Positions 1-58,589 of a stretch of 58,589 bases of DNA are shown here, one piece after another. Every line of letters starts with the position of its first letter. Position 1 is the first letter of the stretch. The stretch comes from Actinomycetes bacterium. Lineage in GTDB: Bacteria; Actinomycetota; Acidimicrobiia; Acidimicrobiales; JAJZXF01. Made by a program: the position numbers and the translations under genes. The stretch covers positions 1 to 58,589 of the forward strand of contig JAJYWA010000004.1 of the NCBI GenBank assembly GCA_021791755.1, read 5' to 3'. The notes under the pieces were generated by a model. It worked only from the letters and a program-made list of their open reading frames with translations, was not told the DNA's origin and did not search any database.

Positions 1-115
1 AGATGACCACCGCAAGTAGTACGAGGCTGCGGGTCGAGCAGATCCAGTCTGTGAACAATGACGTCTGATCCAGCTCGGAACCGAGCGAACAAGTCTGGCG
101 TCGGAAGGTCGGCCA

Positions 116-1042
116 GTGTTCTCCAGTAGGCCTTCGCATACATCGAACCGTGGCCGTGAACATGACGTTCTGCAGCGTCCGGGTACGCTTGGCACGAGGT
201 TGTCGGCGCCGTCTGTGAACGATGGAGATGATCTTGCCGAGCTTCGTATGAGGCGGAGAAGTCGGCCAATAATCGCTGCTGCTTCGGTGCTCCTGATCGT
301 GTTGTCCATAGCGGTTGCCAGCAACCTCTATGAGCAGGCTGGTGCTCGACGATCGGTGCTCGAGGTGGCTCGCGTCATTGGCTTGGGCAGCCGCATCGCG
401 GCGGGGGACCTAGTGGATGTTCGCATATCTGTCGGGAGTGGAGTGGCGGCTGTTCCGTCGTCTGCTGCGTCACAGGTGGTAGGGCGTCGTGCGGGAGTGA
501 CGGTTCCTCAGGGGAGCCTTCTCGTGTGGGGCGATGTGGCTCATGGCTCGACAGTTGCTCCAGGGGATGCGATCGTTGGCGCTTCGCTGAAGTCTGGGCA
601 GTTACCCGCAGCCGGCGTTACAAGTGGAGAAACGGTTGAGGTCATCTTGGCGCCGCCCGCAGGCCAGGCTGTACAGCTATCCGGCGCTTCCGCGGGCGGC
701 TTTTCTCCTTCGTCGAGCACGGTTGTTTCTCAAGGCCAGAGCCAAGGCCAAGGGTTGGCAGGAGTAGGAGGAGAATTTGCTGGCAGCGCCCTTGTCTTGA
801 CTCGCGCGGTCATCGTTGGCGTGGGCGCTTCCACCTCGCAGGCGGGCCTTGGTGGCGCGATCCCGAGCGCAGCTACCGGTCAGGCGGTCTCGTTGGAGGT
901 CCCACTTTCTGATGCCCCGCTGATCGCGGCCGCTGCTGCCGCAGGGCAGGTAGCGGTTGTGGTTGTCGCTGGGCGTCAGGGTTCTTCACCCCAAGGTCGC
1001 TCGACGTTGGCTGCTGGTGGCAAGCGGAGAGCATCCGGATGA
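116..1042 (+). CDS. SAF-domain Flp pilus assembly protein (CpaB/RcpC-like); start may be ATG 248
   Basis: TM segment (IIAAASVLLIVLSIAVA), then SAF-like 'VLEVARVIGLGSRIAAGDLVDVRI...VVGRRAGVTVPQGSLL' and RcpC-like 'GETVEVIL...AVSLEVP'; lies upstream of tadA. Confidence 0.75.
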   Translation: MFSSRPSHTSNRGREHDVLQRPGTLGTRLSAPSVNDGDDLAELRMRRRSRPIIAAASVLLIVLSIAVASNLYEQAGARRSVLEVARVIGLGSRIAAGDLVDVRISVGSGVAAVPSSAASQVVGRRAGVTVPQGSLLVWGDVAHGSTVAPGDAIVGASLKSGQLPAAGVTSGETVEVILAPPAGQAVQLSGASAGGFSPSSSTVVSQGQSQGQGLAGVGGEFAGSALVLTRAVIVGVGASTSQAGLGGAIPSAATGQAVSLEVPLSDAPLIAAAAAAGQVAVVVVAGRQGSSPQGRSTLAAGGKRRASG

Positions 1043-1314
1043 GCGCACGTGAAGCAGAGGCCGTTGAGTGTGACCCGTCTGGAGCCGACTGATGTCGCGT
1101 CGAGAGCGAGGGCTTCTGCTGTGCGGAGTGCTGGGAAGGTGTTCGGCGTACCTTGTTCGGCGGACGGAAGAATGCCGTGACTGGTGAGCTCGACAGCTCG
1201 CACGGTCTGTCCCAGGCGACGGACCTCCGAGGTATGGAATGCCTGGTGAGTGAGCATCGTGCAGGCGGCAACGCCAGCTGCGAGGTGGTGGGCGACAGGG
1301 ACATCGAGGAGAGC

Positions 1315-2772
1315 ATGGAGATAGATCGTGCGCGCCTGGCGCCGTCATGCGACCCCGACCTGGTGAGGGTTATTCAGCGCGAGGTGGCAGAGCAGCTTTC
1401 GCGTGAAGGCGATGGCTTGGGTCATGCCGACAAAGAAGAGCTGTGCCGGCATCTCATTGCGAATGTTCTCCAGGGGCACGCAGCCGATCGCCTAGGCGCC
1501 GCAGTCGCGCCCATGGACCCCGAGCAGGAGAGCGCTATCGGTGAGGCGGTATGGGCTCGCATGTTTGGTATGGCTGGGCTCCAAGTCTTGATTGATGATC
1601 CGGAGATCGAGAACATCAATATCAATGGGTTCGACCGGGTGTGGGTGAAGTACTCGGACGGCTCCAAGGTCCGTGGACCGGCTGTTGCCGCCTCTGACGC
1701 GGAGATCGTCGAGCTCGTCAGGATCGCCGGCAGGAATCTTGGAATGGCTGAGCGGAGGTTTGACGCCGCCAGTCCGGAGCTAGATCTGCGGCTACCGTCC
1801 GGACACCGGCTCTCAGCGGTCATGGAGGTTACGGAGCGACCGGTGATCTCGGTTAGGCGTCACCGTCTCGTCGATGTGACGCTGGAGGATCTCGTATCAC
1901 TGGGCACCTTGAATGGGGAGCTCGCGTCATTCCTGGGTGCGGCGGTTCGCGCGCGAAAGAACATAGTCGTTGCAGGCCCGATGAACGCCGGCAAGACGAC
2001 ACTTCTCCGAGCCCTGGCCAGTGAGGTGGCGGCGCGGGAGCGTATCGTCACCATCGAGCAATCTCTGGAGCTCGGTCTCGACCGGCTGCCAGAACGCCAT
2101 CCGGATGTGGTCGCGATGGAGGCGCGTGAGCCCAACAGCGAGGGGGCGGGAGAGATCACCATGGCCCGGCTGCTCCGTCGGGCCTTGCGAATGGATGCCG
2201 ACAGGGTGATCGTCGGAGAGGTGCTCGGCGACGAGATACTGAACATGCTCAACGCTATGAGCCAAGGTCGCTCTGGGTCGATGTGCACGATTCACGCTGA
2301 CTCGTCGGCCGGTGTGTTTCGCCGGATGGCGTCCTATGCGGTGCAGGCGGCTGAGCGGCTGCCGCTCGAGGCGACCAACCTGCTGATTGCAGGGGCAATT
2401 CACTTTGTCGTGTACGTATCGCTGATCGATGATGCGCTCACGTCTACGTATGGACCGGTGCAGGCTGATGTGCGACGTGACGCAGCTGAGACGATCGATC
2501 AGTTTCATGCGACCCACCGGAGCACGCTTCGTAGGGTTGTCACCTCAGTCAGGGAGGTAGTGGACGCCGATGGTCCGATGGTCGTGTCAAATGAGATATG
2601 GCGGCCGTCGGGAAGTGGGATCGCCGCGCCGGGCGTTCCGATGCGGACAGAGACCTATGACGAGCTCGTGGCCCACGGGCTCGGGCGACCACCGGACAGC
2701 GCTGTTCAAGAAGGCTGGGGAGCCATCGGTCTCGACGAAGGCCCGCGAGGTCTTCGAAGGGTTGTCCGGTGA
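1315..2772 (+). CDS. tadA: TadA/CpaF pilus assembly ATPase (VirB11 family); ORF is open from 1153
   Basis: Walker A GPMNAGKTT, TIEQSLEL box, ALRMDADRVIVGEV, GSMCTIHA; GAGGAG before ATG 1315. Confidence 0.93.
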   Translation: MEIDRARLAPSCDPDLVRVIQREVAEQLSREGDGLGHADKEELCRHLIANVLQGHAADRLGAAVAPMDPEQESAIGEAVWARMFGMAGLQVLIDDPEIENININGFDRVWVKYSDGSKVRGPAVAASDAEIVELVRIAGRNLGMAERRFDAASPELDLRLPSGHRLSAVMEVTERPVISVRRHRLVDVTLEDLVSLGTLNGELASFLGAAVRARKNIVVAGPMNAGKTTLLRALASEVAARERIVTIEQSLELGLDRLPERHPDVVAMEAREPNSEGAGEITMARLLRRALRMDADRVIVGEVLGDEILNMLNAMSQGRSGSMCTIHADSSAGVFRRMASYAVQAAERLPLEATNLLIAGAIHFVVYVSLIDDALTSTYGPVQADVRRDAAETIDQFHATHRSTLRRVVTSVREVVDADGPMVVSNEIWRPSGSGIAAPGVPMRTETYDELVAHGLGRPPDSAVQEGWGAIGLDEGPRGLRRVVR

Positions 2773-3761
2773 TCCCGGCGCCCGCTCTCGTTGCTGGGAT
2801 TGGCGTCGGTGGCGGATTATCGGCTCTTCTTTGGAGCTGCGCACCGAGGTCCACGCCCGGGTCCGCAGAGTCACGTCCTAGCCTCGAAGCAAGCAACGTA
2901 GAGCGGGTGGGCTTTGGGGCGCGTCTGAGCACAAGACCAACAAGAGAGCCCCGATCTTCGATGTCGTCAGCAAGGTGGATGAAGAAGAGGAGCCGCCGGC
3001 CTGTCTCACGGCTTCACTGGCAGGAGGTCGCAACCGCGTTCGGGGTCGCAGCCCTGGTCGGGGTTATCACTGGTTGGCCTGTAGCTGCATTGCTTGCTGG
3101 GTGTGCCGTAGTAGGTCTCAGGGCGATCTTCGGCGCGACATCGTCGGCTGTTGTTCCGAAGAAACTCGAAGCGATTGCCTCGTGGACGGAGATGCTTCGC
3201 GACACGCTCGTCGCAGCGTCGGGCTTGACGCAAGCGATCATCGCAACGGCAGAGACGGCTCCCCTTGGTCTACGCGCCGAGGCTCGGCGTCTTGCAGCTC
3301 GTCTTGATGCCAGGGTTGCTATGAAGGATGCGCTCACCGCGTTTGCCGACGAGATTGGAGATGCAACCGCCGACGTTATTGTCGCGAGCCTCCTGATGGC
3401 TAGCGAAGAGCGTGCGCAGCGGTTGTCGGATCTCCTGGGTGCACTGGCGCGCTCTGCTCGTTCAGAGGTGTCAATGCGTCTACGCGTCGAGGCAAGCCGT
3501 TCTTCTGCGAGAACCGCGGTGCGCACCGTGGCAATAGTGTCGATCGGCTTCATGGCGCTGCTCTTTGCTGCATCCCGTCAATACCTGGCTCCGTACGGTA
3601 CGGTCGCTGGAGAGATGGTGCTGGCACTGGTGGGTGTCCTGTACGGGCTGGGGCTCTTTCTCATGACCCGAATGGCTCGTCCGGAAGTTGCGACACGCCT
3701 TCTTGCGCCTCCCACTCGCAGCTTGGTTTCCAGCGCCGGGATGGACGCGGCGGATGCTTGA
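2769..3761 (+). CDS. tadB: TadB (T2SS-F family) membrane platform protein
   Basis: 'LEAIASWTEMLRDTL..ASGLTQAI', T2SSF-type helices, two C-terminal TMs; GTGA overlap with tadA. Confidence 0.85.
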   Translation: MIPAPALVAGIGVGGGLSALLWSCAPRSTPGSAESRPSLEASNVERVGFGARLSTRPTREPRSSMSSARWMKKRSRRPVSRLHWQEVATAFGVAALVGVITGWPVAALLAGCAVVGLRAIFGATSSAVVPKKLEAIASWTEMLRDTLVAASGLTQAIIATAETAPLGLRAEARRLAARLDARVAMKDALTAFADEIGDATADVIVASLLMASEERAQRLSDLLGALARSARSEVSMRLRVEASRSSARTAVRTVAIVSIGFMALLFAASRQYLAPYGTVAGEMVLALVGVLYGLGLFLMTRMARPEVATRLLAPPTRSLVSSAGMDAADA

Positions 3762-4677
3762 AGCGGTTCTCGTCGGTGCGGGTGTCGCGCTGGGTCTTAT
3801 TGGCCTGTTTCGGTCAGTCTGGCCGATTCGTCCGAGCCTGGGCTCGCTTGTTGGCAATCGCGGGCGTGGCGATACAGAAGGACGGGGGATCGGTCTTCGA
3901 GCTATGGCTGATCCGTCGATGAAGGCCGCATCGGGTGGGGTGAGGGGCGAGGTTGGCAGTCGTGCTGCGCGGGTGCTTGTTGCCCACGGCTGGGACCGAT
4001 GGGTGCCGGCCGCCGACTTGGCGATAGCTGAGCAGACTATGCCCCGACTTTGCGCCAAGGCGTTTGAGGACATGTTCATCTTCGGATGTCTACCGGTGGT
4101 TCTATGGGCGCTCAGTATCGCGGCGGGGTCGCCGGTCGCTCCGGGGGCAGTTGGATGGGCTGTGCTCCTCTGTGCCCTCGGTGGTCTTTTCGTGCCGTTG
4201 CTCGAGATGAAGTCGCGTGCTCGAAAGCGCCGCGACCATTTCCGACGTGCGGTTGCTGCGTTCTTGGGCATGGTCGTCCTGGCCCAAGCTGGGGGGATGG
4301 GCATCGATGGCGCCCTTTCAGCATCCGCAAGCATTAGCGCCGACTGGGCGTTCGCGCGGATGAAGAGGGCTTTGGACGCGGCGAGGCATCTCAGGGTTAC
4401 CCCCTGGGATGCCCTCGGAGCATTGGGCGCCGAAGTTGGCGTCATGGAGTTGGCTGAGGTTTCGATGCACATAGCGCTAGCTGGTAGCGAAGGGGCCAGA
4501 GTGCGTGAATCTCTCGCAGCGAAGTCGGCTTCGCTGCGTCGTCAGGAGATGGCGCGTCTAGAAACGAGAGCTAACGCCGTAACGGAGAAAATGTTCCTGC
4601 CAGGCGTGATCTTGATGGTTGGCTTCCTCGTGTTCATAGGCTATCCGGCGTTCGAGAGCGTTCTCAGGGTTACGTGA
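3754..4677 (+). CDS. tadC: TadC (T2SS-F family) membrane platform protein
   Basis: 'AGGMGIDGAL...PWDALGALG...GSEGARVRESLAAKSASLR...EKMFLP'; follows tadB. Confidence 0.85.
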   Translation: MLEAVLVGAGVALGLIGLFRSVWPIRPSLGSLVGNRGRGDTEGRGIGLRAMADPSMKAASGGVRGEVGSRAARVLVAHGWDRWVPAADLAIAEQTMPRLCAKAFEDMFIFGCLPVVLWALSIAAGSPVAPGAVGWAVLLCALGGLFVPLLEMKSRARKRRDHFRRAVAAFLGMVVLAQAGGMGIDGALSASASISADWAFARMKRALDAARHLRVTPWDALGALGAEVGVMELAEVSMHIALAGSEGARVRESLAAKSASLRRQEMARLETRANAVTEKMFLPGVILMVGFLVFIGYPAFESVLRVT

Positions 4678-4764
4678 ATGGTGATCACGGTGAATAGGCG
4701 AGCCCGAATAACTCGGATCCCACGGCCAAGTAGCGAGCCTCGTCTGCAACCGGCTGCTGATCGA

Positions 4765-4802
4765 TCTATCTAGAAATTGAAGTTAATAACGAAAGGAAAG
4801 GT
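4765..4802 (+). promoter_or_regulatory. AT-rich putative promoter and strong RBS for the major pilin
   Basis: tctagaaattgaagttaataacgaaaggaaaggt-ATG is markedly AT-rich against the GC-rich background; AAGGAAAGG SD. Confidence 0.45.
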
Positions 4803-5033
4803 ATGAAGCATAGCAACATAGTTGGGAAGCTGGTAGAACTTCTGGATGGTCTCTGGGTGTTCGTGCCATTGTGGGCACTGTTGCGGTGCAAGCTGGAGAT
4901 GTCGCCGAGTGACGAGCGCGGTGATGTTGCTGAGAAGGTTGTGGTGGTCGCACTGTTCGTGGCAGCCGCAGTTGCATTGGGCTACATCATCTACGGCAAG
5001 GTGGTCGCGGCCGCGAATGGCATCAACCTCTAG
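4803..5033 (+). CDS. flp: Flp-type major pilin
   Basis: 76 aa; DERG|DVAE prepilin-like cleavage site then a hydrophobic helix; between tadC and tadE; strong RBS. Confidence 0.8.
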   Translation: MKHSNIVGKLVELLDGLWVFVPLWALLRCKLEMSPSDERGDVAEKVVVVALFVAAAVALGYIIYGKVVAAANGINL

Positions 5034-5047
5034 ATTGGTGTGGAGGA

Positions 5048-5521
5048 TTGGGTTCAGTGCACCGCGCAGCCTCGTTGCCAGGCCGGTTCTCGAGTGCGAC
5101 TGTTCCACGGCGCCGTCGAGGGTCGCGACGTTGGCGGTCGGAGCTCGGTGACGAGCGGGGAGATGTCGCGGAGTCCGTTTTGGTGTTTCCCGTCTTCTTC
5201 CTGTTCATGCTTGTAAGCCTTCAGATGGCGATGTGGGCTCACGCGGTCCAGGTGGCACAGAACGCGGCCGCCTCTGGTGATCAGGCAGCCCGGGCATTTG
5301 GGGGATCAGCCGCACTGGCGGTCACGCAGGCGGAGCAGTTTATCGAGGTGGCCGGTGGTACATCGGATCTTTCTAATGTCCAGGTCAGCGTGAGCTATCT
5401 CCCGGGTGGAATGTCCAAGGTCGAGGTCTCGGGAGATGCTGAGTCGATCTTGCCCTGGTTCAGCGCGCATGTGTCTGCTGTTCGGCTTGGTCCGATCCAA
5501 CAGTTCAGGAGCTCGGGATGA
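5048..5521 (+). CDS. tadE: TadE-family pseudopilin
   Basis: DERG|DVAESVLVFPVFFLFMLVSLQMAMW...AAASGDQAAR. Confidence 0.85.
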   Translation: MGSVHRAASLPGRFSSATVPRRRRGSRRWRSELGDERGDVAESVLVFPVFFLFMLVSLQMAMWAHAVQVAQNAAASGDQAARAFGGSAALAVTQAEQFIEVAGGTSDLSNVQVSVSYLPGGMSKVEVSGDAESILPWFSAHVSAVRLGPIQQFRSSG

Positions 5522-6045
5522 AGGTGCAGTTGCAGGCATGCGCCGGGCGCTGGCGCCGTCTACCGGTTGCTTCTATTGCCCGACGGCGAAGGCGGACCGA
5601 ATTGGATGGGTATTGCTCATGCGACCTGGGTCGACCGGAGCCTCCGAGTGGTGGGAGCGCTGCAGTTGAGCTGGTTGTCCTCGCTCCAATTCTCATGTTG
5701 TTCATAGTGTTCATCGTGATGCTTGGTCGTCTCGCCGCTGCGAGGTCGGAGGTGGTCGCGGCTGCTCGTACAGGTGCACAGGCTGCCGTGGTTTGGGGTA
5801 CGCCAGGTCAGGCAGCCTGGGCAGCGGACGCAAGTGTGTCGGTAGAGCTTCTTCAGCATCATCTGAGGTGCTCGAGAGCGAACGTTGGCGTAGACACGAG
5901 CAACCTCCGTCCCGGGGGTTCAGTAAGGGTTTCGGTCTCCTGCACCATGTCGATGGCCCAGTTGGCGATGCCTGGCATGCCGGGCTCGAAGACGATCGCG
6001 GCATCGGTCGTTGCTCCCGTCGGGATGTACCGGAGCGTTAGTTGA
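5518..6045 (+). CDS. tadE: TadE-family pseudopilin
   Basis: G|SAAVELVVLAPILMLFIVFIVMLGR...AAARTGAQAA; ATGA overlap. Confidence 0.87.
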   Translation: MKVQLQACAGRWRRLPVASIARRRRRTELDGYCSCDLGRPEPPSGGSAAVELVVLAPILMLFIVFIVMLGRLAAARSEVVAAARTGAQAAVVWGTPGQAAWAADASVSVELLQHHLRCSRANVGVDTSNLRPGGSVRVSVSCTMSMAQLAMPGMPGSKTIAASVVAPVGMYRSVS

Positions 6046-6064
6046 GCGGCGTGATCGTTGGGAC

Positions 6065-6544
6065 ATGGACTGGTCGTCTCTCGTGCGGCTTGGAGGCCGC
6101 GCTCTCATGAGGAGGCGATCTGGGGCCACATCTGGCCACGTTGTCGAACGGGGATCGTTGACTGTGTTCACCGCGGTGGTTGCTGTCTCGCTCTTGTTGG
6201 TCAGCGGGCTCGTGGTGGACGGGGGAGCTTACCTCGCCGCGCAGCGGTCAGCCGTGGATCTAGCGGAGCAGGCTGCTCGGCAAGGTGCGGACCAAGTGTC
6301 GCAGCAGTCGCTGAGGAACGGCGTCGTGGAGGTGTCGGCGCAACGAGCTGTAGCCGCGGCGGAGTCGTACTTGGAGGCAGCTGGCCACCCGGGCACGGCG
6401 TGGGTGAGTGGTCAGACGGTGTACGTATCAGTGGCATACAGGAAACCGACCATCTTGCTCGAGGTGATGGGGTTGCGCGAGCTCGATATCCGGGCAACGG
6501 CAAGCGCCCAGGAGGTACACGGGATCGTAACTGTTGATCCCTGA
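6065..6544 (+). CDS. TadG-like pseudopilin (start 6065 or 6107)
   Basis: ERG|SLTVFTAVVAVSLLLVSGLVVDGG...AEQAARQGA. Confidence 0.82.
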   Translation: MDWSSLVRLGGRALMRRRSGATSGHVVERGSLTVFTAVVAVSLLLVSGLVVDGGAYLAAQRSAVDLAEQAARQGADQVSQQSLRNGVVEVSAQRAVAAAESYLEAAGHPGTAWVSGQTVYVSVAYRKPTILLEVMGLRELDIRATASAQEVHGIVTVDP

Positions 6545-6722
6545 AGGTCCGATCGTCAATTCCGAGGCGCCAAGCTCACGGGATCCACGGTTGTAACCGC
6601 ACCTTGATGGGGATGGATAAAGCACCAACGGCGCGTACCAAGCGTCCGCAAGACAGGGCAGAGTCCTGGAGCGAGCTAGGCGACCACGAGGACATGACTG
6701 TGAAGAGGAGGTCACAGCAGCG

Positions 6723-9700
6723 ATGACGAGACTTATTTTGCCGCGGAGAAAGCTAGCGACGATCTTGTCTGCGGTTGGATCATTAACGGTGTTGAGCGCT
6801 GTGCTTTGCGGTTCTCCGATCTTGTTGGTGATGGTCATGCCGTCACCGATCCCAAGTAGGTGGCCGTCCCCTTCGGACCTGGCGTCCAGGGCACTGTCTC
6901 CGCCAGCTATGCACGTGTGGCTATCGGTTCTCAGCGTCCTAGCGTGGTTGGCCTGGCTTTGGTTCCTGGCGGTCGTGACCATTGAAGTGGTGGCCGCAGC
7001 AAGAGGGATGAAGGCGCCGCGAGTGCCCGGGGTGCGCGTCGGCCAGAACCTTGCACGTTGGCTGGTGGGCTCGATTGTCTTGGTCGTCCTGCTTCACGCA
7101 GAGGGCCAGTGCCTGACGCACGGCCGTGTGGCAGCTCAACGGGAGCCAGCGTCGATCTCGGCGGTCTTGGCCAGTTCGGACGTCTCGACAGGACCAGCCG
7201 TTGTGATGGAGGTGGCGAGAACGAGAAGTACTGTTGGTGGTCCATCTGAAAGCTTTCCGGCGCCTCGCCGACATCAAGGCGCCCCCACCGATCTGAGCAG
7301 CGATCCTGAGGAGAACGGCCAGAGCTCTGTTCGTGCAGCGACGACGGCCCGAACCACTGCATCAACCACTGCATCAGAACAGAAGCCTCAACCGAAGCCC
7401 GGAACCTACACGGTGCAGTCCGGCGACACACTCTGGTCGATCGCCGCTCGCGAGCTCCACGATCCTCTTCGGTGGACCGAGATCGCTCGTCTCAACTATG
7501 CGAGACCCCAGTCGAACGGTGGGGCTCTTACGGCTTCGCACTGGCTACAGCGTGGTTGGGTACTGGCCATGCCGCACGCCGAGCCTGCTTCGGTGGGGCG
7601 CGCGGGCTCGTACCAGACTGTGTCCAACCAGGCGCCTCACGCAGTGTCGTCGCCTAGCGCACCTGATGTACAAGACGACCGTCACGGGAGCGGCTCCACG
7701 AAAGATGAGATCGAAGGTTGCTCGAACACGGTGGTCGCTGGCCCGCAGGATACCCGCGCCGTGGGCGCTCCCTCGGGAGGAGGACGCGGCGTGCCGCTCG
7801 TTCCCATTGGTGGGAGCTTGTTGGGCCTGGGAGTGGTTGCCACGCTCGAGCACATGAGAAGGGCTCAGCAAAGGCATCGTGGTAGAGGCCGGAGCATCAG
7901 GCTTCCTGATGCGGAGCTCCTCGAGACAGAACGCAGGCTGAGATCGAGCGATGATCGCGACGCCTCGAAATTGATCGCGTGTGGCCTTGAGGTTCTCGGA
8001 TCGTCCTTGGCGGAACATCCGGAAGGAGCGACCCCAGCTGTGATTGGCGCGAGGTTGTCTGGGACGTTTCTCGAGATCATGGTAGATAGCCGGTGCTGGT
8101 CGCCTCGGGCAGTTGTTCAGCCTTTCGAGGCGCGTCACGGTAGTGGCTCGTGGTTCGTGGAGCGCCGAAACCTTGCAGTCATGGCGAACGGCGCCGGGGG
8201 AGATCGAGATCGGAACAGGTTGAAGGGAGCTGCTTTCCCCTCGTTCGTTTCGTTCGGCCGGGATCCCGCGGGCCTTGTTCTCGCCAACCTCGAAGCAGCA
8301 GGATCCCTGGCTGTGTCAGGTCCGAAGGAGCTCGTCGTGGGGACGCTTGCAGGCATGGCGCTTGAGCTGGCCAGCTCACCATGGGCGTACTGCGCTGACA
8401 TATGTCTGGTCGGCCTCGGAGCGAAGATGCCCGTTCTCGAACGGATCACCACGTTCGAGAGTGTGTCGCAGGTGATTGCCCATCTGGAGGTCCGTGCAAG
8501 CGACTCGGAGAAGCTCCTCAAGGCGAGCGGGTTCAGCCGTTGTGATTTCGCCAGGATCTGTTGTGGTGATGCCGATTGGGAGCCAACGATCGTGCTTTGT
8601 GCTCAGGACCTATCGCGAAGCGAAGCGGACGAGCTGGTGGAGGTGGTTGGGGATGGCTCGCTCGGCCTCGCTGTCGTGATGGCCACAGAAGAGAGCTCTG
8701 CGCGCTGGACCGCCGAGATCATCCGCGGCAAGCTGCGAATCGAGCCGCTGGGAGTAACGGTGCATCCCCAGCCTCTAGGCGAGCACGACCTGGGATCTAT
8801 ATGTAGGTTGCTGGACCTTGCTGCCAATGTGAGCGATTCGGGCGTCCCGGAGCCTGTGGAGGCATACGGGAGCCCGTCTGGACCACAGGGAGCCGCACAT
8901 CACTCGAGTGTGGGGGCGCCAGGGAGTGTCGGCAGCGGTGAGCTGAACAGAGCCACGGGCAGCGTCCGAAGTGACGCTGAGAGCACGTATCCTACAGCGC
9001 GGCTGGTTCGAGCGGTGTCTGGTGTTTTTCCCCAGGCTCGCAGGCGCGCTGAGGTTTCAGCAGCGCCAGATCCGGGTACGGATTGCGAGCTCGAGGGCAT
9101 CTCGAAGGCCACACACATGCTCGCGATCATTGACGATCCTGGCTCGCTCGCCACGCGCACACCCGCCCAGGCCCAGGTCCAGGATCAACCGACCCCGGAC
9201 AAGCCGCTCCAGGGTGAGCCAGCTGGTGGCGACCAGCGCGACCTAGGCACTCCGGCGTCGTGCGCACCGGTCTCGGTGTGCCTCGCTACGGCGAGGGCGC
9301 GGCTGCCGGCCGGTGATCTCGCGGGCAGTCTGGAAGATGGCGGCTTTGGGCATGAGCGCCAGACAGAGCGCACGCCTGAGCAGAGCGCGCCCTTGCCAAG
9401 AGGTGACGGCGGTGGGCCGCTTCGTGCGAGCGGGCGAAGGGAGGCGCCCGCGCGCACCGATGTGGAGGTCGAGGTGGCTGTTCTCGGGCCCGTTGAGATC
9501 AGGGGGGCAGAGAGGCCAACGAGACGCGCTGGGGCCACAGAGTTGGTTGTGTACCTAGCGATGCATCGTTCCGGTGTAGCCAGCGACGCGTGGGCGGCGG
9601 CGATCTGGCCCGATCGCGTCATGGCGCCATCAAGCCTCCATTCGACGGCATCCGAGGCTCGCCGTGCGCTCGGCCGCTCGAAGAGCGGCCAGGATCACCT

Positions 9701-10211
9701 GCCGCGCCAGCATGGGCGGCTCCAGCTGGCGTCCACGGTAGGAAGTGACTGGCAGCGGTTTCTTGATCTCGCAGGCCAGGGATCGCCAATCTGCCTCGAA
9801 CAGGCTATGTCGCTCGTACGGGGTGAAGCGTTTCAAGGCTTGAGAGCCATTGACTGGATCGTGCTCGAGGGCTTTGTCGCGAACATCGAGGCGCAGGTGG
9901 TCGATGTCGCGACAGGTCTTGCGGAGCACTTCTTAGGGGTGGGGGATGCATCTGGCGCCGAGTGGGCCGCGAGGCAGGGTCTCAGGATAAGCCACTACGA
10001 CGAGAGGCTATACCGAGTGCTCATGCGTGCAGCCGACGCTGCTGGCAACCCGGCGGGAGTGGAGAGGGTCATGGACGAACTGACGAGCCTTGTCGCCGAG
10101 GAGGTTGAACCTTACGACATGGTCCATCCGGAGACGGCTGCCCTTTATGCGCGCCTTGCCCGCGGTAGGAGGGCCCCGGCGTTTCAACAACGGGCTGCGC
10201 AACGCGCGTGA
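6723..10211 (+). CDS. Membrane protein: 3 TM - LysM - TM - FtsK/EccC-like relic domain - wHTH/BTAD (SARP-type) regulator
   Basis: LysM YTVQSGDTLWSIA (~7401-7575); TM ~7790-7850 followed by an Arg-rich stop-transfer; 'VEVAVLGPVEI...ELVVYLAMH...WP' wHTH; BTAD-like 'AMSLVRGEAF...AARQGL...YDERLYRVLMRA...HPETAALY'; GAGGAGG SD. Confidence 0.85.
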   Translation: MTRLILPRRKLATILSAVGSLTVLSAVLCGSPILLVMVMPSPIPSRWPSPSDLASRALSPPAMHVWLSVLSVLAWLAWLWFLAVVTIEVVAAARGMKAPRVPGVRVGQNLARWLVGSIVLVVLLHAEGQCLTHGRVAAQREPASISAVLASSDVSTGPAVVMEVARTRSTVGGPSESFPAPRRHQGAPTDLSSDPEENGQSSVRAATTARTTASTTASEQKPQPKPGTYTVQSGDTLWSIAARELHDPLRWTEIARLNYARPQSNGGALTASHWLQRGWVLAMPHAEPASVGRAGSYQTVSNQAPHAVSSPSAPDVQDDRHGSGSTKDEIEGCSNTVVAGPQDTRAVGAPSGGGRGVPLVPIGGSLLGLGVVATLEHMRRAQQRHRGRGRSIRLPDAELLETERRLRSSDDRDASKLIACGLEVLGSSLAEHPEGATPAVIGARLSGTFLEIMVDSRCWSPRAVVQPFEARHGSGSWFVERRNLAVMANGAGGDRDRNRLKGAAFPSFVSFGRDPAGLVLANLEAAGSLAVSGPKELVVGTLAGMALELASSPWAYCADICLVGLGAKMPVLERITTFESVSQVIAHLEVRASDSEKLLKASGFSRCDFARICCGDADWEPTIVLCAQDLSRSEADELVEVVGDGSLGLAVVMATEESSARWTAEIIRGKLRIEPLGVTVHPQPLGEHDLGSICRLLDLAANVSDSGVPEPVEAYGSPSGPQGAAHHSSVGAPGSVGSGELNRATGSVRSDAESTYPTARLVRAVSGVFPQARRRAEVSAAPDPGTDCELEGISKATHMLAIIDDPGSLATRTPAQAQVQDQPTPDKPLQGEPAGGDQRDLGTPASCAPVSVCLATARARLPAGDLAGSLEDGGFGHERQTERTPEQSAPLPRGDGGGPLRASGRREAPARTDVEVEVAVLGPVEIRGAERPTRRAGATELVVYLAMHRSGVASDAWAAAIWPDRVMAPSSLHSTASEARRALGRSKSGQDHLPRQHGRLQLASTVGSDWQRFLDLAGQGSPICLEQAMSLVRGEAFQGLRAIDWIVLEGFVANIEAQVVDVATGLAEHFLGVGDASGAEWAARQGLRISHYDERLYRVLMRAADAAGNPAGVERVMDELTSLVAEEVEPYDMVHPETAALYARLARGRRAPAFQQRAAQRA

Positions 10212-10283
10212 TGCCCGAGCTGCCAGGTCCTCTCATGGCCGGCTGCGATCGGGAACGCCCGCGCCTGCGCTAAGGTCATCTGG

Positions 10284-10826
10284 ATGCTCATCAACGGCGT
10301 GCTTCGTGAGAAGATGGGCTTGCTGGATCTGCGGGTAGACTCGGCCTTCGACCGGCTCAGGGGGAAGCGAAGTCTGGATGTGCTCTTCTATGGCGCGTCA
10401 GCGATTGGCGACCATGGGGCCCTCTGGGTGCTGGTCTCTGTCCTGCGGGGCGTGCAACCCAAGCATCGCCTGCGTGCAAAGCGCACGATCGTTGCCGCTG
10501 GCATAGAGTCCGTCTTCGTGAACCTGCTCTTGAAGTCCCTGTTCAAGAGGAGTCGGCCATCAAACGATGGTCCGCACCCGCTCCCGTTGCGGATACCGCG
10601 AACCAGCAGCTTCCCGAGTGGGCACACCACTGCCGCCTTCTGTGCGGCGACGCTGCTTGCTGAAGGTGATCCCCTGTGGCCGGCGTACTATGCCATGGCA
10701 TCAGTGGTGGCCGCGAGCCGTATTCATGTTCGGCTTCACCATGCCTCGGACGTGCTTGCGGGTGTTGCTCTCGGCTCCGCGCTGGGGCGCATAGGCAGGC
10801 GGCTGGTCCCGCTGGAGCGCAGCTGA
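10284..10826 (+). CDS. PAP2-family phosphatase
   Basis: Motifs KSLFKRSRP, SFPSGH, SRIHVRLHHASD. Confidence 0.92.
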   Translation: MLINGVLREKMGLLDLRVDSAFDRLRGKRSLDVLFYGASAIGDHGALWVLVSVLRGVQPKHRLRAKRTIVAAGIESVFVNLLLKSLFKRSRPSNDGPHPLPLRIPRTSSFPSGHTTAAFCAATLLAEGDPLWPAYYAMASVVAASRIHVRLHHASDVLAGVALGSALGRIGRRLVPLERS

Positions 10827-10937
10827 ACAGGAGGTCTCCGTGCTATGGGGTGGACGTCGTGCCGCGAGGAGCCCTGACGTCCGAGGCGCGAAGGCCCGTG
10901 AGCGGCGCGGACCATATGAAGCAGTGTCCACGGCTGG

Positions 10938-11303
10938 TCAGGCGGGACCTCCCGTGATCATTAGGTCACGGAGGACGATCGCCCCGGAGCGCTCCACGTC
11001 ACGGGTGGCCGTGAGCAGGACGACGCCTCGAAGGTTAGCAATGCTCCGCAGTCGTTCCAGTGCGGTCGATCCAGGTTCTCTCGTAAGCTCCTCTTGGTAA
11101 CGGTGGGCGAAGTCGTCGAAACGGGCAGGTTCGTGTCCGTACCAGCGGCGAAGCTCGGTGCTCGGGGCGACGTCTGTCGCCCACTCGTCGAGATCAAGCG
11201 CGGCCTTCGTGATCCCGCGGGGCCAAAGCCGATCGACAAGCGCCCGGTGCTCTGTGAGGCGGCGCCCGGGGTCCTTGTAGACTCTTACGACCTCGATGTC
11301 CAT
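10938..11303 (-). CDS. DUF488/YeaO-family protein
   Basis: RVY...LVDRLWPRGITK...APSTELRRWYGH...F..RY.EEL. Confidence 0.92.
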   Translation of the reverse strand: MDIEVVRVYKDPGRRLTEHRALVDRLWPRGITKAALDLDEWATDVAPSTELRRWYGHEPARFDDFAHRYQEELTREPGSTALERLRSIANLRGVVLLTATRDVERSGAIVLRDLMITGGPA

Positions 11304-11682
11304 CCAGCCTCAGGCGACCCTTGTCCCGCCCGGAAACCGAGGGCAGCTACGCGTGGTCGTTGTCATCTCCACGACCAGAATACCCTCTCGCAGACCCTCG
11401 CACATTCAAACGCCGTCGACCAGGTTGAGCAATGCCGCGCCGAGGTATGGCTCAGGCCCGTGAACGCCACACAGAGCGTCTCACGCTGTGGCGACCGTAA
11501 GTACTCGGTGAACCAGGAGGTGGCTCAGGCCGCATGGGTCGGGATCTGGTGCGACGAGCGCTTGGGGGAATGGCTCAACACTTCAATATCGCCCGGCTCG
11601 TCAGGCGAGACAGAGGTCTGTACTTTCGGGCGTCGACCGGAAAGCTCCCGCCAGGTGGCTGGTGGCTCCGCCCCCTCAGGCC

Positions 11683-12495
11683 TCAGGCGGCGTGGCGGGT
11701 CGCATAGAAAACCGCGAGCACAGAGCCGAGTGGTAGCTCCTTTGGTATCGTACGGCCAATCACGACGGGAATCGCAGGCACGCCAGTCGCCATTGATATA
11801 GCGTGCGCCCTCTTTGCGGCCCTCTCCACGTCATGAGCGTCGACTGTGATCGACGCCTCCGCCACGACGTAGACGCGTTCGTGCGTGTCGCGTCTTTCGG
11901 CCTCGACGATCATGTTGGCAACAAGAGCGTCTCTGCAGTTGTCCTCGGTGATACGACCGTCCTCGACGGCTGCATCGAACAGCTCGATCAATGATTCTTT
12001 ATCGGACTTCACCACTCGGCGAAAACCCGGTCCCGTGCGGGAAAGAATCGCTTGTAGATTAGTCTCTGCACGCCTCTCGTACTCGCTGCCCTGCAAGTCG
12101 CCGACCTGGTTCTCCAAGTTGCCGACCTGGCCCTGCAAGTTGCCGACCTGGCCCTCCAAGTTGCCGACCTGGCCCTGCAAGTTGCCGACCTGGCCCTGCA
12201 GGCGGTCGAAGCGCCGATTGGCGGTGTCCATGAACTTGTGAAGGGTTGCCTCCGTGCGTTGCTGTGCTGCTGCGAGCTCTTCTACGCGAGCCTCCGTGCG
12301 TTGCTGTGCTGCTGCGAGCTCCTCTACGCGAACTGCGAGCTGGTCTACGCGAGCCGTGAGCTCCTCCACGCGAACTGCGAGCTTTCCGACTATTGATGGC
12401 AGCTCCAACATCTCGTCTCCGAGCAGAGCCGCGCGGAGAGCAGCCTTGAGCCCTGGGTCGTTCTCGACCTCCCGGATGATGCCGATCGTGTCCAT
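11683..12495 (-). CDS. Heptad-repeat coiled-coil protein with a C-terminal PD-(D/E)XK-like domain
   Basis: EELAAAQQRTE and (LQGQVGN)n heptads; 'GSEYE', 'ANMIVEA...VYVVAEAS.TVDAHDVERAAKRA...AIPVVIG'. Confidence 0.7.
   Translation of the reverse strand: MDTIGIIREVENDPGLKAALRAALLGDEMLELPSIVGKLAVRVEELTARVDQLAVRVEELAAAQQRTEARVEELAAAQQRTEATLHKFMDTANRRFDRLQGQVGNLQGQVGNLEGQVGNLQGQVGNLENQVGDLQGSEYERRAETNLQAILSRTGPGFRRVVKSDKESLIELFDAAVEDGRITEDNCRDALVANMIVEAERRDTHERVYVVAEASITVDAHDVERAAKRAHAISMATGVPAIPVVIGRTIPKELPLGSVLAVFYATRHAA
12094..12331. repeat. Intragenic tandem repeats: 5 x 21 bp (12094-12198) and 2 x 42 bp (12248-12331)
   Basis: caagttgccgacctggccct(g/c) x5 (first copy degenerate); gcctccgtgcgttgctgtgctgctgcgagctc(t/c)tctacgcga x2. 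Confidence 0.95.
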
Positions 12496-12700
12496 GTCTG
12501 TATCCTACCTCATCTGCTGTCTTTGATTGATGTCTCTAGTGCCTTCACATAGTACCACATGGGATTGCCCGCTCCATCGGTGCTCTCAATGCCATCTCTG
12601 ATCACTCTGGCAAGCATTCGGTTGATTATCTCCTTCTTCATGCCGGTTTGTCCCGACTTGGTGGAATTGGAATGGTGGTTCTCCGCCTCGGGCGCCCTGT

Positions 12701-12960
12701 TGGTTTGCGTCGGACTTCGTGACAGTGATCGGGCTTGGGATCGACCAGCGCCCGCGGGTCTTCACGACCAGTGGAGGAGCATTCGATCAAGGGCGATCCA
12801 GACGGTGGGGCCGGCCGTGCCGGGAGGTGACCGTAATCGAGGCTGCGGAGCGCTGGCGCGCGGACCAGGGTGCCATGATGCGGTCCGCACGGTGGCGAAG
12901 GAGGGCGCGCTCAAGGCGTTGACGAGCTCTCGCCCGGGGCCGAGTCAAAGCAGCCACCAA
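12701..12960 (+). pseudogene. Degenerate IS transposase N-terminal HTH (OrfA-like) remnant
   Basis: Joining two frames gives 'REVTVIEAAERWRADQGAMM / VRTVAKEGALKALTSSRPG', resembling actinobacterial IS HTH ORFs recalled from memory; TG-starting candidate IR tggtttgcgtcggacttcgtgaca at 12701. Confidence 0.5.
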
Positions 12961-13193
12961 GAAGACGCAGGTCGGCGCTGACCAAGGCCGCTGGCGACTC
13001 TTGCCGCCATGAGCCGCTTGCCACTACCTGTGTGATCATAGACTCTAGCGTGGCTATCGGTTCCGTGCGCCTGCGTGTCGTGGTGAAAACGCTCAGCGAT
13101 CCGCTGGCGGCTTTCCTTCGGCGGGGTGGCCAACTGCTGGAGCATCTATGAGCGATACAGAGCGCATGGATGTACGTCTGGTAGAGTGTTGTC

Positions 13194-13811
13194 GTGAACC
13201 TGACACAGTGGGCCCGATCACAAGGTGTGCATCCGCAGACCGCCTACCGGTGGTTTCGCAACGGGACCCTGCCTGTCCCGGCAGTCAGAGTAAATGCTCG
13301 CACGGTTCTGATATCCACCGAGACCATTCGGGACACTGACCGCCAAGCGCTCGGTCTCTACGCGAGGGTCTCCTCTCATGACCAGAGAGGTGACCTGGAC
13401 CGCCAGGTGGCGCGTCTGTCGGAGTGGGCGGCCAAGGAAGGCCATGTCGTCGTTCGCGTCGAGGCCGAGGTCGGCTCGGGGATGAACGGCTCACGGGCGA
13501 AGCTGCGGAGGCTGCTCGCAGATCCCAAGGTGACGACCGTCGTCGTCGAGCGCCGTGACCGTCTTGCCCGCATGAACGCAGAGTTGGTGGAAGCAGCCCT
13601 GGGCGCCCACGGGCGCCGCCTGGTGGTCCTCGACGAAGAAGAGATCGACGACGACCTGGTGAGAGACATGACCGAGGCGCTAACCAGCTTCTGCGCTCGG
13701 CTCTACGGCCCTCGTTCGGCGCGCAACCGGGCCATCAAGGCGCTCAACTGCGCCAAGCACGACGTTGGACCGGCGGCGCTGTCTGAGCCTAGTGGGAAAC
13801 TTTGTAGATGA
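13194..13811 (+). CDS. tnpA: IS607 TnpA serine recombinase (N-terminal HTH plus resolvase domain), intact
   Basis: MNLTQWA...GVHPQTAYRWF; YARVSSHDQRGDLDRQ; EVGSG; RDRLAR; DDLVRDM...SFCARLYG. Confidence 0.96.
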   Translation: MNLTQWARSQGVHPQTAYRWFRNGTLPVPAVRVNARTVLISTETIRDTDRQALGLYARVSSHDQRGDLDRQVARLSEWAAKEGHVVVRVEAEVGSGMNGSRAKLRRLLADPKVTTVVVERRDRLARMNAELVEAALGAHGRRLVVLDEEEIDDDLVRDMTEALTSFCARLYGPRSARNRAIKALNCAKHDVGPAALSEPSGKLCR

Positions 13812-15437
13812 GCAGGCGTGGACCGGCGTTGCGCACGCTGGCCGAGACCTTCGTGGTCGCTCCTCCTCGTGGGGCGCGGGTGCGCGCCCGCCTGTTCGTC
13901 AGCGATGCCGACGATGGTGTCCTCGAGGCGCTCGGGGCCCATCTCGGGCGCCTGGCATCGAAGGACCTGTCCCGGCGAGCGGCCGAGGGCGCTCTCGGGG
14001 CCAAGGCCAGAGCGGAGTCGCGCCCGGGGCCGCAAACGAGAGCTCACGGCCAAGTCGAGCTCTCGCTGGGCGGGGGCGATCACCAGGTACAGTGCGGACG
14101 CCTACGGCCTCGCCAAGCGCAACCTCGTCACCGAGCGAAAGTCGCTCATGGCGCGAGTCGCGAAGATCAAGGGCCGGGTGTCGCTCGCCCCGGGTGAGAC
14201 CAAGGGCAAGCGCCACGGCTGTGGGAGCGCTGCCGAGCGCTTCGAGAGGCAGATGCGCCGCCAGGCGCGCTCCGCCCGCCTGGCAGTGGTGGAGGCCTAA
14301 CTGTCCTCCGGGCATCTCCGCATCCGCCGGGGCGGCAAGCGCCTGGCCCGGAACTGCCAATACCTCTAAGCCGCAGTTCAGACCGCTGAGCAGTGGCGGT
14401 CCGAGTGGACCGCTGAGCGGTTCTTCGTCGCCGCTGACAGAGAGGCGGACAAGGCGTGGGGCAACGAGACCATCCGCTGGCGCCACGTCGAGGGGTGGTG
14501 GAGGGATCAAGCTGCCGGCGCTGCTCGCCAGCCTCGCCAACCGACCGCACGGGCGCTACCGCATCTCCTGCGCTCTCTCCTGGTCGCATCGCGGAGACGA
14601 GGTGGTCGCTCAGGCGATCAGCGGAGCCATCCGTTACGACATCCATCTGGATCCGGACAAGGACCGTTGGCGCTCCGACGCTTCCTGGAAGACCAATGCC
14701 GTGGCTCTCATCATCCTGGCCCAGCTCCGGCGCGGACCGGTGGTGGCGCGGTCGACCTGAACGTCGGGCGCCTCGCCGTGGCGGTCCTCGACCCTTCTGG
14801 AGACACGGTGGGGGCGCCGGCGACGATTCCCCTCGTCACAGACGGGCTCCCGTCTTCTACCCGCGACGCCAGGATCAGTGACGCCATCTCCCAGGTGCTC
14901 GCCATCGCCAATGGGCGCGATGCCGGATCGGTCGTGATCGAAGACCTCTCCTTCGACGCCTCACGCTCCGAGGGCCGGGAGCACACCGGCAACCGCCCCT
15001 CGAGGGGTAAGAGGGGCAAGACCTTCTGCTGGCGCATCTCCGGCCTGCCGACCGCCAAGCTGCGCGACCGGCTCACCCAGATGGCCGCCAACGCCGGGGT
15101 GGCGGTCATCGCCGTCGGCCCTGCCTATACCTCGAAGCGGGGCGCCGAGCACTGGCTCGCTCCACTACGAGAGCAACACCCGCACCAAGACCTGACCGGT
15201 CATCACGCAGCAGCGGTGGCGATCGGCAGACGCGGGTTCAGACAGCGACTCCGGAGACGGGGCAGGAGCGCTTGGACCTCACCAGAGGATGGGGGACGAG
15301 ACACTGCGAGTGTCTCCGAAGGAGACCATGCCGGTGAGCTCTACCGGCCTGGTCGAGCCCGTAGCGCCCAGGGGCCCGAAGCAAATGCAGAGCGCGAGGC
15401 TGGGATCGAATGGCCTGTCGCCGGCAGGCTGAGGTAA
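13808..15437 (+). pseudogene. tnpB: TnpB-related RuvC protein broken by about 3 frameshifts and in-frame stops
   Basis: Pieces in different frames: LRTLAETFVVAPP..; RKRELTAKSSSRWAGAIT..VVEA* (TAA 14298); RGGKRLAR..WGNETIR; IKLPALLASLANRPHGRY; AVDLN (RuvC-I), VIEDL (RuvC-II), PAYTSKRGAEHW, HHAAAVAIGRR. Confidence 0.88.
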
Positions 15438-15548
15438 GGCGCCCGTAAGACCGCAGCGCTCACCGGGAGCGGAGGGGCCCAGGAGACCCAGGACCGTTCG
15501 GGGCCTCCTATTGAGCGAATATCATGATCGCTCAGTGGTTAGGAACGG
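15438..15548 (+). ncRNA. Predicted omegaRNA/reRNA scaffold region at the IS607 right end (5' boundary unknown)
   Basis: Position expected from TnpB biology; hairpin tgagcga-N9-tcgctca (15512-15534); aggaacgg end. Confidence 0.4.
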
Positions 15549-16429
15549 TATGCCTCTTGGTCCTGGTGATGCTCGGGGTTGAGCAGTCGGGTCTCGGCGA
15601 GGTTTTCGGTGAGGACTGCGTCAGCGAGCCGTGGCCACCGCAGCGCTGCCCACGCACCGAAGTCGTGGTCGCTCAATGACACGCATGCAAGGTTTCTGTC
15701 AGGGTCCACCCAGATGAAGCTGCCTGAACGACCGAAGTGGCCGAAGGTGCTCTCCGAGCAGAGACCACCGGTCCAGTGAGGGTGCTTGCTGTCTCGGATC
15801 TCGAGTCCTAATCCCCAGTCGTTGGGCGACTGATGCCCGAACCCGGGCAGGACGCCGCTCAAGCCTGGGAACGCTACCCGTGTCGCCTCGGCAAGGGTAG
15901 CTGGAGCGATGGCCTGGGGGGACAAGAGCTCTCGTGCCAGTAGCGCAAGATCTGCGAGGGGGCCTGACATTCCTGACGCCGGGGACCCTTCGAGCGTGGT
16001 GGACGTCATCCCGAGTGGTGAGAGCACAGCCTCGTCGAGGTATACGCCGAAGGGTACGCCGGATTGGGTGGCTACGTGCCTCGCGAGGAGATCGAAACCG
16101 AAGTTCGAGTAGATGCGCCTCCGACCCGGCGCCGAGAGGACCCGATCGTCGTCGGTCGCGAGGCCGGATGCGTGCGCAAGGAGGTGCCTGACGGTAGAGC
16201 CTGGCGGGCCGCACGGTTCATCCAGGTCTACAGTTCCTTCCTCGGAGGCGACGAGGACTGCGAGCGCTGTGGCGACCTTCGTCACCGAGGCCCACCTCAG
16301 CGGGACGTCCATAGAACCCTCCCAGTCGATGACGCGTGGCTCGCCTTCATGCGCTGACACGACAGCCGCTGCCACTGTGGTCGCTGGCCAGGTTTTCACC
16401 TGGTCGAGGGCCCGTGCGACGTTTATCAC
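15539..16429 (-). CDS. Serine hydrolase, beta-lactamase family (ORF is open to 16438)
   Basis: SxxK (ASVTK), LLAHASG, YSN, FGHFG; stop codon lies inside the IS607 end; TAGAGT-N7-GTG supports start 16429. Confidence 0.9.
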   Translation of the reverse strand: MINVARALDQVKTWPATTVAAAVVSAHEGEPRVIDWEGSMDVPLRWASVTKVATALAVLVASEEGTVDLDEPCGPPGSTVRHLLAHASGLATDDDRVLSAPGRRRIYSNFGFDLLARHVATQSGVPFGVYLDEAVLSPLGMTSTTLEGSPASGMSGPLADLALLARELLSPQAIAPATLAEATRVAFPGLSGVLPGFGHQSPNDWGLGLEIRDSKHPHWTGGLCSESTFGHFGRSGSFIWVDPDRNLACVSLSDHDFGAWAALRWPRLADAVLTENLAETRLLNPEHHQDQEAYRS

Positions 16430-16655
16430 CAGCTTCACTCTAGCGGTGAGCCGGGCCTGGGCAAGGGAGCGCGGGCGAAGCTGGGATGGTGCGTGGGCAA
16501 CGGTGCGGCCGTCGGTTGCGCGCGGTCAGCGATCTGAGCGCGCAGTTCGGTGCCGATGCGGTAGTGCCATCAGCACGTGCCCGCGGTATGGTGGGCAAAG
16601 GCGACTGCAACGGCATGAGATGCGAGGTGACGACTGCGATGAAGCCGTGGTGGAG

Positions 16656-16826
16656 ATGAGCTCGAAGCTGAAGAGTGTGGGACGACAAGTGGCGAGCAAG
16701 CCGAGGCTGATCGGACTTGGGGTCTGGATCACCGCGTACGTACTGGGTGCAATGGGAATCGAGGCATTGCTGCGGCGCCGGAAGAGAGTGGCGGGTACGC
16801 GCGATGATCGCCAGTCGGAACGATAG
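16656..16826 (+). CDS. Small single-TM hypothetical protein (56 aa)
   Basis: GGAG before ATG; hydrophobic LIGLGVWITAYVLGAMGIEALL followed by RRRKR. Confidence 0.45.
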   Translation: MSSKLKSVGRQVASKPRLIGLGVWITAYVLGAMGIEALLRRRKRVAGTRDDRQSER

Positions 16827-16835
16827 GCTCCTAGC

Positions 16836-17975
16836 ATGCCCCCAGAGAAGCCGCATTGGGCGCAGCTGTACAGCGAGGTCGTTACGTCGGGGCTCTGTAC
16901 AGGTTGCGCAGGGTGTGTGATCGCCTGCCCCTACGACGTCCTCACCTACGATGACCGCGCCTCGTTTCGGCCGATCCACGTAGACGAGCACGGAGGCGCG
17001 CAGGACTGCACCTACGGCGCTCGCGGGTGCACCCTGTGCACGAGGGCTTGTCCTCGCTTCCGCACGTGGGAAGCCGAGTGTGACACCTACCTGTTCGGGC
17101 GCCAGAGGGAACCCTCGGAGGTGGCCGGCCAGTACATCGAGGTCACGCTGGCGCGCGCGACCGATGCCGATGTGAACCATGCCGGCCAGGATGGAGGCTT
17201 GGTCTCCGCGTTGCTCATATGGGCGCTCGAGACGAAGATGGTGGACGCAGCCCTCGTGTCGTACCTCGAGGGAGATGGCCGCAGCTGGCGGGCGGTGCCG
17301 GGAGTAGCTCGCTCTCGTGACGAGGTGCTTGCGAGCGCGGGATCGCGTTACACGTACAGCGCGAACACGCTTGCTTACAAGGATGCCGTAGAGGGTGGCG
17401 CCCAGCGGCTGGCTCTGGCTGCGATGAGCTGCCAGGCATCTGCTCCTGCCGTCATGGCCAGCCGGAAGGCCGGCAAGGTCGCCAGGAGGTTCGAGCTGAA
17501 TATCGGCTTGCTGTGCTCGAAGACCTTTGACGATGCGATCTTCACCGCGCTCTTCGACAAGCGTTATGGCCTCCGGCGCGAGGAGATTGCGAAGATCAAC
17601 ATCAAGGGCGTCTTTGAGATATGGCTGCGGGACGGCAGCTATCACGAGGTCCCGCTCGCCGAAGGCTATGAGTGGACTCGCGCAGGCTGCATGGCATGCC
17701 CGGACTTCTCTGCCGAGCATGCTGATATATCTGCTGGCGGTATTGGCGCCTTTGATGATTGGACATTGGCAATCGTGCGCACCGAGCGTGGTAGCGAAGT
17801 CATGGAGGCCGCTTGTGCAGACGGGGTCATCGAGAAGCGGCCGATCGATGACGATCCGGCAGCTGTAACGCTGCTTCGCAAGCTGTCGAGAGTGAGCAGG
17901 CGGCGCTGGCCCGAAGACGCGGACCCAGGCCCGCGATTAGTGGCGAAGACCGAGGTGCCGTTGGCAAGCCGCTGA
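16836..17975 (+). CDS. FrhB/FdhB family (F420 hydrogenase/dehydrogenase beta subunit) with N-terminal ferredoxin
   Basis: CTGCAGCVIACP, CTLCTRACP, GQDGGLVS, AGSRY, IGLLCSKTF, CMACPDFSAEHADISAG. Confidence 0.92.
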   Translation: MPPEKPHWAQLYSEVVTSGLCTGCAGCVIACPYDVLTYDDRASFRPIHVDEHGGAQDCTYGARGCTLCTRACPRFRTWEAECDTYLFGRQREPSEVAGQYIEVTLARATDADVNHAGQDGGLVSALLIWALETKMVDAALVSYLEGDGRSWRAVPGVARSRDEVLASAGSRYTYSANTLAYKDAVEGGAQRLALAAMSCQASAPAVMASRKAGKVARRFELNIGLLCSKTFDDAIFTALFDKRYGLRREEIAKINIKGVFEIWLRDGSYHEVPLAEGYEWTRAGCMACPDFSAEHADISAGGIGAFDDWTLAIVRTERGSEVMEAACADGVIEKRPIDDDPAAVTLLRKLSRVSRRRWPEDADPGPRLVAKTEVPLASR

Positions 17976-18165
17976 TCGCGGGGAGCAGCTTGCTTCGTTG
18001 GAAGTGATCGTGGAGGACCAACTCGCCCTTCCGGCGGCGATGATCACTGCGGTACTGGTTGGTGTGGTGTCCGGTGGCGGTTTCCGGTAGGCAGGTCTGA
18101 CTACGGCGCTGGTTGCCGCGGTGCCCAGCGGCACGGTACGGCTTGTTACGGTGCTTAGGAGGCGC

Positions 18166-19074
18166 TTAGGAGAGAGCCGGTCGGGCGGGCTCGGCGACGA
18201 GTGCCCGAGCTCGTTCGAAGATGGCGTCCAGCATCTGCCTGGTGAGCTTGCCGGTAAACGTGTTCTGCTGGCTGGGATGGTACGAGCAGATAAGCGTTCT
18301 TCCGCCTGGGTTGGCGGCGCTGACCGAGGCGTTCTCACGTGTGCTGCCAGCTACGGTATGGGTGCCAGCTCGGGAGCTCTGGGCCTCGATGGTATCGTCT
18401 ATTCCGGCCGGTCGTGACAGTTGGCTCGGTCGTGACGCCTGGCTAGGTCGGATGTTGCCCTGGCGGGCGTTGCCTGCTCTGGCCAGTCTTGTGTCGAGGG
18501 GGATCTCTCTGCCGTGCGCAAACTTGGGGCGCGGTCTGAGGCCTTCTATCTTTGCAAGTGCCTCGTACGCGAAGTGGCCCAGCGCCACGACGACCCGTAC
18601 GTTTGCGAGAAGCTCCATCTCACGTACAAGGAATGGGACGCAGGCGTCCTTCTCGCAAGACGATGGTTTGTTCGCCGGAGGAGCGCAGCGGACCACTGCT
18701 GTGAGGTAGGCGCCGCAGAGCTGCATGGATGCTGTCGTGTCTCCGCTCGGTGGCTGGCTCGCGAAGCCTGCTGAACGAAGAGCTCCGAAGAGCCAGTCGC
18801 CTGACCGGTCGCCGGTGAACATGCGGCCGGTCCTGTTCGCTCCATGGGCCGCAGGTGCGAGGCCCACCACCAGCAGGCTCGCTGACTCATCGCCGAGGCC
18901 CGGAACCGGCTTTCCCCAGTACAGCTCGTCGCGGAAAGAAGCGCGACGCTCGGATGCGACCTTCTCACGCCAGGCGACAAGTCGCGGGCAGCGCCGACAT
19001 GACGTGATGTCACTTGCCAGGATCTCGAAGCGGTTATCTAACGAACTTCCAATCGGTTGGCTGTTACCTGTCAA
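18166..19074 (-). CDS. udgB: Uracil-DNA glycosylase family 5 (UdgB), Fe-S type, with a low-complexity insert
   Basis: CRRCPRL, GLAPAAHGANRTGRMFTGD, RCAPPANKP, YHPSQQN. Confidence 0.93.
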   Translation of the reverse strand: MTGNSQPIGSSLDNRFEILASDITSCRRCPRLVAWREKVASERRASFRDELYWGKPVPGLGDESASLLVVGLAPAAHGANRTGRMFTGDRSGDWLFGALRSAGFASQPPSGDTTASMQLCGAYLTAVVRCAPPANKPSSCEKDACVPFLVREMELLANVRVVVALGHFAYEALAKIEGLRPRPKFAHGREIPLDTRLARAGNARQGNIRPSQASRPSQLSRPAGIDDTIEAQSSRAGTHTVAGSTRENASVSAANPGGRTLICSYHPSQQNTFTGKLTRQMLDAIFERARALVAEPARPALS

Positions 19075-19078
19075 GACG

Positions 19079-20554
19079 TCAACCGGGAAGGATGATATGC
19101 AGCCGTGAACGCATGACCGCCATCACTCGGCGAGCAACGATCTCCGATCCTCCAGACGCCAGATGCACGCCATCCGGCGTCCTGACCTCTATCTCGGTGC
19201 CTGATGGCGTGGTGAGGTACTCCTCGTACTGGCCTCCGGGTCCACAAAGCACAGCGGTCGAGCTGACGTAGGTGACGCCAGGATGCAGTATGGACTGCGC
19301 TCGGTCGATGTTGTCGATCATCTTCATGTCGGCAGACAACGTGGGATCTGCCATGGACGGCATCCCCACCCATATCACCTGCGCACCCCGAGAGGTTGCC
19401 TCTGTCATCATGAGCGCCGCTCGCTGGCCGTACGCGGCGACCCAGGATGCTGTTCCTACGGTCATGACTTGGTTGTTCACTATGAAGTTCTGGGCATCAT
19501 TGCCTCCAATCATGACTACGACGACCTGTGGCGCGTACTTGACCATGTCCGCGTTCAGCTCGGCTGGCCAGTTGAAGTAGTCAGGACGGGAAAGACCCGT
19601 GTCGACGTGGGCGTCGAGAATCGCCCCTACCGCGTCGGTAGCCGCCAGGTCATTCACGAGGCTGTAGCCGAGATCCTCGCCTATCGAGTCTCCAATGATC
19701 AGCACTCGAAGTGGGTTCGACGCGGTCGGGTGTACGTAGACAGGTTGCGGCGCTGGTGTCGAGGAGGCCGAACGCGGACCTGGAAGATGCTCCAGAAAGT
19801 CAGGCGGCGGGCCCGGAAGGTGGCTACCCTTCGGAACGCTGATGGGGCCTTTCGCGATGAGCTGCACTCCACTGACGCCGTGGCGTCCCATCGCGTCGTG
19901 CGCAGAGGTGACGATCTCGCTGAGGCCGGTGTGACCAGCCAACCAGGACAGTGGGCGCAGGACTGTGACCGACACGCTGCGTCGAGCGCCGAGCGGAGAA
20001 GCCAGCGCCGCACGCTCGAGTGTATGCGCGTCCAGGAGAAGCCAGAGACCAAAGCACACCAGTCCAGCCACTGCAATCCGGCGGATTGGAGCGCTCCTGG
20101 ATGGCGTCACGCGCTCGCGAGCCTTCCACGCTCGCCAAGTGCCCCAAGCGATCTGGCACTTCTTCCAGGCAACATCTCGCACTTCAGCCAGCCGCATCCG
20201 AGCGGTTGGCACCCGTGCCACCATTACGCTTCGCGTTGCTCGCGTTTCAGGTGTTCTCAGAGTTACCGGGGTGTCCGGCGTATCTTGCGGAGATCGCTCC
20301 TCCCAGCGGCCACGACTCGGCAGCGTGCGACTCGAAGTGTCCAGGTTGCCCGGCGCTGTTCGTGCCTCCGTTGCGTTAGTGTCCCCTGCTGTCTTAGCGT
20401 CTTCTGCGTGGCGCTCGCCGACGCGGCCGTCGCCAGCAGGGTGGTCACCTGTGTTGCGGTCGACGGTCACAGTTGAAGTACGAGCTTGAGCTTGAGGTGA
20501 ACGAGAACTGCCAGCGAGAGCACAGCCAATTATACGCGAGAGCGCACTAGCCAC
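19079..20554 (-). CDS. Membrane-anchored SGNH/GDSL protein (DUF459-like); true start uncertain
   Basis: IGDSIG, TGLSRPDYFNW, IGGND, DGVH; TM 'IAVAGLVCFGLWLLL'. Confidence 0.85.
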   Translation of the reverse strand: MASALSRIIGCALAGSSRSPQAQARTSTVTVDRNTGDHPAGDGRVGERHAEDAKTAGDTNATEARTAPGNLDTSSRTLPSRGRWEERSPQDTPDTPVTLRTPETRATRSVMVARVPTARMRLAEVRDVAWKKCQIAWGTWRAWKARERVTPSRSAPIRRIAVAGLVCFGLWLLLDAHTLERAALASPLGARRSVSVTVLRPLSWLAGHTGLSEIVTSAHDAMGRHGVSGVQLIAKGPISVPKGSHLPGPPPDFLEHLPGPRSASSTPAPQPVYVHPTASNPLRVLIIGDSIGEDLGYSLVNDLAATDAVGAILDAHVDTGLSRPDYFNWPAELNADMVKYAPQVVVVMIGGNDAQNFIVNNQVMTVGTASWVAAYGQRAALMMTEATSRGAQVIWVGMPSMADPTLSADMKMIDNIDRAQSILHPGVTYVSSTAVLCGPGGQYEEYLTTPSGTEIEVRTPDGVHLASGGSEIVARRVMAVMRSRLHIILPG

Positions 20555-21119
20555 ACGCTTGCGTAGCTCGTGGGTACGGCGAAGTTCATGAACGGTCAGG
20601 CCACGTCTATGCCGGGAGGCCCATAAATGTCACGAGAGCGTGCGACTGCAGCGCCGCTTGGGACTGGTCTTCGGTCTCGGGAGCCGGCGGGACCTCGTCG
20701 AACCGCGGAGGCGGCTTGTTGAGCATGAGCGCGCTGATGATGCGGCGCTGACCACAAGTGGGCTCGCTACGCTTACTACGCTAGCTACGTTGCAGACGTG
20801 CAAGACGAGCAACGCGAGCGGGCAACCAACACGAAGACGGTTACGCCACCGCCAGAGTGAGATTTCTGGACTGTAACTCTCGACGATGACTTGCTCGGTC
20901 ACCTGGGCCGACCATGCACCGGTAGTGGTGGTGGTCCGAGGCAGGCTGGGGTGATGATCCATCGACAGAAAAGTTTTTGCTTCGTTGACCAGGACGCCGA
21001 CGAGAGCTGCCGTCTTGTCGGCACTCGAGCCAGAGCGCACTTCACGAGCAGCTCGGCAAGCTGGATGAGCCTCCAGGACAGCAGGCGCTCTTCGCTCCGA
21101 CGGCCCGCTACTCATTAAA

Positions 21120-21137
21120 TGTACGTCAATGTACACT
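21120..21137 (+). promoter_or_regulatory. Putative TA operator (TGTAC-N6-GTACA) overlapping a TACACT -10 box
   Basis: tgtacgtcaatgtacact directly upstream of the antitoxin. Confidence 0.55.
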
Positions 21138-21144
21138 ATGGTGC

Positions 21145-21440
21145 ATCTTGACGGTGACGATCAGTGAGACATGGGCAGCACTCCCCGAAGTGATCGACCG
21201 CGTCGGAAGGAGGTAAGAGATCACGATCACCCGCCACGGCAGACCGGTGGCGGTCGTGGTGCGCCCAGACGCGCTTCGTGGTCGTCGCGCGGCGCAAGCG
21301 TTGAGAACGGCAGAACAGATCCGGGCACTGATCGAAGCCGGTCGGCGAAGTCCCCTGTCGCGTTCGACCGGCATCACGGCTGCACGCGCAGATGAGTTGG
21401 TGGACGCTATCAGGGCAGAACGAGACGAGCAGACCGGATG
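21145..21440 (+). pseudogene. Phd/YefM antitoxin with nonsense codon (end approximate)
   Basis: TVTISETWAALPEVIDRVGRR*EITITRHGRPVAVVVRPD; TAA at 21214-21216. Confidence 0.85.
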
Positions 21441-21754
21441 GACGTGTCTTTGTAGGCGTCGGGTCCACGCTGGCGCTACGGGAGGCGCTCACCAAGCCGA
21501 CACGCGATGGCGCCGACGATGAGGTCGCGGCCCTTGCCGCACTGCTCGCCCGGCTCGAGATGCGCCTCGTCGACGAGACGATTGCCTCGCTTGCCGTGGC
21601 GTTCGGCGCCTCGTATGGGTTGAGGTCAGCAGACGCCATTCATCTCGCCACGGCTGTCCTCGCTGGCGCCGACCGCTTCATCACCAACAATCGACGCGAC
21701 TTCTCCCAGTCGATCGAAGAGGTCACGGTCACGTATCCGCCAGACCTGCCATAG
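21438..21754 (+). pseudogene. vapC: VapC/PIN toxin, N-terminally deleted
   Basis: C-terminal PIN motifs (EALTKP, YGLRSADAIHLATA, FITNNRRDF) present; the first-strand DxxxxI motif is missing and ATG GAC at 21438 is out of frame. Confidence 0.8.
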
Positions 21755-21893
21755 CGTCCCGGGGATCGGTGATCGGGTCGGCGCTATGGCAGATGTTGAC
21801 GGCGCAGGCATCTCGGTCGGGCACGTGGAAGATCGCTTGGGCCGGAGCACGTGGAGGTCGCCAGGGTAAGGGCGCCGTGGAAGATCGCTGGGG

Positions 21894-22868
21894 CTACGGT
21901 GCTGGGGCCTGCGTCCGTGTCTTCGGGCTCTCAGGCGACTGCTGCTTCGTGACCGGCGAGTCCGCTGGATTGATGCGGCGATGGGCTGCAACGATAGCGT
22001 CTGCACACGCATGAGGGTCCTCGAGCGGGCCCAGGTGGCCGAGGTTCGGCATCTCCATCACGGTTGGGCTTGGGAGCTTCTTTGCCATTGCCTCGATCAG
22101 GCCAGCTCCGATCGAGGTTGTCTCGGCCCCGTAGGCGAGCGTCACCGGGCAAGAGACCGTGTCGAGGCGCTGGAAGGCATCGTGGGCGAAGCCCTGGGCA
22201 TAGATCTCGGCCTCGTCGTCTCGCCGGCAAGCGAGACGGAAGCCTCCAGCAGGCCTGGCTATGAGGCCATGGTCCACGTACGCCGTCAGCGCCTCGGGCG
22301 ACATCGACGAAAGGGGGGGTTTCCGGGAGAAGTTGTCGAACGCTTGATCCCTTGACTCGAAGACCTCCTGGCGCTTGAGCGCCGCCCTGGTCAGAGGATT
22401 GTCTGGGAGACCCTCGGGTGGAAGAGGGCCGGCGACGTCGAGGACGACAGGCTCGTAGCAGAACAGGTCTCGGAAGGTTCCTGGGCGGCGCTCCTCGGCG
22501 AGCAGGAGAGCGGCGCCTCCGGAGGAGTGGCCGAACGCAGAGGGCTGTTCGAGGTCCATTGCATGGACCACGGCGAGAACGTCGTCGGCGAAGGAGCTCC
22601 AGGCAAAGGAGAAGGAGGCGGGTCGCGGCCGGCTAGAGGCGCCGTGGCAACGTTGATCAAAGGCGATGCAGTGGAAGCTGCTGCGCAGCTCCTTCACGAG
22701 TGGAGTAAAGACCATTCCGTGGAAACCGGTGGCGTGGGCAAGTAGGAGCGCTGGGCCATCGCCCCCGAAGTCGTGAACGGCCACCGTAACGCCATCGGTC
22801 GACTCCACGACGCTGCTCTTGCACTCGCTCGCGACAGCGTTGCCCACGGTCATCACGGTGTTCTGCAT
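21894..22868 (-). CDS. Alpha/beta-fold hydrolase
   Basis: HATGF, DQRCHGAS, GHSSGG nucleophile elbow, GHLGP. Confidence 0.92.
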   Translation of the reverse strand: MQNTVMTVGNAVASECKSSVVESTDGVTVAVHDFGGDGPALLLAHATGFHGMVFTPLVKELRSSFHCIAFDQRCHGASSRPRPASFSFAWSSFADDVLAVVHAMDLEQPSAFGHSSGGAALLLAEERRPGTFRDLFCYEPVVLDVAGPLPPEGLPDNPLTRAALKRQEVFESRDQAFDNFSRKPPLSSMSPEALTAYVDHGLIARPAGGFRLACRRDDEAEIYAQGFAHDAFQRLDTVSCPVTLAYGAETTSIGAGLIEAMAKKLPSPTVMEMPNLGHLGPLEDPHACADAIVAAHRRINPADSPVTKQQSPESPKTRTQAPAP

Positions 22869-22937
22869 GGCGCGCTGCTCAGCCGCTTCTCAGCAGCTGA
22901 TGTGAGAGACGGACAGAAACAGGCTAGAACCTTGTAC

Positions 22938-23588
22938 GTGGAAAACTTTGTGCTGACCTCCGGCTACCTCGCGGTCTTCTTGCTCATGGTAGCGGAGTCG
23001 GCATGCATTCCGGTGCCATCCGAGGTTGTGATGCCGGTCGCAGGGGCGCTCGCCGCTGGGGTCACCCTCAGTGGCTCTCACCTGAAGCTGAACCTGGCGC
23101 TGGTCATCGTTCTCGGCACACTCGGAAACCTGGTGGGCAGCTACATCGCGTGGGCGGTGGGCAGGACTGGTGGCCGGGTGCTGGTGAACCGTTTGGGCAA
23201 GTTCCTGCTCATTCGCGAGGAGGACCTTGCAAGGGCGGAGCGTTGGTTCGATCGCCACGGCGAGCCGGCGGTCTTCGCGAGCCGGCTCCTTCCTGTGGTC
23301 CGGACCTTCATCTCGCTCCCGGCCGGGGCAGCCGAGATGCCACCGGTCCGCTTTGGCGCGTACACGACTCTTGGCAGCCTTCCGTGGACTGCTGCTCTAG
23401 CGCTGGTGGGCTACGAGCTCGGCAGCAAGTGGCACACGATCGTCAAGGGCTTTGATGTGGCGACGTATGCCATCGCGGCGGTGATAGCGGTGGTGATCGT
23501 GGGCTTCTTCATCGTGCGGCTGCGCCAGAGGGGCTCCGGAGCCGGAGCGCAGGGCCACGCGGAGCGCATGACGGCTGGCGACCGGTAG
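22938..23588 (+). CDS. dedA: DedA-family membrane protein
   Basis: AESACIPVPSEVVM, GNLVGSYIAWAVG, RLLPVVRTFISLPAG; the longer 22773 start would overlap the divergent hydrolase. Confidence 0.93.
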   Translation: MENFVLTSGYLAVFLLMVAESACIPVPSEVVMPVAGALAAGVTLSGSHLKLNLALVIVLGTLGNLVGSYIAWAVGRTGGRVLVNRLGKFLLIREEDLARAERWFDRHGEPAVFASRLLPVVRTFISLPAGAAEMPPVRFGAYTTLGSLPWTAALALVGYELGSKWHTIVKGFDVATYAIAAVIAVVIVGFFIVRLRQRGSGAGAQGHAERMTAGDR

Positions 23589-23654
23589 GGGCTCCTCGGA
23601 GCAGGTCAGGGTGTCGGCGACCGGTAGGGGTGCTTCTGGGCAGGTAAGCTGACC
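23577..23654. repeat. Imperfect 2 x 39 bp tandem repeat duplicating the dedA 3' end
   Basis: ggcgaccggtagggg...gcaggt at 23577 and 23616. Confidence 0.8.
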
Positions 23655-23657
23655 TTC

Positions 23658-25175
23658 TTGAGCTGCTCTGGTGGCAAGGTCGGTGGCGCTGGCGAGCCTG
23701 GGGACGAGGGCCGCCTGAGGTTTCAGCAGGCGTCTGCGCCGGTCGAAGAGCTCATCCGCGTGAGGGCCGCAATGGCATCTGCAGGCTTTCCGATCTACGT
23801 CGCAGCAGGGCGGCATGGCTGGGTGTGTGAGAAGCCGGAGGGGTCGGTGCTCGTCCTGGGCCCGCCGCGGTCGGGAAAGACGGCTTGCATCATGATCCCG
23901 AACGTTCTCGCGGCGTACGGCCCGGTGGTGTCGACCTCGACGAAGCAGGACGTCTTCTTCGCGACCGTCTCGGCACGCCGGTCACTGGGCACGTGCTGGA
24001 GCTTCGACCCGTCCGGGAGCATGCCTTCGTTCGAGGGAACGGTCCCGTTGCGCTGGTCCCCAGCTGATGCATGCTCAGAGTGGGACGACGCGGTGGCTAT
24101 GGCAGACCTCATGGTGCGAACTGCCCGCATGCAGTCTCGCGGCGACGACATGAGCTTCTGGAACGAACGGGCGAACACCCTGCTCGCCCCCCTTCTCCAC
24201 GCGGCAGCGATCAGTGGAGCGGGGATGCGCGCCGTTCTGGACAGCATCCAGCGCAGGGATCCCGGCGACGCGCTCGCGATCCTGGAGTCGGCGGGCGCTG
24301 AGCGCGCTGTCGCCGCGCTCTCCGATGTGGAGGGTGCGCACGAGCGGGAGAGGTCTGGCAACTACTCGACGCTCTCGGCCGTGCTGGGCGCCTACCGCTT
24401 GTCGGGCGCTCTCGAGAATGCCACGGACGCGAACTTCGATCCAACCTCGTTCGTGGATGGCGCAGACACGATCTACATCTGCTCGCCGTCCCACCGCCAG
24501 GCGGTGGTTGCACCGATTGTGGTCGGCCTGATCAAGGTTGTACAGCGGGCTACGATCGCTCGGTTTGCGGCCCACGAGCTCTCGTCATGGACCGGCGGCC
24601 TGGAGGGTGGCGCCCTGGAGGGTGGCGCCCTGCAGGGTGGCGGCGGGAAGGCAGGTGGCCTGGGCCAGGTGGAACGGAGGCCACCCGTGCTGATGGCTCT
24701 CGATGAACTGGCGAACATTGTCCCGCTGTGGGATCTCGACTCGATGGTTGCCGATGGTGGGAGCCAGGGGTTGTCGATTCTCGCCTGCTTGCAGGACATG
24801 TCGCAGGCTCGGGCGAGATGGGGCACGGCCGCCGAGGGGTTCTTCACCGTGTTCGGCACGAAGGTGCTGCTCGCGGGGATCGGTGACCAGCGTACGCTCC
24901 AGCTCGTGTCGGCTCTGTCGGGCGACGCGGATGCGCGGGTCCGGTCAGTGACGCGGGCAGCGCCCCAAGCGCTCGGATGGGCATCGCTCCGACCACGGCG
25001 CACGAGCATCACCTCATCGACCCGGCGCCAGCCGGTGTTGCCGGTTGACGAGGTGGCACGGGGGCGACCAGGCATGGCGCTCGTGATAGCGCAGATGGCG
25101 AAGCCCGAGTGGGCCCAGCTGACACCGTGGTACTCGTCCGAGCCGTGGCGGACGATCGCCTCGGCCAGCCCGTAG
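23658..25175 (+). CDS. VirD4/TraG-like type IV coupling ATPase with no N-terminal TM; start uncertain
   Basis: Walker A GPPRSGKT, VVSTSTKQD, FDPSG, RWSP, FWNERA, Walker B MALDELANI, QDMSQARARWG. Confidence 0.88.
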   Translation: MSCSGGKVGGAGEPGDEGRLRFQQASAPVEELIRVRAAMASAGFPIYVAAGRHGWVCEKPEGSVLVLGPPRSGKTACIMIPNVLAAYGPVVSTSTKQDVFFATVSARRSLGTCWSFDPSGSMPSFEGTVPLRWSPADACSEWDDAVAMADLMVRTARMQSRGDDMSFWNERANTLLAPLLHAAAISGAGMRAVLDSIQRRDPGDALAILESAGAERAVAALSDVEGAHERERSGNYSTLSAVLGAYRLSGALENATDANFDPTSFVDGADTIYICSPSHRQAVVAPIVVGLIKVVQRATIARFAAHELSSWTGGLEGGALEGGALQGGGGKAGGLGQVERRPPVLMALDELANIVPLWDLDSMVADGGSQGLSILACLQDMSQARARWGTAAEGFFTVFGTKVLLAGIGDQRTLQLVSALSGDADARVRSVTRAAPQALGWASLRPRRTSITSSTRRQPVLPVDEVARGRPGMALVIAQMAKPEWAQLTPWYSSEPWRTIASASP

Positions 25176-25189
25176 GCCCTGGCCCTGCT

Positions 25190-25263
25190 GGCCCTGGCGC
25201 TGGCCCTGGAATAGGCGCAGACCCGAGGCCCTGGCGCCGGCCCTGGACTAGGCGCACACCCGA
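25190..25263. repeat. 2 x 37 bp intergenic tandem repeat
   Basis: ggccctggcgc(t/c)ggccctgga(a/c)taggcgca(g/c)acccga x2. Confidence 0.9.
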
Positions 25264-25583
25264 GGCCGTGGCTGCGGCGTAGGGCTTTGGCGAGCGCGCT
25301 GAGTGGGGGGATCTTCTTGCCAACGGCGTGCGTGCGCTAAAATACGCATATGTCATCAGCGTCATCCGCAGAGTCGCCTGCTATATACCGTTGTCAACGC
25401 TGTGGAGCAATAGTGCATCCAGCCAACCCTGAAAGCAGCCTTGCGACATGGTGTCCCCGCTGCAAGACATTTGTCACCGCAGATGTTGATGGCGGCGAGG
25501 GAGCTGCTCTTCGCTGACGCGCTGGCGGACGCGCTGGCGGGACGCCGTTGAAAGTGTGGGCGGAGCAGTTAGGATCGCTTCTG

Positions 25584-28307
25584 GTGCCCGGACACTTTAC
25601 GCACATCTACATGGCCCGCCAGGTTGCGGACTGGCTGTCAGGTCACGCGTGCTTCAATCCCGACGACAGCAGCGGCGCAAGCGACAGCCAAGGCCAAGGC
25701 CCTGCCAGCGGCAGCGGCAGCGGCATCGGCATCGGACCATTGCTTGGCGGGCTTGGCGGGCTGGATCCAGGGCGGGCTGGCGAGGTGATGTCGAGATGGC
25801 CTAAGTTCACCGGGCTCGGGGCCGTCGGACCGGACTTGTTCTTCTATTGCCAGGACTACTCTAACGGCGGCTTCACCGAGCACCCGCTCCCGGACGATCT
25901 GTTGATGCTCGCGATGGGCGTCGTCTATGCGGTTCGGGACGGCGGCGAGGAGAGGATGCGCCCGTTGCTGGTCCTGCTCGCCGAGGCGAACCAGCTCTTC
26001 GCTGGGATCGTAAGGATGATGATCAAGCTGGAGTCGATGTGGGGCGACGTCGTGAGCGTGTACAACGGGTCGGTCGATGCGATCGTCAGCGCGCTTGCCG
26101 CAGCCGCTGATGACCTTACCGGTGGAATCGTCGCTCAGGCGAGGGTAGCGCTGGACAACGTCGTGAACGGCGTCAAGCGCGCAGTCGCCGACGAGGTTGC
26201 CAGCTCGGATGATTTCTTCGCGGCGTTCGCCAAGGGGACTCGCAGCGGGTGGGACGAAAGGTCATTTGCCTGGAGCGACATGCTGCATTACCGCAAGACG
26301 AGCCAGATGCCTCGGAACCTGCTGCTCGAGGCCGAGCGGCAGTTCGAGCTCGACGGCGACGAGGAAAAGCGCGAGCAGTTCCAAGCCTTCGCTCTCGGGT
26401 GGACGTGCCACGTCGGAACGGACGTGATTGGCCACTCCTTCGTCAACGAGCAGGCGGGCGGACCCTTCCGCACGCACTGGCAGCGCCATCACGTGATCGA
26501 GAACCATATGGACGCGTGGATCTACCGGCAGGCCGGAGCCGGAGGGGCGCTCCCGCTGGACCAGCTGGGGGCGGATGAGACCTATCCTGACATAGGCGAG
26601 TCGGCTCTCACCTTTGCGATCGGCTTGAGCGGCGACCGCCCGGAAGGTTGGGAGCGGCCGGAGAGCCTCCCCGAAGATGCCTCGGAGGTGAGAAAGCTGG
26701 TCGACTTGCCGTGCGAGATGCCCCGTTGGCTAGCGGAGGGGATCGTGCGGGCCATGATAGCGACCTACTGCGTGCCGGGCGAGCCGCAGCCCGAGAACCT
26801 CGGCGGTGACTCTTTCGCGCCAATGATCCCCAGTTCCCTGAACGCCCTCGAACCGCTCCTGCACGGCGCGGGGATAGCTCCCGAGACCCTTGACGAGCCG
26901 CTTGACGTTATCGCAGGGCGCGTCGCCTGGCGGCCGTCTGCTGATTTCGCTGTTCCGCGAGGCTACCCGCAGCCGTGGGAGCTTCAGGTCAGCTACCAGT
27001 TCATGCTCACGTACTTCAGACTTGCGTTCTGGGGCGGTTCCGGGCTCGCGAAGCCACAAAGACCCTCGTTGGTCGAGAGGCCGCCTCGCTCAGGCGCCGT
27101 CACTGGTTCCAGGCGAGCCCGCGACACGATCCGGGCGTTCACGAGCCCGGCGAGCTTCGGCATCCGCTACGCGCTGTACGAGGTCGCGATGTGGGGATGG
27201 GAGATGCTCAGTCGCGCTCACAACATCCTTGCTCACACGGGTTTTCTGCTCCCGCACGGGGAGCGGACCTACCCGGGAACGGGGGAGATGATGCTTCCGA
27301 ACGAGATCGACCTCGGGTTGATCAGCCTGGGTTCGACCGTCGACCCCGCCTTTGTGGAGGCGCTGGACAGTTCGGTGCGCTTTGTAGCCACCCTCGACTG
27401 CGATGCGGCGATCATCGGCCCGAGGCGTGATCCTCGCACCCGGGACTACCCGTACCTGCCAGTGCGGAGCGTGCAGGTCGCTGATGGTTCGGAGATCACG
27501 AATGCTGCGGGAATGGATGGCATGCTCTGGTCACTGCAGCGTCCAGCACGTGCTGCTCCGAACGAGCACCAACGGCCTTGGGCGCACCCGGACATCTCGA
27601 GGAGGCCGGATGGGAGCCTCTACCCCACGCCTTCAGAGCTGTCAGATCTCGATGCTCAACTGGAAGCCGCGGGTCGCCTGGCCGATCGCTCGGCCATCTT
27701 GGACGCGGGCGTGAGCCCTGCCGCAGGGACTCTCAGCGGTCCGTACCCGGCTGGCGCTCGCCCCGAGGACGTTCTCTTCCGGACCGGCCGGCTGGTTGAT
27801 CCGGCCGAGCGGGCGGCGTACGAGAACGCGGTGAGCCCTTCGCACACCGATGCGTTGAACGAGAGGTTGATTGGCCGGGGAGTGGGAGTGGATCATAGCC
27901 CGCTCGGAGATGCGATCCAGTTCTGCGGGTACCTGATGGGAAGGATCTTGTCCCCTGAGGGATATGGCGTCGACTTCAACCTCGATGCGGACAGGGGCTA
28001 CGGGTACCTGTGCTGGGACTGGATCCGCGGCGGCGCCGTCGCTGTGGATGACCGGGCCCGTAGCTACCGGCGGCCTAAGGCGCCTCCAGAGGGAGCGCGC
28101 CAGGAGCGTACCGGGACCGGAGAGCCGGCTCCAGGATGGGCTGGCGCAGCGCCGGACGCAGAGCAGGTCCCCGTGCAGCTACGTTACCTCGGGGTGGTGG
28201 AGCCAGAGGCTGCGCGCGGCGAGCGGTCCCTAGGGGGGCAGCGGGGCGCGGGGCGGTCGCGTGAGAGGCAGCGGGGCGCGGGGCGAACGAGGTCGGCAGC
28301 CCGTTGA
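25584..28307 (+). CDS. Large Zn-dependent phospholipase C / P1-nuclease-fold protein
   Basis: MPGHFTH, GAVGPDLFFY, SDMLHY, GWTCHVGTDVIGHSFVN, HHVIENHMD; no signal peptide evident. Confidence 0.8.
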   Translation: MPGHFTHIYMARQVADWLSGHACFNPDDSSGASDSQGQGPASGSGSGIGIGPLLGGLGGLDPGRAGEVMSRWPKFTGLGAVGPDLFFYCQDYSNGGFTEHPLPDDLLMLAMGVVYAVRDGGEERMRPLLVLLAEANQLFAGIVRMMIKLESMWGDVVSVYNGSVDAIVSALAAAADDLTGGIVAQARVALDNVVNGVKRAVADEVASSDDFFAAFAKGTRSGWDERSFAWSDMLHYRKTSQMPRNLLLEAERQFELDGDEEKREQFQAFALGWTCHVGTDVIGHSFVNEQAGGPFRTHWQRHHVIENHMDAWIYRQAGAGGALPLDQLGADETYPDIGESALTFAIGLSGDRPEGWERPESLPEDASEVRKLVDLPCEMPRWLAEGIVRAMIATYCVPGEPQPENLGGDSFAPMIPSSLNALEPLLHGAGIAPETLDEPLDVIAGRVAWRPSADFAVPRGYPQPWELQVSYQFMLTYFRLAFWGGSGLAKPQRPSLVERPPRSGAVTGSRRARDTIRAFTSPASFGIRYALYEVAMWGWEMLSRAHNILAHTGFLLPHGERTYPGTGEMMLPNEIDLGLISLGSTVDPAFVEALDSSVRFVATLDCDAAIIGPRRDPRTRDYPYLPVRSVQVADGSEITNAAGMDGMLWSLQRPARAAPNEHQRPWAHPDISRRPDGSLYPTPSELSDLDAQLEAAGRLADRSAILDAGVSPAAGTLSGPYPAGARPEDVLFRTGRLVDPAERAAYENAVSPSHTDALNERLIGRGVGVDHSPLGDAIQFCGYLMGRILSPEGYGVDFNLDADRGYGYLCWDWIRGGAVAVDDRARSYRRPKAPPEGARQERTGTGEPAPGWAGAAPDAEQVPVQLRYLGVVEPEAARGERSLGGQRGAGRSRERQRGAGRTRSAAR

Positions 28308-29704
28308 GCCAGCAGCAGGTGCGCCAGCAGCGGCTCATCTCCGGTGAGCTGCCGGGGCCGCGATCGCGTGCTCTCATGGAGCGCAGGTTGGCGGCGGTGC
28401 CACGCGGGGTCGCAGCGGCATTGCCTGTTTTTGCGGAGCGTGCGGGTGGGGGGGTAGTGGTGGACGTGGATGGTAACTCGTTCATCGACTTCGGCGGTGG
28501 CATTGCGGTGCTTGCCGTGGGCGCAAGCTCGCCCAGGGTCGCGTCCGCCGTCGCGGAGCAGGTGGCAAGGTTCACGCACACCTGCTTTCAGATCACGTCC
28601 TACGAGGGCTACGTAGCGCTCGCCGAGCGGCTCAACGAGCTTGCCCCGTGCGGTCCGGGTCCGCGACGCACCCTTCTCGTCAACTCCGGAGCTGAAGCGG
28701 TGGAGAACGCAGTCAAGATTGCGCGGATTGCAACTGGCCGGCCAGCGGTCGTCGCCTTCGAACATGGCTTTCATGGCCGTACGCTGCTCGCCATGAGCCT
28801 CACGTCGAAGGCGTATCCGTACAAGTCAGGCTTCGGCCCGTTCGCACCCGAGGTCTACCGAGCACCGTACTGCTACCCGTTCCGGGCCGCTGTCGACGGG
28901 GGATCCGGGGGCGATCCGGGATCCGGGGGAGGCACTGGAGGCCGCTCGGAGGAGGACAGAGCCTGTGGCTCTCGCTGCGCGGAGGCTGCGATCTCGATGA
29001 TGGAGCACCAGATCGGGAGCTCGCAGATAGCATGCCTGGTGGTAGAGCCAGTGCTGGGGGAGGGCGGCGCGGTCGTGCCTGCCAGCGGGTTCCTTGCTGA
29101 CCTCAGGGAGTACTGCACTGCGCGTGGCATCGTCTTCGTCGCAGATGAGGTGCAGTCAGGGTTTGCCCGGACAGGCCGGTGGTTCGCCATCGAGCGCTTC
29201 GGGGTCGCTCCTGACATCGTCGTGAGCGCAAAGGGGCTTGGCGCTGGCCTTCCGATAGGAGCGGTCACCGGACGGGCCGAGATCATGGACTCGGTCCACC
29301 CGGGCGGTCTTGGCTCGACCTTCGGCGGCAACCCGGTTTCGTGCGCAGCCGCGCTCGCTGCGATCGCGGAGATCGAGGAGCTTGGCCTCCTTGAGCGAGC
29401 CGAGCGCATCGGCGAGCGCGTCCTCGCCAGGCTCTCCCCGCTCGCAGAGGCGTCGGATCGGGTGGGCGAGGTGCGCGCTCTGGGAGCGCTCGCGGCGATC
29501 GAGCTCGTGACTGATAGCTCAAGTCGCTCGCCGGACCCCGGCGCTGCGTCAAGGGTCATCGAGCGCTGCCGAAACGAAGGGCTGATCGTGCTGGCAGCGG
29601 GCACGTACGACAACTGTGTTCGTATCCTGCCGCCGCTTGTGATCGGAGACGACCTGCTGGACGAGGGGCTCGAGATCCTCGCGCGAGCGTTATCGTCGGC
29701 TTGA
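28304..29704 (+). CDS. gabT: 4-aminobutyrate aminotransferase (class III PLP)
   Basis: DVDGNSFIDFGGGIAV, NSGAEAVENAVK, FHGRT, EPVLGEGG, ADEVQSGFARTG, SAKG, TFGGNP. Confidence 0.9.
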   Translation: MSQQQVRQQRLISGELPGPRSRALMERRLAAVPRGVAAALPVFAERAGGGVVVDVDGNSFIDFGGGIAVLAVGASSPRVASAVAEQVARFTHTCFQITSYEGYVALAERLNELAPCGPGPRRTLLVNSGAEAVENAVKIARIATGRPAVVAFEHGFHGRTLLAMSLTSKAYPYKSGFGPFAPEVYRAPYCYPFRAAVDGGSGGDPGSGGGTGGRSEEDRACGSRCAEAAISMMEHQIGSSQIACLVVEPVLGEGGAVVPASGFLADLREYCTARGIVFVADEVQSGFARTGRWFAIERFGVAPDIVVSAKGLGAGLPIGAVTGRAEIMDSVHPGGLGSTFGGNPVSCAAALAAIAEIEELGLLERAERIGERVLARLSPLAEASDRVGEVRALGALAAIELVTDSSSRSPDPGAASRVIERCRNEGLIVLAAGTYDNCVRILPPLVIGDDLLDEGLEILARALSSA

Positions 29705-29843
29705 GGCCCTTGCTGCCAGGTCTTGCTGCGGGCGCTTGCTGCTGGCAGCCAGGGCGCACAGGTCATGAGGCGCGTGCTCGTTCACGCCCAACCGTCCTGA
29801 GGCCGGCTGTGTCGCGGTGCGCATGACGCCTACAGTGGCGCTG

Positions 29844-31781
29844 ATGGGTGACGCGACTGCGAGTGATGCAAGACCGATGATCTTGGTCGAAGGGCTGTGC
29901 AAGTCGTTCGGCGCGGTGAAGGCGCTGGCGGGGATCGACTTTACGGTGCCGGCGGGGACGGTGATGGGCATACTGGGACCCAACGGAGCCGGCAAGACCA
30001 CTCTGGTGCGCATCCTTTCGACGCTGATGTCACCGGATGCAGGTCACGCGGAGGTGGCCGGCTTCGATGTCGTGCGTGAGTCGCGTGCGCTTAGATCGAC
30101 TATCGGGCTCGCAGGACAGAACGTTGCGATCGACGAGCACCTGACGGGCTTCGAGAACCTCTACCTCGTAGGGCGGCTGCGTCAGATCGGCTACCGCGAA
30201 GCTCGCCGTGAGGCGGGAGAGCTCCTGGAGCGGTTCAATCTGGTGGACGCCTCCGGCAGGACCGCTCGTACCTACTCGGGCGGGATGCGCAGGCGCCTTG
30301 ATCTGGCGGCAAGCCTCGTCGGCCATCCTCCAGTGCTGTTCCTCGACGAACCGACCACAGGCCTCGATCCGCGAGCCCGCCTCGAGCTGTGGGAGGTGAT
30401 CGAGGGGCTCGTTGCCGATGGAACCACACTACTGCTGACAACGCAGTACCTCGAGGAGGCCGACCGGCTGGCGAGCTCGATCATCGTTGTCGATCAGGGA
30501 AGGATAATTGCGCAGGGCTCGCCGCGAGAGCTCAAAGCGACCGTTGGCGGCGAGCAGATAGAGCTGTCATTGGCGAGCGCCTCGGATCTCGACGGGGCGG
30601 CAAGCATCCTGGAGCAGGTGTCAGGAGCCGCGCCACAGGTTAACGTCGAGTCGAGAAAGATCCAAGTGGCCGCCCCGCGCGGCTCGGCAATGCTCGTAGA
30701 CGCTCTGAGAAGGCTGGACGAGGTCGGGATCGAGCCTGATGATGTGAGCCTTCGGCGTCCAGCTTTGGACGACGTGTTCCTCGCCCTTACCGGTCACGTG
30801 GCTGAGGATGCAGGCGGGGCGAGGAGTGTCGAGCTGGCGGACGACGACGGAGCTGGCACGGGAAAGCTGGTTGCTCCAGGGGACGCCGGCACGGAGAACC
30901 TGGCGGGTGACGACGGGCCTGGTACGGAGACGGAGCCGCGGAAACCGCGCATAGAGCCGCAGCGTGCCGAGCGGGTTGCTGCGAGCGCTCCGGCCGGTCT
31001 TCGTCATCGAGCCAGATGGATCACAGGCACGGCGACGGACACCAGAGTGGTGATGTGGCGCAATCTCCTGCGGTACCTCCGCCTACCTAATCTCCTCGTG
31101 TTCACGACCGTCCAGCCGGTGATGTTCGTGCTGCTATTCGACTTTGTCTTCGGCGGGGTGATCAAGCTCGTGGTCCACGGCCCTTACATCGACTACCTCA
31201 TGCCCGGCATCTTCCTTCAAGCGGTGGTCTTCGGTTCGACGCAGACCGGCATCGGGCTCGCCGAGGACTTTTCCCGCGGTATGGTGGACCGTTTCCGGTC
31301 GTTGCCGATGGCGAGGGTGGCTGTGCTCACTGGCCGCACGATGGCCGACACGGTCCGGAACATCTTCGTCGTGGCGCTGATGACTGGAGTTGGGGCGATC
31401 GTAGGGTTCCGTATCGAGAACGGCGTCCTTCCAGCGCTCGTGGTTGTCGTGATGGCAGTCGTCTTCGGTATGGCGTTCTCATGGATCTCGGCGGTGATCG
31501 GCCTCATCACCCGTGACGTCGAGGCTGCTCAGGCCGCAGGCTTCGTTTGGATACTGCCACTGACCTTTGCGAGCTCTGCGTTCGTGCCCGTAAAGACGAT
31601 GCCAGGCTGGTTGCAGGCGTTCTCGAAGGCCGATCCGGTAACGGTGGTGGTCGACGCTATGCGCGGGCTTCTGCTGGGTGGTCCTGTGGCGGTGCACATG
31701 TACGAGTCCATCGCGTGGGTCGCCGGCATAGTTGTTGTATGTGTCCCAGTCGCGTTGCGCCTTTACCGCCGGTTGACCTGA
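29844..31781 (+). CDS. DrrA-type ATPase fused to DrrB-type ABC-2 permease
   Basis: GPNGAGKTT, YSGGMRRR, FLDEPT, RPALDDVFLALTG, linker, then QPVMFVLLF, DRFRSLP, FASSAFVP..TMPGWLQ; TACAGT-N7-ATG. Confidence 0.9.
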   Translation: MGDATASDARPMILVEGLCKSFGAVKALAGIDFTVPAGTVMGILGPNGAGKTTLVRILSTLMSPDAGHAEVAGFDVVRESRALRSTIGLAGQNVAIDEHLTGFENLYLVGRLRQIGYREARREAGELLERFNLVDASGRTARTYSGGMRRRLDLAASLVGHPPVLFLDEPTTGLDPRARLELWEVIEGLVADGTTLLLTTQYLEEADRLASSIIVVDQGRIIAQGSPRELKATVGGEQIELSLASASDLDGAASILEQVSGAAPQVNVESRKIQVAAPRGSAMLVDALRRLDEVGIEPDDVSLRRPALDDVFLALTGHVAEDAGGARSVELADDDGAGTGKLVAPGDAGTENLAGDDGPGTETEPRKPRIEPQRAERVAASAPAGLRHRARWITGTATDTRVVMWRNLLRYLRLPNLLVFTTVQPVMFVLLFDFVFGGVIKLVVHGPYIDYLMPGIFLQAVVFGSTQTGIGLAEDFSRGMVDRFRSLPMARVAVLTGRTMADTVRNIFVVALMTGVGAIVGFRIENGVLPALVVVVMAVVFGMAFSWISAVIGLITRDVEAAQAAGFVWILPLTFASSAFVPVKTMPGWLQAFSKADPVTVVVDAMRGLLLGGPVAVHMYESIAWVAGIVVVCVPVALRLYRRLT

Positions 31782-31885
31782 TCAGCCGGCAAGGTGGCGC
31801 AATGTGGCGGAGTAACCTCAACGGCGTTTGGATCGGTGGCTTCCGCTGCACGGCAGTGTAGGATGCGTGTGGAGGCACGACACTG

Positions 31886-33088
31886 GTGGTACAGAAACAT
31901 CTGCATGCGAGATCACGTGGTGGTCTAGGCACTCGCTTGCTACGAGATGTGAGAGCGCGGGCAACAACAGCGCGAGTAGCAGCAGGTGGTGCGGCCTCTA
32001 CGATCATCGCTGGCGTGGCGGTGTTGCTCCTCGTAGGAGCGGGTCTTTCCTACAGGTCCGGGGGGTCGCCTGCATCGGCGACAGCGTCCAGCGCCACGCT
32101 CGCGCCGAACGCACCCTTCACTCTGGTCGCGATCTCACCGGGGTCAACCGCGTCCACCGTGGCGTTCGATCTCCCGCTCAGGCTCAGGTTCTCGCAGCCG
32201 CTCGCAGCGAGCACGCCGTTGCCGAGCCTTGCTCCGGCCGTGCCTGGCCGTTGGCTCGCGACCGGCAGATCGTCACTCACCTTCGTCGCCTCGTCGCCGG
32301 AGGTACCGGGAACCAAGGTGGTCCTCACTGTACCTGGCGGCAATGGTGGCGTGCGTTCGGTGACCGGTCGGGTCCTCGCCCGATCACAGGTGGCATCTTG
32401 GACTGTCAAGCCCGGCTCGGTCCTGCTCTTGCAGGAGATCCTGGCTCAGCTCGGCTACCTGCCTGTGACATGGACCCCGATCGGACAGGGGCCGCCGAGC
32501 CCGGCAATGTACGCGCATGGCCAGCTCGGCGTCTTCTCGTGGCGCTGGGCGTCGGTCCCGCAACAGCTCCAGGCGCTCTGGGCGCCGGGTCAGTACACGG
32601 TCGTGACGAGGGGCGCGGTCATGGCCTTCGAGAACGCCCACGGCATGACAACCGACGGTGTCGCAAGCCCGGCGGTGTGGGCGGCCCTTTTCCAGGCACT
32701 TCAGGCAGGGCAGCTCGATCCGTACCCGTACGCATATGCAATGGTCTCGATGGCGAGCCCTGAGAACCTCGTGCTCTGGGTCGAGGGCGCTGACATCTAC
32801 TCCAGCCTGGCCAACACCGGTATCCCGGTGTCGCCGACGCAGCCCGGCACGTTCCCGGTGTACCTGCGGTACACGTTCCAGGTGATGCGGGGGACGAACC
32901 CGGATGGGAGCACGTATGCGGATCCGGTCTCCTGGGTCAGTTACTTCAACGGCGGAGACGCGGTCCACGGGTTTGTCCGTGCGTCGTACGGGTGGCCGCA
33001 GAGCCTTGGCTGTGTTGAGCTGCCACCATCACACGCGGCGGTCGTGTGGCCGTACATGCATATTGGCACGCTGGTTACTGTGAGTTGA
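31886..33088 (+). CDS. L,D-transpeptidase (YkuD family) with Ig-like and peptidoglycan-binding domains
   Basis: TM anchor; LQEILAQLGY..TRGAVMAFENAHGMTTDGVA; TQPGTF; AVHG...SLGCV. Confidence 0.88.
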   Translation: MVQKHLHARSRGGLGTRLLRDVRARATTARVAAGGAASTIIAGVAVLLLVGAGLSYRSGGSPASATASSATLAPNAPFTLVAISPGSTASTVAFDLPLRLRFSQPLAASTPLPSLAPAVPGRWLATGRSSLTFVASSPEVPGTKVVLTVPGGNGGVRSVTGRVLARSQVASWTVKPGSVLLLQEILAQLGYLPVTWTPIGQGPPSPAMYAHGQLGVFSWRWASVPQQLQALWAPGQYTVVTRGAVMAFENAHGMTTDGVASPAVWAALFQALQAGQLDPYPYAYAMVSMASPENLVLWVEGADIYSSLANTGIPVSPTQPGTFPVYLRYTFQVMRGTNPDGSTYADPVSWVSYFNGGDAVHGFVRASYGWPQSLGCVELPPSHAAVVWPYMHIGTLVTVS

Positions 33089-33102
33089 GGCGGGATTCGC
33101 CT
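33088..33102. terminator. Short hairpin between convergent genes
   Basis: aggcg-ggatt-cgcct; no U-tract. Confidence 0.3.
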
Positions 33103-33105
33103 AGA

Positions 33106-34008
33106 TCACGGCAGCGGATGCGGTAGGCCGAGCTCAGCGAGCGTCTTGTGAGCCTCCCGAGGCTGGGTCAGGTCCTCTCTGGCCCCAGGCGCCGCGAAGA
33201 TGTAGAGGTTCCAGGCCCCGATCAGCCCGTACGGCTTGATGTCTTCGTAGAAGCGGCGCTCAACGTCTGCCAGGCGAGTGAACCCGACGGCCTCGAATGC
33301 GGCGGTCCACCAGCCGAAAGATGCGATGGTGAGGTGACCCTCGACAGGCTGGCCCTCCGCATCACGCGCCAGGTCCTCGTAGGGCGCCGGGCCATCATAA
33401 GAAGGGCCGAGTGACTCGTAGTGCGCCAGCCGGGCATCGAGGACCTTGCCATTGAACCAGCCGTCAGGTCCATAGGCGTTCGGGCCGAACGAGGGGATCG
33501 TTGCGACGAGGCAGCCAGAGCAGATCCGGCGCAGCTCGGCGACGGCACGGGGCACATCTGCGGGCGGCAGGTGCTCGAGAGTCTCGAGTGCGCAGACCAA
33601 CTCGACACTCGCGTCCGGCAGCGGGAGACCCCGGACGAGGTCAGCGTGGCGGACAAAGGGAGCGACAGCAGGCGGTGCGTGGTTGATCGCATAAGAGCTT
33701 ATGTCGAAGCCCTGCGCGTCGATGCCGAGCTCCCTCAGCACCTCGACTACGAACCCGAGCGAGCAACCAATGTCTACGGCCGATCGTGCTCGAAAGTTGC
33801 GCCAGATCGCATAGGCCGCGATGTCCGCATTGGATGTCACGCGGTTGTAGCCAGCTGGATAGCCCGACAGCCCCTCTCTGCCAGACGGGTCACGGCCCTC
33901 GCCGAAGTAGCGAGCGCCGTATCGTGCCTCGTCGGCCACCGATGGATCGAGTGCGGCCGATTGATCGAGTGCGGCCGATTGATCGAGTGCGGCCGATTGA
34001 TCGTTCAT
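33106..34008 (-). CDS. Class I SAM-dependent methyltransferase
   Basis: VDIGCSLG, GFDIS, ETLEHL; GGAGGT SD before ATG 34008. Confidence 0.88.
   Translation of the reverse strand: MNDQSAALDQSAALDQSAALDPSVADEARYGARYFGEGRDPSGREGLSGYPAGYNRVTSNADIAAYAIWRNFRARSAVDIGCSLGFVVEVLRELGIDAQGFDISSYAINHAPPAVAPFVRHADLVRGLPLPDASVELVCALETLEHLPPADVPRAVAELRRICSGCLVATIPSFGPNAYGPDGWFNGKVLDARLAHYESLGPSYDGPAPYEDLARDAEGQPVEGHLTIASFGWWTAAFEAVGFTRLADVERRFYEDIKPYGLIGAWNLYIFAAPGAREDLTQPREAHKTLAELGLPHPLP
33945..34003. repeat. 3.3 x 18 bp perfect in-frame repeat (DQSAAL)
   Basis: gatcgagtgcggccgatt x3. Confidence 0.95.
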
Positions 34009-34509
34009 GTGCACCTCCGGCCTGTAACTTGAGCCGGAGGAGGCGCTGGTGGACGGAGCCCCGGCGCCGGAGAAGTCGGTTGTGCGAGAGGTGGTGGCGA
34101 GCGCGCGTTGGAGCTCTATTGAGGCTCTGCGCATCAATCGCCTCGCGACAGGACTGGAGTCGGCGAGACGAGCGAGAGCGCAGCGTATCGTTGGTGCGGC
34201 AGGCCGTAGGGCTGCCCGCAGGCTAATCCGACTCATGATGGCTCATGAGGCGAGGGCTGCCAGCAGTCTCATCCAGGTCATCAGGTGAGACTTGCACCAC
34301 GGCCGATGCCAGGCAAGCTGGGGTGAAGACGGCGTTGGTGTTGCTGGTACCGTGGGCTGAGATGATCGTGGCCAATATGATCCTGTTGAGTCAGGTGCCG
34401 GAGTTTCAACAGGCATTTCCAGGTCCGCCGTTGCAGGTCGTGGCTCGCGTAGCAATGGCCATCGCCGTCACGTCGCAGTCCCGGTTGACCGGCGTCAGGT
34501 TGACCGGCG

Positions 34510-35856
34510 TCAGGGTGCGCCCGACAGCGGGGTCGCTGCCAGGAAGTACGCGCCTATGGCGATTGCAGCGAAGATCACGAGCGAAACCCAGGGGCCGATA
34601 CGTTGGAAAAGTGGCTTTCCCGGGCTGAGCGGTGAAAGGTGCGAGGACATGAAGTCGACGTTCGGTCGCGGCGGATCCAAGCTCTTCAGCTGCCGGAGCG
34701 AGAGCAGGTTCTGGGCGACCATGCTGAGGTTCACGAACGCGGGTACGACCCCCCACCATCCGGTGACGAGCGTGCGATTGGTGAACTTCCTGAAGGTGGA
34801 GAGTCCGCAGGTACGACAGACTCTGACAGTTCTCGAGCGTTGCACTGGCCATGCTGCGACGAACGGCAAGGCAATGAGATAGAGACGGTAGGGGCCCATC
34901 TGGGGATCGAGCGCGAGCAGCAACGGAATGATGACAATGCCGACTGTGAAGATGTAAATCCGCCACCAGGCGAACGGATTGCTGATCATCGAAAAGGTGC
35001 CCTCGATCGTTGGCGTGGATCCACAGAATGCGCAGCTTGCCCTCAGGGCCTCCTTTCTCTCGAGGGTCCACTGCTCCTGCGTCTTGCCGTCGCGCTGTGG
35101 AGTATCCCAGTGCATCCGGTCATAGGTTGACGGCGCAAAGTCGGCGGGGTGTCTCGTCGGCTGCGGGTGGAACAGATCGGTTGACATACGCGGAGAGCCT
35201 GTTCCCAGGAACTGCGGCGCCGATGCCGCCGACGATGCCGCAGAGAGCCTGGCGTCCGCAGAAGCTCTTGATGCTGGTGTTTGCAGTTGACCGTTCGACG
35301 CAGTAGCAGATGGGGACTTAGTGGACGATTCCTTAACGGCTGAAGCCTTGGCGGATGAGGATTGAACGGATGAGGGCTTAGCCCCTGTGCCTCTTTCCCG
35401 GGATAGGTTAGGTCGCTGGCGTCGTGATGGCGGTGAGGCCGAGTGGCCATCCGGCAGGACTACGGAGTCGTAGGTGCGCCGGCGCATTGGATCACTGAGC
35501 ACCCTCAGCGCTTCCGAGAGCTGCTCCATCGTGGCGTGGGTGTCGGTGGCTGGTGATGCAGTATTGCTACCTCGTGCACCGTGCTCGCCAGCGGTTCTTG
35601 TTTTGCCTCTGCCTGCGTGAACATCGGCGCCCGGTTGAGCGGGGGTCTTGCCGTTGCCTGATGGCGCAGCGAAGCCATGGCGGACCTCTTGGGCACGCTC
35701 GCGTGGTGGCGGCTGGTTGGAGTCCATCGTAGAGCGGTCCGATTTGTCTCCTGACGCGCTCTGGTGCAACACTTCAGCCCTTTCCCGGAAGGCTTGGCGG
35801 ATCTCAGCCGCGGTCGCTGACACGGGTATGCCGAGGATCTCGTAGTAGTTGGCCAC
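34510..35856 (-). CDS. J-domain-like membrane protein (HPD replaced by HQS, domain split), with C-terminal CxxC/TM domain
   Basis: NYYEILGIPVSATAAEIRQAFR...LHQS [insert] MEQLSEALRVLSDPMRRRTYD; CAFCG, CRTCG; several TMs; GAGGA SD. Confidence 0.8.
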   Translation of the reverse strand: MANYYEILGIPVSATAAEIRQAFRERAEVLHQSASGDKSDRSTMDSNQPPPRERAQEVRHGFAAPSGNGKTPAQPGADVHAGRGKTRTAGEHGARGSNTASPATDTHATMEQLSEALRVLSDPMRRRTYDSVVLPDGHSASPPSRRQRPNLSRERGTGAKPSSVQSSSAKASAVKESSTKSPSATASNGQLQTPASRASADARLSAASSAASAPQFLGTGSPRMSTDLFHPQPTRHPADFAPSTYDRMHWDTPQRDGKTQEQWTLERKEALRASCAFCGSTPTIEGTFSMISNPFAWWRIYIFTVGIVIIPLLLALDPQMGPYRLYLIALPFVAAWPVQRSRTVRVCRTCGLSTFRKFTNRTLVTGWWGVVPAFVNLSMVAQNLLSLRQLKSLDPPRPNVDFMSSHLSPLSPGKPLFQRIGPWVSLVIFAAIAIGAYFLAATPLSGAP

Positions 35857-35859
35857 TAT

Positions 35860-36075
35860 GTCCTCAATAACTCGCCTCGTCTAGCCCTATCCTCAATGAT
35901 ATCCCCTCGTCCTCACAGCCCCTAACCATGTCCCCTCGTGTTCAACGATGTTGCCTGGCAATCCCGGTTGCCTGGCGATCCCGGTTGCCTCGCGGTCTTG
36001 CTTCTCCCGGTCTTGCTTCTCCCGGTCTTGCTTCTCTCTGACGATGTCTCAGGATCCTCAAGCATGTCGCCTCGT
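35860..36075. repeat. Composite repeat region upstream of the J-domain gene
   Basis: ~5 degenerate copies of tcctcaa..atgtc(g/c)cctcgt; 2.4 x 17 bp gttgcctggc(a/g)atcccg; 3 x 15 bp cggtcttgcttctcc. Confidence 0.85.
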
Positions 36076-36541
36076 GCCGAAGTGCTCTAGGTTCTGAACC
36101 CTATTCTTGCACAGTCACTTGGACAACTGGCAGACCAAAAAAGCTTAGCTCAATCATCCGCCGCCAGTGGTATTGACGGAGGTCCCGGTTCGTGGACGGG
36201 GGTGTGGTCCGGCAGGCTTCGTACGCGCCAGTCCGGGAGAAACGGTCGATCAGCTGGTAACCGAAGTGGAGAGAGGGCGACGAGCGCGAATCCGACAGGG
36301 GGCCGCGCGGATAAAGAGGCATAAGGAGGAAGGCGAGTCGACTCGCGGCTGTTCACGACACGCCCGCGTTCGGTGAAACCAGCAGAAATGCCTGAGCGAT
36401 GGTCCTGGGTACAGCGAGGATATCTCGTACGTCGTGGAGGTTTCCGAGGGCTCTGCCCGGCTCTGCCCGGCGGCTTCAGCGCGGCGCCCGTACGTGCAAT
36501 GGCGCTACATATACGTCGCAAGAGCCTGAGAGAGCGCGTGA

Positions 36542-37939
36542 TCATGCGAGCATCTCGGCTGGGCCATATCCGAGGACCTTGGTGGCGGTCGTGTCGGGCT
36601 GCACCCCGCCGCGGCCCCACAGTACGTACCACGGATCGGGTGTCGGGTGCGGGACGTATCGAAGAGAGGGACCGAGCTTGTCCAGGTCGGAGCGGCCAAG
36701 GGGCTGGCGCTGCCAGCGCGCTTCGCCTATCAACACTGTCCGGCCGTCTTGCATGCCAAGGACGTCGACCTGGCACTGCTCGCCTGTGGTGGTCCACCAT
36801 TCGTCGACGACCGTGCCTGCGGGGAGCATGCCGGAACCGAGGATCCTAACCGCATGTTCGCGTGCGGCTTGCTCGAAAACGAACCCCAGTTGCGACTGCC
36901 ATTCGCCGGACTTGTTGTGCAGGACGCCTCTGCCCTGGCCGGCCTCGATGCGTTGCACATGGTTGGAGAGGACGCGTATCCAGAACCTGATGTATGGGTC
37001 GACGACGCGGAAGAGAGGGCGCGTTCTAATAGGAGCGCCAAGGGGAGTTGCTGGCACGAGTAGGCGTGCACGAACGAGGGCTTCCAGCGGACGATCAATG
37101 CGCTGGCCAACCTCGCTCGAGATGTCGTTTCGCTTGGATCGTCCCTGGCCTACTGCAAGAAGCACCCGGCGGTGCGACTCAGGGATGCTGGCAAGCATGA
37201 ATTGGGCATCCTCCAGCAATAGTCCTCGAGCCGTTCCGGCAAGCCGCAGGAGATTGTCGTCGGTCGGCGCCGTGAAATCCCAGGCATCGAGATGTCCGGG
37301 GTACCCGCCACAGGCGGCGTACGCCTCAATGAGGCGTACAGGATCTGGTCGTGCGGTGAAGCGAAAGGCCTCCCAGGGCGTGAACGGGTTGATCCTGAGA
37401 TGAACGGTCGGCCGATTGAAGAGCGGACCACGGTATCCGAGCGAGTCCTCTATGAGACCGACAGCGGACCCGGCAAGCACAATCGTGAGCGCTGGGCCAG
37501 ATGCCCTTGCGGCCAGCTGGTCCCACGCTGCCTGCACGATGGACGCAAATCCCTGGGTGGAGTCCATGAGGTAGGTGACTTCATCGATCACGATAGTCAG
37601 CGGTAGCGATCGAGCGAGGAGCTCGCAGGTGGTGAGTGCCTGCTCCCACGTGGAAAATGCCGGTACTGGCAGGCTGTCTGAGACGGCGTCTCTCAGGGCT
37701 TGCGCGAACCGGCGCAGCTGGTCGCGCTCCGAGGCTTCGGTGGCCTCGAAGTAGACCGTTGTGAAGTCCTTGGCGTTGGCTCTTTCGAGAAAGTGTTGAA
37801 GAAGAAACGACTTGCCGACGCCTCGTAGACCGCTGACGACGGCGAGTTGGGGTTGGCCGGAACGCGCTTGCCCTACTGCGGCGAGAAGCGCCTGCAGCTC
37901 ATCCTGGCGTTCTCGCAGCGGGCGTAGGTTGCCAGCCAT
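36542..37939 (-). CDS. Archaeal-type AAA ATPase - wHTH - DUF234 PD-(D/E)XK-like protein
   Basis: GLRGVGKS, IVIDE, LAGS, CGGYP, DPYIRFW, FEQ, QVDVL...IGEARW. Confidence 0.88.
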   Translation of the reverse strand: MAGNLRPLRERQDELQALLAAVGQARSGQPQLAVVSGLRGVGKSFLLQHFLERANAKDFTTVYFEATEASERDQLRRFAQALRDAVSDSLPVPAFSTWEQALTTCELLARSLPLTIVIDEVTYLMDSTQGFASIVQAAWDQLAARASGPALTIVLAGSAVGLIEDSLGYRGPLFNRPTVHLRINPFTPWEAFRFTARPDPVRLIEAYAACGGYPGHLDAWDFTAPTDDNLLRLAGTARGLLLEDAQFMLASIPESHRRVLLAVGQGRSKRNDISSEVGQRIDRPLEALVRARLLVPATPLGAPIRTRPLFRVVDPYIRFWIRVLSNHVQRIEAGQGRGVLHNKSGEWQSQLGFVFEQAAREHAVRILGSGMLPAGTVVDEWWTTTGEQCQVDVLGMQDGRTVLIGEARWQRQPLGRSDLDKLGPSLRYVPHPTPDPWYVLWGRGGVQPDTTATKVLGYGPAEMLA

Positions 37940-38081
37940 GTGAGTACATTAGCGTGTGTACACGCGAAAAGTAACACGCGGTGTGTAGGTACTCGCGTTC
38001 CAGTCGTGTCAGGTCATTGCCGGGTCACTGCGACGAGTGGTGCTCTGCGCGAGGACATACTGCCGTCCAGCGCTGATGAGC

Positions 38082-41000
38082 TCAGGCGACGCCCTCGGAG
38101 CTGGGGGGCATGGGGATGGAGGTGGTCGGCTGTGAGATCGGGTTCTTGGTTGGTCGATCGCGGAAGGTCACCAAATTGGTGTCGACCGGTCTGGACAGTA
38201 GATATCCCTGGTAGAGATCGCAGTTGAGCCCCTGCAGCGTCTCCCGCTGGCGCTGGTTCTCCACGCCCTCGGCGAGGACCGTGAGATCGAAGGCATGGCC
38301 CAGCCTTACCACCGCGTCGACGATCGCCTTGTCAGCGCGGTCCTTCTCTACGTCGGTGATGAAGGTCCTGTCGATCTTCAGCACGTCGATCGGAAGGTTC
38401 TTCAGGTACCCGAGGGAGGAGTAGCCCGTGCCGAAGTCGTCGATCGCAAGCCTTATCCCAAGCTGGCGAAGCTCGGCCAGTAAAGTCACAGCCGAAGCCA
38501 TGTCATCGATGAGAGCGGTCTCGGTGACTTCGAGCATGAGCGCTTCGGCAGGGAGGCCGGATCTTTCGAGCGCAGCAGCGACTGTGGCGACGATCTCAGG
38601 CTCGGCGAGCTGGCGCGCCGACAGGTTGACCGATATGTGCGCCCGCTTCGCTGCAGGGAGCGATCGCCGCCACTCGGCCATCGTCAGACACGCCTGCTGG
38701 AGCACCCAGTTGCCCATTGCCACGATGAGGCCGGTCTCCTCTGCGAGAGGTATGAAGTCGTAGGGCGCTATCAGGCCGCGCTTGGGATGGCGCCACCTGA
38801 TCAACGCCTCCATTCCGACGACCCTCGTGTTCTGCAGGGACGCTATTGGTTGGTAGAACACGGTGAGCTCGTTATGCTCCATTGCTCTGCACAGCTCGTC
38901 GTAGGTCTGAAGTCGCTTGATGACCTGTTCGCGTGCTCCGGCGTCGAAGAGATCGACGTGGCCATGACCTTTGATCCTGGCCTGGGAGACCGCGGTGTCT
39001 GCGTCTCGTAGGAGCTCCTCGGCTTGCACCTCGCCCGGATGACAGAACGCGACGCCTATGCTGGCGGTCAAGGAAAGAGCATCCTGTCCGAGGTCCATGA
39101 ACGGTTCGGCGATGACCGTCGAGAACGCGGTTGCGATCTTGATGGACGTGTCGGGGTCCTGAACACCGTGGCAGAGGACCGCGAAGTCATCATTGCCCAG
39201 CCTCGCGACCGCGTCGCCAGCTCTGGAAGCGTTGCGGAGCCGCTGCGCTACCGCAACGAGGACCGCGTCGCCGAAGTCTGGTCCGTGAAGATCGTTTAGC
39301 AGCTTGAAGCTGTCAAGGTTCACTACGAGCAGGGCGAGGCCGTCAGGTGTCGAGCGGGACCGGCCAACTGCGCGCGCCAAGAGGTCCAGGAAGCCGGATC
39401 TGTTGAGGAGGCCGGTCAGCTCATCATGGTTGGCGCGGTACGTGAGCTGTTGCTGGGCCTTCACGTTCTCCGTGACGTCGGAGAACGAGCACACTACCCG
39501 TCGCTGGACGTCGTCTGCTCCAGATGCGGCGTCATCAGAGATGAGGTGCGTGTTGACCGAAAGCCAGAGGCGGTTCCCCTGATCCGTCATGGTCCCGATG
39601 ATCACATCTTTCAGAGGCTTGCCGGTGCGAAGCGTCGAGCCTATGGGGTACTGCACTACATGCAGCGGGGAGCCATCCCTTGTCACTACCGGGTGCATGC
39701 CAGAGAGCACGCCATCGCCGGTCTGCGTGTCGAGCCTGGCGCCCAGGATGAGCCGCGCAGAGTCGTTCGCCTCCAAGACGTGGCCGTGGTCGTCCAGGCT
39801 CACGATGCCTTCTCCGAGCACGCTCGCAAGAGCATTGTAACGGTCCTCCGCCGATCGACGCGCTGCCTCCGCGTTCAAGAAGCTCGTCAGATCCGAGCAG
39901 ATGCCTACCCAGCCGATCATCTGCTCGAGCTCGCCCAGCAGCGGCGCCACCGACACGCGAACCTGGAGGATGTCTCCTGCCTTGGTGATGTGCCGATGGT
40001 CACCGGAGCTGAAGGGATCTTCGTCGATGGTTGCGCTGGTGTGGGAATGGTCACTCGCTCGGGGAACCATTCCGGGATCGGATCGACGTGAGGAGGGGTC
40101 CGAGCGCGTCTTTTCCGTGGGGAGCTTGGGGCGTGTAGAACGTGATCGCCGGCGGGGGTTGGCCCTGCATCGACCCGAGAGGACGTCTGTCACCTTCAGG
40201 CCTGCGACCTCCTCGGCCGTCCAGCCGTACGTGCGTTCCGCTGCCTGGTTCCAGCTCACTATGTTCCCGGCAACGTCTACGCTGACAACGGCGTCTGACA
40301 TGTTCGAGATGAGGTTGGCCTGGTAGCGGTTCATCTCTTCCGCGCGCTTGCGGTCCGAGATGTCGCGCAGGATCACCTCGACGGCAGGGGCGCCCTGCCA
40401 TGAGGTGAAGATCGGTATCGTCTCGATCTTTTGGAGATAGCCGTCGGGGAACGCGAAGAGCATCTCCTCCGCCTCGCCGACGTCGCCCGGCGACTTCAGA
40501 GCGGCGACCCGCTCGAGAAGGCGGGCCTGGGAGGTGGGGTGCACGTAAGATGAGATGCCTTTGCCGACGATCTCGTGAACACCATGTTCGCCGACGACCT
40601 GGCGCACGGCTTGGTTCGCGTACACCACTGCTGAGCCGTCGTGGATGACGACGCCGTCGGGCGTATGGTCGATGAAGGACCTGTGGTACTCCTCCCAGTT
40701 GGGATCGTTGGAGCCGTCGCGGCTGGTGGTGGAGGCGCGTTTGCTGGACCCGTCCGATCCGCTACGCCCTCGGGGTCTGCCAGATCCGCTGGACCCGTCC
40801 GATCCGCCCGATCCGCCGGGAGGTGCATCGGACGCTGTCAGCAAGGTGTCCGCGCTAGCGCTGGTAGAAGCCTCTACAGCACTTGTACCGCGTGCCGGCC
40901 CCTCTTTGCTCGCTCGCGCTACCGCTGCGCGACCTCCCGCTGCGCGACCTCCCGCTGCGCGAACTTTTCCCGACCGATCGCCGCCCGTGGTTGGGGCCGG

Positions 41001-41765
41001 TTCCGTGGCGGTCCAGCCGCGAGCATCATTGACGCCATCGCGAGCAGTGGGGGAGGCGTTGGTGAGCGCCGCGCCAGCTAGGCGGACGAGGCCGGTGCAG
41101 GTCACTCGGCGGTTGGGATCCGAGCTCGGCGTAGCTTCGACGATGAGCCTGTGATAGGCGCCGTCGGGGCCCTCGACGGTCCATAGGAGCTGGTAGAAGT
41201 TCCACGGTGCACCCTGCGGGACGACCAGGGTGATGGGTGCTACAAGCGCTGTCGGCAGGTCTGCGACCTTGGATCGTGAGCCAGAGTGGTCTGCGGCCTC
41301 GGCTCCGGAGCGTCGCTTGGTGGCAGTAGGGTGCGCTGAGCCGCCCCAGAGCCTGAAGCCCTGTTCTCCAGGTCTGTAGCCCATCAGGGCCTCGACCGGG
41401 TCATTCCACGAGACGCGGCCTCGCGCGTCGAGGGACCACGTGACGACCCGCTCCATCGTGACATCGACGCTGCCCGCGGCACCCGCTTCAGGGGTTTTCG
41501 AAAAGGCGCGAGAGGATTGGAATGGCTGCATCGCCTCGATAGAGGCCGTGTGCGCACCTACGACGTCAAATGCGCTGGTGAAGGAGGTGAGCACCGCACC
41601 TCGATGATCTGCGGAGGGCACGCCTGGTCGTCCCGAAGTGCGCAACGAGGAAGAGCGCAACGAGCGTGTAGTTGCGTCCGGCGCACGGGCCGCGCGCGAC
41701 CTTTTTTCCGTAGCCTTTCGACGAGGATAGTCGCTTGTCCTCCTCCCAGGCTCTGTGTCAGCCAT
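38082..41765 (-). CDS. Multi-PAS / degenerate GGDEF / EAL protein, probable c-di-GMP phosphodiesterase
   Basis: PAS motifs; HDELTGLLNR; LGNDDF; EAL side MEALIRW, DDFGTGYSS, KIDR, EGVE, QGY intact. Confidence 0.92.
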   Translation of the reverse strand: MADTEPGRRTSDYPRRKATEKRSRAARAPDATTRSLRSSSLRTSGRPGVPSADHRGAVLTSFTSAFDVVGAHTASIEAMQPFQSSRAFSKTPEAGAAGSVDVTMERVVTWSLDARGRVSWNDPVEALMGYRPGEQGFRLWGGSAHPTATKRRSGAEAADHSGSRSKVADLPTALVAPITLVVPQGAPWNFYQLLWTVEGPDGAYHRLIVEATPSSDPNRRVTCTGLVRLAGAALTNASPTARDGVNDARGWTATEPAPTTGGDRSGKVRAAGGRAAGGRAAVARASKEGPARGTSAVEASTSASADTLLTASDAPPGGSGGSDGSSGSGRPRGRSGSDGSSKRASTTSRDGSNDPNWEEYHRSFIDHTPDGVVIHDGSAVVYANQAVRQVVGEHGVHEIVGKGISSYVHPTSQARLLERVAALKSPGDVGEAEEMLFAFPDGYLQKIETIPIFTSWQGAPAVEVILRDISDRKRAEEMNRYQANLISNMSDAVVSVDVAGNIVSWNQAAERTYGWTAEEVAGLKVTDVLSGRCRANPRRRSRSTRPKLPTEKTRSDPSSRRSDPGMVPRASDHSHTSATIDEDPFSSGDHRHITKAGDILQVRVSVAPLLGELEQMIGWVGICSDLTSFLNAEAARRSAEDRYNALASVLGEGIVSLDDHGHVLEANDSARLILGARLDTQTGDGVLSGMHPVVTRDGSPLHVVQYPIGSTLRTGKPLKDVIIGTMTDQGNRLWLSVNTHLISDDAASGADDVQRRVVCSFSDVTENVKAQQQLTYRANHDELTGLLNRSGFLDLLARAVGRSRSTPDGLALLVVNLDSFKLLNDLHGPDFGDAVLVAVAQRLRNASRAGDAVARLGNDDFAVLCHGVQDPDTSIKIATAFSTVIAEPFMDLGQDALSLTASIGVAFCHPGEVQAEELLRDADTAVSQARIKGHGHVDLFDAGAREQVIKRLQTYDELCRAMEHNELTVFYQPIASLQNTRVVGMEALIRWRHPKRGLIAPYDFIPLAEETGLIVAMGNWVLQQACLTMAEWRRSLPAAKRAHISVNLSARQLAEPEIVATVAAALERSGLPAEALMLEVTETALIDDMASAVTLLAELRQLGIRLAIDDFGTGYSSLGYLKNLPIDVLKIDRTFITDVEKDRADKAIVDAVVRLGHAFDLTVLAEGVENQRQRETLQGLNCDLYQGYLLSRPVDTNLVTFRDRPTKNPISQPTTSIPMPPSSEGVA

Positions 41766-41908
41766 TGCTTGCTGATCGGCACTGTTGTAGCGAACCTTGA
41801 GCGGTAATGAGCGCGGCCAAAGAGCGAGGTGTGCAAAGAGCGAGGCGTCAAGAGCGTGCCCCGGCTGTCCGGCTCCCGTGCCAATGTGCGCAATATATTG
41901 TTGAAAGG

Positions 41909-42970
41909 ATGTCGCGGCGCTACGAGACGGAGCAGTTCATGTATGACCTGCCCCTGGAGCGGATAGCTCAGGAGCCCGTCGAGCCCAGATCCAGCGCACG
42001 GCTTCTCGACGCGAGCGGCCGTGAGGTGGTCGACCGCAGTATTAGAGATCTGCCGTCGCTGGTCTGCGCGGGGGACCTCCTGGTTCTCAACACCACGAAG
42101 GTGGCGCCGTCTCGGTTGCTCCTACGCAAGCGAAGTGGCGGCTCAGCGGAGGTCTTGCTGTTGGAGCAGGCTACGGACCGCCAGGTCGACCAGGGATCCG
42201 GCTCCGCATCCGGCGAGGCTCTTTACCTGGCGCTGGTGAGGCCCGGGCGTCGCATCAGGGCAGGTACGGTGCTGCAGCTGCACGGCGAGGATGCGGTCGT
42301 GGTGGAGAGCGAGGCGCTTGGCGAAGAGAGGTCACGGCTTGTTCGCGTGCTCGACTCGCGTATCATTTCCCAGTTTGGGCAGGTAGCCTTGCCTCCGTAC
42401 ATACACGTGCCGCTCGCTGATCCGGATCGGTACCAGACCGTCTACGCAGTGTCGCCGGGCTCGGTGGCTGCTCCGACAGCAGGGCTGCATCTGACGACCG
42501 AGGTGCTCCAGGAGTGCGTTCGAAACGGCGCGAGGATCGCCACGTTGGACCTGTCGATAGGGATCGGGACCTTCAGGCCGGTGACGGCGTCGAAGCCCGA
42601 TGATCACGTAATGCACCCCGAGCGCTACCGCGTTCCTGATGACACAATGTCGATGTGCGTCCGTTCTCGAAGGGTGATCGCTGTGGGCACGACCACCCTC
42701 AGGGCTCTCGAGACAGTTGCGCTCACTGGCGAGCCGTCGGGAACGACCGAGCTGTTCGTGCACGGGGAGTTCGACTTCAAGTTGGTCGACTTGCTGCTCA
42801 CCAACTTTCATCAACCGAGAAGCTCGCTGCTGATGCTTGTCGAGTCGTTCTACGGCCCAGGCTGGCGCGACCTGTACGCACGGGCGCTGCGCGGCTCGTA
42901 CAGGTTCCTCTCGTTCGGTGACGCAATGCTGCTCGGACGCGGCGAGGGCAAGCGGCTTGGCGGCGGCTGA
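41909..42970 (+). CDS. queA: SAM:tRNA ribosyltransferase-isomerase
   Basis: YDLPLERIAQEP, LPPYI, RYQTVYA, SVAAPTAGLH, TNFHQPRS, YRFLSFGDAM. Confidence 0.97.
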   Translation: MSRRYETEQFMYDLPLERIAQEPVEPRSSARLLDASGREVVDRSIRDLPSLVCAGDLLVLNTTKVAPSRLLLRKRSGGSAEVLLLEQATDRQVDQGSGSASGEALYLALVRPGRRIRAGTVLQLHGEDAVVVESEALGEERSRLVRVLDSRIISQFGQVALPPYIHVPLADPDRYQTVYAVSPGSVAAPTAGLHLTTEVLQECVRNGARIATLDLSIGIGTFRPVTASKPDDHVMHPERYRVPDDTMSMCVRSRRVIAVGTTTLRALETVALTGEPSGTTELFVHGEFDFKLVDLLLTNFHQPRSSLLMLVESFYGPGWRDLYARALRGSYRFLSFGDAMLLGRGEGKRLGGG

Positions 42971-42998
42971 AACGGCTGGCGTCCGGCCGGGGCGCCCG

Positions 42999-44183
42999 AT
43001 GAACCCGATAAGGCAGCCTGGGGAGAGGTCGTTGGTGGTGGTGGATGCGCTCGATGGCATGGCAAGAGCCGGGCGGGTCGAGACGAGACGGGGATCGTTC
43101 GCTGTCCCGTGTTTCATGCCGGTTGGGACCCGGGGCGCCGTGAGGGCGCTCAGCAGTGACGATCTGGAGAGAACCGGTGTCGAGGTGATGCTCGCGAATA
43201 CGTACCATCTTGCGTTGCGCCCAGGTGTAGAGGTCATCGCCGAGCTGGGGGGAGTGCATGGTTTCACCGGCTGGGGCGGCCATGTGCTCACCGACTCGGG
43301 CGGCTTCCAGGGCTACTCCCTGCCATCGAAGGTGGACCGCGACGGCATCACCTTCAAGTCCATTTACGATGGCTCATCGTTTCGCCTGACGCCCGAGACG
43401 GCCGTGCGTGCGCAGGAGCTGCTTAACGCGGACATACAGATGGTCCTCGATGTATGTCCCGCGCTGCCTGCAAGCTCTGAGGTGGTGCGCGGCGCGATGA
43501 GGACCACTCTCGAGTGGGCGGAGCGTTCCCGCGAGGCTCATTCGCTGGCCGATCAGGCGATCTTTGGCATCGTCCAGGGTGGCGTCGACGAGGATCTTCG
43601 CTCCGAGTGTGCGCAGCGCACCGCTGCGCTGGACTTCGACGGGTACGGCATCGGGGGGCTCTCCGTGGGCGAGGCCCGTGACGAGATGCTGATGGCGCTG
43701 GCGGCGGCCGCTCGCGAGCTCCCGGAGGATCGCCCCCGGTACCTGATGGGCGTGGGAGATCCGTTGAGCCTTGTCGAGGCGGTGGCGCTCGGCGTAGACA
43801 TGTTCGACTGTGTCGCACCGACGCGGACTGCACGCCATGGGACAGCCCTGACCTCAGCTGGGCGGATATCCTTGCGGAACGCTAAGTACGCGAAGGATCC
43901 GCGCCCGGTGGACGAGTCGTGCACCTGCCTCACCTGCAGTACTGTGTCACGGGCTTACCTGCGGCACCTGCTGCTCGTGTCGGAGCCGACCGTGCTACGT
44001 TTGTTGACGGTTCATAATCTGGCGTGGATGATGCTCTTGATGCGTGAGGTGCGGTGCGCCATCAACGAGGGGACGCTCAAGGCTCTGCGGTCGCGTATTG
44101 CGAGCGCTTGGGAGCGCCAGCCTCTGACAGGCCGGAGCGCTGGTGGGCCGCCGTCAGGTTGTCGAGAAGCTCAGGAAGGGTAG
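42999..44183 (+). CDS. tgt: Queuine tRNA-ribosyltransferase
   Basis: FMPVGT, NTYHL, TDSGGFQ, GIVQGG, GGLSVGE, RYLMGVG, DMFDC, CTCLTC..HN. Confidence 0.97.
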   Translation: MNPIRQPGERSLVVVDALDGMARAGRVETRRGSFAVPCFMPVGTRGAVRALSSDDLERTGVEVMLANTYHLALRPGVEVIAELGGVHGFTGWGGHVLTDSGGFQGYSLPSKVDRDGITFKSIYDGSSFRLTPETAVRAQELLNADIQMVLDVCPALPASSEVVRGAMRTTLEWAERSREAHSLADQAIFGIVQGGVDEDLRSECAQRTAALDFDGYGIGGLSVGEARDEMLMALAAAARELPEDRPRYLMGVGDPLSLVEAVALGVDMFDCVAPTRTARHGTALTSAGRISLRNAKYAKDPRPVDESCTCLTCSTVSRAYLRHLLLVSEPTVLRLLTVHNLAWMMLLMREVRCAINEGTLKALRSRIASAWERQPLTGRSAGGPPSGCREAQEG

Positions 44184-44212
44184 CGTCGCTGGAATTGAAT
44201 GATCATCGATGG

Positions 44213-44746
44213 ATGGCAGTAGCCGCAACGGCGCATCATGCGCTGGTGGTGCTGGCAGCCGCGGGTGCGGCGAAGAAGACCGCGGCGCCAGCGGCGTCAT
44301 CGGGGCTGTCCAGCCTCTTTCTCATCGGCGCTGTTGTCTTGGTCGCCTACTTCCTCTTGCTACGCCCGGGACGGAACCGCGCGCGAGCGCAGCGTGATAT
44401 GCACAGTTCAATTGGAGTCGGCGACGAGGTGGTGACGAACGGGGGGCTCGTCGGCCGCATAGTTGAAGACACAGGCGATGGACGTCTTCTGCTCGAGGTT
44501 GCTCCAGGCATCGAGGTGTCCATCCTGCGCCAGTACGTGGTCCAGCGGGTAAGTGGCAGTCCTGTGGAGCCGGACCTCGCAGGCAGCAACGATCCTGACG
44601 ACGCTGGCGATCCCGACGAGGACGACGCTGGCGATCCCGACGAGGATGACGCTGGCGATCCCGACGAGGATGACGCTGGCGACGACGACCGGCTCAACGG
44701 CAGCAGGCCAGGCAGCGGGTCAGGCGGCGAGGCGGGTGACCGGTGA
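44213..44746 (+). CDS. yajC: Preprotein translocase subunit YajC with acidic repeat tail
   Basis: YFLLLRP, GDEVVTNGGLVGRI; between tgt and secD. Confidence 0.92.
   Translation: MAVAATAHHALVVLAAAGAAKKTAAPAASSGLSSLFLIGAVVLVAYFLLLRPGRNRARAQRDMHSSIGVGDEVVTNGGLVGRIVEDTGDGRLLLEVAPGIEVSILRQYVVQRVSGSPVEPDLAGSNDPDDAGDPDEDDAGDPDEDDAGDPDEDDAGDDDRLNGSRPGSGSGGEAGDR
44600..44683. repeat. 3.5 x 24 bp in-frame repeat (DAGDPDED)
   Basis: gacgctggcgatcccgacgagga(c/t). Confidence 0.95.
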
Positions 44747-46263
44747 AGACGAACCGGCTTATCCTGAGCGTGATCGCGTTCACCGTGATCTCCTTTGGTG
44801 CGACGATCGGGACGTTGTCGGCCGGTCTCGCGCCGAAGCTGGGATTGGACCTGGCCGGAGGGATCTCGGTCGTCCTCAAACCGGCCCACAAGGTCTCCTC
44901 CACGGTGCTCACCGAAGCTATCAACATCATTCGAAACCGCGTGGACGCGCTGGGTGTGACGCAGCCGAACATCGGTAGCCAGGGTGGAGATGTGCTCGTC
45001 GAGCTCCCAGGCATCAAGAACCGGGCCAAGGTGATCCACATAATCGGCGAGACCGCCCAGCTCTACTTCCGTCCGGTGCTGTGCGCCGCGCCCGCGTACA
45101 GCCCGCCGGCGACGAAGCCCGGCGAGAAGAAGGCGCCCGCGTCACCTGGACCTCTCCCATCGAGCTGTCCGGCTGCGGATCAGTACAGCGCTGCAAACCT
45201 GAAGGTGAACACGTCCAGCGGGTTGCCTACCGGGAACCCGACTCCTGACCTGGCCCTCGCGTCGTACCCGACCACCAGCTCCAGCCAGGACGTTCCGAAC
45301 AAGCCCGTGCTCCTCTACGACGCGCAGGCCCACCAGCGCTTCCTCCTCGGTCCGGCCGGTCTCACCGGGCACGCGCTGAGCTCAGCTACGGCGCAGCTGT
45401 CCTCGACCGGCTCATGGCAGGTGGCGTTCACGCTGACTGGATCCGGCTCGCCGAAATGGGACGCTCTCGCGAGGGCGAACTTCCACCAGATGGTGGCTGT
45501 GGACCTCGATGCGAAGATCGAGTCAGCGCCGCTCATCCAACCGACTCAGGCCGCCTTTACGAGCTTCAACGGCTCGGGAGTGATCAACGGTTCGAACTTC
45601 ACCCAGTCGAGCGCAAAGAGCCTCGCACTGGTCCTGCAGTACGGCGCCCTGCCTGTGCGCCTGGTGCGCCAGACCGTCCAGTCGGTGTCGCCGACGCTAG
45701 GCAGGTCGTCGCTGATCGCCGGGCTCGCAGCGGGTCTGGTGGGTTTGCTGTTGGTGATGCTCTACATGATCTTCTACTACCGCGGGCTCGGGATCGTGGT
45801 GGTCTTGGGGCTTGCCACCACGGCTGCGCTGTTGTGGGCGATCGTGTCGGTGCTGGGGCTGAGCGGGCTTACCCTCGACCTGTCGGGGGTGGTGGGCATG
45901 GTGGTGTCCGTTGGGATAACAGTAGACTCCTACGTGGTCTACTTCGAGCGCCTCAAAGACGAGGTGCGTGCAGGTCGCTCGGTGCGCTCCTCGGTGGATA
46001 GGGGCTTCTCCCGCGCATACCGTACGGTCCTCGCGGCCGACCTCGTGTCGCTGATCGGCGCCGTGCTTCTGTACCTGCTTTCGATCGGCCCAGTGAAGGG
46101 CTTCGCGTTCTTCCTCGGCCTGTCGACGATCCTTGACCTGCTTTCGGCGTTCTTCTTCACCCGCCCGTTCGTGATCCTCCTCGGCCGGAACCGGACCTTC
46201 ACCGAAGCCCGTACGCTCGGCGTCGCATCGGGGCTCGCTGCAGCTCCAGAGGGTGCATCATGA
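44743..46263 (+). CDS. secD: Protein translocase subunit SecD
   Basis: KLGLDLAGG, RNRVDALGV, GALPV, VSPTLG, GITVDSYVVYFER, GPVKGFA. Confidence 0.97.
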   Translation: MKTNRLILSVIAFTVISFGATIGTLSAGLAPKLGLDLAGGISVVLKPAHKVSSTVLTEAINIIRNRVDALGVTQPNIGSQGGDVLVELPGIKNRAKVIHIIGETAQLYFRPVLCAAPAYSPPATKPGEKKAPASPGPLPSSCPAADQYSAANLKVNTSSGLPTGNPTPDLALASYPTTSSSQDVPNKPVLLYDAQAHQRFLLGPAGLTGHALSSATAQLSSTGSWQVAFTLTGSGSPKWDALARANFHQMVAVDLDAKIESAPLIQPTQAAFTSFNGSGVINGSNFTQSSAKSLALVLQYGALPVRLVRQTVQSVSPTLGRSSLIAGLAAGLVGLLLVMLYMIFYYRGLGIVVVLGLATTAALLWAIVSVLGLSGLTLDLSGVVGMVVSVGITVDSYVVYFERLKDEVRAGRSVRSSVDRGFSRAYRTVLAADLVSLIGAVLLYLLSIGPVKGFAFFLGLSTILDLLSAFFFTRPFVILLGRNRTFTEARTLGVASGLAAAPEGAS

Positions 46264-47711
46264 AGGCTTCGGACGGGATTGTGGACGGGGCCGCTCCCAG
46301 CGCGTCGGGGTCGGGCGCGCAGGGGAGGCCGAACGCCTTTGTCCGGCTCTACCGGGGAGAGACCTCTTTCGACTTCGTCGGAAGGAGGAAGATCTGGTTG
46401 CTGGCTTCGGGGATCGTCATACTTGCCGGCATCATCTCGCTGTCCACGCGCGGTCTCAACATGGGGATCGACTTCAGGGGTGGCACCTCGTGGCAGGTAC
46501 CTGCGAACGGCGCATCAGTCAACCAGGCGCGATCGACGCTAGTGAAGCTGGGCCTCGGGGGTGCGACCGCCGTGTCGATAGGGACCGGGTCGAGCCAGCA
46601 TCTCGAGGTCGAGGCGGACCTTCTCTCCGAGTCAGCTGCGAAACGGAGCGCTACCGAGCAGGCGGTGTCGAGCGCGCTGGCGAAGCTGACGCACGAGCCG
46701 GTTGGGAGTGTCAGCCTGACGGATGTTGGCCCGACGTGGGGAGGCCAGGTCACATCCAAGGCAGAGTTGGCGTTGATCGTCTTCTTCATCGCGATCGCGC
46801 TGTACATCACCTTCAGGTTCGAGTGGAAGATGGCGGGCGCCGCGCTGATCGCGGTCGTTCACGACATCCTGGTGACGGTCGGCATCTACTCCCTGGCGGG
46901 TTTCCAGGTGACCCCGGACACCGTGGTGGCCTTTCTCACGATCCTCGGGTACTCGCTCTATGACACGATCGTTGTGTTCGACCGCGTCCAGGAGAACGCG
47001 AGGGGCCTAGGCGCCTCGGGGCGGATGACGTATGCCAGCACGGTCAACCTGTCGATGAACCAGGTGATGGCGAGGTCCCTCAACACGTCGCTGGTGGCAG
47101 TGCTGCCAGTGGCGTCGGTGCTGTTCATCGGGGCGTACGTGTTGGGAGCTACGACGCTGCAGTATTTCGGGCTCGCGCTGTTCATAGGCTTGATGACTGG
47201 GGCGTACTCATCGATCTTCATCGCGTCGCCTCTCCTCGCGGGCTTCAAAGAGAGCGAGCCCCGGTATGCGTCGATACGCCAGAAGCTGCAGGCGAGGGGT
47301 GAGGCGATGCTTGCCCTGACGCCGGCAGCGGCAGCTGCTGGTGGGGCGCTCGGAGGATCAGACGCTGGGAACCGGAGGTTCGCAGACGCCCGGAGGTCGC
47401 AGAGGAGGGCTGCGACGCGTGTCGCCGAGGCAGCGGCAAGGCGAGGCGCCCCGGCCCCCGGCGGCATTCTCCGCCCTGGCGACGCTGGCCAGCGTGGCAC
47501 TGGGGCTCCGGCGCCCGAGGCCGCCGGAGTCGACGAGCCGATGGTGGCGTCCGGCATTGGAGCGGGATCCGCCGCGCGGTCGAGGGCGGGTGGCAGTGGA
47601 GCAAGGCCGGGTTCCCAGGGCCAGCGGGCGCGCCCGGGTGGGCCCGGGCAGTCGCGCGCGAGAGCGGGCGGAGGACCTCCGAGACCGCGAAAGAAGCGGC
47701 GTAAGCGCTAG
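46260..47711 (+). CDS. secF: Protein translocase subunit SecF
   Basis: GIDFRGG, VGPTWG, RFEW, HD, GYSLYDTIVVFDRVQEN, RSLNTS, GAYSSIFIASP. Confidence 0.97.
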   Translation: MKASDGIVDGAAPSASGSGAQGRPNAFVRLYRGETSFDFVGRRKIWLLASGIVILAGIISLSTRGLNMGIDFRGGTSWQVPANGASVNQARSTLVKLGLGGATAVSIGTGSSQHLEVEADLLSESAAKRSATEQAVSSALAKLTHEPVGSVSLTDVGPTWGGQVTSKAELALIVFFIAIALYITFRFEWKMAGAALIAVVHDILVTVGIYSLAGFQVTPDTVVAFLTILGYSLYDTIVVFDRVQENARGLGASGRMTYASTVNLSMNQVMARSLNTSLVAVLPVASVLFIGAYVLGATTLQYFGLALFIGLMTGAYSSIFIASPLLAGFKESEPRYASIRQKLQARGEAMLALTPAAAAAGGALGGSDAGNRRFADARRSQRRAATRVAEAAARRGAPAPGGILRPGDAGQRGTGAPAPEAAGVDEPMVASGIGAGSAARSRAGGSGARPGSQGQRARPGGPGQSRARAGGGPPRPRKKRRKR

Positions 47712-47731
47712 ACGGGCGGTAGCCTGGATGA

Positions 47732-50161
47732 ATGGTCAGGGTCAGCGATGAGCTGGGAGCTCACGACGGCGTTCGAGGTGCACAGGGTGATGCGCACGGA
47801 GGCGATCGCGGCGTGCGCGAGCACAAGGCCGTGATGGCCAGCCAGGTCCCGGGAGATGCGATGGCCAGCCAGGCGCAGGGAGACGCGCCGGTCGGTAGCC
47901 AAGGACCGGTAGCGGTGTTGACAGCTGCCAGTCGCACTTCTCGAGCTGTCGTAGAAGACGAGCAGGTTAGCCTCGATCCGGTTCTCCGGGAGCTTGGAAG
48001 GCGGCGCCCGGGGTTCGATCGTGAGCGCGTCGTGCGTGCCTACGATATTGCAGTTGCCGCACACGAGGGCCAGTACAGGTTGTCAGGTGAGCAATTCATT
48101 GTCCATCCGCTCTCGGTCGCGCTCGTGACCGCGGAGATCGGCCTGGATGACGTGGGTGTTTCCGCTGCTCTGCTGCACGACGTCGTCGAGGATGCCGGCG
48201 TCTCTCTCGAACTGCTCGAACACGAGGTAGGGCCGCGAGTCGCAGGGTTGGTGGACGGTCTCACGAAGCTGGACAGGATGCGCTTCAGCTCGAGGGAGGC
48301 GCAGCAGGCTGCCACCGTCCGCAAGATGATCGTCGCGATGGCGAGCGACTGGCGGGTGCTGGTGATCAAGCTCGCCGATCGCCTGCATAACATGCGGACG
48401 ATCGCGGTCATGCCCGAGTGGAAGCAGCACCGTACCGCGAGAGAGACCCTTGACGTCTACGCCCCGCTGGCGCATCGCCTCGGTATACAGGAGATGAAGT
48501 GGCAGCTCGAGGATCTCGCCTTCGTGACCCTTTACCCGAAGGAGCACGCAGAGATAGAGCGGCTGGTCGCGCTGCGGACGCCCGAGCGCGCCGCGTACCT
48601 TGACCGCGTGCTGCCGGCAGTCCGCGGGGCCCTGGCTGACCTCGGCATCGAAGCGAGAGTGACGGGCAGGCCAAAGCATCTCTGGAGCATCTACGAGAAG
48701 ATGGTCGTCAAGGGGAAGTCCTTTGACGATATCTACGATCTGGTTGGCATCCGGATTGTCGTTACAGCGGAGAAGGACTGTTGGGCGGCGCTCGGGACAG
48801 TGCACGGAATGTGGAGCCCGGTTCACGGTCGTTTCAAGGACTACGTCAACTCGCCGAAGTTCAACCTGTACCAGGCGCTGCACACGACTGTCGTCGGTCC
48901 CGAGGGCAAGCCAATCGAGGTGCAGGTGCGCACCGAGGGGATGGATCGCCGGGCGGAGCAGGGAGTGGCAGCGCACTGGGACTACAAAGAGCGACGTGAC
49001 GGACGTGACGGACGTGGCGACCAGCCGGCGGCCGGCACACCGGCTGAGAGCGCGTGGCTGAGGCGCATAGCGGATCTGGAGGAGGGTACGTCGGATCCAC
49101 GCGAGTTCCTCGAAGGCTTGAAGGGCGACCTCGTAAAGGACGAGACCTATGTGTTCACCCCGAAGGGCAAGGTGATTGCCCTGCCGGAGGGTGCGACCCC
49201 GATCGACTTCGCCTACGCGGTGCACACCGAGGTCGGGCACCGTTGCATCGGCGCCAAGGTCAACGGCCGCCTAGTGGCGCTGACCACGAGCTTGAAGTCG
49301 GCGGACACGGTGGAGATCTTCACCTCCAAGGTGGAGTCCGCCGGCCCTTCGCCGGACTGGTTGAGGATCGTGGTGACCCCTCGCGCCCGCAGCAAGATCC
49401 GCCAGTGGCTCAGTCGCGAGCGCAGGGACGACGCAATCGACGCCGGCCGGGACGAGCTGGCTAGAGCGCTTGCACGTGAAGGCGCGGCCCGGCTCAAGGG
49501 CAGTCTGGACGCCGGGCTCAAGTCGCTGGCAGCCTCGATGAACTACGTGAGCGTTGACTCGCTGTACGCTGCGCTCGGCAGTGGGCACGTGTCCGCGAGA
49601 ACAGTTGTCCAACGCCTGCTCAGAGACCTCGGGATCGGCGAGCATGACGAGCAGGCTCCGATGACTGTTCGTTCGTCCCACCGCCGGCGGCGAGACAGAT
49701 CGCTGGGCGTCTACGTAGAAGGCCTCGATGACGTGATGGTCCGTCTGTCGGCGTGCTGCTCGCCAGTGCCCGGCGACGAGATCATGGGATTCGTGACCCG
49801 TGGCCGCGGGGTCTCGGTGCATCGGGTCGACTGTGCAAACGCGATCTCGCTGACCGCGGAGGCGCACGAGCGTCTTATCGAGGTGGAGTGGGGTCAGGGC
49901 GTCCAGAGCATGTTCCTCGCGACGATCGAAGTTCGATCGCTTGATCGCCCGCATCTCCTGGCGGACGTGGCGCGAGCTCTCGCTGAGCACCACGTGGCCA
50001 TCGTGTCGAGCGCAACGTCGACCGGGGCGGATCGGATGGCGCGTATGCGCTTCGAGATCGAGCTTGCCGACCAGGTGCACCTGGAATTGGTGCTCGCGTC
50101 CTTGAGCCGCGTCGACGGTGTCTTCGATGTCTACCGGGTGCTGCCGGGTGGCAGGACGTGA
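47732..50161 (+). CDS. rel: Bifunctional (p)ppGpp synthetase/hydrolase (HD-SYNTH-TGS-ZFD-ACT)
   Basis: LLHDVVED, KLADRLHNMRT, RFKD, EVQVRT, TPIDFAYAVHTEVG, CCSPVPGD. Confidence 0.97.
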   Translation: MVRVSDELGAHDGVRGAQGDAHGGDRGVREHKAVMASQVPGDAMASQAQGDAPVGSQGPVAVLTAASRTSRAVVEDEQVSLDPVLRELGRRRPGFDRERVVRAYDIAVAAHEGQYRLSGEQFIVHPLSVALVTAEIGLDDVGVSAALLHDVVEDAGVSLELLEHEVGPRVAGLVDGLTKLDRMRFSSREAQQAATVRKMIVAMASDWRVLVIKLADRLHNMRTIAVMPEWKQHRTARETLDVYAPLAHRLGIQEMKWQLEDLAFVTLYPKEHAEIERLVALRTPERAAYLDRVLPAVRGALADLGIEARVTGRPKHLWSIYEKMVVKGKSFDDIYDLVGIRIVVTAEKDCWAALGTVHGMWSPVHGRFKDYVNSPKFNLYQALHTTVVGPEGKPIEVQVRTEGMDRRAEQGVAAHWDYKERRDGRDGRGDQPAAGTPAESAWLRRIADLEEGTSDPREFLEGLKGDLVKDETYVFTPKGKVIALPEGATPIDFAYAVHTEVGHRCIGAKVNGRLVALTTSLKSADTVEIFTSKVESAGPSPDWLRIVVTPRARSKIRQWLSRERRDDAIDAGRDELARALAREGAARLKGSLDAGLKSLAASMNYVSVDSLYAALGSGHVSARTVVQRLLRDLGIGEHDEQAPMTVRSSHRRRRDRSLGVYVEGLDDVMVRLSACCSPVPGDEIMGFVTRGRGVSVHRVDCANAISLTAEAHERLIEVEWGQGVQSMFLATIEVRSLDRPHLLADVARALAEHHVAIVSSATSTGADRMARMRFEIELADQVHLELVLASLSRVDGVFDVYRVLPGGRT

Positions 50162-51444
50162 GCGAGGCGTTCAGGGCGCCCCCCGGCACCCACGACGTTC
50201 TTTTCCCCGATTCGGCGCGCTGGGAGGCCGTGATCGCGACCTTTGCGTCGCTGGCGCATCGCGCCGGCTACGGATTGGTCGTAAACCCGATCTTCGAGGA
50301 CGAGCGGGTGTTCGTACGCGGGATCGGGGCGGGCAGCGATGTCGCATCGAAGGAGATGTACCGTTTCGAGGACCGAGGTGCAAGGAGGCTTGCGCTGAGG
50401 CCTGAGGGGACTGCGTCGGTGGTGCGGGCCTTCGTCCAGCACCGTCCTCCGGCGCCGTGGAAGGCATGGTACGTCACACCGGCGTTCCGCTACGAGCGTC
50501 CCCAGGCCGGGCGCTACCGTCAGCACCACCAGATCGGTGTCGAGGCCATTGGGAGCGGAGATCCGGATCTCGACACCGAGGTTATCGCCTTGGCATGGCA
50601 GTTCTATGTGGATGTCGGCCTCGGCGGCGTGAACCTGCGGATTGGCTCGATGGGCGATGCGACATGTCGCCCGGCGTTCGAGCGAGCGCTGCGCTCATGG
50701 CTCGACGCGAACATGTCGAAGCTGTGCAACGAGCACGGCGTCAAGGCTATGGCCAACCCGCTGAGAGTGCTCGACTGCAAGAGCGAGGAGTGCAGGTCGG
50801 CCACCGAGTCTGCGCCGTCGATCTCCGAGGCGCTGTGCCCGGGGTGCGCCGAGCACTTCAAGAGGGTCAGGGAGGGGTTGGACGCGCTCGAAGTCCCCTA
50901 CGTATGCGACCCGCGGCTCGTGCGGGGGTTCGACTACTACACGCGCACCACCTTCGAGCTCAGCTCGCCCTATCTGGACGCAGCGCAGAACGGCGTAGGA
51001 GGTGGGGGTCGTTATGACGGCCTGGTCGAGGCCCTAGGTGGACCTCCATCGCCCGCCGTGGGGTTCGGTATAGGGATCGAGCGGCTCCTGCTGGCCTGCG
51101 AGGCCGAGGGGAGCCCTGCCCGCGCGGCGAGGCTGGTGGACGTCTTCGTCGTCGATGTCGTCGGTGGTGAGTCCGCACGCCGTTGGACTCACGAGCTGCG
51201 GTTGGCGGGCATCGGAGCGGATCGCGCATTCGACGGCCGGTCGCTCAAGGCGCAGATGAGGTTGGCCGACCGCTCGGGCGCCGAGATCGCGGTCATCGTA
51301 GGGCCTGAGGAGAAAGCTGCCGGCAAGGCAGCGATACGCCGTCTCCGCGGTGGGGGTGGCGATGCGACCATCCAGGAGCTGGTCGACACGGCCACTCTGG
51401 TGGAGCGCGTGAGCGTTCTCCTGGGCGACATCTCGGTCCGGTGA
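50158..51444 (+). CDS. hisS: Histidine--tRNA ligase
   Basis: KEMY, LRPEGTA, FRYERPQAGRYRQH, LVRGFDYY, GGGRYDG, GFGIGIER. Confidence 0.98.
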   Translation: MSEAFRAPPGTHDVLFPDSARWEAVIATFASLAHRAGYGLVVNPIFEDERVFVRGIGAGSDVASKEMYRFEDRGARRLALRPEGTASVVRAFVQHRPPAPWKAWYVTPAFRYERPQAGRYRQHHQIGVEAIGSGDPDLDTEVIALAWQFYVDVGLGGVNLRIGSMGDATCRPAFERALRSWLDANMSKLCNEHGVKAMANPLRVLDCKSEECRSATESAPSISEALCPGCAEHFKRVREGLDALEVPYVCDPRLVRGFDYYTRTTFELSSPYLDAAQNGVGGGGRYDGLVEALGGPPSPAVGFGIGIERLLLACEAEGSPARAARLVDVFVVDVVGGESARRWTHELRLAGIGADRAFDGRSLKAQMRLADRSGAEIAVIVGPEEKAAGKAAIRRLRGGGGDATIQELVDTATLVERVSVLLGDISVR

Positions 51445-52862
51445 TCTCGGGAGACCTTAGCTCGCAGGACATTTTTTCCAGCGCGGCTCGCTCGTCGCTG
51501 GCGGCTAAGGCGCCCCTTGCCGCGAGGCTTCGGCCGAGAACCCTGGACGAGATGGTGGGCCAGCGGCATCTCCTGGGGCCAGGAGCGGCGCTGAGGGTTC
51601 TGCTCGAGGCCGACAAGCTGTCATCAGCTGTGCTCTGGGGTCCGCCTGGGAGTGGCAAGACGAGCCTTGCACGGATCGTGGCCACGATGACCAGATCGAC
51701 CTTCGTCGCGATGTCAGCGGTGTCGGCCGGGGTTCGCGACGTGCGCGCTGTGCTCGAGGAGGCGAAGCATCGCCTCGGAGCGCATGGAGAGGGCACGCTC
51801 CTGTTCCTCGACGAGGTGCACCGCTTCAATCGTGCACAGCAGGACGTGCTGCTCGAAGCGGTAGAGGAGGGCCTGGTGGTGTTCGTCGGCGCAACTACCG
51901 AGAACCCGTTCTTCGAGCTCAACGCACCGCTCATGTCGCGCTCGACGCTCTTCCGGCTCGAGCCGCTCGCGAGGGAGGACCTCATGGAGCTGGCGCGCCG
52001 TGGCCTCGAGGCGGAGTGCGCTGCCTGCGACGACGAAGTGGCCGAGGCCATGGTGTGCTCTGCGGGCGGGGATGGGAGGTCCCTGCTCGCGACCGTGGAG
52101 GTCGCCGCGAGGCTCGCCAGGGCGCGCCAAACGGCCGATGCCCAGCGTGATCCCCAGTACGACGCCGAACACGACCCTCAGCGTGGCGCCGAACACGACC
52201 CTCAGCGTGGCGCCGAACACGACAGGCAGGGACCGTGGATCGTGCTCCGCGCCGACGTCGAGCAGGCGGCGAGGTCTTCGGTTCCCCGCTACGGCGCTGA
52301 CGAGCACTATGACATCGCGAGCGCTCTGATCAAGAGCGTGCGTGGATCGGACCCGGACGCGGGGCTCTACTGGCTCTCGAGGATGCTCATGGCTGGAGAG
52401 GATCCACGGTTCATCGCTAGGCGGCTCGTCATCCTTGCGAGCGAGGACGTAGGCATGGCCGACCCGACTGCGCTGCTCGTCGCCGATGCCGCTGCGAGGG
52501 CTGTCGACCTGGTCGGCCTGCCGGAGGCGTCGTTGAACCTGGCGCATGCAGTTGTGCATCTCGCTGCTGCGCCGAAGTCGAACCGGGTCACCAGCGCGCT
52601 AGCCGCGGCTAGAGCGGACGCCGAGCGTACGGCGAACGCGAGGGCGCCGGTGCACCTGCGGAGCTCGAACTATCAGGGAGCGAAGCTGCTTTCGCACGGC
52701 GAAGGCTACCTCTACCCGCATGATGCTCCTGGATCCTGGGTTGACCAGGCATATCTACCCGACGAGGTTGCGGGTGCGATCTACTACCAGCCGAGCTCTC
52801 AGGGCCGGGAGGAGCAAGCACGGGTTCGGCTGGAGGATCTCCGGGGCCGGCGGTCACGATAG
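51441..52862 (+). CDS. rarA: Replication-associated recombination protein A (MgsA/RarA)
   Basis: PLAARLRP, WGPPGSGKT, FLDEVHRFN, GATTENP, SALIKSVRGSD, SEDVGMAD, PKSN. Confidence 0.96.
   Translation: MISGDLSSQDIFSSAARSSLAAKAPLAARLRPRTLDEMVGQRHLLGPGAALRVLLEADKLSSAVLWGPPGSGKTSLARIVATMTRSTFVAMSAVSAGVRDVRAVLEEAKHRLGAHGEGTLLFLDEVHRFNRAQQDVLLEAVEEGLVVFVGATTENPFFELNAPLMSRSTLFRLEPLAREDLMELARRGLEAECAACDDEVAEAMVCSAGGDGRSLLATVEVAARLARARQTADAQRDPQYDAEHDPQRGAEHDPQRGAEHDRQGPWIVLRADVEQAARSSVPRYGADEHYDIASALIKSVRGSDPDAGLYWLSRMLMAGEDPRFIARRLVILASEDVGMADPTALLVADAAARAVDLVGLPEASLNLAHAVVHLAAAPKSNRVTSALAAARADAERTANARAPVHLRSSNYQGAKLLSHGEGYLYPHDAPGSWVDQAYLPDEVAGAIYYQPSSQGREEQARVRLEDLRGRRSR
52139..52223. repeat. ~3.5 x 24 bp in-frame repeat (AEHDPQRG) inside rarA
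   Basis: cgccgaacacgaccctcagcgtgg x2.5 plus one degenerate copy. Confidence 0.92.
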
Positions 52863-52875
52863 GATCGCTCTTGCA

Positions 52876-55492
52876 ATGAGGTCCACCGAGCTCCGCGAGG
52901 CATTTACCGGGTTCTTTGCAGCCCGCGACCACCTAGTGGTCCCGTCGGCGAGCCTCATCCCTCACGATGCGAGCGTCATGTTCACTATTGCTGGCATGGT
53001 CCCGTTCAAGCCGTACTTCCTTGACGCGGAGCGCCCCCCGGCGCCTCGGGTCACCACCGTCCAGCGATGCTTCCGAACCCTGGATATCGAGGTGGTCGGG
53101 ACGACCGAGCGCCACTGCACGTTCTTCGAGATGCTCGGCAACTTCAGCTTCGGCGATTATTTCAAGCAGGAGGCGATCTCCCTTGCCTGGGAGCTCGTGA
53201 CCGAGGTTCTCGGTGTGGACGGCGATCGCCTTTGGGTTACGGTGCACCACTCCGACGCAGAGGCGGAGGAGATCTGGCGCGATTCGGTCAATGTTCCTCC
53301 ACATCGGCTACAGCGTCTCGGGGAGGAGAACTACTGGCGGATGGGCGATGTTGGTCCGTGCGGACCATGCTCGGAGCTGTACTTCGATCGCGGTCCCGAG
53401 CACGGCGCGGGTGGTGGGCCGGAGCACGGAGGACCCGAACGGTTCGTAGAGATCTGGAACCTCGTGTTCATGGAGATGGACGCGCTCCCCGACGGTTCCC
53501 TGGTAGAGCTGCCGAGGAAGAGCATCGACACCGGCGCGGGGTTGGAGAGGATGCTCCCGATCGTCGAGGGTGTGAGCTCCATGTTCGACACGGACGTGCT
53601 GGCTCCAGTGATCGCGGCTGCAGAGGATGCGGCCGGCCAGCGCTACGGAGCCGACCATGGAACCGACGTCGCGCTCAGGATACTCGCTGACCATAGCCGC
53701 GCGATCGCCTTTCTCGTCTCCGATGGTGTGTTGCCATCCAACGAAGGCAGGGGATATGTGCTGCGGAGGGTGCTGCGACGCATGGCGAGGCGGGCATCCC
53801 AGCTCGGTGTGCGCAAGCCTGTTGCAGCGCGGCTCATCGCTGCTGTGGTAGAGGCGATGGGCTCCACCTATCCCCAGCTGGTGAGAGACGAGGACTTCAT
53901 CGTGGGTGTCGCTACGCGCGAGGAAGAGCGATTTCTGCGTACGCTTGACATCGGCGCCGCCATGCTCTCGGAGGTGCTCGGCTCCGGGGAAGCGGAGCTT
54001 TCTGGCGATGTGGCGTTCCGGCTTCACGACACCTACGGTTTCCCGGTCGAGCTGACCACCGAGATTGCGGCCGAGCACGGGGTGAGCGTCGATCTAGAAG
54101 GCTTCAGGAAGTCGATGGAGGTGCAGCGGTCGCTGTCGAGGAGCGCCGTAGGCGCTGGCGCATCGAGTCGCACCGAGCAGTACCGTGAGGTGCTTGAGCA
54201 GTTCGGCGCTACGGTCTTCGCTGGCTACAGCGAGGACGTCTTGGAAGCACGTGTGGTTGCGGTCCTCGATAACGGACAAGCAGGGGAGAGAGTCGCGGAG
54301 ATCTTCCTGGACGTTACGCCGTTCTACGCAGAGAGCGGGGGACAGGTCGGCGATACTGGCAGGATATCGACCTCCACTGGCGCCGCGACGGTCCTTGACA
54401 CCACGTCTCCGATTGCGGGGCTCGTGTGTCATCGAGCGGTGCTTGATGGCGAGATATCTCCGGGCCAGATCGCAACGGCTTCGGTAGATGCCTCGAGGCG
54501 CGCCGCGATCCGGCGCAGCCATTCCGCGACCCACCTGCTCCACTGGGCGCTGCGAAAGGTACTGGGAGACCACGTGCGCCAGCAGGGGTCGCTGGTGGCC
54601 CCTGATCGTCTCAGGTTCGACTTCAGCCATTCGGAAGCGCTCGACCACGACCAGTTGGTCGAGGTTGAGAGGCTGGTGAACATGGAGGTGCTCTCCGGCG
54701 CGGAGGTCGAGACCACCACCATGAGCCGTGAGGAGGCCGAGAGCGCCGGCGTTCTTTGGAGACAGGTACGGGGCCGTGGTGCGGGTTGTCCGTGCCGGGA
54801 GCGAGTCCGTGGAGCTGTGCGGGGGCACGCACGTGGCCTCGCTGGGCTTGATCGGCTCGTTCATCGTAGTCTCCGAGACGTCAATAGGCTCGAACGTGCG
54901 CCGTATCGAAGCTGTGACCGGTCTCGGATCGCTGGCGATGGCGCGTGAAGCGCTTGACGACCTGGACGAGGTGGCCGGTGCGTTGAAGTCCCCGGTCGAC
55001 GACGTCCTCAAGGCGCTGGAGCGCCTTGCAGAGCGTCACCGGCGCCTGGAGCGGGAACTGCGCTCACTCCAGCAAGCCCGCATAGCAGACGAGGCATCCC
55101 AGCTGGCGGCCACGGTGTCCCAGCCGTACGGTTCAGAGCTCGGGGCGCTGGCCGGAATTGTGATAGCGCGCCGGGACCGCCTGGACACCGACGCGCTGAG
55201 GGAGATCGCGGTCGCGGTCCGGGGCACAGCCGGCTGCAGGGGGGCGGTCATAGGTGGGACGCCGGATGGGGGCCGCGTCGCTCTCGTGGCGGCGCTCGCG
55301 CCCGGCGAGGGCCTCGACGCGTCGAAGGTGATCTCGGTCGCGGCCCGCGTGGTCGGCGGCGGCGGCGGCGGCACTGCGGACCTGGCAGTCGCGGGTGGGA
55401 AGGATCCGGGAAGGATCGACGAGGCGCTGGAGGTGGCTAGGCAGGAGATCATGAAGATCAGCGGAGAGAGCGGAGGGGACCGTCCGTCGTGA
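52876..55492 (+). CDS. alaS: Alanine--tRNA ligase, frameshifted near 54750 in this sequence
   Basis: FTIAGMVPFK, FEMLGNFSFGDY, EIWNLVF, DTGAGLER, PFYAESGGQVGD, HSATHLLH in one frame; AFFGDRYG, ELCGGTH, RRIEAVTG, GGGGG in another. Confidence 0.95.
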
Positions 55493-55980
55493 GTGGACGC
55501 GCCAGCGTCACCGGTAGGGCGCTCGCGGTGGATCTCGGATCAAGGAGGATAGGGGTCGCCGTGAGTGATTCGAGGGGGGCGCTCGCCTTCCCACACTGCG
55601 TCGTGGAGCGGGGCCCGTCGCGGAGCGCAGATCACGACGCGCTGAGGGAGATCGCTGCCAGCTTGGGCGCCTCAACGGTTGTGGTGGGGCTGCCCCGATC
55701 CCTCAACGGCGGCATCGGTCCCGCGGCGGAAGCGGTCCTCGACGAAGCGCGTGAGCTCTCTGCTGCATTGGGGTTCGACGTGGTGCTGGTGGACGAGCGG
55801 ATGACGACCGTCGTGGCACAGAAGGCGATGCGCTCCGCTGGGCGGGCCGGGTCCGCCCGACGTGTCCGCAGGGCGCGTGTGGACGCCGCGGCTGCTGCCG
55901 TGATCCTGCAGGCGTGGCTCGACAGGCGCTCTCCTTCCGCCGATACGGCCCCACCTGCCGTGGACGCCGGGGCACGGTGA
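55489..55980 (+). CDS. ruvX: YqgF/RuvX-family nuclease
   Basis: AVDLGSRRIGVAVSD, VVGLP, DERMTT, VDAAAAAVILQ. Confidence 0.95.
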   Translation: MSGRASVTGRALAVDLGSRRIGVAVSDSRGALAFPHCVVERGPSRSADHDALREIAASLGASTVVVGLPRSLNGGIGPAAEAVLDEARELSAALGFDVVLVDERMTTVVAQKAMRSAGRAGSARRVRRARVDAAAAAVILQAWLDRRSPSADTAPPAVDAGAR

Positions 55981-57098
55981 GCCGGGGTCGCTTCACGTCG
56001 GGTCGAACCGGATCGGGTCGAACCAGGTCGGGTCGCTCCACGTCGGGTCGAACCGGGCGAAGACGCCTCATACGTAAGCTACCGACCGGTTGGGCCGTGG
56101 CCGTCCTCGCAGCGCTGGTCTTCATCATCTCGTGTGGCGCTATCTGGTACCAGATAGGGGCCGAGCCGCTCGGAGGTCCGGGTCCGGTCAGGCTTGTGCG
56201 GGTCCTGCCTGGCTGGAGCGTGACTCGGACCGCAACTGAGCTGCAGGCAGACAAGGTGATCTCGAGCGCTCTCGGGTTCCGGCTCTACTTGGTGCTGAAC
56301 GGATCGATCGTCGTGATGCCCGGCGCCTACACGATGCATGAAGGTGAGTCCTACCCCGCCGTGGCGTCTGCCCTAGCGGCAGGACCTCCATTGAAGCCGT
56401 TGGTCGTTCTGCCGGGCTCGACGATCAGGACGCTCGCGGCGAGCGTCGCCCGGTTTCCAGGGCACAGCGCCCGTCGGTTCATAGCGGCGGCGACAAGCGG
56501 CCGCGTGCGATCGACCTTCGAGCCTCCAGGGGTAGACACCCTGGAGGGGCTGCTGTACCCCGACACCTACTTCGTCGGCGAGCGGGAGAAGTCGTCGGCG
56601 ATCCTATCGGCGATGCTCAACCGCTTCGACATCGCTGCATCGTCGCTGCACCTGACACAGCTCGCCGCCCGGCTGGGTGTGACCCCGTACGAAGCGATCA
56701 TCGTCGCATCGATAGTCGAGAAGGAGGCGCTGCTGCCGGCGGACAAGGGTAAGGTCGCGCGGGTGATCTACAACCGGCTGGCCGCCGGGATGCGCCTGCA
56801 GATGGACTCCACCGTGTACTACTCGCTGGCAGCGGGGGGGCGTGGGGTGAACCGGTTGACATTGGCCGACTTGAGGTACCCGTCGGCGTACAATACGTAC
56901 CTGCACGCTGGGCTTCCTCCGACGCCGATAGCGTCGCCGGACTACTCTGCGCTCGAGGCTGCGCTGCACCCGACGCCGGGCCCCTGGATGTACTTCGTCA
57001 CGGTGTCGCCGACCGGCCGGGAGGCGTTCTCTGTCACCTACTCCCAACAGCTGGCCAATGAGCGCCTGGCTAGAAGCCGGGGTCTCGGTGGCGGCTGA
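55977..57098 (+). CDS. mltG: Endolytic transglycosylase MltG
   Basis: LEGLLYPDTY, ASIVEKEA, VIYNRL, LQMD, YNTY..AGLPPTPI; GTGA overlap with ruvX. Confidence 0.96.
   Translation: MSRGRFTSGRTGSGRTRSGRSTSGRTGRRRLIRKLPTGWAVAVLAALVFIISCGAIWYQIGAEPLGGPGPVRLVRVLPGWSVTRTATELQADKVISSALGFRLYLVLNGSIVVMPGAYTMHEGESYPAVASALAAGPPLKPLVVLPGSTIRTLAASVARFPGHSARRFIAAATSGRVRSTFEPPGVDTLEGLLYPDTYFVGEREKSSAILSAMLNRFDIAASSLHLTQLAARLGVTPYEAIIVASIVEKEALLPADKGKVARVIYNRLAAGMRLQMDSTVYYSLAAGGRGVNRLTLADLRYPSAYNTYLHAGLPPTPIASPDYSALEAALHPTPGPWMYFVTVSPTGREAFSVTYSQQLANERLARSRGLGGG
55985..56058. repeat. 5 x 15 bp imperfect in-frame repeat (GRxxS) at the mltG N-terminus
   Basis: gggtcg-N7-tc units. Confidence 0.9.
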
Positions 57099-57134
57099 GC
57101 CCGCCTGCCGCGGCAAGAGCTCCGACGTGGTCAC

Positions 57135-58103
57135 GTGGTGAGCGCGCCTGCCGGGAGCGGCTCCAGCGGCCCGCCGTTGCTGGTGGGGCGCTCGGACGAC
57201 CCCTGGCCACGGGCGACGAGCCTGCTCGCAGCGGTGATCGGCGACCCGATCCGGCACTCGCTCTCGCCGTCGCTGCTCAATGCGGCTTTCCGCGTCGCTG
57301 GGCTCGACTGGGTGTACGTTGCGTTCGAGGTGCGCAGCGGTGACGCCGGGGCCGCGGTCATGGCGGCGAGGACCCTTGGCATAGCCGGCATGTCGGTGAC
57401 GATGCCGCACAAGACTTCGATCGTCGGGGCGCTGGACGGCTGCAGCGCAACCGCCGCGAAGCTCGGTGCAGTCAACACCGTGGTCCGGCGGGGCTCGGCC
57501 CTCCTCGGCGAGAGCACCGACGGCGAAGGCTTCATCAACGCCCTGAGGGAGTCGGCTGCGATGGACCCCGCCGGCCGTGACTGCATAGTGCTCGGAACAG
57601 GGGGGGCGGCGCGAGCCGTGGTCCTCGCTCTCGCTGAGCACGGCGCCCGCAGTGTCGGCGTGGTGGGGCGCCGTGCCGAGGCTGTGGCAGCTGCGGCGTC
57701 GCTCGCTGGAACGGCAGGCCGGGCTGCGACCAGCGGGGAAGCGTCGAGCGCCGACCTCGTCGTCAACGCTACCCCCGTCGGGATGAGCGGAACGTCGGTC
57801 GCGAGGACCGGAGCGCCAGTCGGCTCGGACACCGGCCCCGGCTCCGCCCGCTCCGGCCCCGGCTCGGGCGACCTGCTTGTCGCCTCAGAGGACCTCGGTC
57901 CCGGGCAGGTGGTGATGGACCTCGTCTACGAGCCGCGGACCACGCCGCTGCTCGAAACGGCTCGGATGCGCGGCGCTCTGGCTGTTGGGGGAGTCGGCAT
58001 GCTGGTCCACCAGGCGGCGCTTGCGTTCAAGCTCTGGACGGGGGAGGAGGCTCCGCTCGCTGCGATGTGGGATGCGGTTGCAGGGGATCGTGAAGCCGGC
58101 TGA
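57135..58103 (+). CDS. aroE: Shikimate dehydrogenase
   Basis: IGDPIRHSLSP, SVTMPHK, GAVNT, TDG.G, GTGGAARA, NATPVGM, DLVY, GMLVHQA. Confidence 0.96.
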   Translation: MVSAPAGSGSSGPPLLVGRSDDPWPRATSLLAAVIGDPIRHSLSPSLLNAAFRVAGLDWVYVAFEVRSGDAGAAVMAARTLGIAGMSVTMPHKTSIVGALDGCSATAAKLGAVNTVVRRGSALLGESTDGEGFINALRESAAMDPAGRDCIVLGTGGAARAVVLALAEHGARSVGVVGRRAEAVAAAASLAGTAGRAATSGEASSADLVVNATPVGMSGTSVARTGAPVGSDTGPGSARSGPGSGDLLVASEDLGPGQVVMDLVYEPRTTPLLETARMRGALAVGGVGMLVHQAALAFKLWTGEEAPLAAMWDAVAGDREAG

Positions 58104-58589
58104 CGGCCTCGCGGAGAAGTCGATCACCGTCGGGTACCTGGGCGTTGTTCACCATGATGCGCACGGCGAAGGTGGCGAAGCCCAGGGCGTCGCCTCGCGA
58201 TTGGATCGATGCTTCGGGGACGATGGCTGCCATCTCTGTAACGTTTGAAAGTTCTGCTCCATCGAACCCCAGTAGCCCGAGGAGCGATGTGAGGTTGCGT
58301 GCATGGGCTGGGTCCTCGCACTTGAGCCGGATCTCGAGCCGTGGGTTCTTGGCAAGCATCTTTGGGCATTGGAGCTCGGGCAGTGGGAAGCTCCGATCGG
58401 GGCGCTCGGCGGTCACAAGTTGGATGGCTGAGGTGAGAAGTTCACGGAGCATCTGGAGGTTTGGCCGCAATACGCTGTGGGAGCCATCATTTGCCTCGAT
58501 GACGTGTTCGGCAATGCGCATTCGAAGCGTTGCGGTCAGGGTTGATGAGTAACCGGCAGGGAGTGACCTTTGTCCCTGAGGACTGCGGG
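58027..58589 (-). CDS. Partial hypothetical protein (frame is open to the window edge)
   Basis: No stop between 58521 and the edge; protein-like composition; overlaps the aroE 3' end by 77 bp. Confidence 0.45.
   Translation of the reverse strand, partial: RSPQGQRSLPAGYSSTLTATLRMRIAEHVIEANDGSHSVLRPNLQMLRELLTSAIQLVTAERPDRSFPLPELQCPKMLAKNPRLEIRLKCEDPAHARNLTSLLGLLGFDGAELSNVTEMAAIVPEASIQSRGDALGFATFAVRIMVNNAQVPDGDRLLREAVSRLHDPLQPHPTSQRAEPPPPSRA

Follow-up and report, generated by a model that had tools for sequence, protein, structure and literature searches.

The tad operon and its last gene

The window, by which we mean the whole analyzed stretch of 58,589 nucleotides, opens inside an operon, and the operon features described here lie on the forward strand. 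Reading frame 3 at the window start (positions 3..68) encodes the peptide MTTASSTRLRVEQIQSVNNDV*, which matches the C-terminus of a homologue in locus L001 and is the 3′ end of a module gene that lies before cpaB and encodes a secreted protein not assigned to a family. The body of this gene is on the adjoining contig, C147, which abuts the window start and holds the first genes of the tad operon; the C147 ORF at 1623-2699 stops about four codons short of the end seen in the window. The gene is kept in 53 of 56 loci, and its homologue at L009:2732-3583 has no Pfam match. A preliminary description of this DNA placed the tad genes where we find them, but the operon starts farther upstream than it supposed, on C147.

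The first complete gene (116..1042) encodes a CpaB/RcpC-like (SAF) pilus assembly protein; its Pfam matches (RcpC, 0.0015; SAF, 0.0074) are both under the cutoff, its product is 40% identical to the CpaB of L009 (tblastn), and its position is syntenic among the loci. It is followed by a gene for a TadA/CpaF-type secretion ATPase (1153..2772; Pfam T2SSE, 4.6e-31), which is the sole TadA match in the genome and scores 210.8 bits against NCBIfam TIGR03819, under the cutoff of 373, and by genes for the TadB-like (2769..3761; T2SSF, 8.5e-7) and TadC-like (3688..4677; T2SSF, 8.4e-7) platform proteins. A 76 aa Flp-like prepilin candidate (4803..5033) was read from the sequence: it has a hydrophobic core after G/DVAEK and no family match, is 78% identical to its L001 counterpart, and has tblastn matches at the same position in many loci. 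Two genes for TadE-like pseudopilins (5048..5521, 4.5e-7; 5518..6045, 3.2e-9) and one for a TadG-like pseudopilin (6011..6544; Pfam Tad, PF13400, 4.1e-5) complete the series. As the T2SSE, both T2SSF, both TadE, and the Tad matches are all above the Pfam cutoffs, we identify positions 116-6544, on sequence grounds, as a Tad/Flp pilus cluster (cpaB, tadA, tadB, tadC, flp-like, two tadE, tadG-like). An A24 prepilin peptidase gene lies elsewhere in the genome (C124:51389-51724, 44.1 bits). The 290-aa gene for a TadZ/CpaE-like localization ATPase, which separates cpaB from tadA in L001 and in 56 of 56 relatives, is matched neither in the window nor in the genome, which is 89% complete.

The last gene of the cluster (6723..10211) encodes P0001, a membrane protein of 1162 aa that combines a LysM domain, an FtsK-like pseudo-ATPase, and a SARP module. 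In 68 of 80 Acidimicrobiales loci, the genes from tadA to tadG lie upstream of the P0001 homologue, keep their order, and share its strand. Five of the remaining 12 are cut but the nearest tad genes are visible, six are uninformative, and one (L050) has no tad genes. Phylum-wide, tadA/B/C are upstream at 23 of 31 places, with five cut by contig ends and three without tad. The linkage to tad genes on which the preliminary description relied is thus strong over great evolutionary distance. The same gene order is found on a Microbacterium plasmid and a Streptomyces plasmid, and homologues are present on 184 plasmid records, 137 of them from Streptomyces. It also appears in a table of a C. acnes plasmid, in which the row "LysM, BTAD" is PAGK_2369 (PMC3666418); the preliminary description had likewise placed this gene order in other actinobacteria. 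That row was the sole mention of this domain combination, and no functional study of it was returned, in a literature search whose coverage excluded subscription journals. Of the Actinomycetota genomes sampled, 28 of 401 yielded a P0001-type gene; among Acidimicrobiales, the figure was 100 of 401 genomes. We conclude from gene order and homology that one Tad subtype conserves this gene in last place throughout Actinomycetota, and that the gene is not universal among actinobacterial tad loci.

Domain architecture and predicted topology of P0001

The N-terminal part of P0001 (residues ~15-124; 6765..7094) contains three predicted TM helices, located by Kyte-Doolittle hydropathy at residues ~15-39, ~66-89, and ~106-124 and modeled by AF2 as helices 11-38, 62-93, and 104-130. 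These are followed by a LysM domain with disordered flanks (residues 228-285; 7404..7577), which matches the Pfam family at residues 229-258 (3e-5, 24.3 bits against a cutoff of 20.9) and is modeled as a beta-alpha-alpha-beta unit (228-282, pLDDT 82-94); V231, L237, W238, W251, N258, W279, and P284 are invariant in the homologue alignment. A fourth TM helix (residues ~357-377; 7791..7853) is followed by the invariant Arg-rich motif MRRxQQRHR. Next come a folded domain (7854..8837), a disordered linker (residues 711-911; 8853..9455) that is far shorter in homologues such as P0009, and the C-terminal winged HTH and BTAD (residues 912-1148; 9456..10166). The AF2 model of the whole protein has a mean pLDDT of 69.6, with confident domains at 366-705 and 912-1147 and values below 50 at 128-220, 290-357, and 711-911. 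This is the order of parts that the preliminary description had read from the gene, and ORFs, Pfam, hydropathy, and AF2 all agree with it.

The K/R residues of P0001 number four at the N-terminus, two in loop 1, five in loop 2, and seven after TM4. From this distribution, that is, from hydropathy and the positive-inside rule only, the LysM domain is predicted to be outside and the C-terminal part inside, which supports the earlier proposal that LysM and the SARP module lie on opposite sides of the membrane. A search at E<=0.001 collected 172 related proteins. LysM, the post-TM4 motif, and the wHTH/BTAD all contain numerous invariant positions, and on this conservation we regard the family as real. 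No NCBIfam equivalog covers P0001; only LysM families were hit, below threshold.

The folded domain after TM4 had been noted in the preliminary description, but its identity had been missed. In structure comparisons of the domain model (pLDDT 85.1), the best match was FtsK (2ius_A; Z 15.7, rmsd 3.2, 218 residues aligned), followed by EccCb1-D2 (Z 14.0), the DUF domain of EccC5 (8rin; Z 13.4), and TcpA (Z 12.9), whereas generic RecA-like proteins reached at most 10.2. The Walker A signature GxxxxGK[ST] is missing: GK[ST] is present at the aligned P-loop position in 0 of 60 homologues. The Walker-B-like strand reads WDPxVVxCGP and lacks the Walker B acidic residues. As the modeled fold is FtsK/EccC-like and Walker A is absent, we assign this cytoplasmic domain as a pseudo-ATPase. 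P0001 thereby resembles FtsK, SpoIIIE, and TraB in having an N-terminal membrane anchor, a RecA-type FtsK fold, and a C-terminal wHTH, and it resembles the EccC DUF domain, also a degenerate ATPase domain next to the membrane. It differs from the translocases in lacking Walker A/B, in having one such domain only, and in carrying a wHTH of the SARP type rather than a gamma-domain.

The BTAD (PF03704) is found at residues 1024-1130 (4.9e-7, 30.6 bits against a cutoff of 22.1), directly after the wHTH. Pfam Trans_reg_C found no match in P0001, and so the OmpR-type wHTH is assigned at the level of fold only. Residues 913-1144 superpose on residues 8-253 of EmbR (2ff4_B; Z 15.5, rmsd 4.3, 226 aligned, 22% identity), and the C-terminal module superposes on AfsR (8k60_I; Z 15.2); the alignments span both subdomains. 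The putative recognition helix, SLHSTASxARRxLG, is invariant in 60 homologues. Searches of PDB sequences with the C-terminal domain, by phmmer and with a 24-row profile, returned designed helical repeats only and no SARP. P0001 therefore shares with ActII-ORF4, AfsR, and EmbR the contiguous winged HTH and BTAD, as seen in the superposition, but has no sequence-level match to solved SARPs. The SARPs known to us are soluble and have the DNA-binding domain at the N-terminus; in P0001, the module is instead at the C-terminus, behind four predicted TMs, LysM, and the FtsK-like domain, and its genetic linkage is with pilus genes instead of antibiotic clusters.

A phased repeat element at the operon head

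SARP sites consist of heptamers directly repeated at intervals of about one turn, the proximal one lying 8 bp from the -10 element. On C147, three perfect GCAAGGT direct repeats phased by 12 bp are found at the operon head, and the exact tandem pattern occurs once in the 2.67 Mb of the window's genome (C147:897-927). These phased heptamers abut a -10-like box and form a candidate SARP-type site, although the period here is mostly 12 rather than the 11 nt of SARP sites. GCAAGGT is enriched upstream of the module, being found in 25 of 64 loci, compared with 2 of 59 and 0 of 64 controls. It takes the form of two to three direct repeats with 11-12 nt spacing. With a relaxed definition, triples were found in 30 of 80 loci and in 2 of 80 reversed controls; 28 were upstream of the module on the operon strand, which is only 28 of the 65 loci that have the first module gene. 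An unbiased search for repeats recovered triples in 13 of 65 loci (0.2 expected), nine of which were of the GCAAGG type. Over the whole of G000, the relaxed triple matched twice and its reversed control six times, so it carries no weight genome-wide, and the claim of uniqueness in the genome is based on the exact tandem pattern only.

The position of the repeats relative to a putative promoter is also conserved. In 25 of 29 sequences of relatives, the hexamer 8 nt after the third repeat shows A in its second and T in its sixth position, whereas at other offsets a matching hexamer was found in at most three of 29; (A/G)TG comes after the hexamer. In the window's genome and L001, the -10-like hexamer lies 20 nt, not 8 nt, past the third perfect repeat, and the 8-nt rule holds there only if a degenerate fourth repeat is counted.

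Across the order, the exact pattern was present in 9 of 100 genomes with a P0001-type protein and in 5 of 301 genomes without one. It lies 9.5-11 kb upstream of the gene on the same strand in all three genomes that have both on one contig; in three others (G454, G403, and G712), pattern and gene are on different contigs. Two genomes of one genus (G335 and G522) have a similar triple, yet the mid-domain is not detectable. In distant lineages, the recognition helices differ (FHTTVWRARQ, FNQTMSRARM, and FANVVSEARR, among others) and GCAAGGT triples are absent: 37 distant or plasmid loci yielded none (one in the control), and a de novo scan for triple repeats upstream of tadA in 26 such loci gave few matches and no obvious shared element. 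The gap between tadC and flp, often just 23-60 nt, held no shared motif in 38 loci, and some of these gaps contain unrelated tandem repeats. As to other potential ligands of the repeats, the window's genome encodes two further BTAD proteins and ten OmpR-type regulators, any of which could bind them. An ISL3 fragment lies beside the repeats, and the window also contains genes for a resolvase and a TraG/VirD4-like coupling protein.

Possible roles of P0001

The reading that we favor, with a probability of roughly one-half, is that P0001 is a membrane-tethered activator of the SARP type that binds the GCAAGGT repeats and positively autoregulates the tad operon. A distinct actinobacterial Tad (Flp pilus) module ends with the P0001 gene as its hallmark, and the protein is predicted to place LysM in the wall compartment and the pseudo-ATPase, the flexible linker, and the SARP module on the cytoplasmic face. 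The SARP module would bind the three (here perhaps four) repeats, which are one helical turn apart and abut the promoter at the operon head; as its gene is the last in the operon that it would activate, a positive feedback loop would result. LysM may bind peptidoglycan, for anchoring or for sensing, and the pseudo-ATPase may multimerize P0001 or connect it with the pilus motor, which would bring several DNA-binding modules together at the phased repeats. The preliminary description had proposed that the SARP switches unspecified genes. The conserved phased repeats and their SARP-like promoter geometry give indirect support to a role in transcription, but the likely target is the tad operon itself.

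By analogy, P0001 may work like the membrane-bound one-component regulators ToxR, TcpP, and CadC, in which an OmpR-type wHTH is likewise held at the membrane and the sensor domain lies outside; TcpP and ToxR also govern the regulon of a type IV pilus. P0001 does not belong to this group: the order is reversed (sensor N-terminal, wHTH C-terminal), there are four TMs and not one, a BTAD and a pseudo-ATPase are added, and LysM replaces the ToxR-type periplasmic domain.

The FtsK/EccC-like mid-domain and the strict last-gene synteny suggest that P0001 forms part of the pilus machine or is coupled to it and is not a free-standing sensor. Such phylum-wide synteny and a machine-like fold are seen more typically in structural components than in regulators, and P0001 might be a structural or assembly component with no role in transcription: LysM would fix the Tad machine of Gram-positive cells to peptidoglycan, TadA or TadZ would be scaffolded in the cytoplasm by the pseudo-ATPase and the TPR-like BTAD, and another regulator would bind the repeats. 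The last operon position is kept from Acidimicrobiia to plasmids of Streptomyces, Microbacterium, and Cutibacterium, the FtsK/EccC-like fold is typical of parts of ring-forming machines, the BTAD is a helical-repeat module for which PDB sequence and profile searches matched helical repeats only, and the twelve other wHTH or BTAD proteins could serve the repeats. FimV, HubP, and TspA, which play such a part for other pili, have LysM outside, one TM, a long low-complexity linker, and cytoplasmic TPRs, are tied to a type IV filament system, and have no DNA-binding domain. P0001 resembles them in its outer LysM, membrane span, long linker, inner helical-repeat module, and association with pili, but homology was found for LysM alone, and P0001 departs from these hubs in its four TMs, its FtsK-like domain, and its wHTH; FimV, which lacks the latter two, serves type IVa pili of diderms. 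Against a purely structural role, no part of the wHTH varies across the clade, the putative recognition helix and the wing included, and the domain superposes on DNA-bound AfsR; the only conserved DNA-binding protein of the module neighbors a conserved candidate site of the SARP type. We therefore consider this role unlikely. The contact sensor of the preliminary description, in which pili draw a cell or surface close, LysM detects foreign cell wall, and a tethered or proteolytically released SARP switches genes, agrees with the predicted topology, the conserved LysM, and the tad linkage, and a cleavage site might lie in the long disordered linker. The LysM of a monoderm, however, sits permanently within the cell's own wall, and the sole candidate target that we found is the tad operon, which makes this proposal very doubtful.

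A further alternative is a role in DNA handling. P0001 could be a relic or accessory derived from FtsK/TraB-type translocases, a protein of the FtsK fold that is anchored in the membrane and binds the wall, whose C-terminal wHTH recognizes a clt-like array of direct repeats and which acts in Tad-dependent DNA uptake or plasmid transfer rather than in transcription. Its fold is matched best by the FtsK motor and by TcpA, a coupling protein of conjugation, many homologues are plasmid-borne, and the resolvase, coupling protein, and ISL3 fragment noted above would fit. Tad pili of M. luteus serve transformation (PMC4322843), but the competence tad clusters of that species, by their descriptions, list no P0001-type gene. 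Because Walker A/B are absent in 60 of 60 homologues, P0001 is incapable of pumping DNA; its SARP-type wHTH is joined to a BTAD, the domain that in AfsR complexes makes contact with RNA polymerase; and a fixed distance of 8 nt from repeat to -10-like hexamer would be needless for a transfer origin. We hold this explanation to be highly improbable. A rather improbable combination of these ideas is a machine-embedded transcription factor descended from such a translocase. The dead ATPase would form a ring or arc at the Tad base with LysM pinned to the wall, and the assembly or activity state of the pilus, or wall strain, would set the number of SARP modules that face the three or four phased repeats, so that pilus function gates the tad feedback loop. 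If true, this arrangement would establish a new class in which a type IV filament motor and transcription are coupled, and it would be the hallmark of a Tad subtype of Actinomycetota that is carried largely on plasmids.

Tad pili drive adhesion, colonization, and DNA uptake in many bacteria, and to our knowledge, the regulation and anchoring of Gram-positive Tad systems have been described only sparsely. P0001 joins four modules, each of which is well understood alone (LysM, membrane anchor, FtsK fold, and SARP), and a defined DNA element, three GCAAGGT repeats by a -10-like box, together with a defined protein domain permits a concrete and cheap test. Should P0001 prove to be a tethered activator of its own operon, it would extend the SARP family beyond soluble regulators of antibiotic clusters and be the first dedicated regulator for actinobacterial Tad pili, and its wall-facing domain and pseudo-ATPase would point to a direct link with the envelope or with the pilus machine. 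The carriers of P0001-type genes include linear plasmids of Streptomyces and the tad plasmid of Cutibacterium acnes.

The tad locus and its conserved last gene

A Tad/Flp pilus cluster was found by Pfam at 116-6544, on the + strand. Its genes, all on that strand, encode a CpaB/RcpC-like SAF protein (116-1042, weak matches only), TadA (1153-2772; T2SSE, 4.6e-31), two T2SSF platform proteins (2769-3761 and 3688-4677), a 76-aa Flp-like ORF read from the sequence and without a family match (4803-5033), two TadE proteins (5048-5521 and 5518-6045), and a TadG-like protein (6011-6544). After a further 178 nt the large gene (6723-10211, + strand) begins, a 1162-aa ORF whose product, P0001, has LysM and BTAD matches in Pfam. 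The PAP2 (undecaprenyl-diphosphatase-like) gene that starts 73 nt past it (10284-10826) has no tblastn counterpart in 80 related loci (the best 80 of 187); the conserved part of the cluster therefore ends with the large gene, as the preliminary description had claimed, and the PAP2 gene probably lies outside the system. The other genes of the window are those of an ordinary chromosome (SecDF, RelA/SpoT, HisS, AlaS, RuvX, YceG, AroE), and downstream of the cluster lie a serine resolvase (13194-13811) and a TraG/VirD4-type coupling protein (23658-25175). The window also encodes a 1227-aa PAS-GGDEF-EAL protein (38082-41765, - strand); pili and adhesion are often under c-di-GMP signaling.

A word-based search returned 172 relatives of P0001 at E ≤ 0.001, in agreement with the ESM Atlas. 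Almost all come from metagenome bins of Acidimicrobiales, and those that are named are called "DNA-binding SARP family transcriptional activator," "LysM peptidoglycan-binding domain-containing protein," or "BTAD domain-containing putative transcriptional regulator." A relative is encoded in 187 stretches of GTDB species genomes, the best 80 of which we scored for synteny by tblastn with the window's Tad proteins. In 68 of the 80 loci, cpaB..tadA..tadG precede the gene on its strand and in the order of the window. Five more are truncated by a contig end with the nearest tad genes still visible (L045, L057, L069, L072, L073), and six have hardly any upstream sequence (L012, L024, L042, L052, L056, L065). 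At the one remaining locus, L050, no tad genes were found in the 10 kb upstream of the homolog. This protein (9899-12817 of L050) is the sole full homolog found apart from tad; its neighbors are housekeeping genes (acyl-CoA dehydrogenase, TrpD-like glycosyltransferase, SurE), and just past it lies a 1201-aa AAA_16-TPR-BTAD protein (13165-16770).

In an even sample of Actinomycetota, a profile of the middle domain of P0001 matched 28 of 401 genomes and 18 of 249 genera (a tally that includes the unpublished genome G148). We examined the neighborhoods of 31 of the 33 places, with the window itself and G148 omitted, and found tadA-tadB-tadC upstream on the same strand at 23. Contig ends truncate five others, two of which still display tadE/tadG or tadC, and tad was absent at three, which hold two short partial ORFs (242 and 182 aa) and one 710-aa ORF. 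Co-occurrence with tadA/B/C, which the preliminary description had wanted counted, thus holds both within Acidimicrobiales and across the phylum. TadA itself is far commoner (330 of the 401 genomes, a tally that includes 14 unpublished ones), so the P0001-type protein marks one subtype of tad locus; the top-scoring TadA matches mostly adjoin a P0001-type gene. Three loci of this subtype without a middle-domain match keep a related gene after tadG: a 1043-aa product with the LysM region kept and the middle and C-terminal parts diverged (L145, 7351-10479), a 633-aa product with the SARP module and no FtsK-like middle domain (L146, 7269-9167), and a 465-aa product comprising the membrane part only (L148, 8011-9405). 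These shorter or divergent last genes indicate that the architecture is modular; at a fourth such place, L147, the contig is too short to judge.

Relatives of P0001 also occur in 184 plasmid records, 137 from Streptomyces and the rest from genera including Curtobacterium, Micrococcus, Cutibacterium, and Microbacterium. The two best, a circular Microbacterium and a linear Streptomyces plasmid, share the order SAF - hypothetical - TadA - TadB - TadC - small ORF - TadE - TadE - TadG - P0001-type protein. In a table of C. acnes plasmid genes the order is again this one, and PAGK_2369 bears the annotation "LysM, BTAD" (PMC3666418). The arrangement that the preliminary description ascribed to other actinobacteria can be recognized on plasmids of all three genera, for C. 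acnes from that table. The portions of a later C. acnes paper that treat the tad locus and a separate FtsK-like TraB homolog do not mention the P0001-type gene (PMC5696575), and the account of two chromosomal tad clusters required for transformation in M. luteus describes them, in the part that concerns us, without such a gene (PMC4322843).

Domain architecture of P0001

The LysM (residues 229-258) and BTAD (1024-1130) matches both exceed Pfam cutoffs. Hydropathy indicates four transmembrane segments, at about 15-39, 66-89, 106-124, and 357-377, and the K/R counts are 4 in the N terminus, 2 in loop 1, 5 in loop 2, and 7 in the stretch after the fourth segment. From hydropathy and the positive-inside rule, the whole basis of the topology, the N terminus, loop 2, and everything past the fourth segment are predicted to be cytoplasmic and the LysM-bearing region (125-356) to be outside. 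AF2 was run on a 60-row alignment of P0001 and 59 of 120 listed homologs; it gave a confident LysM (beta-alpha-alpha-beta, 228-282) with disorder on both sides, confident domains at 366-705 and 912-1147, and disorder at 711-911. Hydropathy, Pfam, and AF2 together recover the three N-terminal transmembrane segments, the LysM in a disordered stalk, and the fourth segment described earlier, and the earlier placement of LysM outside and the DNA-binding module inside stands as a prediction from hydropathy and K/R distribution.

The confident domain at 366-705 had previously been called a folded cytoplasmic domain; the fold stands, and it can now be named. Modeled alone from a 22-row alignment (pLDDT 85.1), it best matches the FtsK motor (2ius_A; Z 15.7, rmsd 3.2, 218 aligned), followed by EccCb1-D2 (Z 14.0), the EccC5 DUF domain (Z 13.4), and the conjugation coupling protein TcpA (Z 12.9); generic RecA-like folds score Z ≤ 10.2. 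None of the 60 aligned homologs has GK[ST] at the P-loop position, and the Walker-B-like strand lacks an acidic pair. Because an FtsK-type fold is combined with the loss of both motifs, the model identifies the middle domain as an FtsK/EccC-like pseudo-ATPase.

The predicted C-terminal domain matches the wHTH+BTAD of EmbR over its whole length (2ff4_B, residues 8-253; Z 15.5, rmsd 4.3, 226 aligned, 22% identity) and matches AfsR of a transcription-initiation complex equally well (8k60_I, Z 15.2). As modeled, the C terminus makes up a full SARP unit, whose putative recognition helix is invariant in the 60 aligned homologs.

The head of the operon and the role of P0001

In relatives the conserved block opens one gene ahead of cpaB, with a gene for a 283-aa protein without known family (53 of 56 loci). 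The C terminus of this protein is encoded in the first 68 bases of the window and its body on the adjoining contig, C147, which stops about four codons short of the window's piece. The order on C147 is an ISL3 transposase fragment (6-854), an intergenic region, a lipoprotein-like ORF, and the upstream gene. All of 56 relatives, and also L001, the closest one, have a TadZ-like gene (290 aa, deviant P-loop) between cpaB and tadA. No match to it was found in the window (cpaB-tadA gap, 1043-1152) or in the rest of the 89% complete genome; this organism may lack part of its Tad machine. The locus may be somewhat decayed or mobile, to judge from the absent TadZ-like gene, the IS fragment next to the repeats described below, and the nearby resolvase and coupling protein. 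The ISL3 fragment, the serine resolvase, and the TraG/VirD4-type protein suggest an island or what is left of a mobile element, which fits the many plasmid-borne homologs. Possible decay here leaves the family-level conclusions unaffected.

We counted k-mers in the 430 nt ahead of the first gene of the conserved block at 64 loci and in two control regions. GCAAGGT stood out, occurring at 25 of 64 loci versus 2 of 59 and 0 of 64 in the controls. It forms two or three direct repeats with a period of 12 nt, at times 11, or of 23-24 nt where the middle unit is degenerate, and this spacing is a helical rather than a codon phasing. A relaxed triple (outer units with ≤1 mismatch, middle unit with ≤2, spacing 11-12) is present at 30 of 80 loci versus 2 of 80 in reversed sequences, and 28 of the 30 sit upstream of the block on the operon strand. 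Triples also directly follow the large gene's stop codon, on the strand of that gene, in L064 (12424, the second site there) and L076 (12758), where they might drive the next gene; in L041 the triple lies downstream on the opposite strand. When triple heptamer repeats were sought regardless of motif, 13 of 65 loci had one, versus 0.2 expected from shuffles, and 9 of the 13 were of the GCAAGG type. In the 2.67-Mb genome of the window, which contains 571 single GCAAGGT heptamers, the exact tandem pattern occurs once, at C147:897-927 (three units, period 12), directly downstream of the ISL3 fragment; the window itself has isolated copies only.

Twenty-nine sequences (28 loci and C147) were aligned on the third repeat, with no hexamer signal used in their selection. 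In the hexamer that starts 8 nt past this repeat, A occupies position 2 in 25 of 29 and T position 6 in 26, with both in 25, whereas at other offsets such a hexamer occurs in ≤3 of 29. An (A/G)TG follows 6 nt after the hexamer (T in 21 of 29, G in 21 of 29). C147 and L001, which are among the four exceptions, have an in-phase degenerate fourth unit (GTGAGCA, GCGAGCA) and, 8 nt beyond it, (G/C)ATATT. The -10 boxes of actinobacteria follow TANNNT, and many of their transcripts lack a leader. The sites that SARPs recognize consist of heptameric direct repeats at intervals of about one turn, and the proximal one stands 8 bp from the -10 box.

Among 401 Acidimicrobiales genomes, the exact pattern GCAAGGT-N5-6-CAAG-N6-7-GCAAGG is present in 14, versus 4 for a backwards control, and the middle domain in 100 (tallies that include the unpublished G640 and G728). 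The pattern occurs in 9 of the 100 genomes with a P0001-type protein versus 5 of the 301 without, in a sample that is not independent, as the pattern-bearing genomes are related and many are also sources of the 80 loci. Three of the five protein-less genomes have non-canonical strings (a single string common to members of a genus, or one string in three identical copies within a genome). The other two, G335 and G522, are of one genus; their triple is of the 11+11 kind, and the middle domain was not detected in either. In G432, G442, and G558, pattern and gene occupy one contig, with the pattern 9.5-11 kb ahead of the gene and on its strand; in G454, G403, and G712 they are on separate contigs. 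G454 has GCAAGGT arrays of at least four units at three places (contigs C48, C87, and C147), none on the contig of the gene, which may reflect a larger regulon or a fragmented assembly. In distant homologs (other classes, plasmids) no GCAAGGT triples were found in 37 loci, versus 1 in the control, and the recognition helices differ; both features fit co-variation of protein and site.

The simplest account, to which we give a probability of about one half, is that P0001 is a membrane-tethered activator of its own tad operon, with the LysM placed in the wall and the pseudo-ATPase domain serving as a multimerization or coupling module. We favor it because the only conserved DNA-binding protein of the block is a SARP unit and the only conserved noncoding element, at its head, has SARP-like repeats and promoter distance. 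However, the genome encodes two other BTAD proteins and ten OmpR-type regulators that are also candidate binders of the repeats. The strict synteny of the gene and the machine-like fold of the middle domain would also suit a purely structural protein, which we consider rather unlikely. The preliminary description had proposed contact sensing by a tethered or released SARP, a more specific version of the regulator account that seems improbable in that full form. Least probable of these four accounts, which together leave some probability unassigned, is a TraB-like role in DNA handling, given that the ATPase domain is dead and the repeats keep a fixed distance to a -10-like box.

Membrane-tethered wHTH activators are well known, as are SARPs. 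What appears new is that the fixed last gene of a Tad subtype, paired with an identifiable candidate site, unites a C-terminal SARP with an FtsK-like pseudo-ATPase, a polytopic membrane anchor, and a LysM that faces outward. A search of the literature outside subscription journals found no functional description of this combination, consistent with what the preliminary description had stated.

Other repeats near the related loci

A second conserved element of the related loci is an inverted repeat, TTGCAC-N5-GTGCAA, which lies ~100 nt downstream of the GCAAGGT repeats, is often preceded by AGTAG (e.g., L028, L030, L075, L077), and is degenerate at ~1040-1060 of C147. L070 has the version TTGCAG-N5-CTGCAA, a compensatory change. 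The inverted repeat may serve another regulator as its operator or may form a hairpin in the 5'-UTR. Unrelated arrays of short tandem repeats occur between tadC and flp, just upstream of or at the flp start, in L006, L069, L007, and L039; the array of L069 has about ten copies of the 9-nt unit CAACCGAAC, and that of L006 four to five copies of a 15-16-nt unit.
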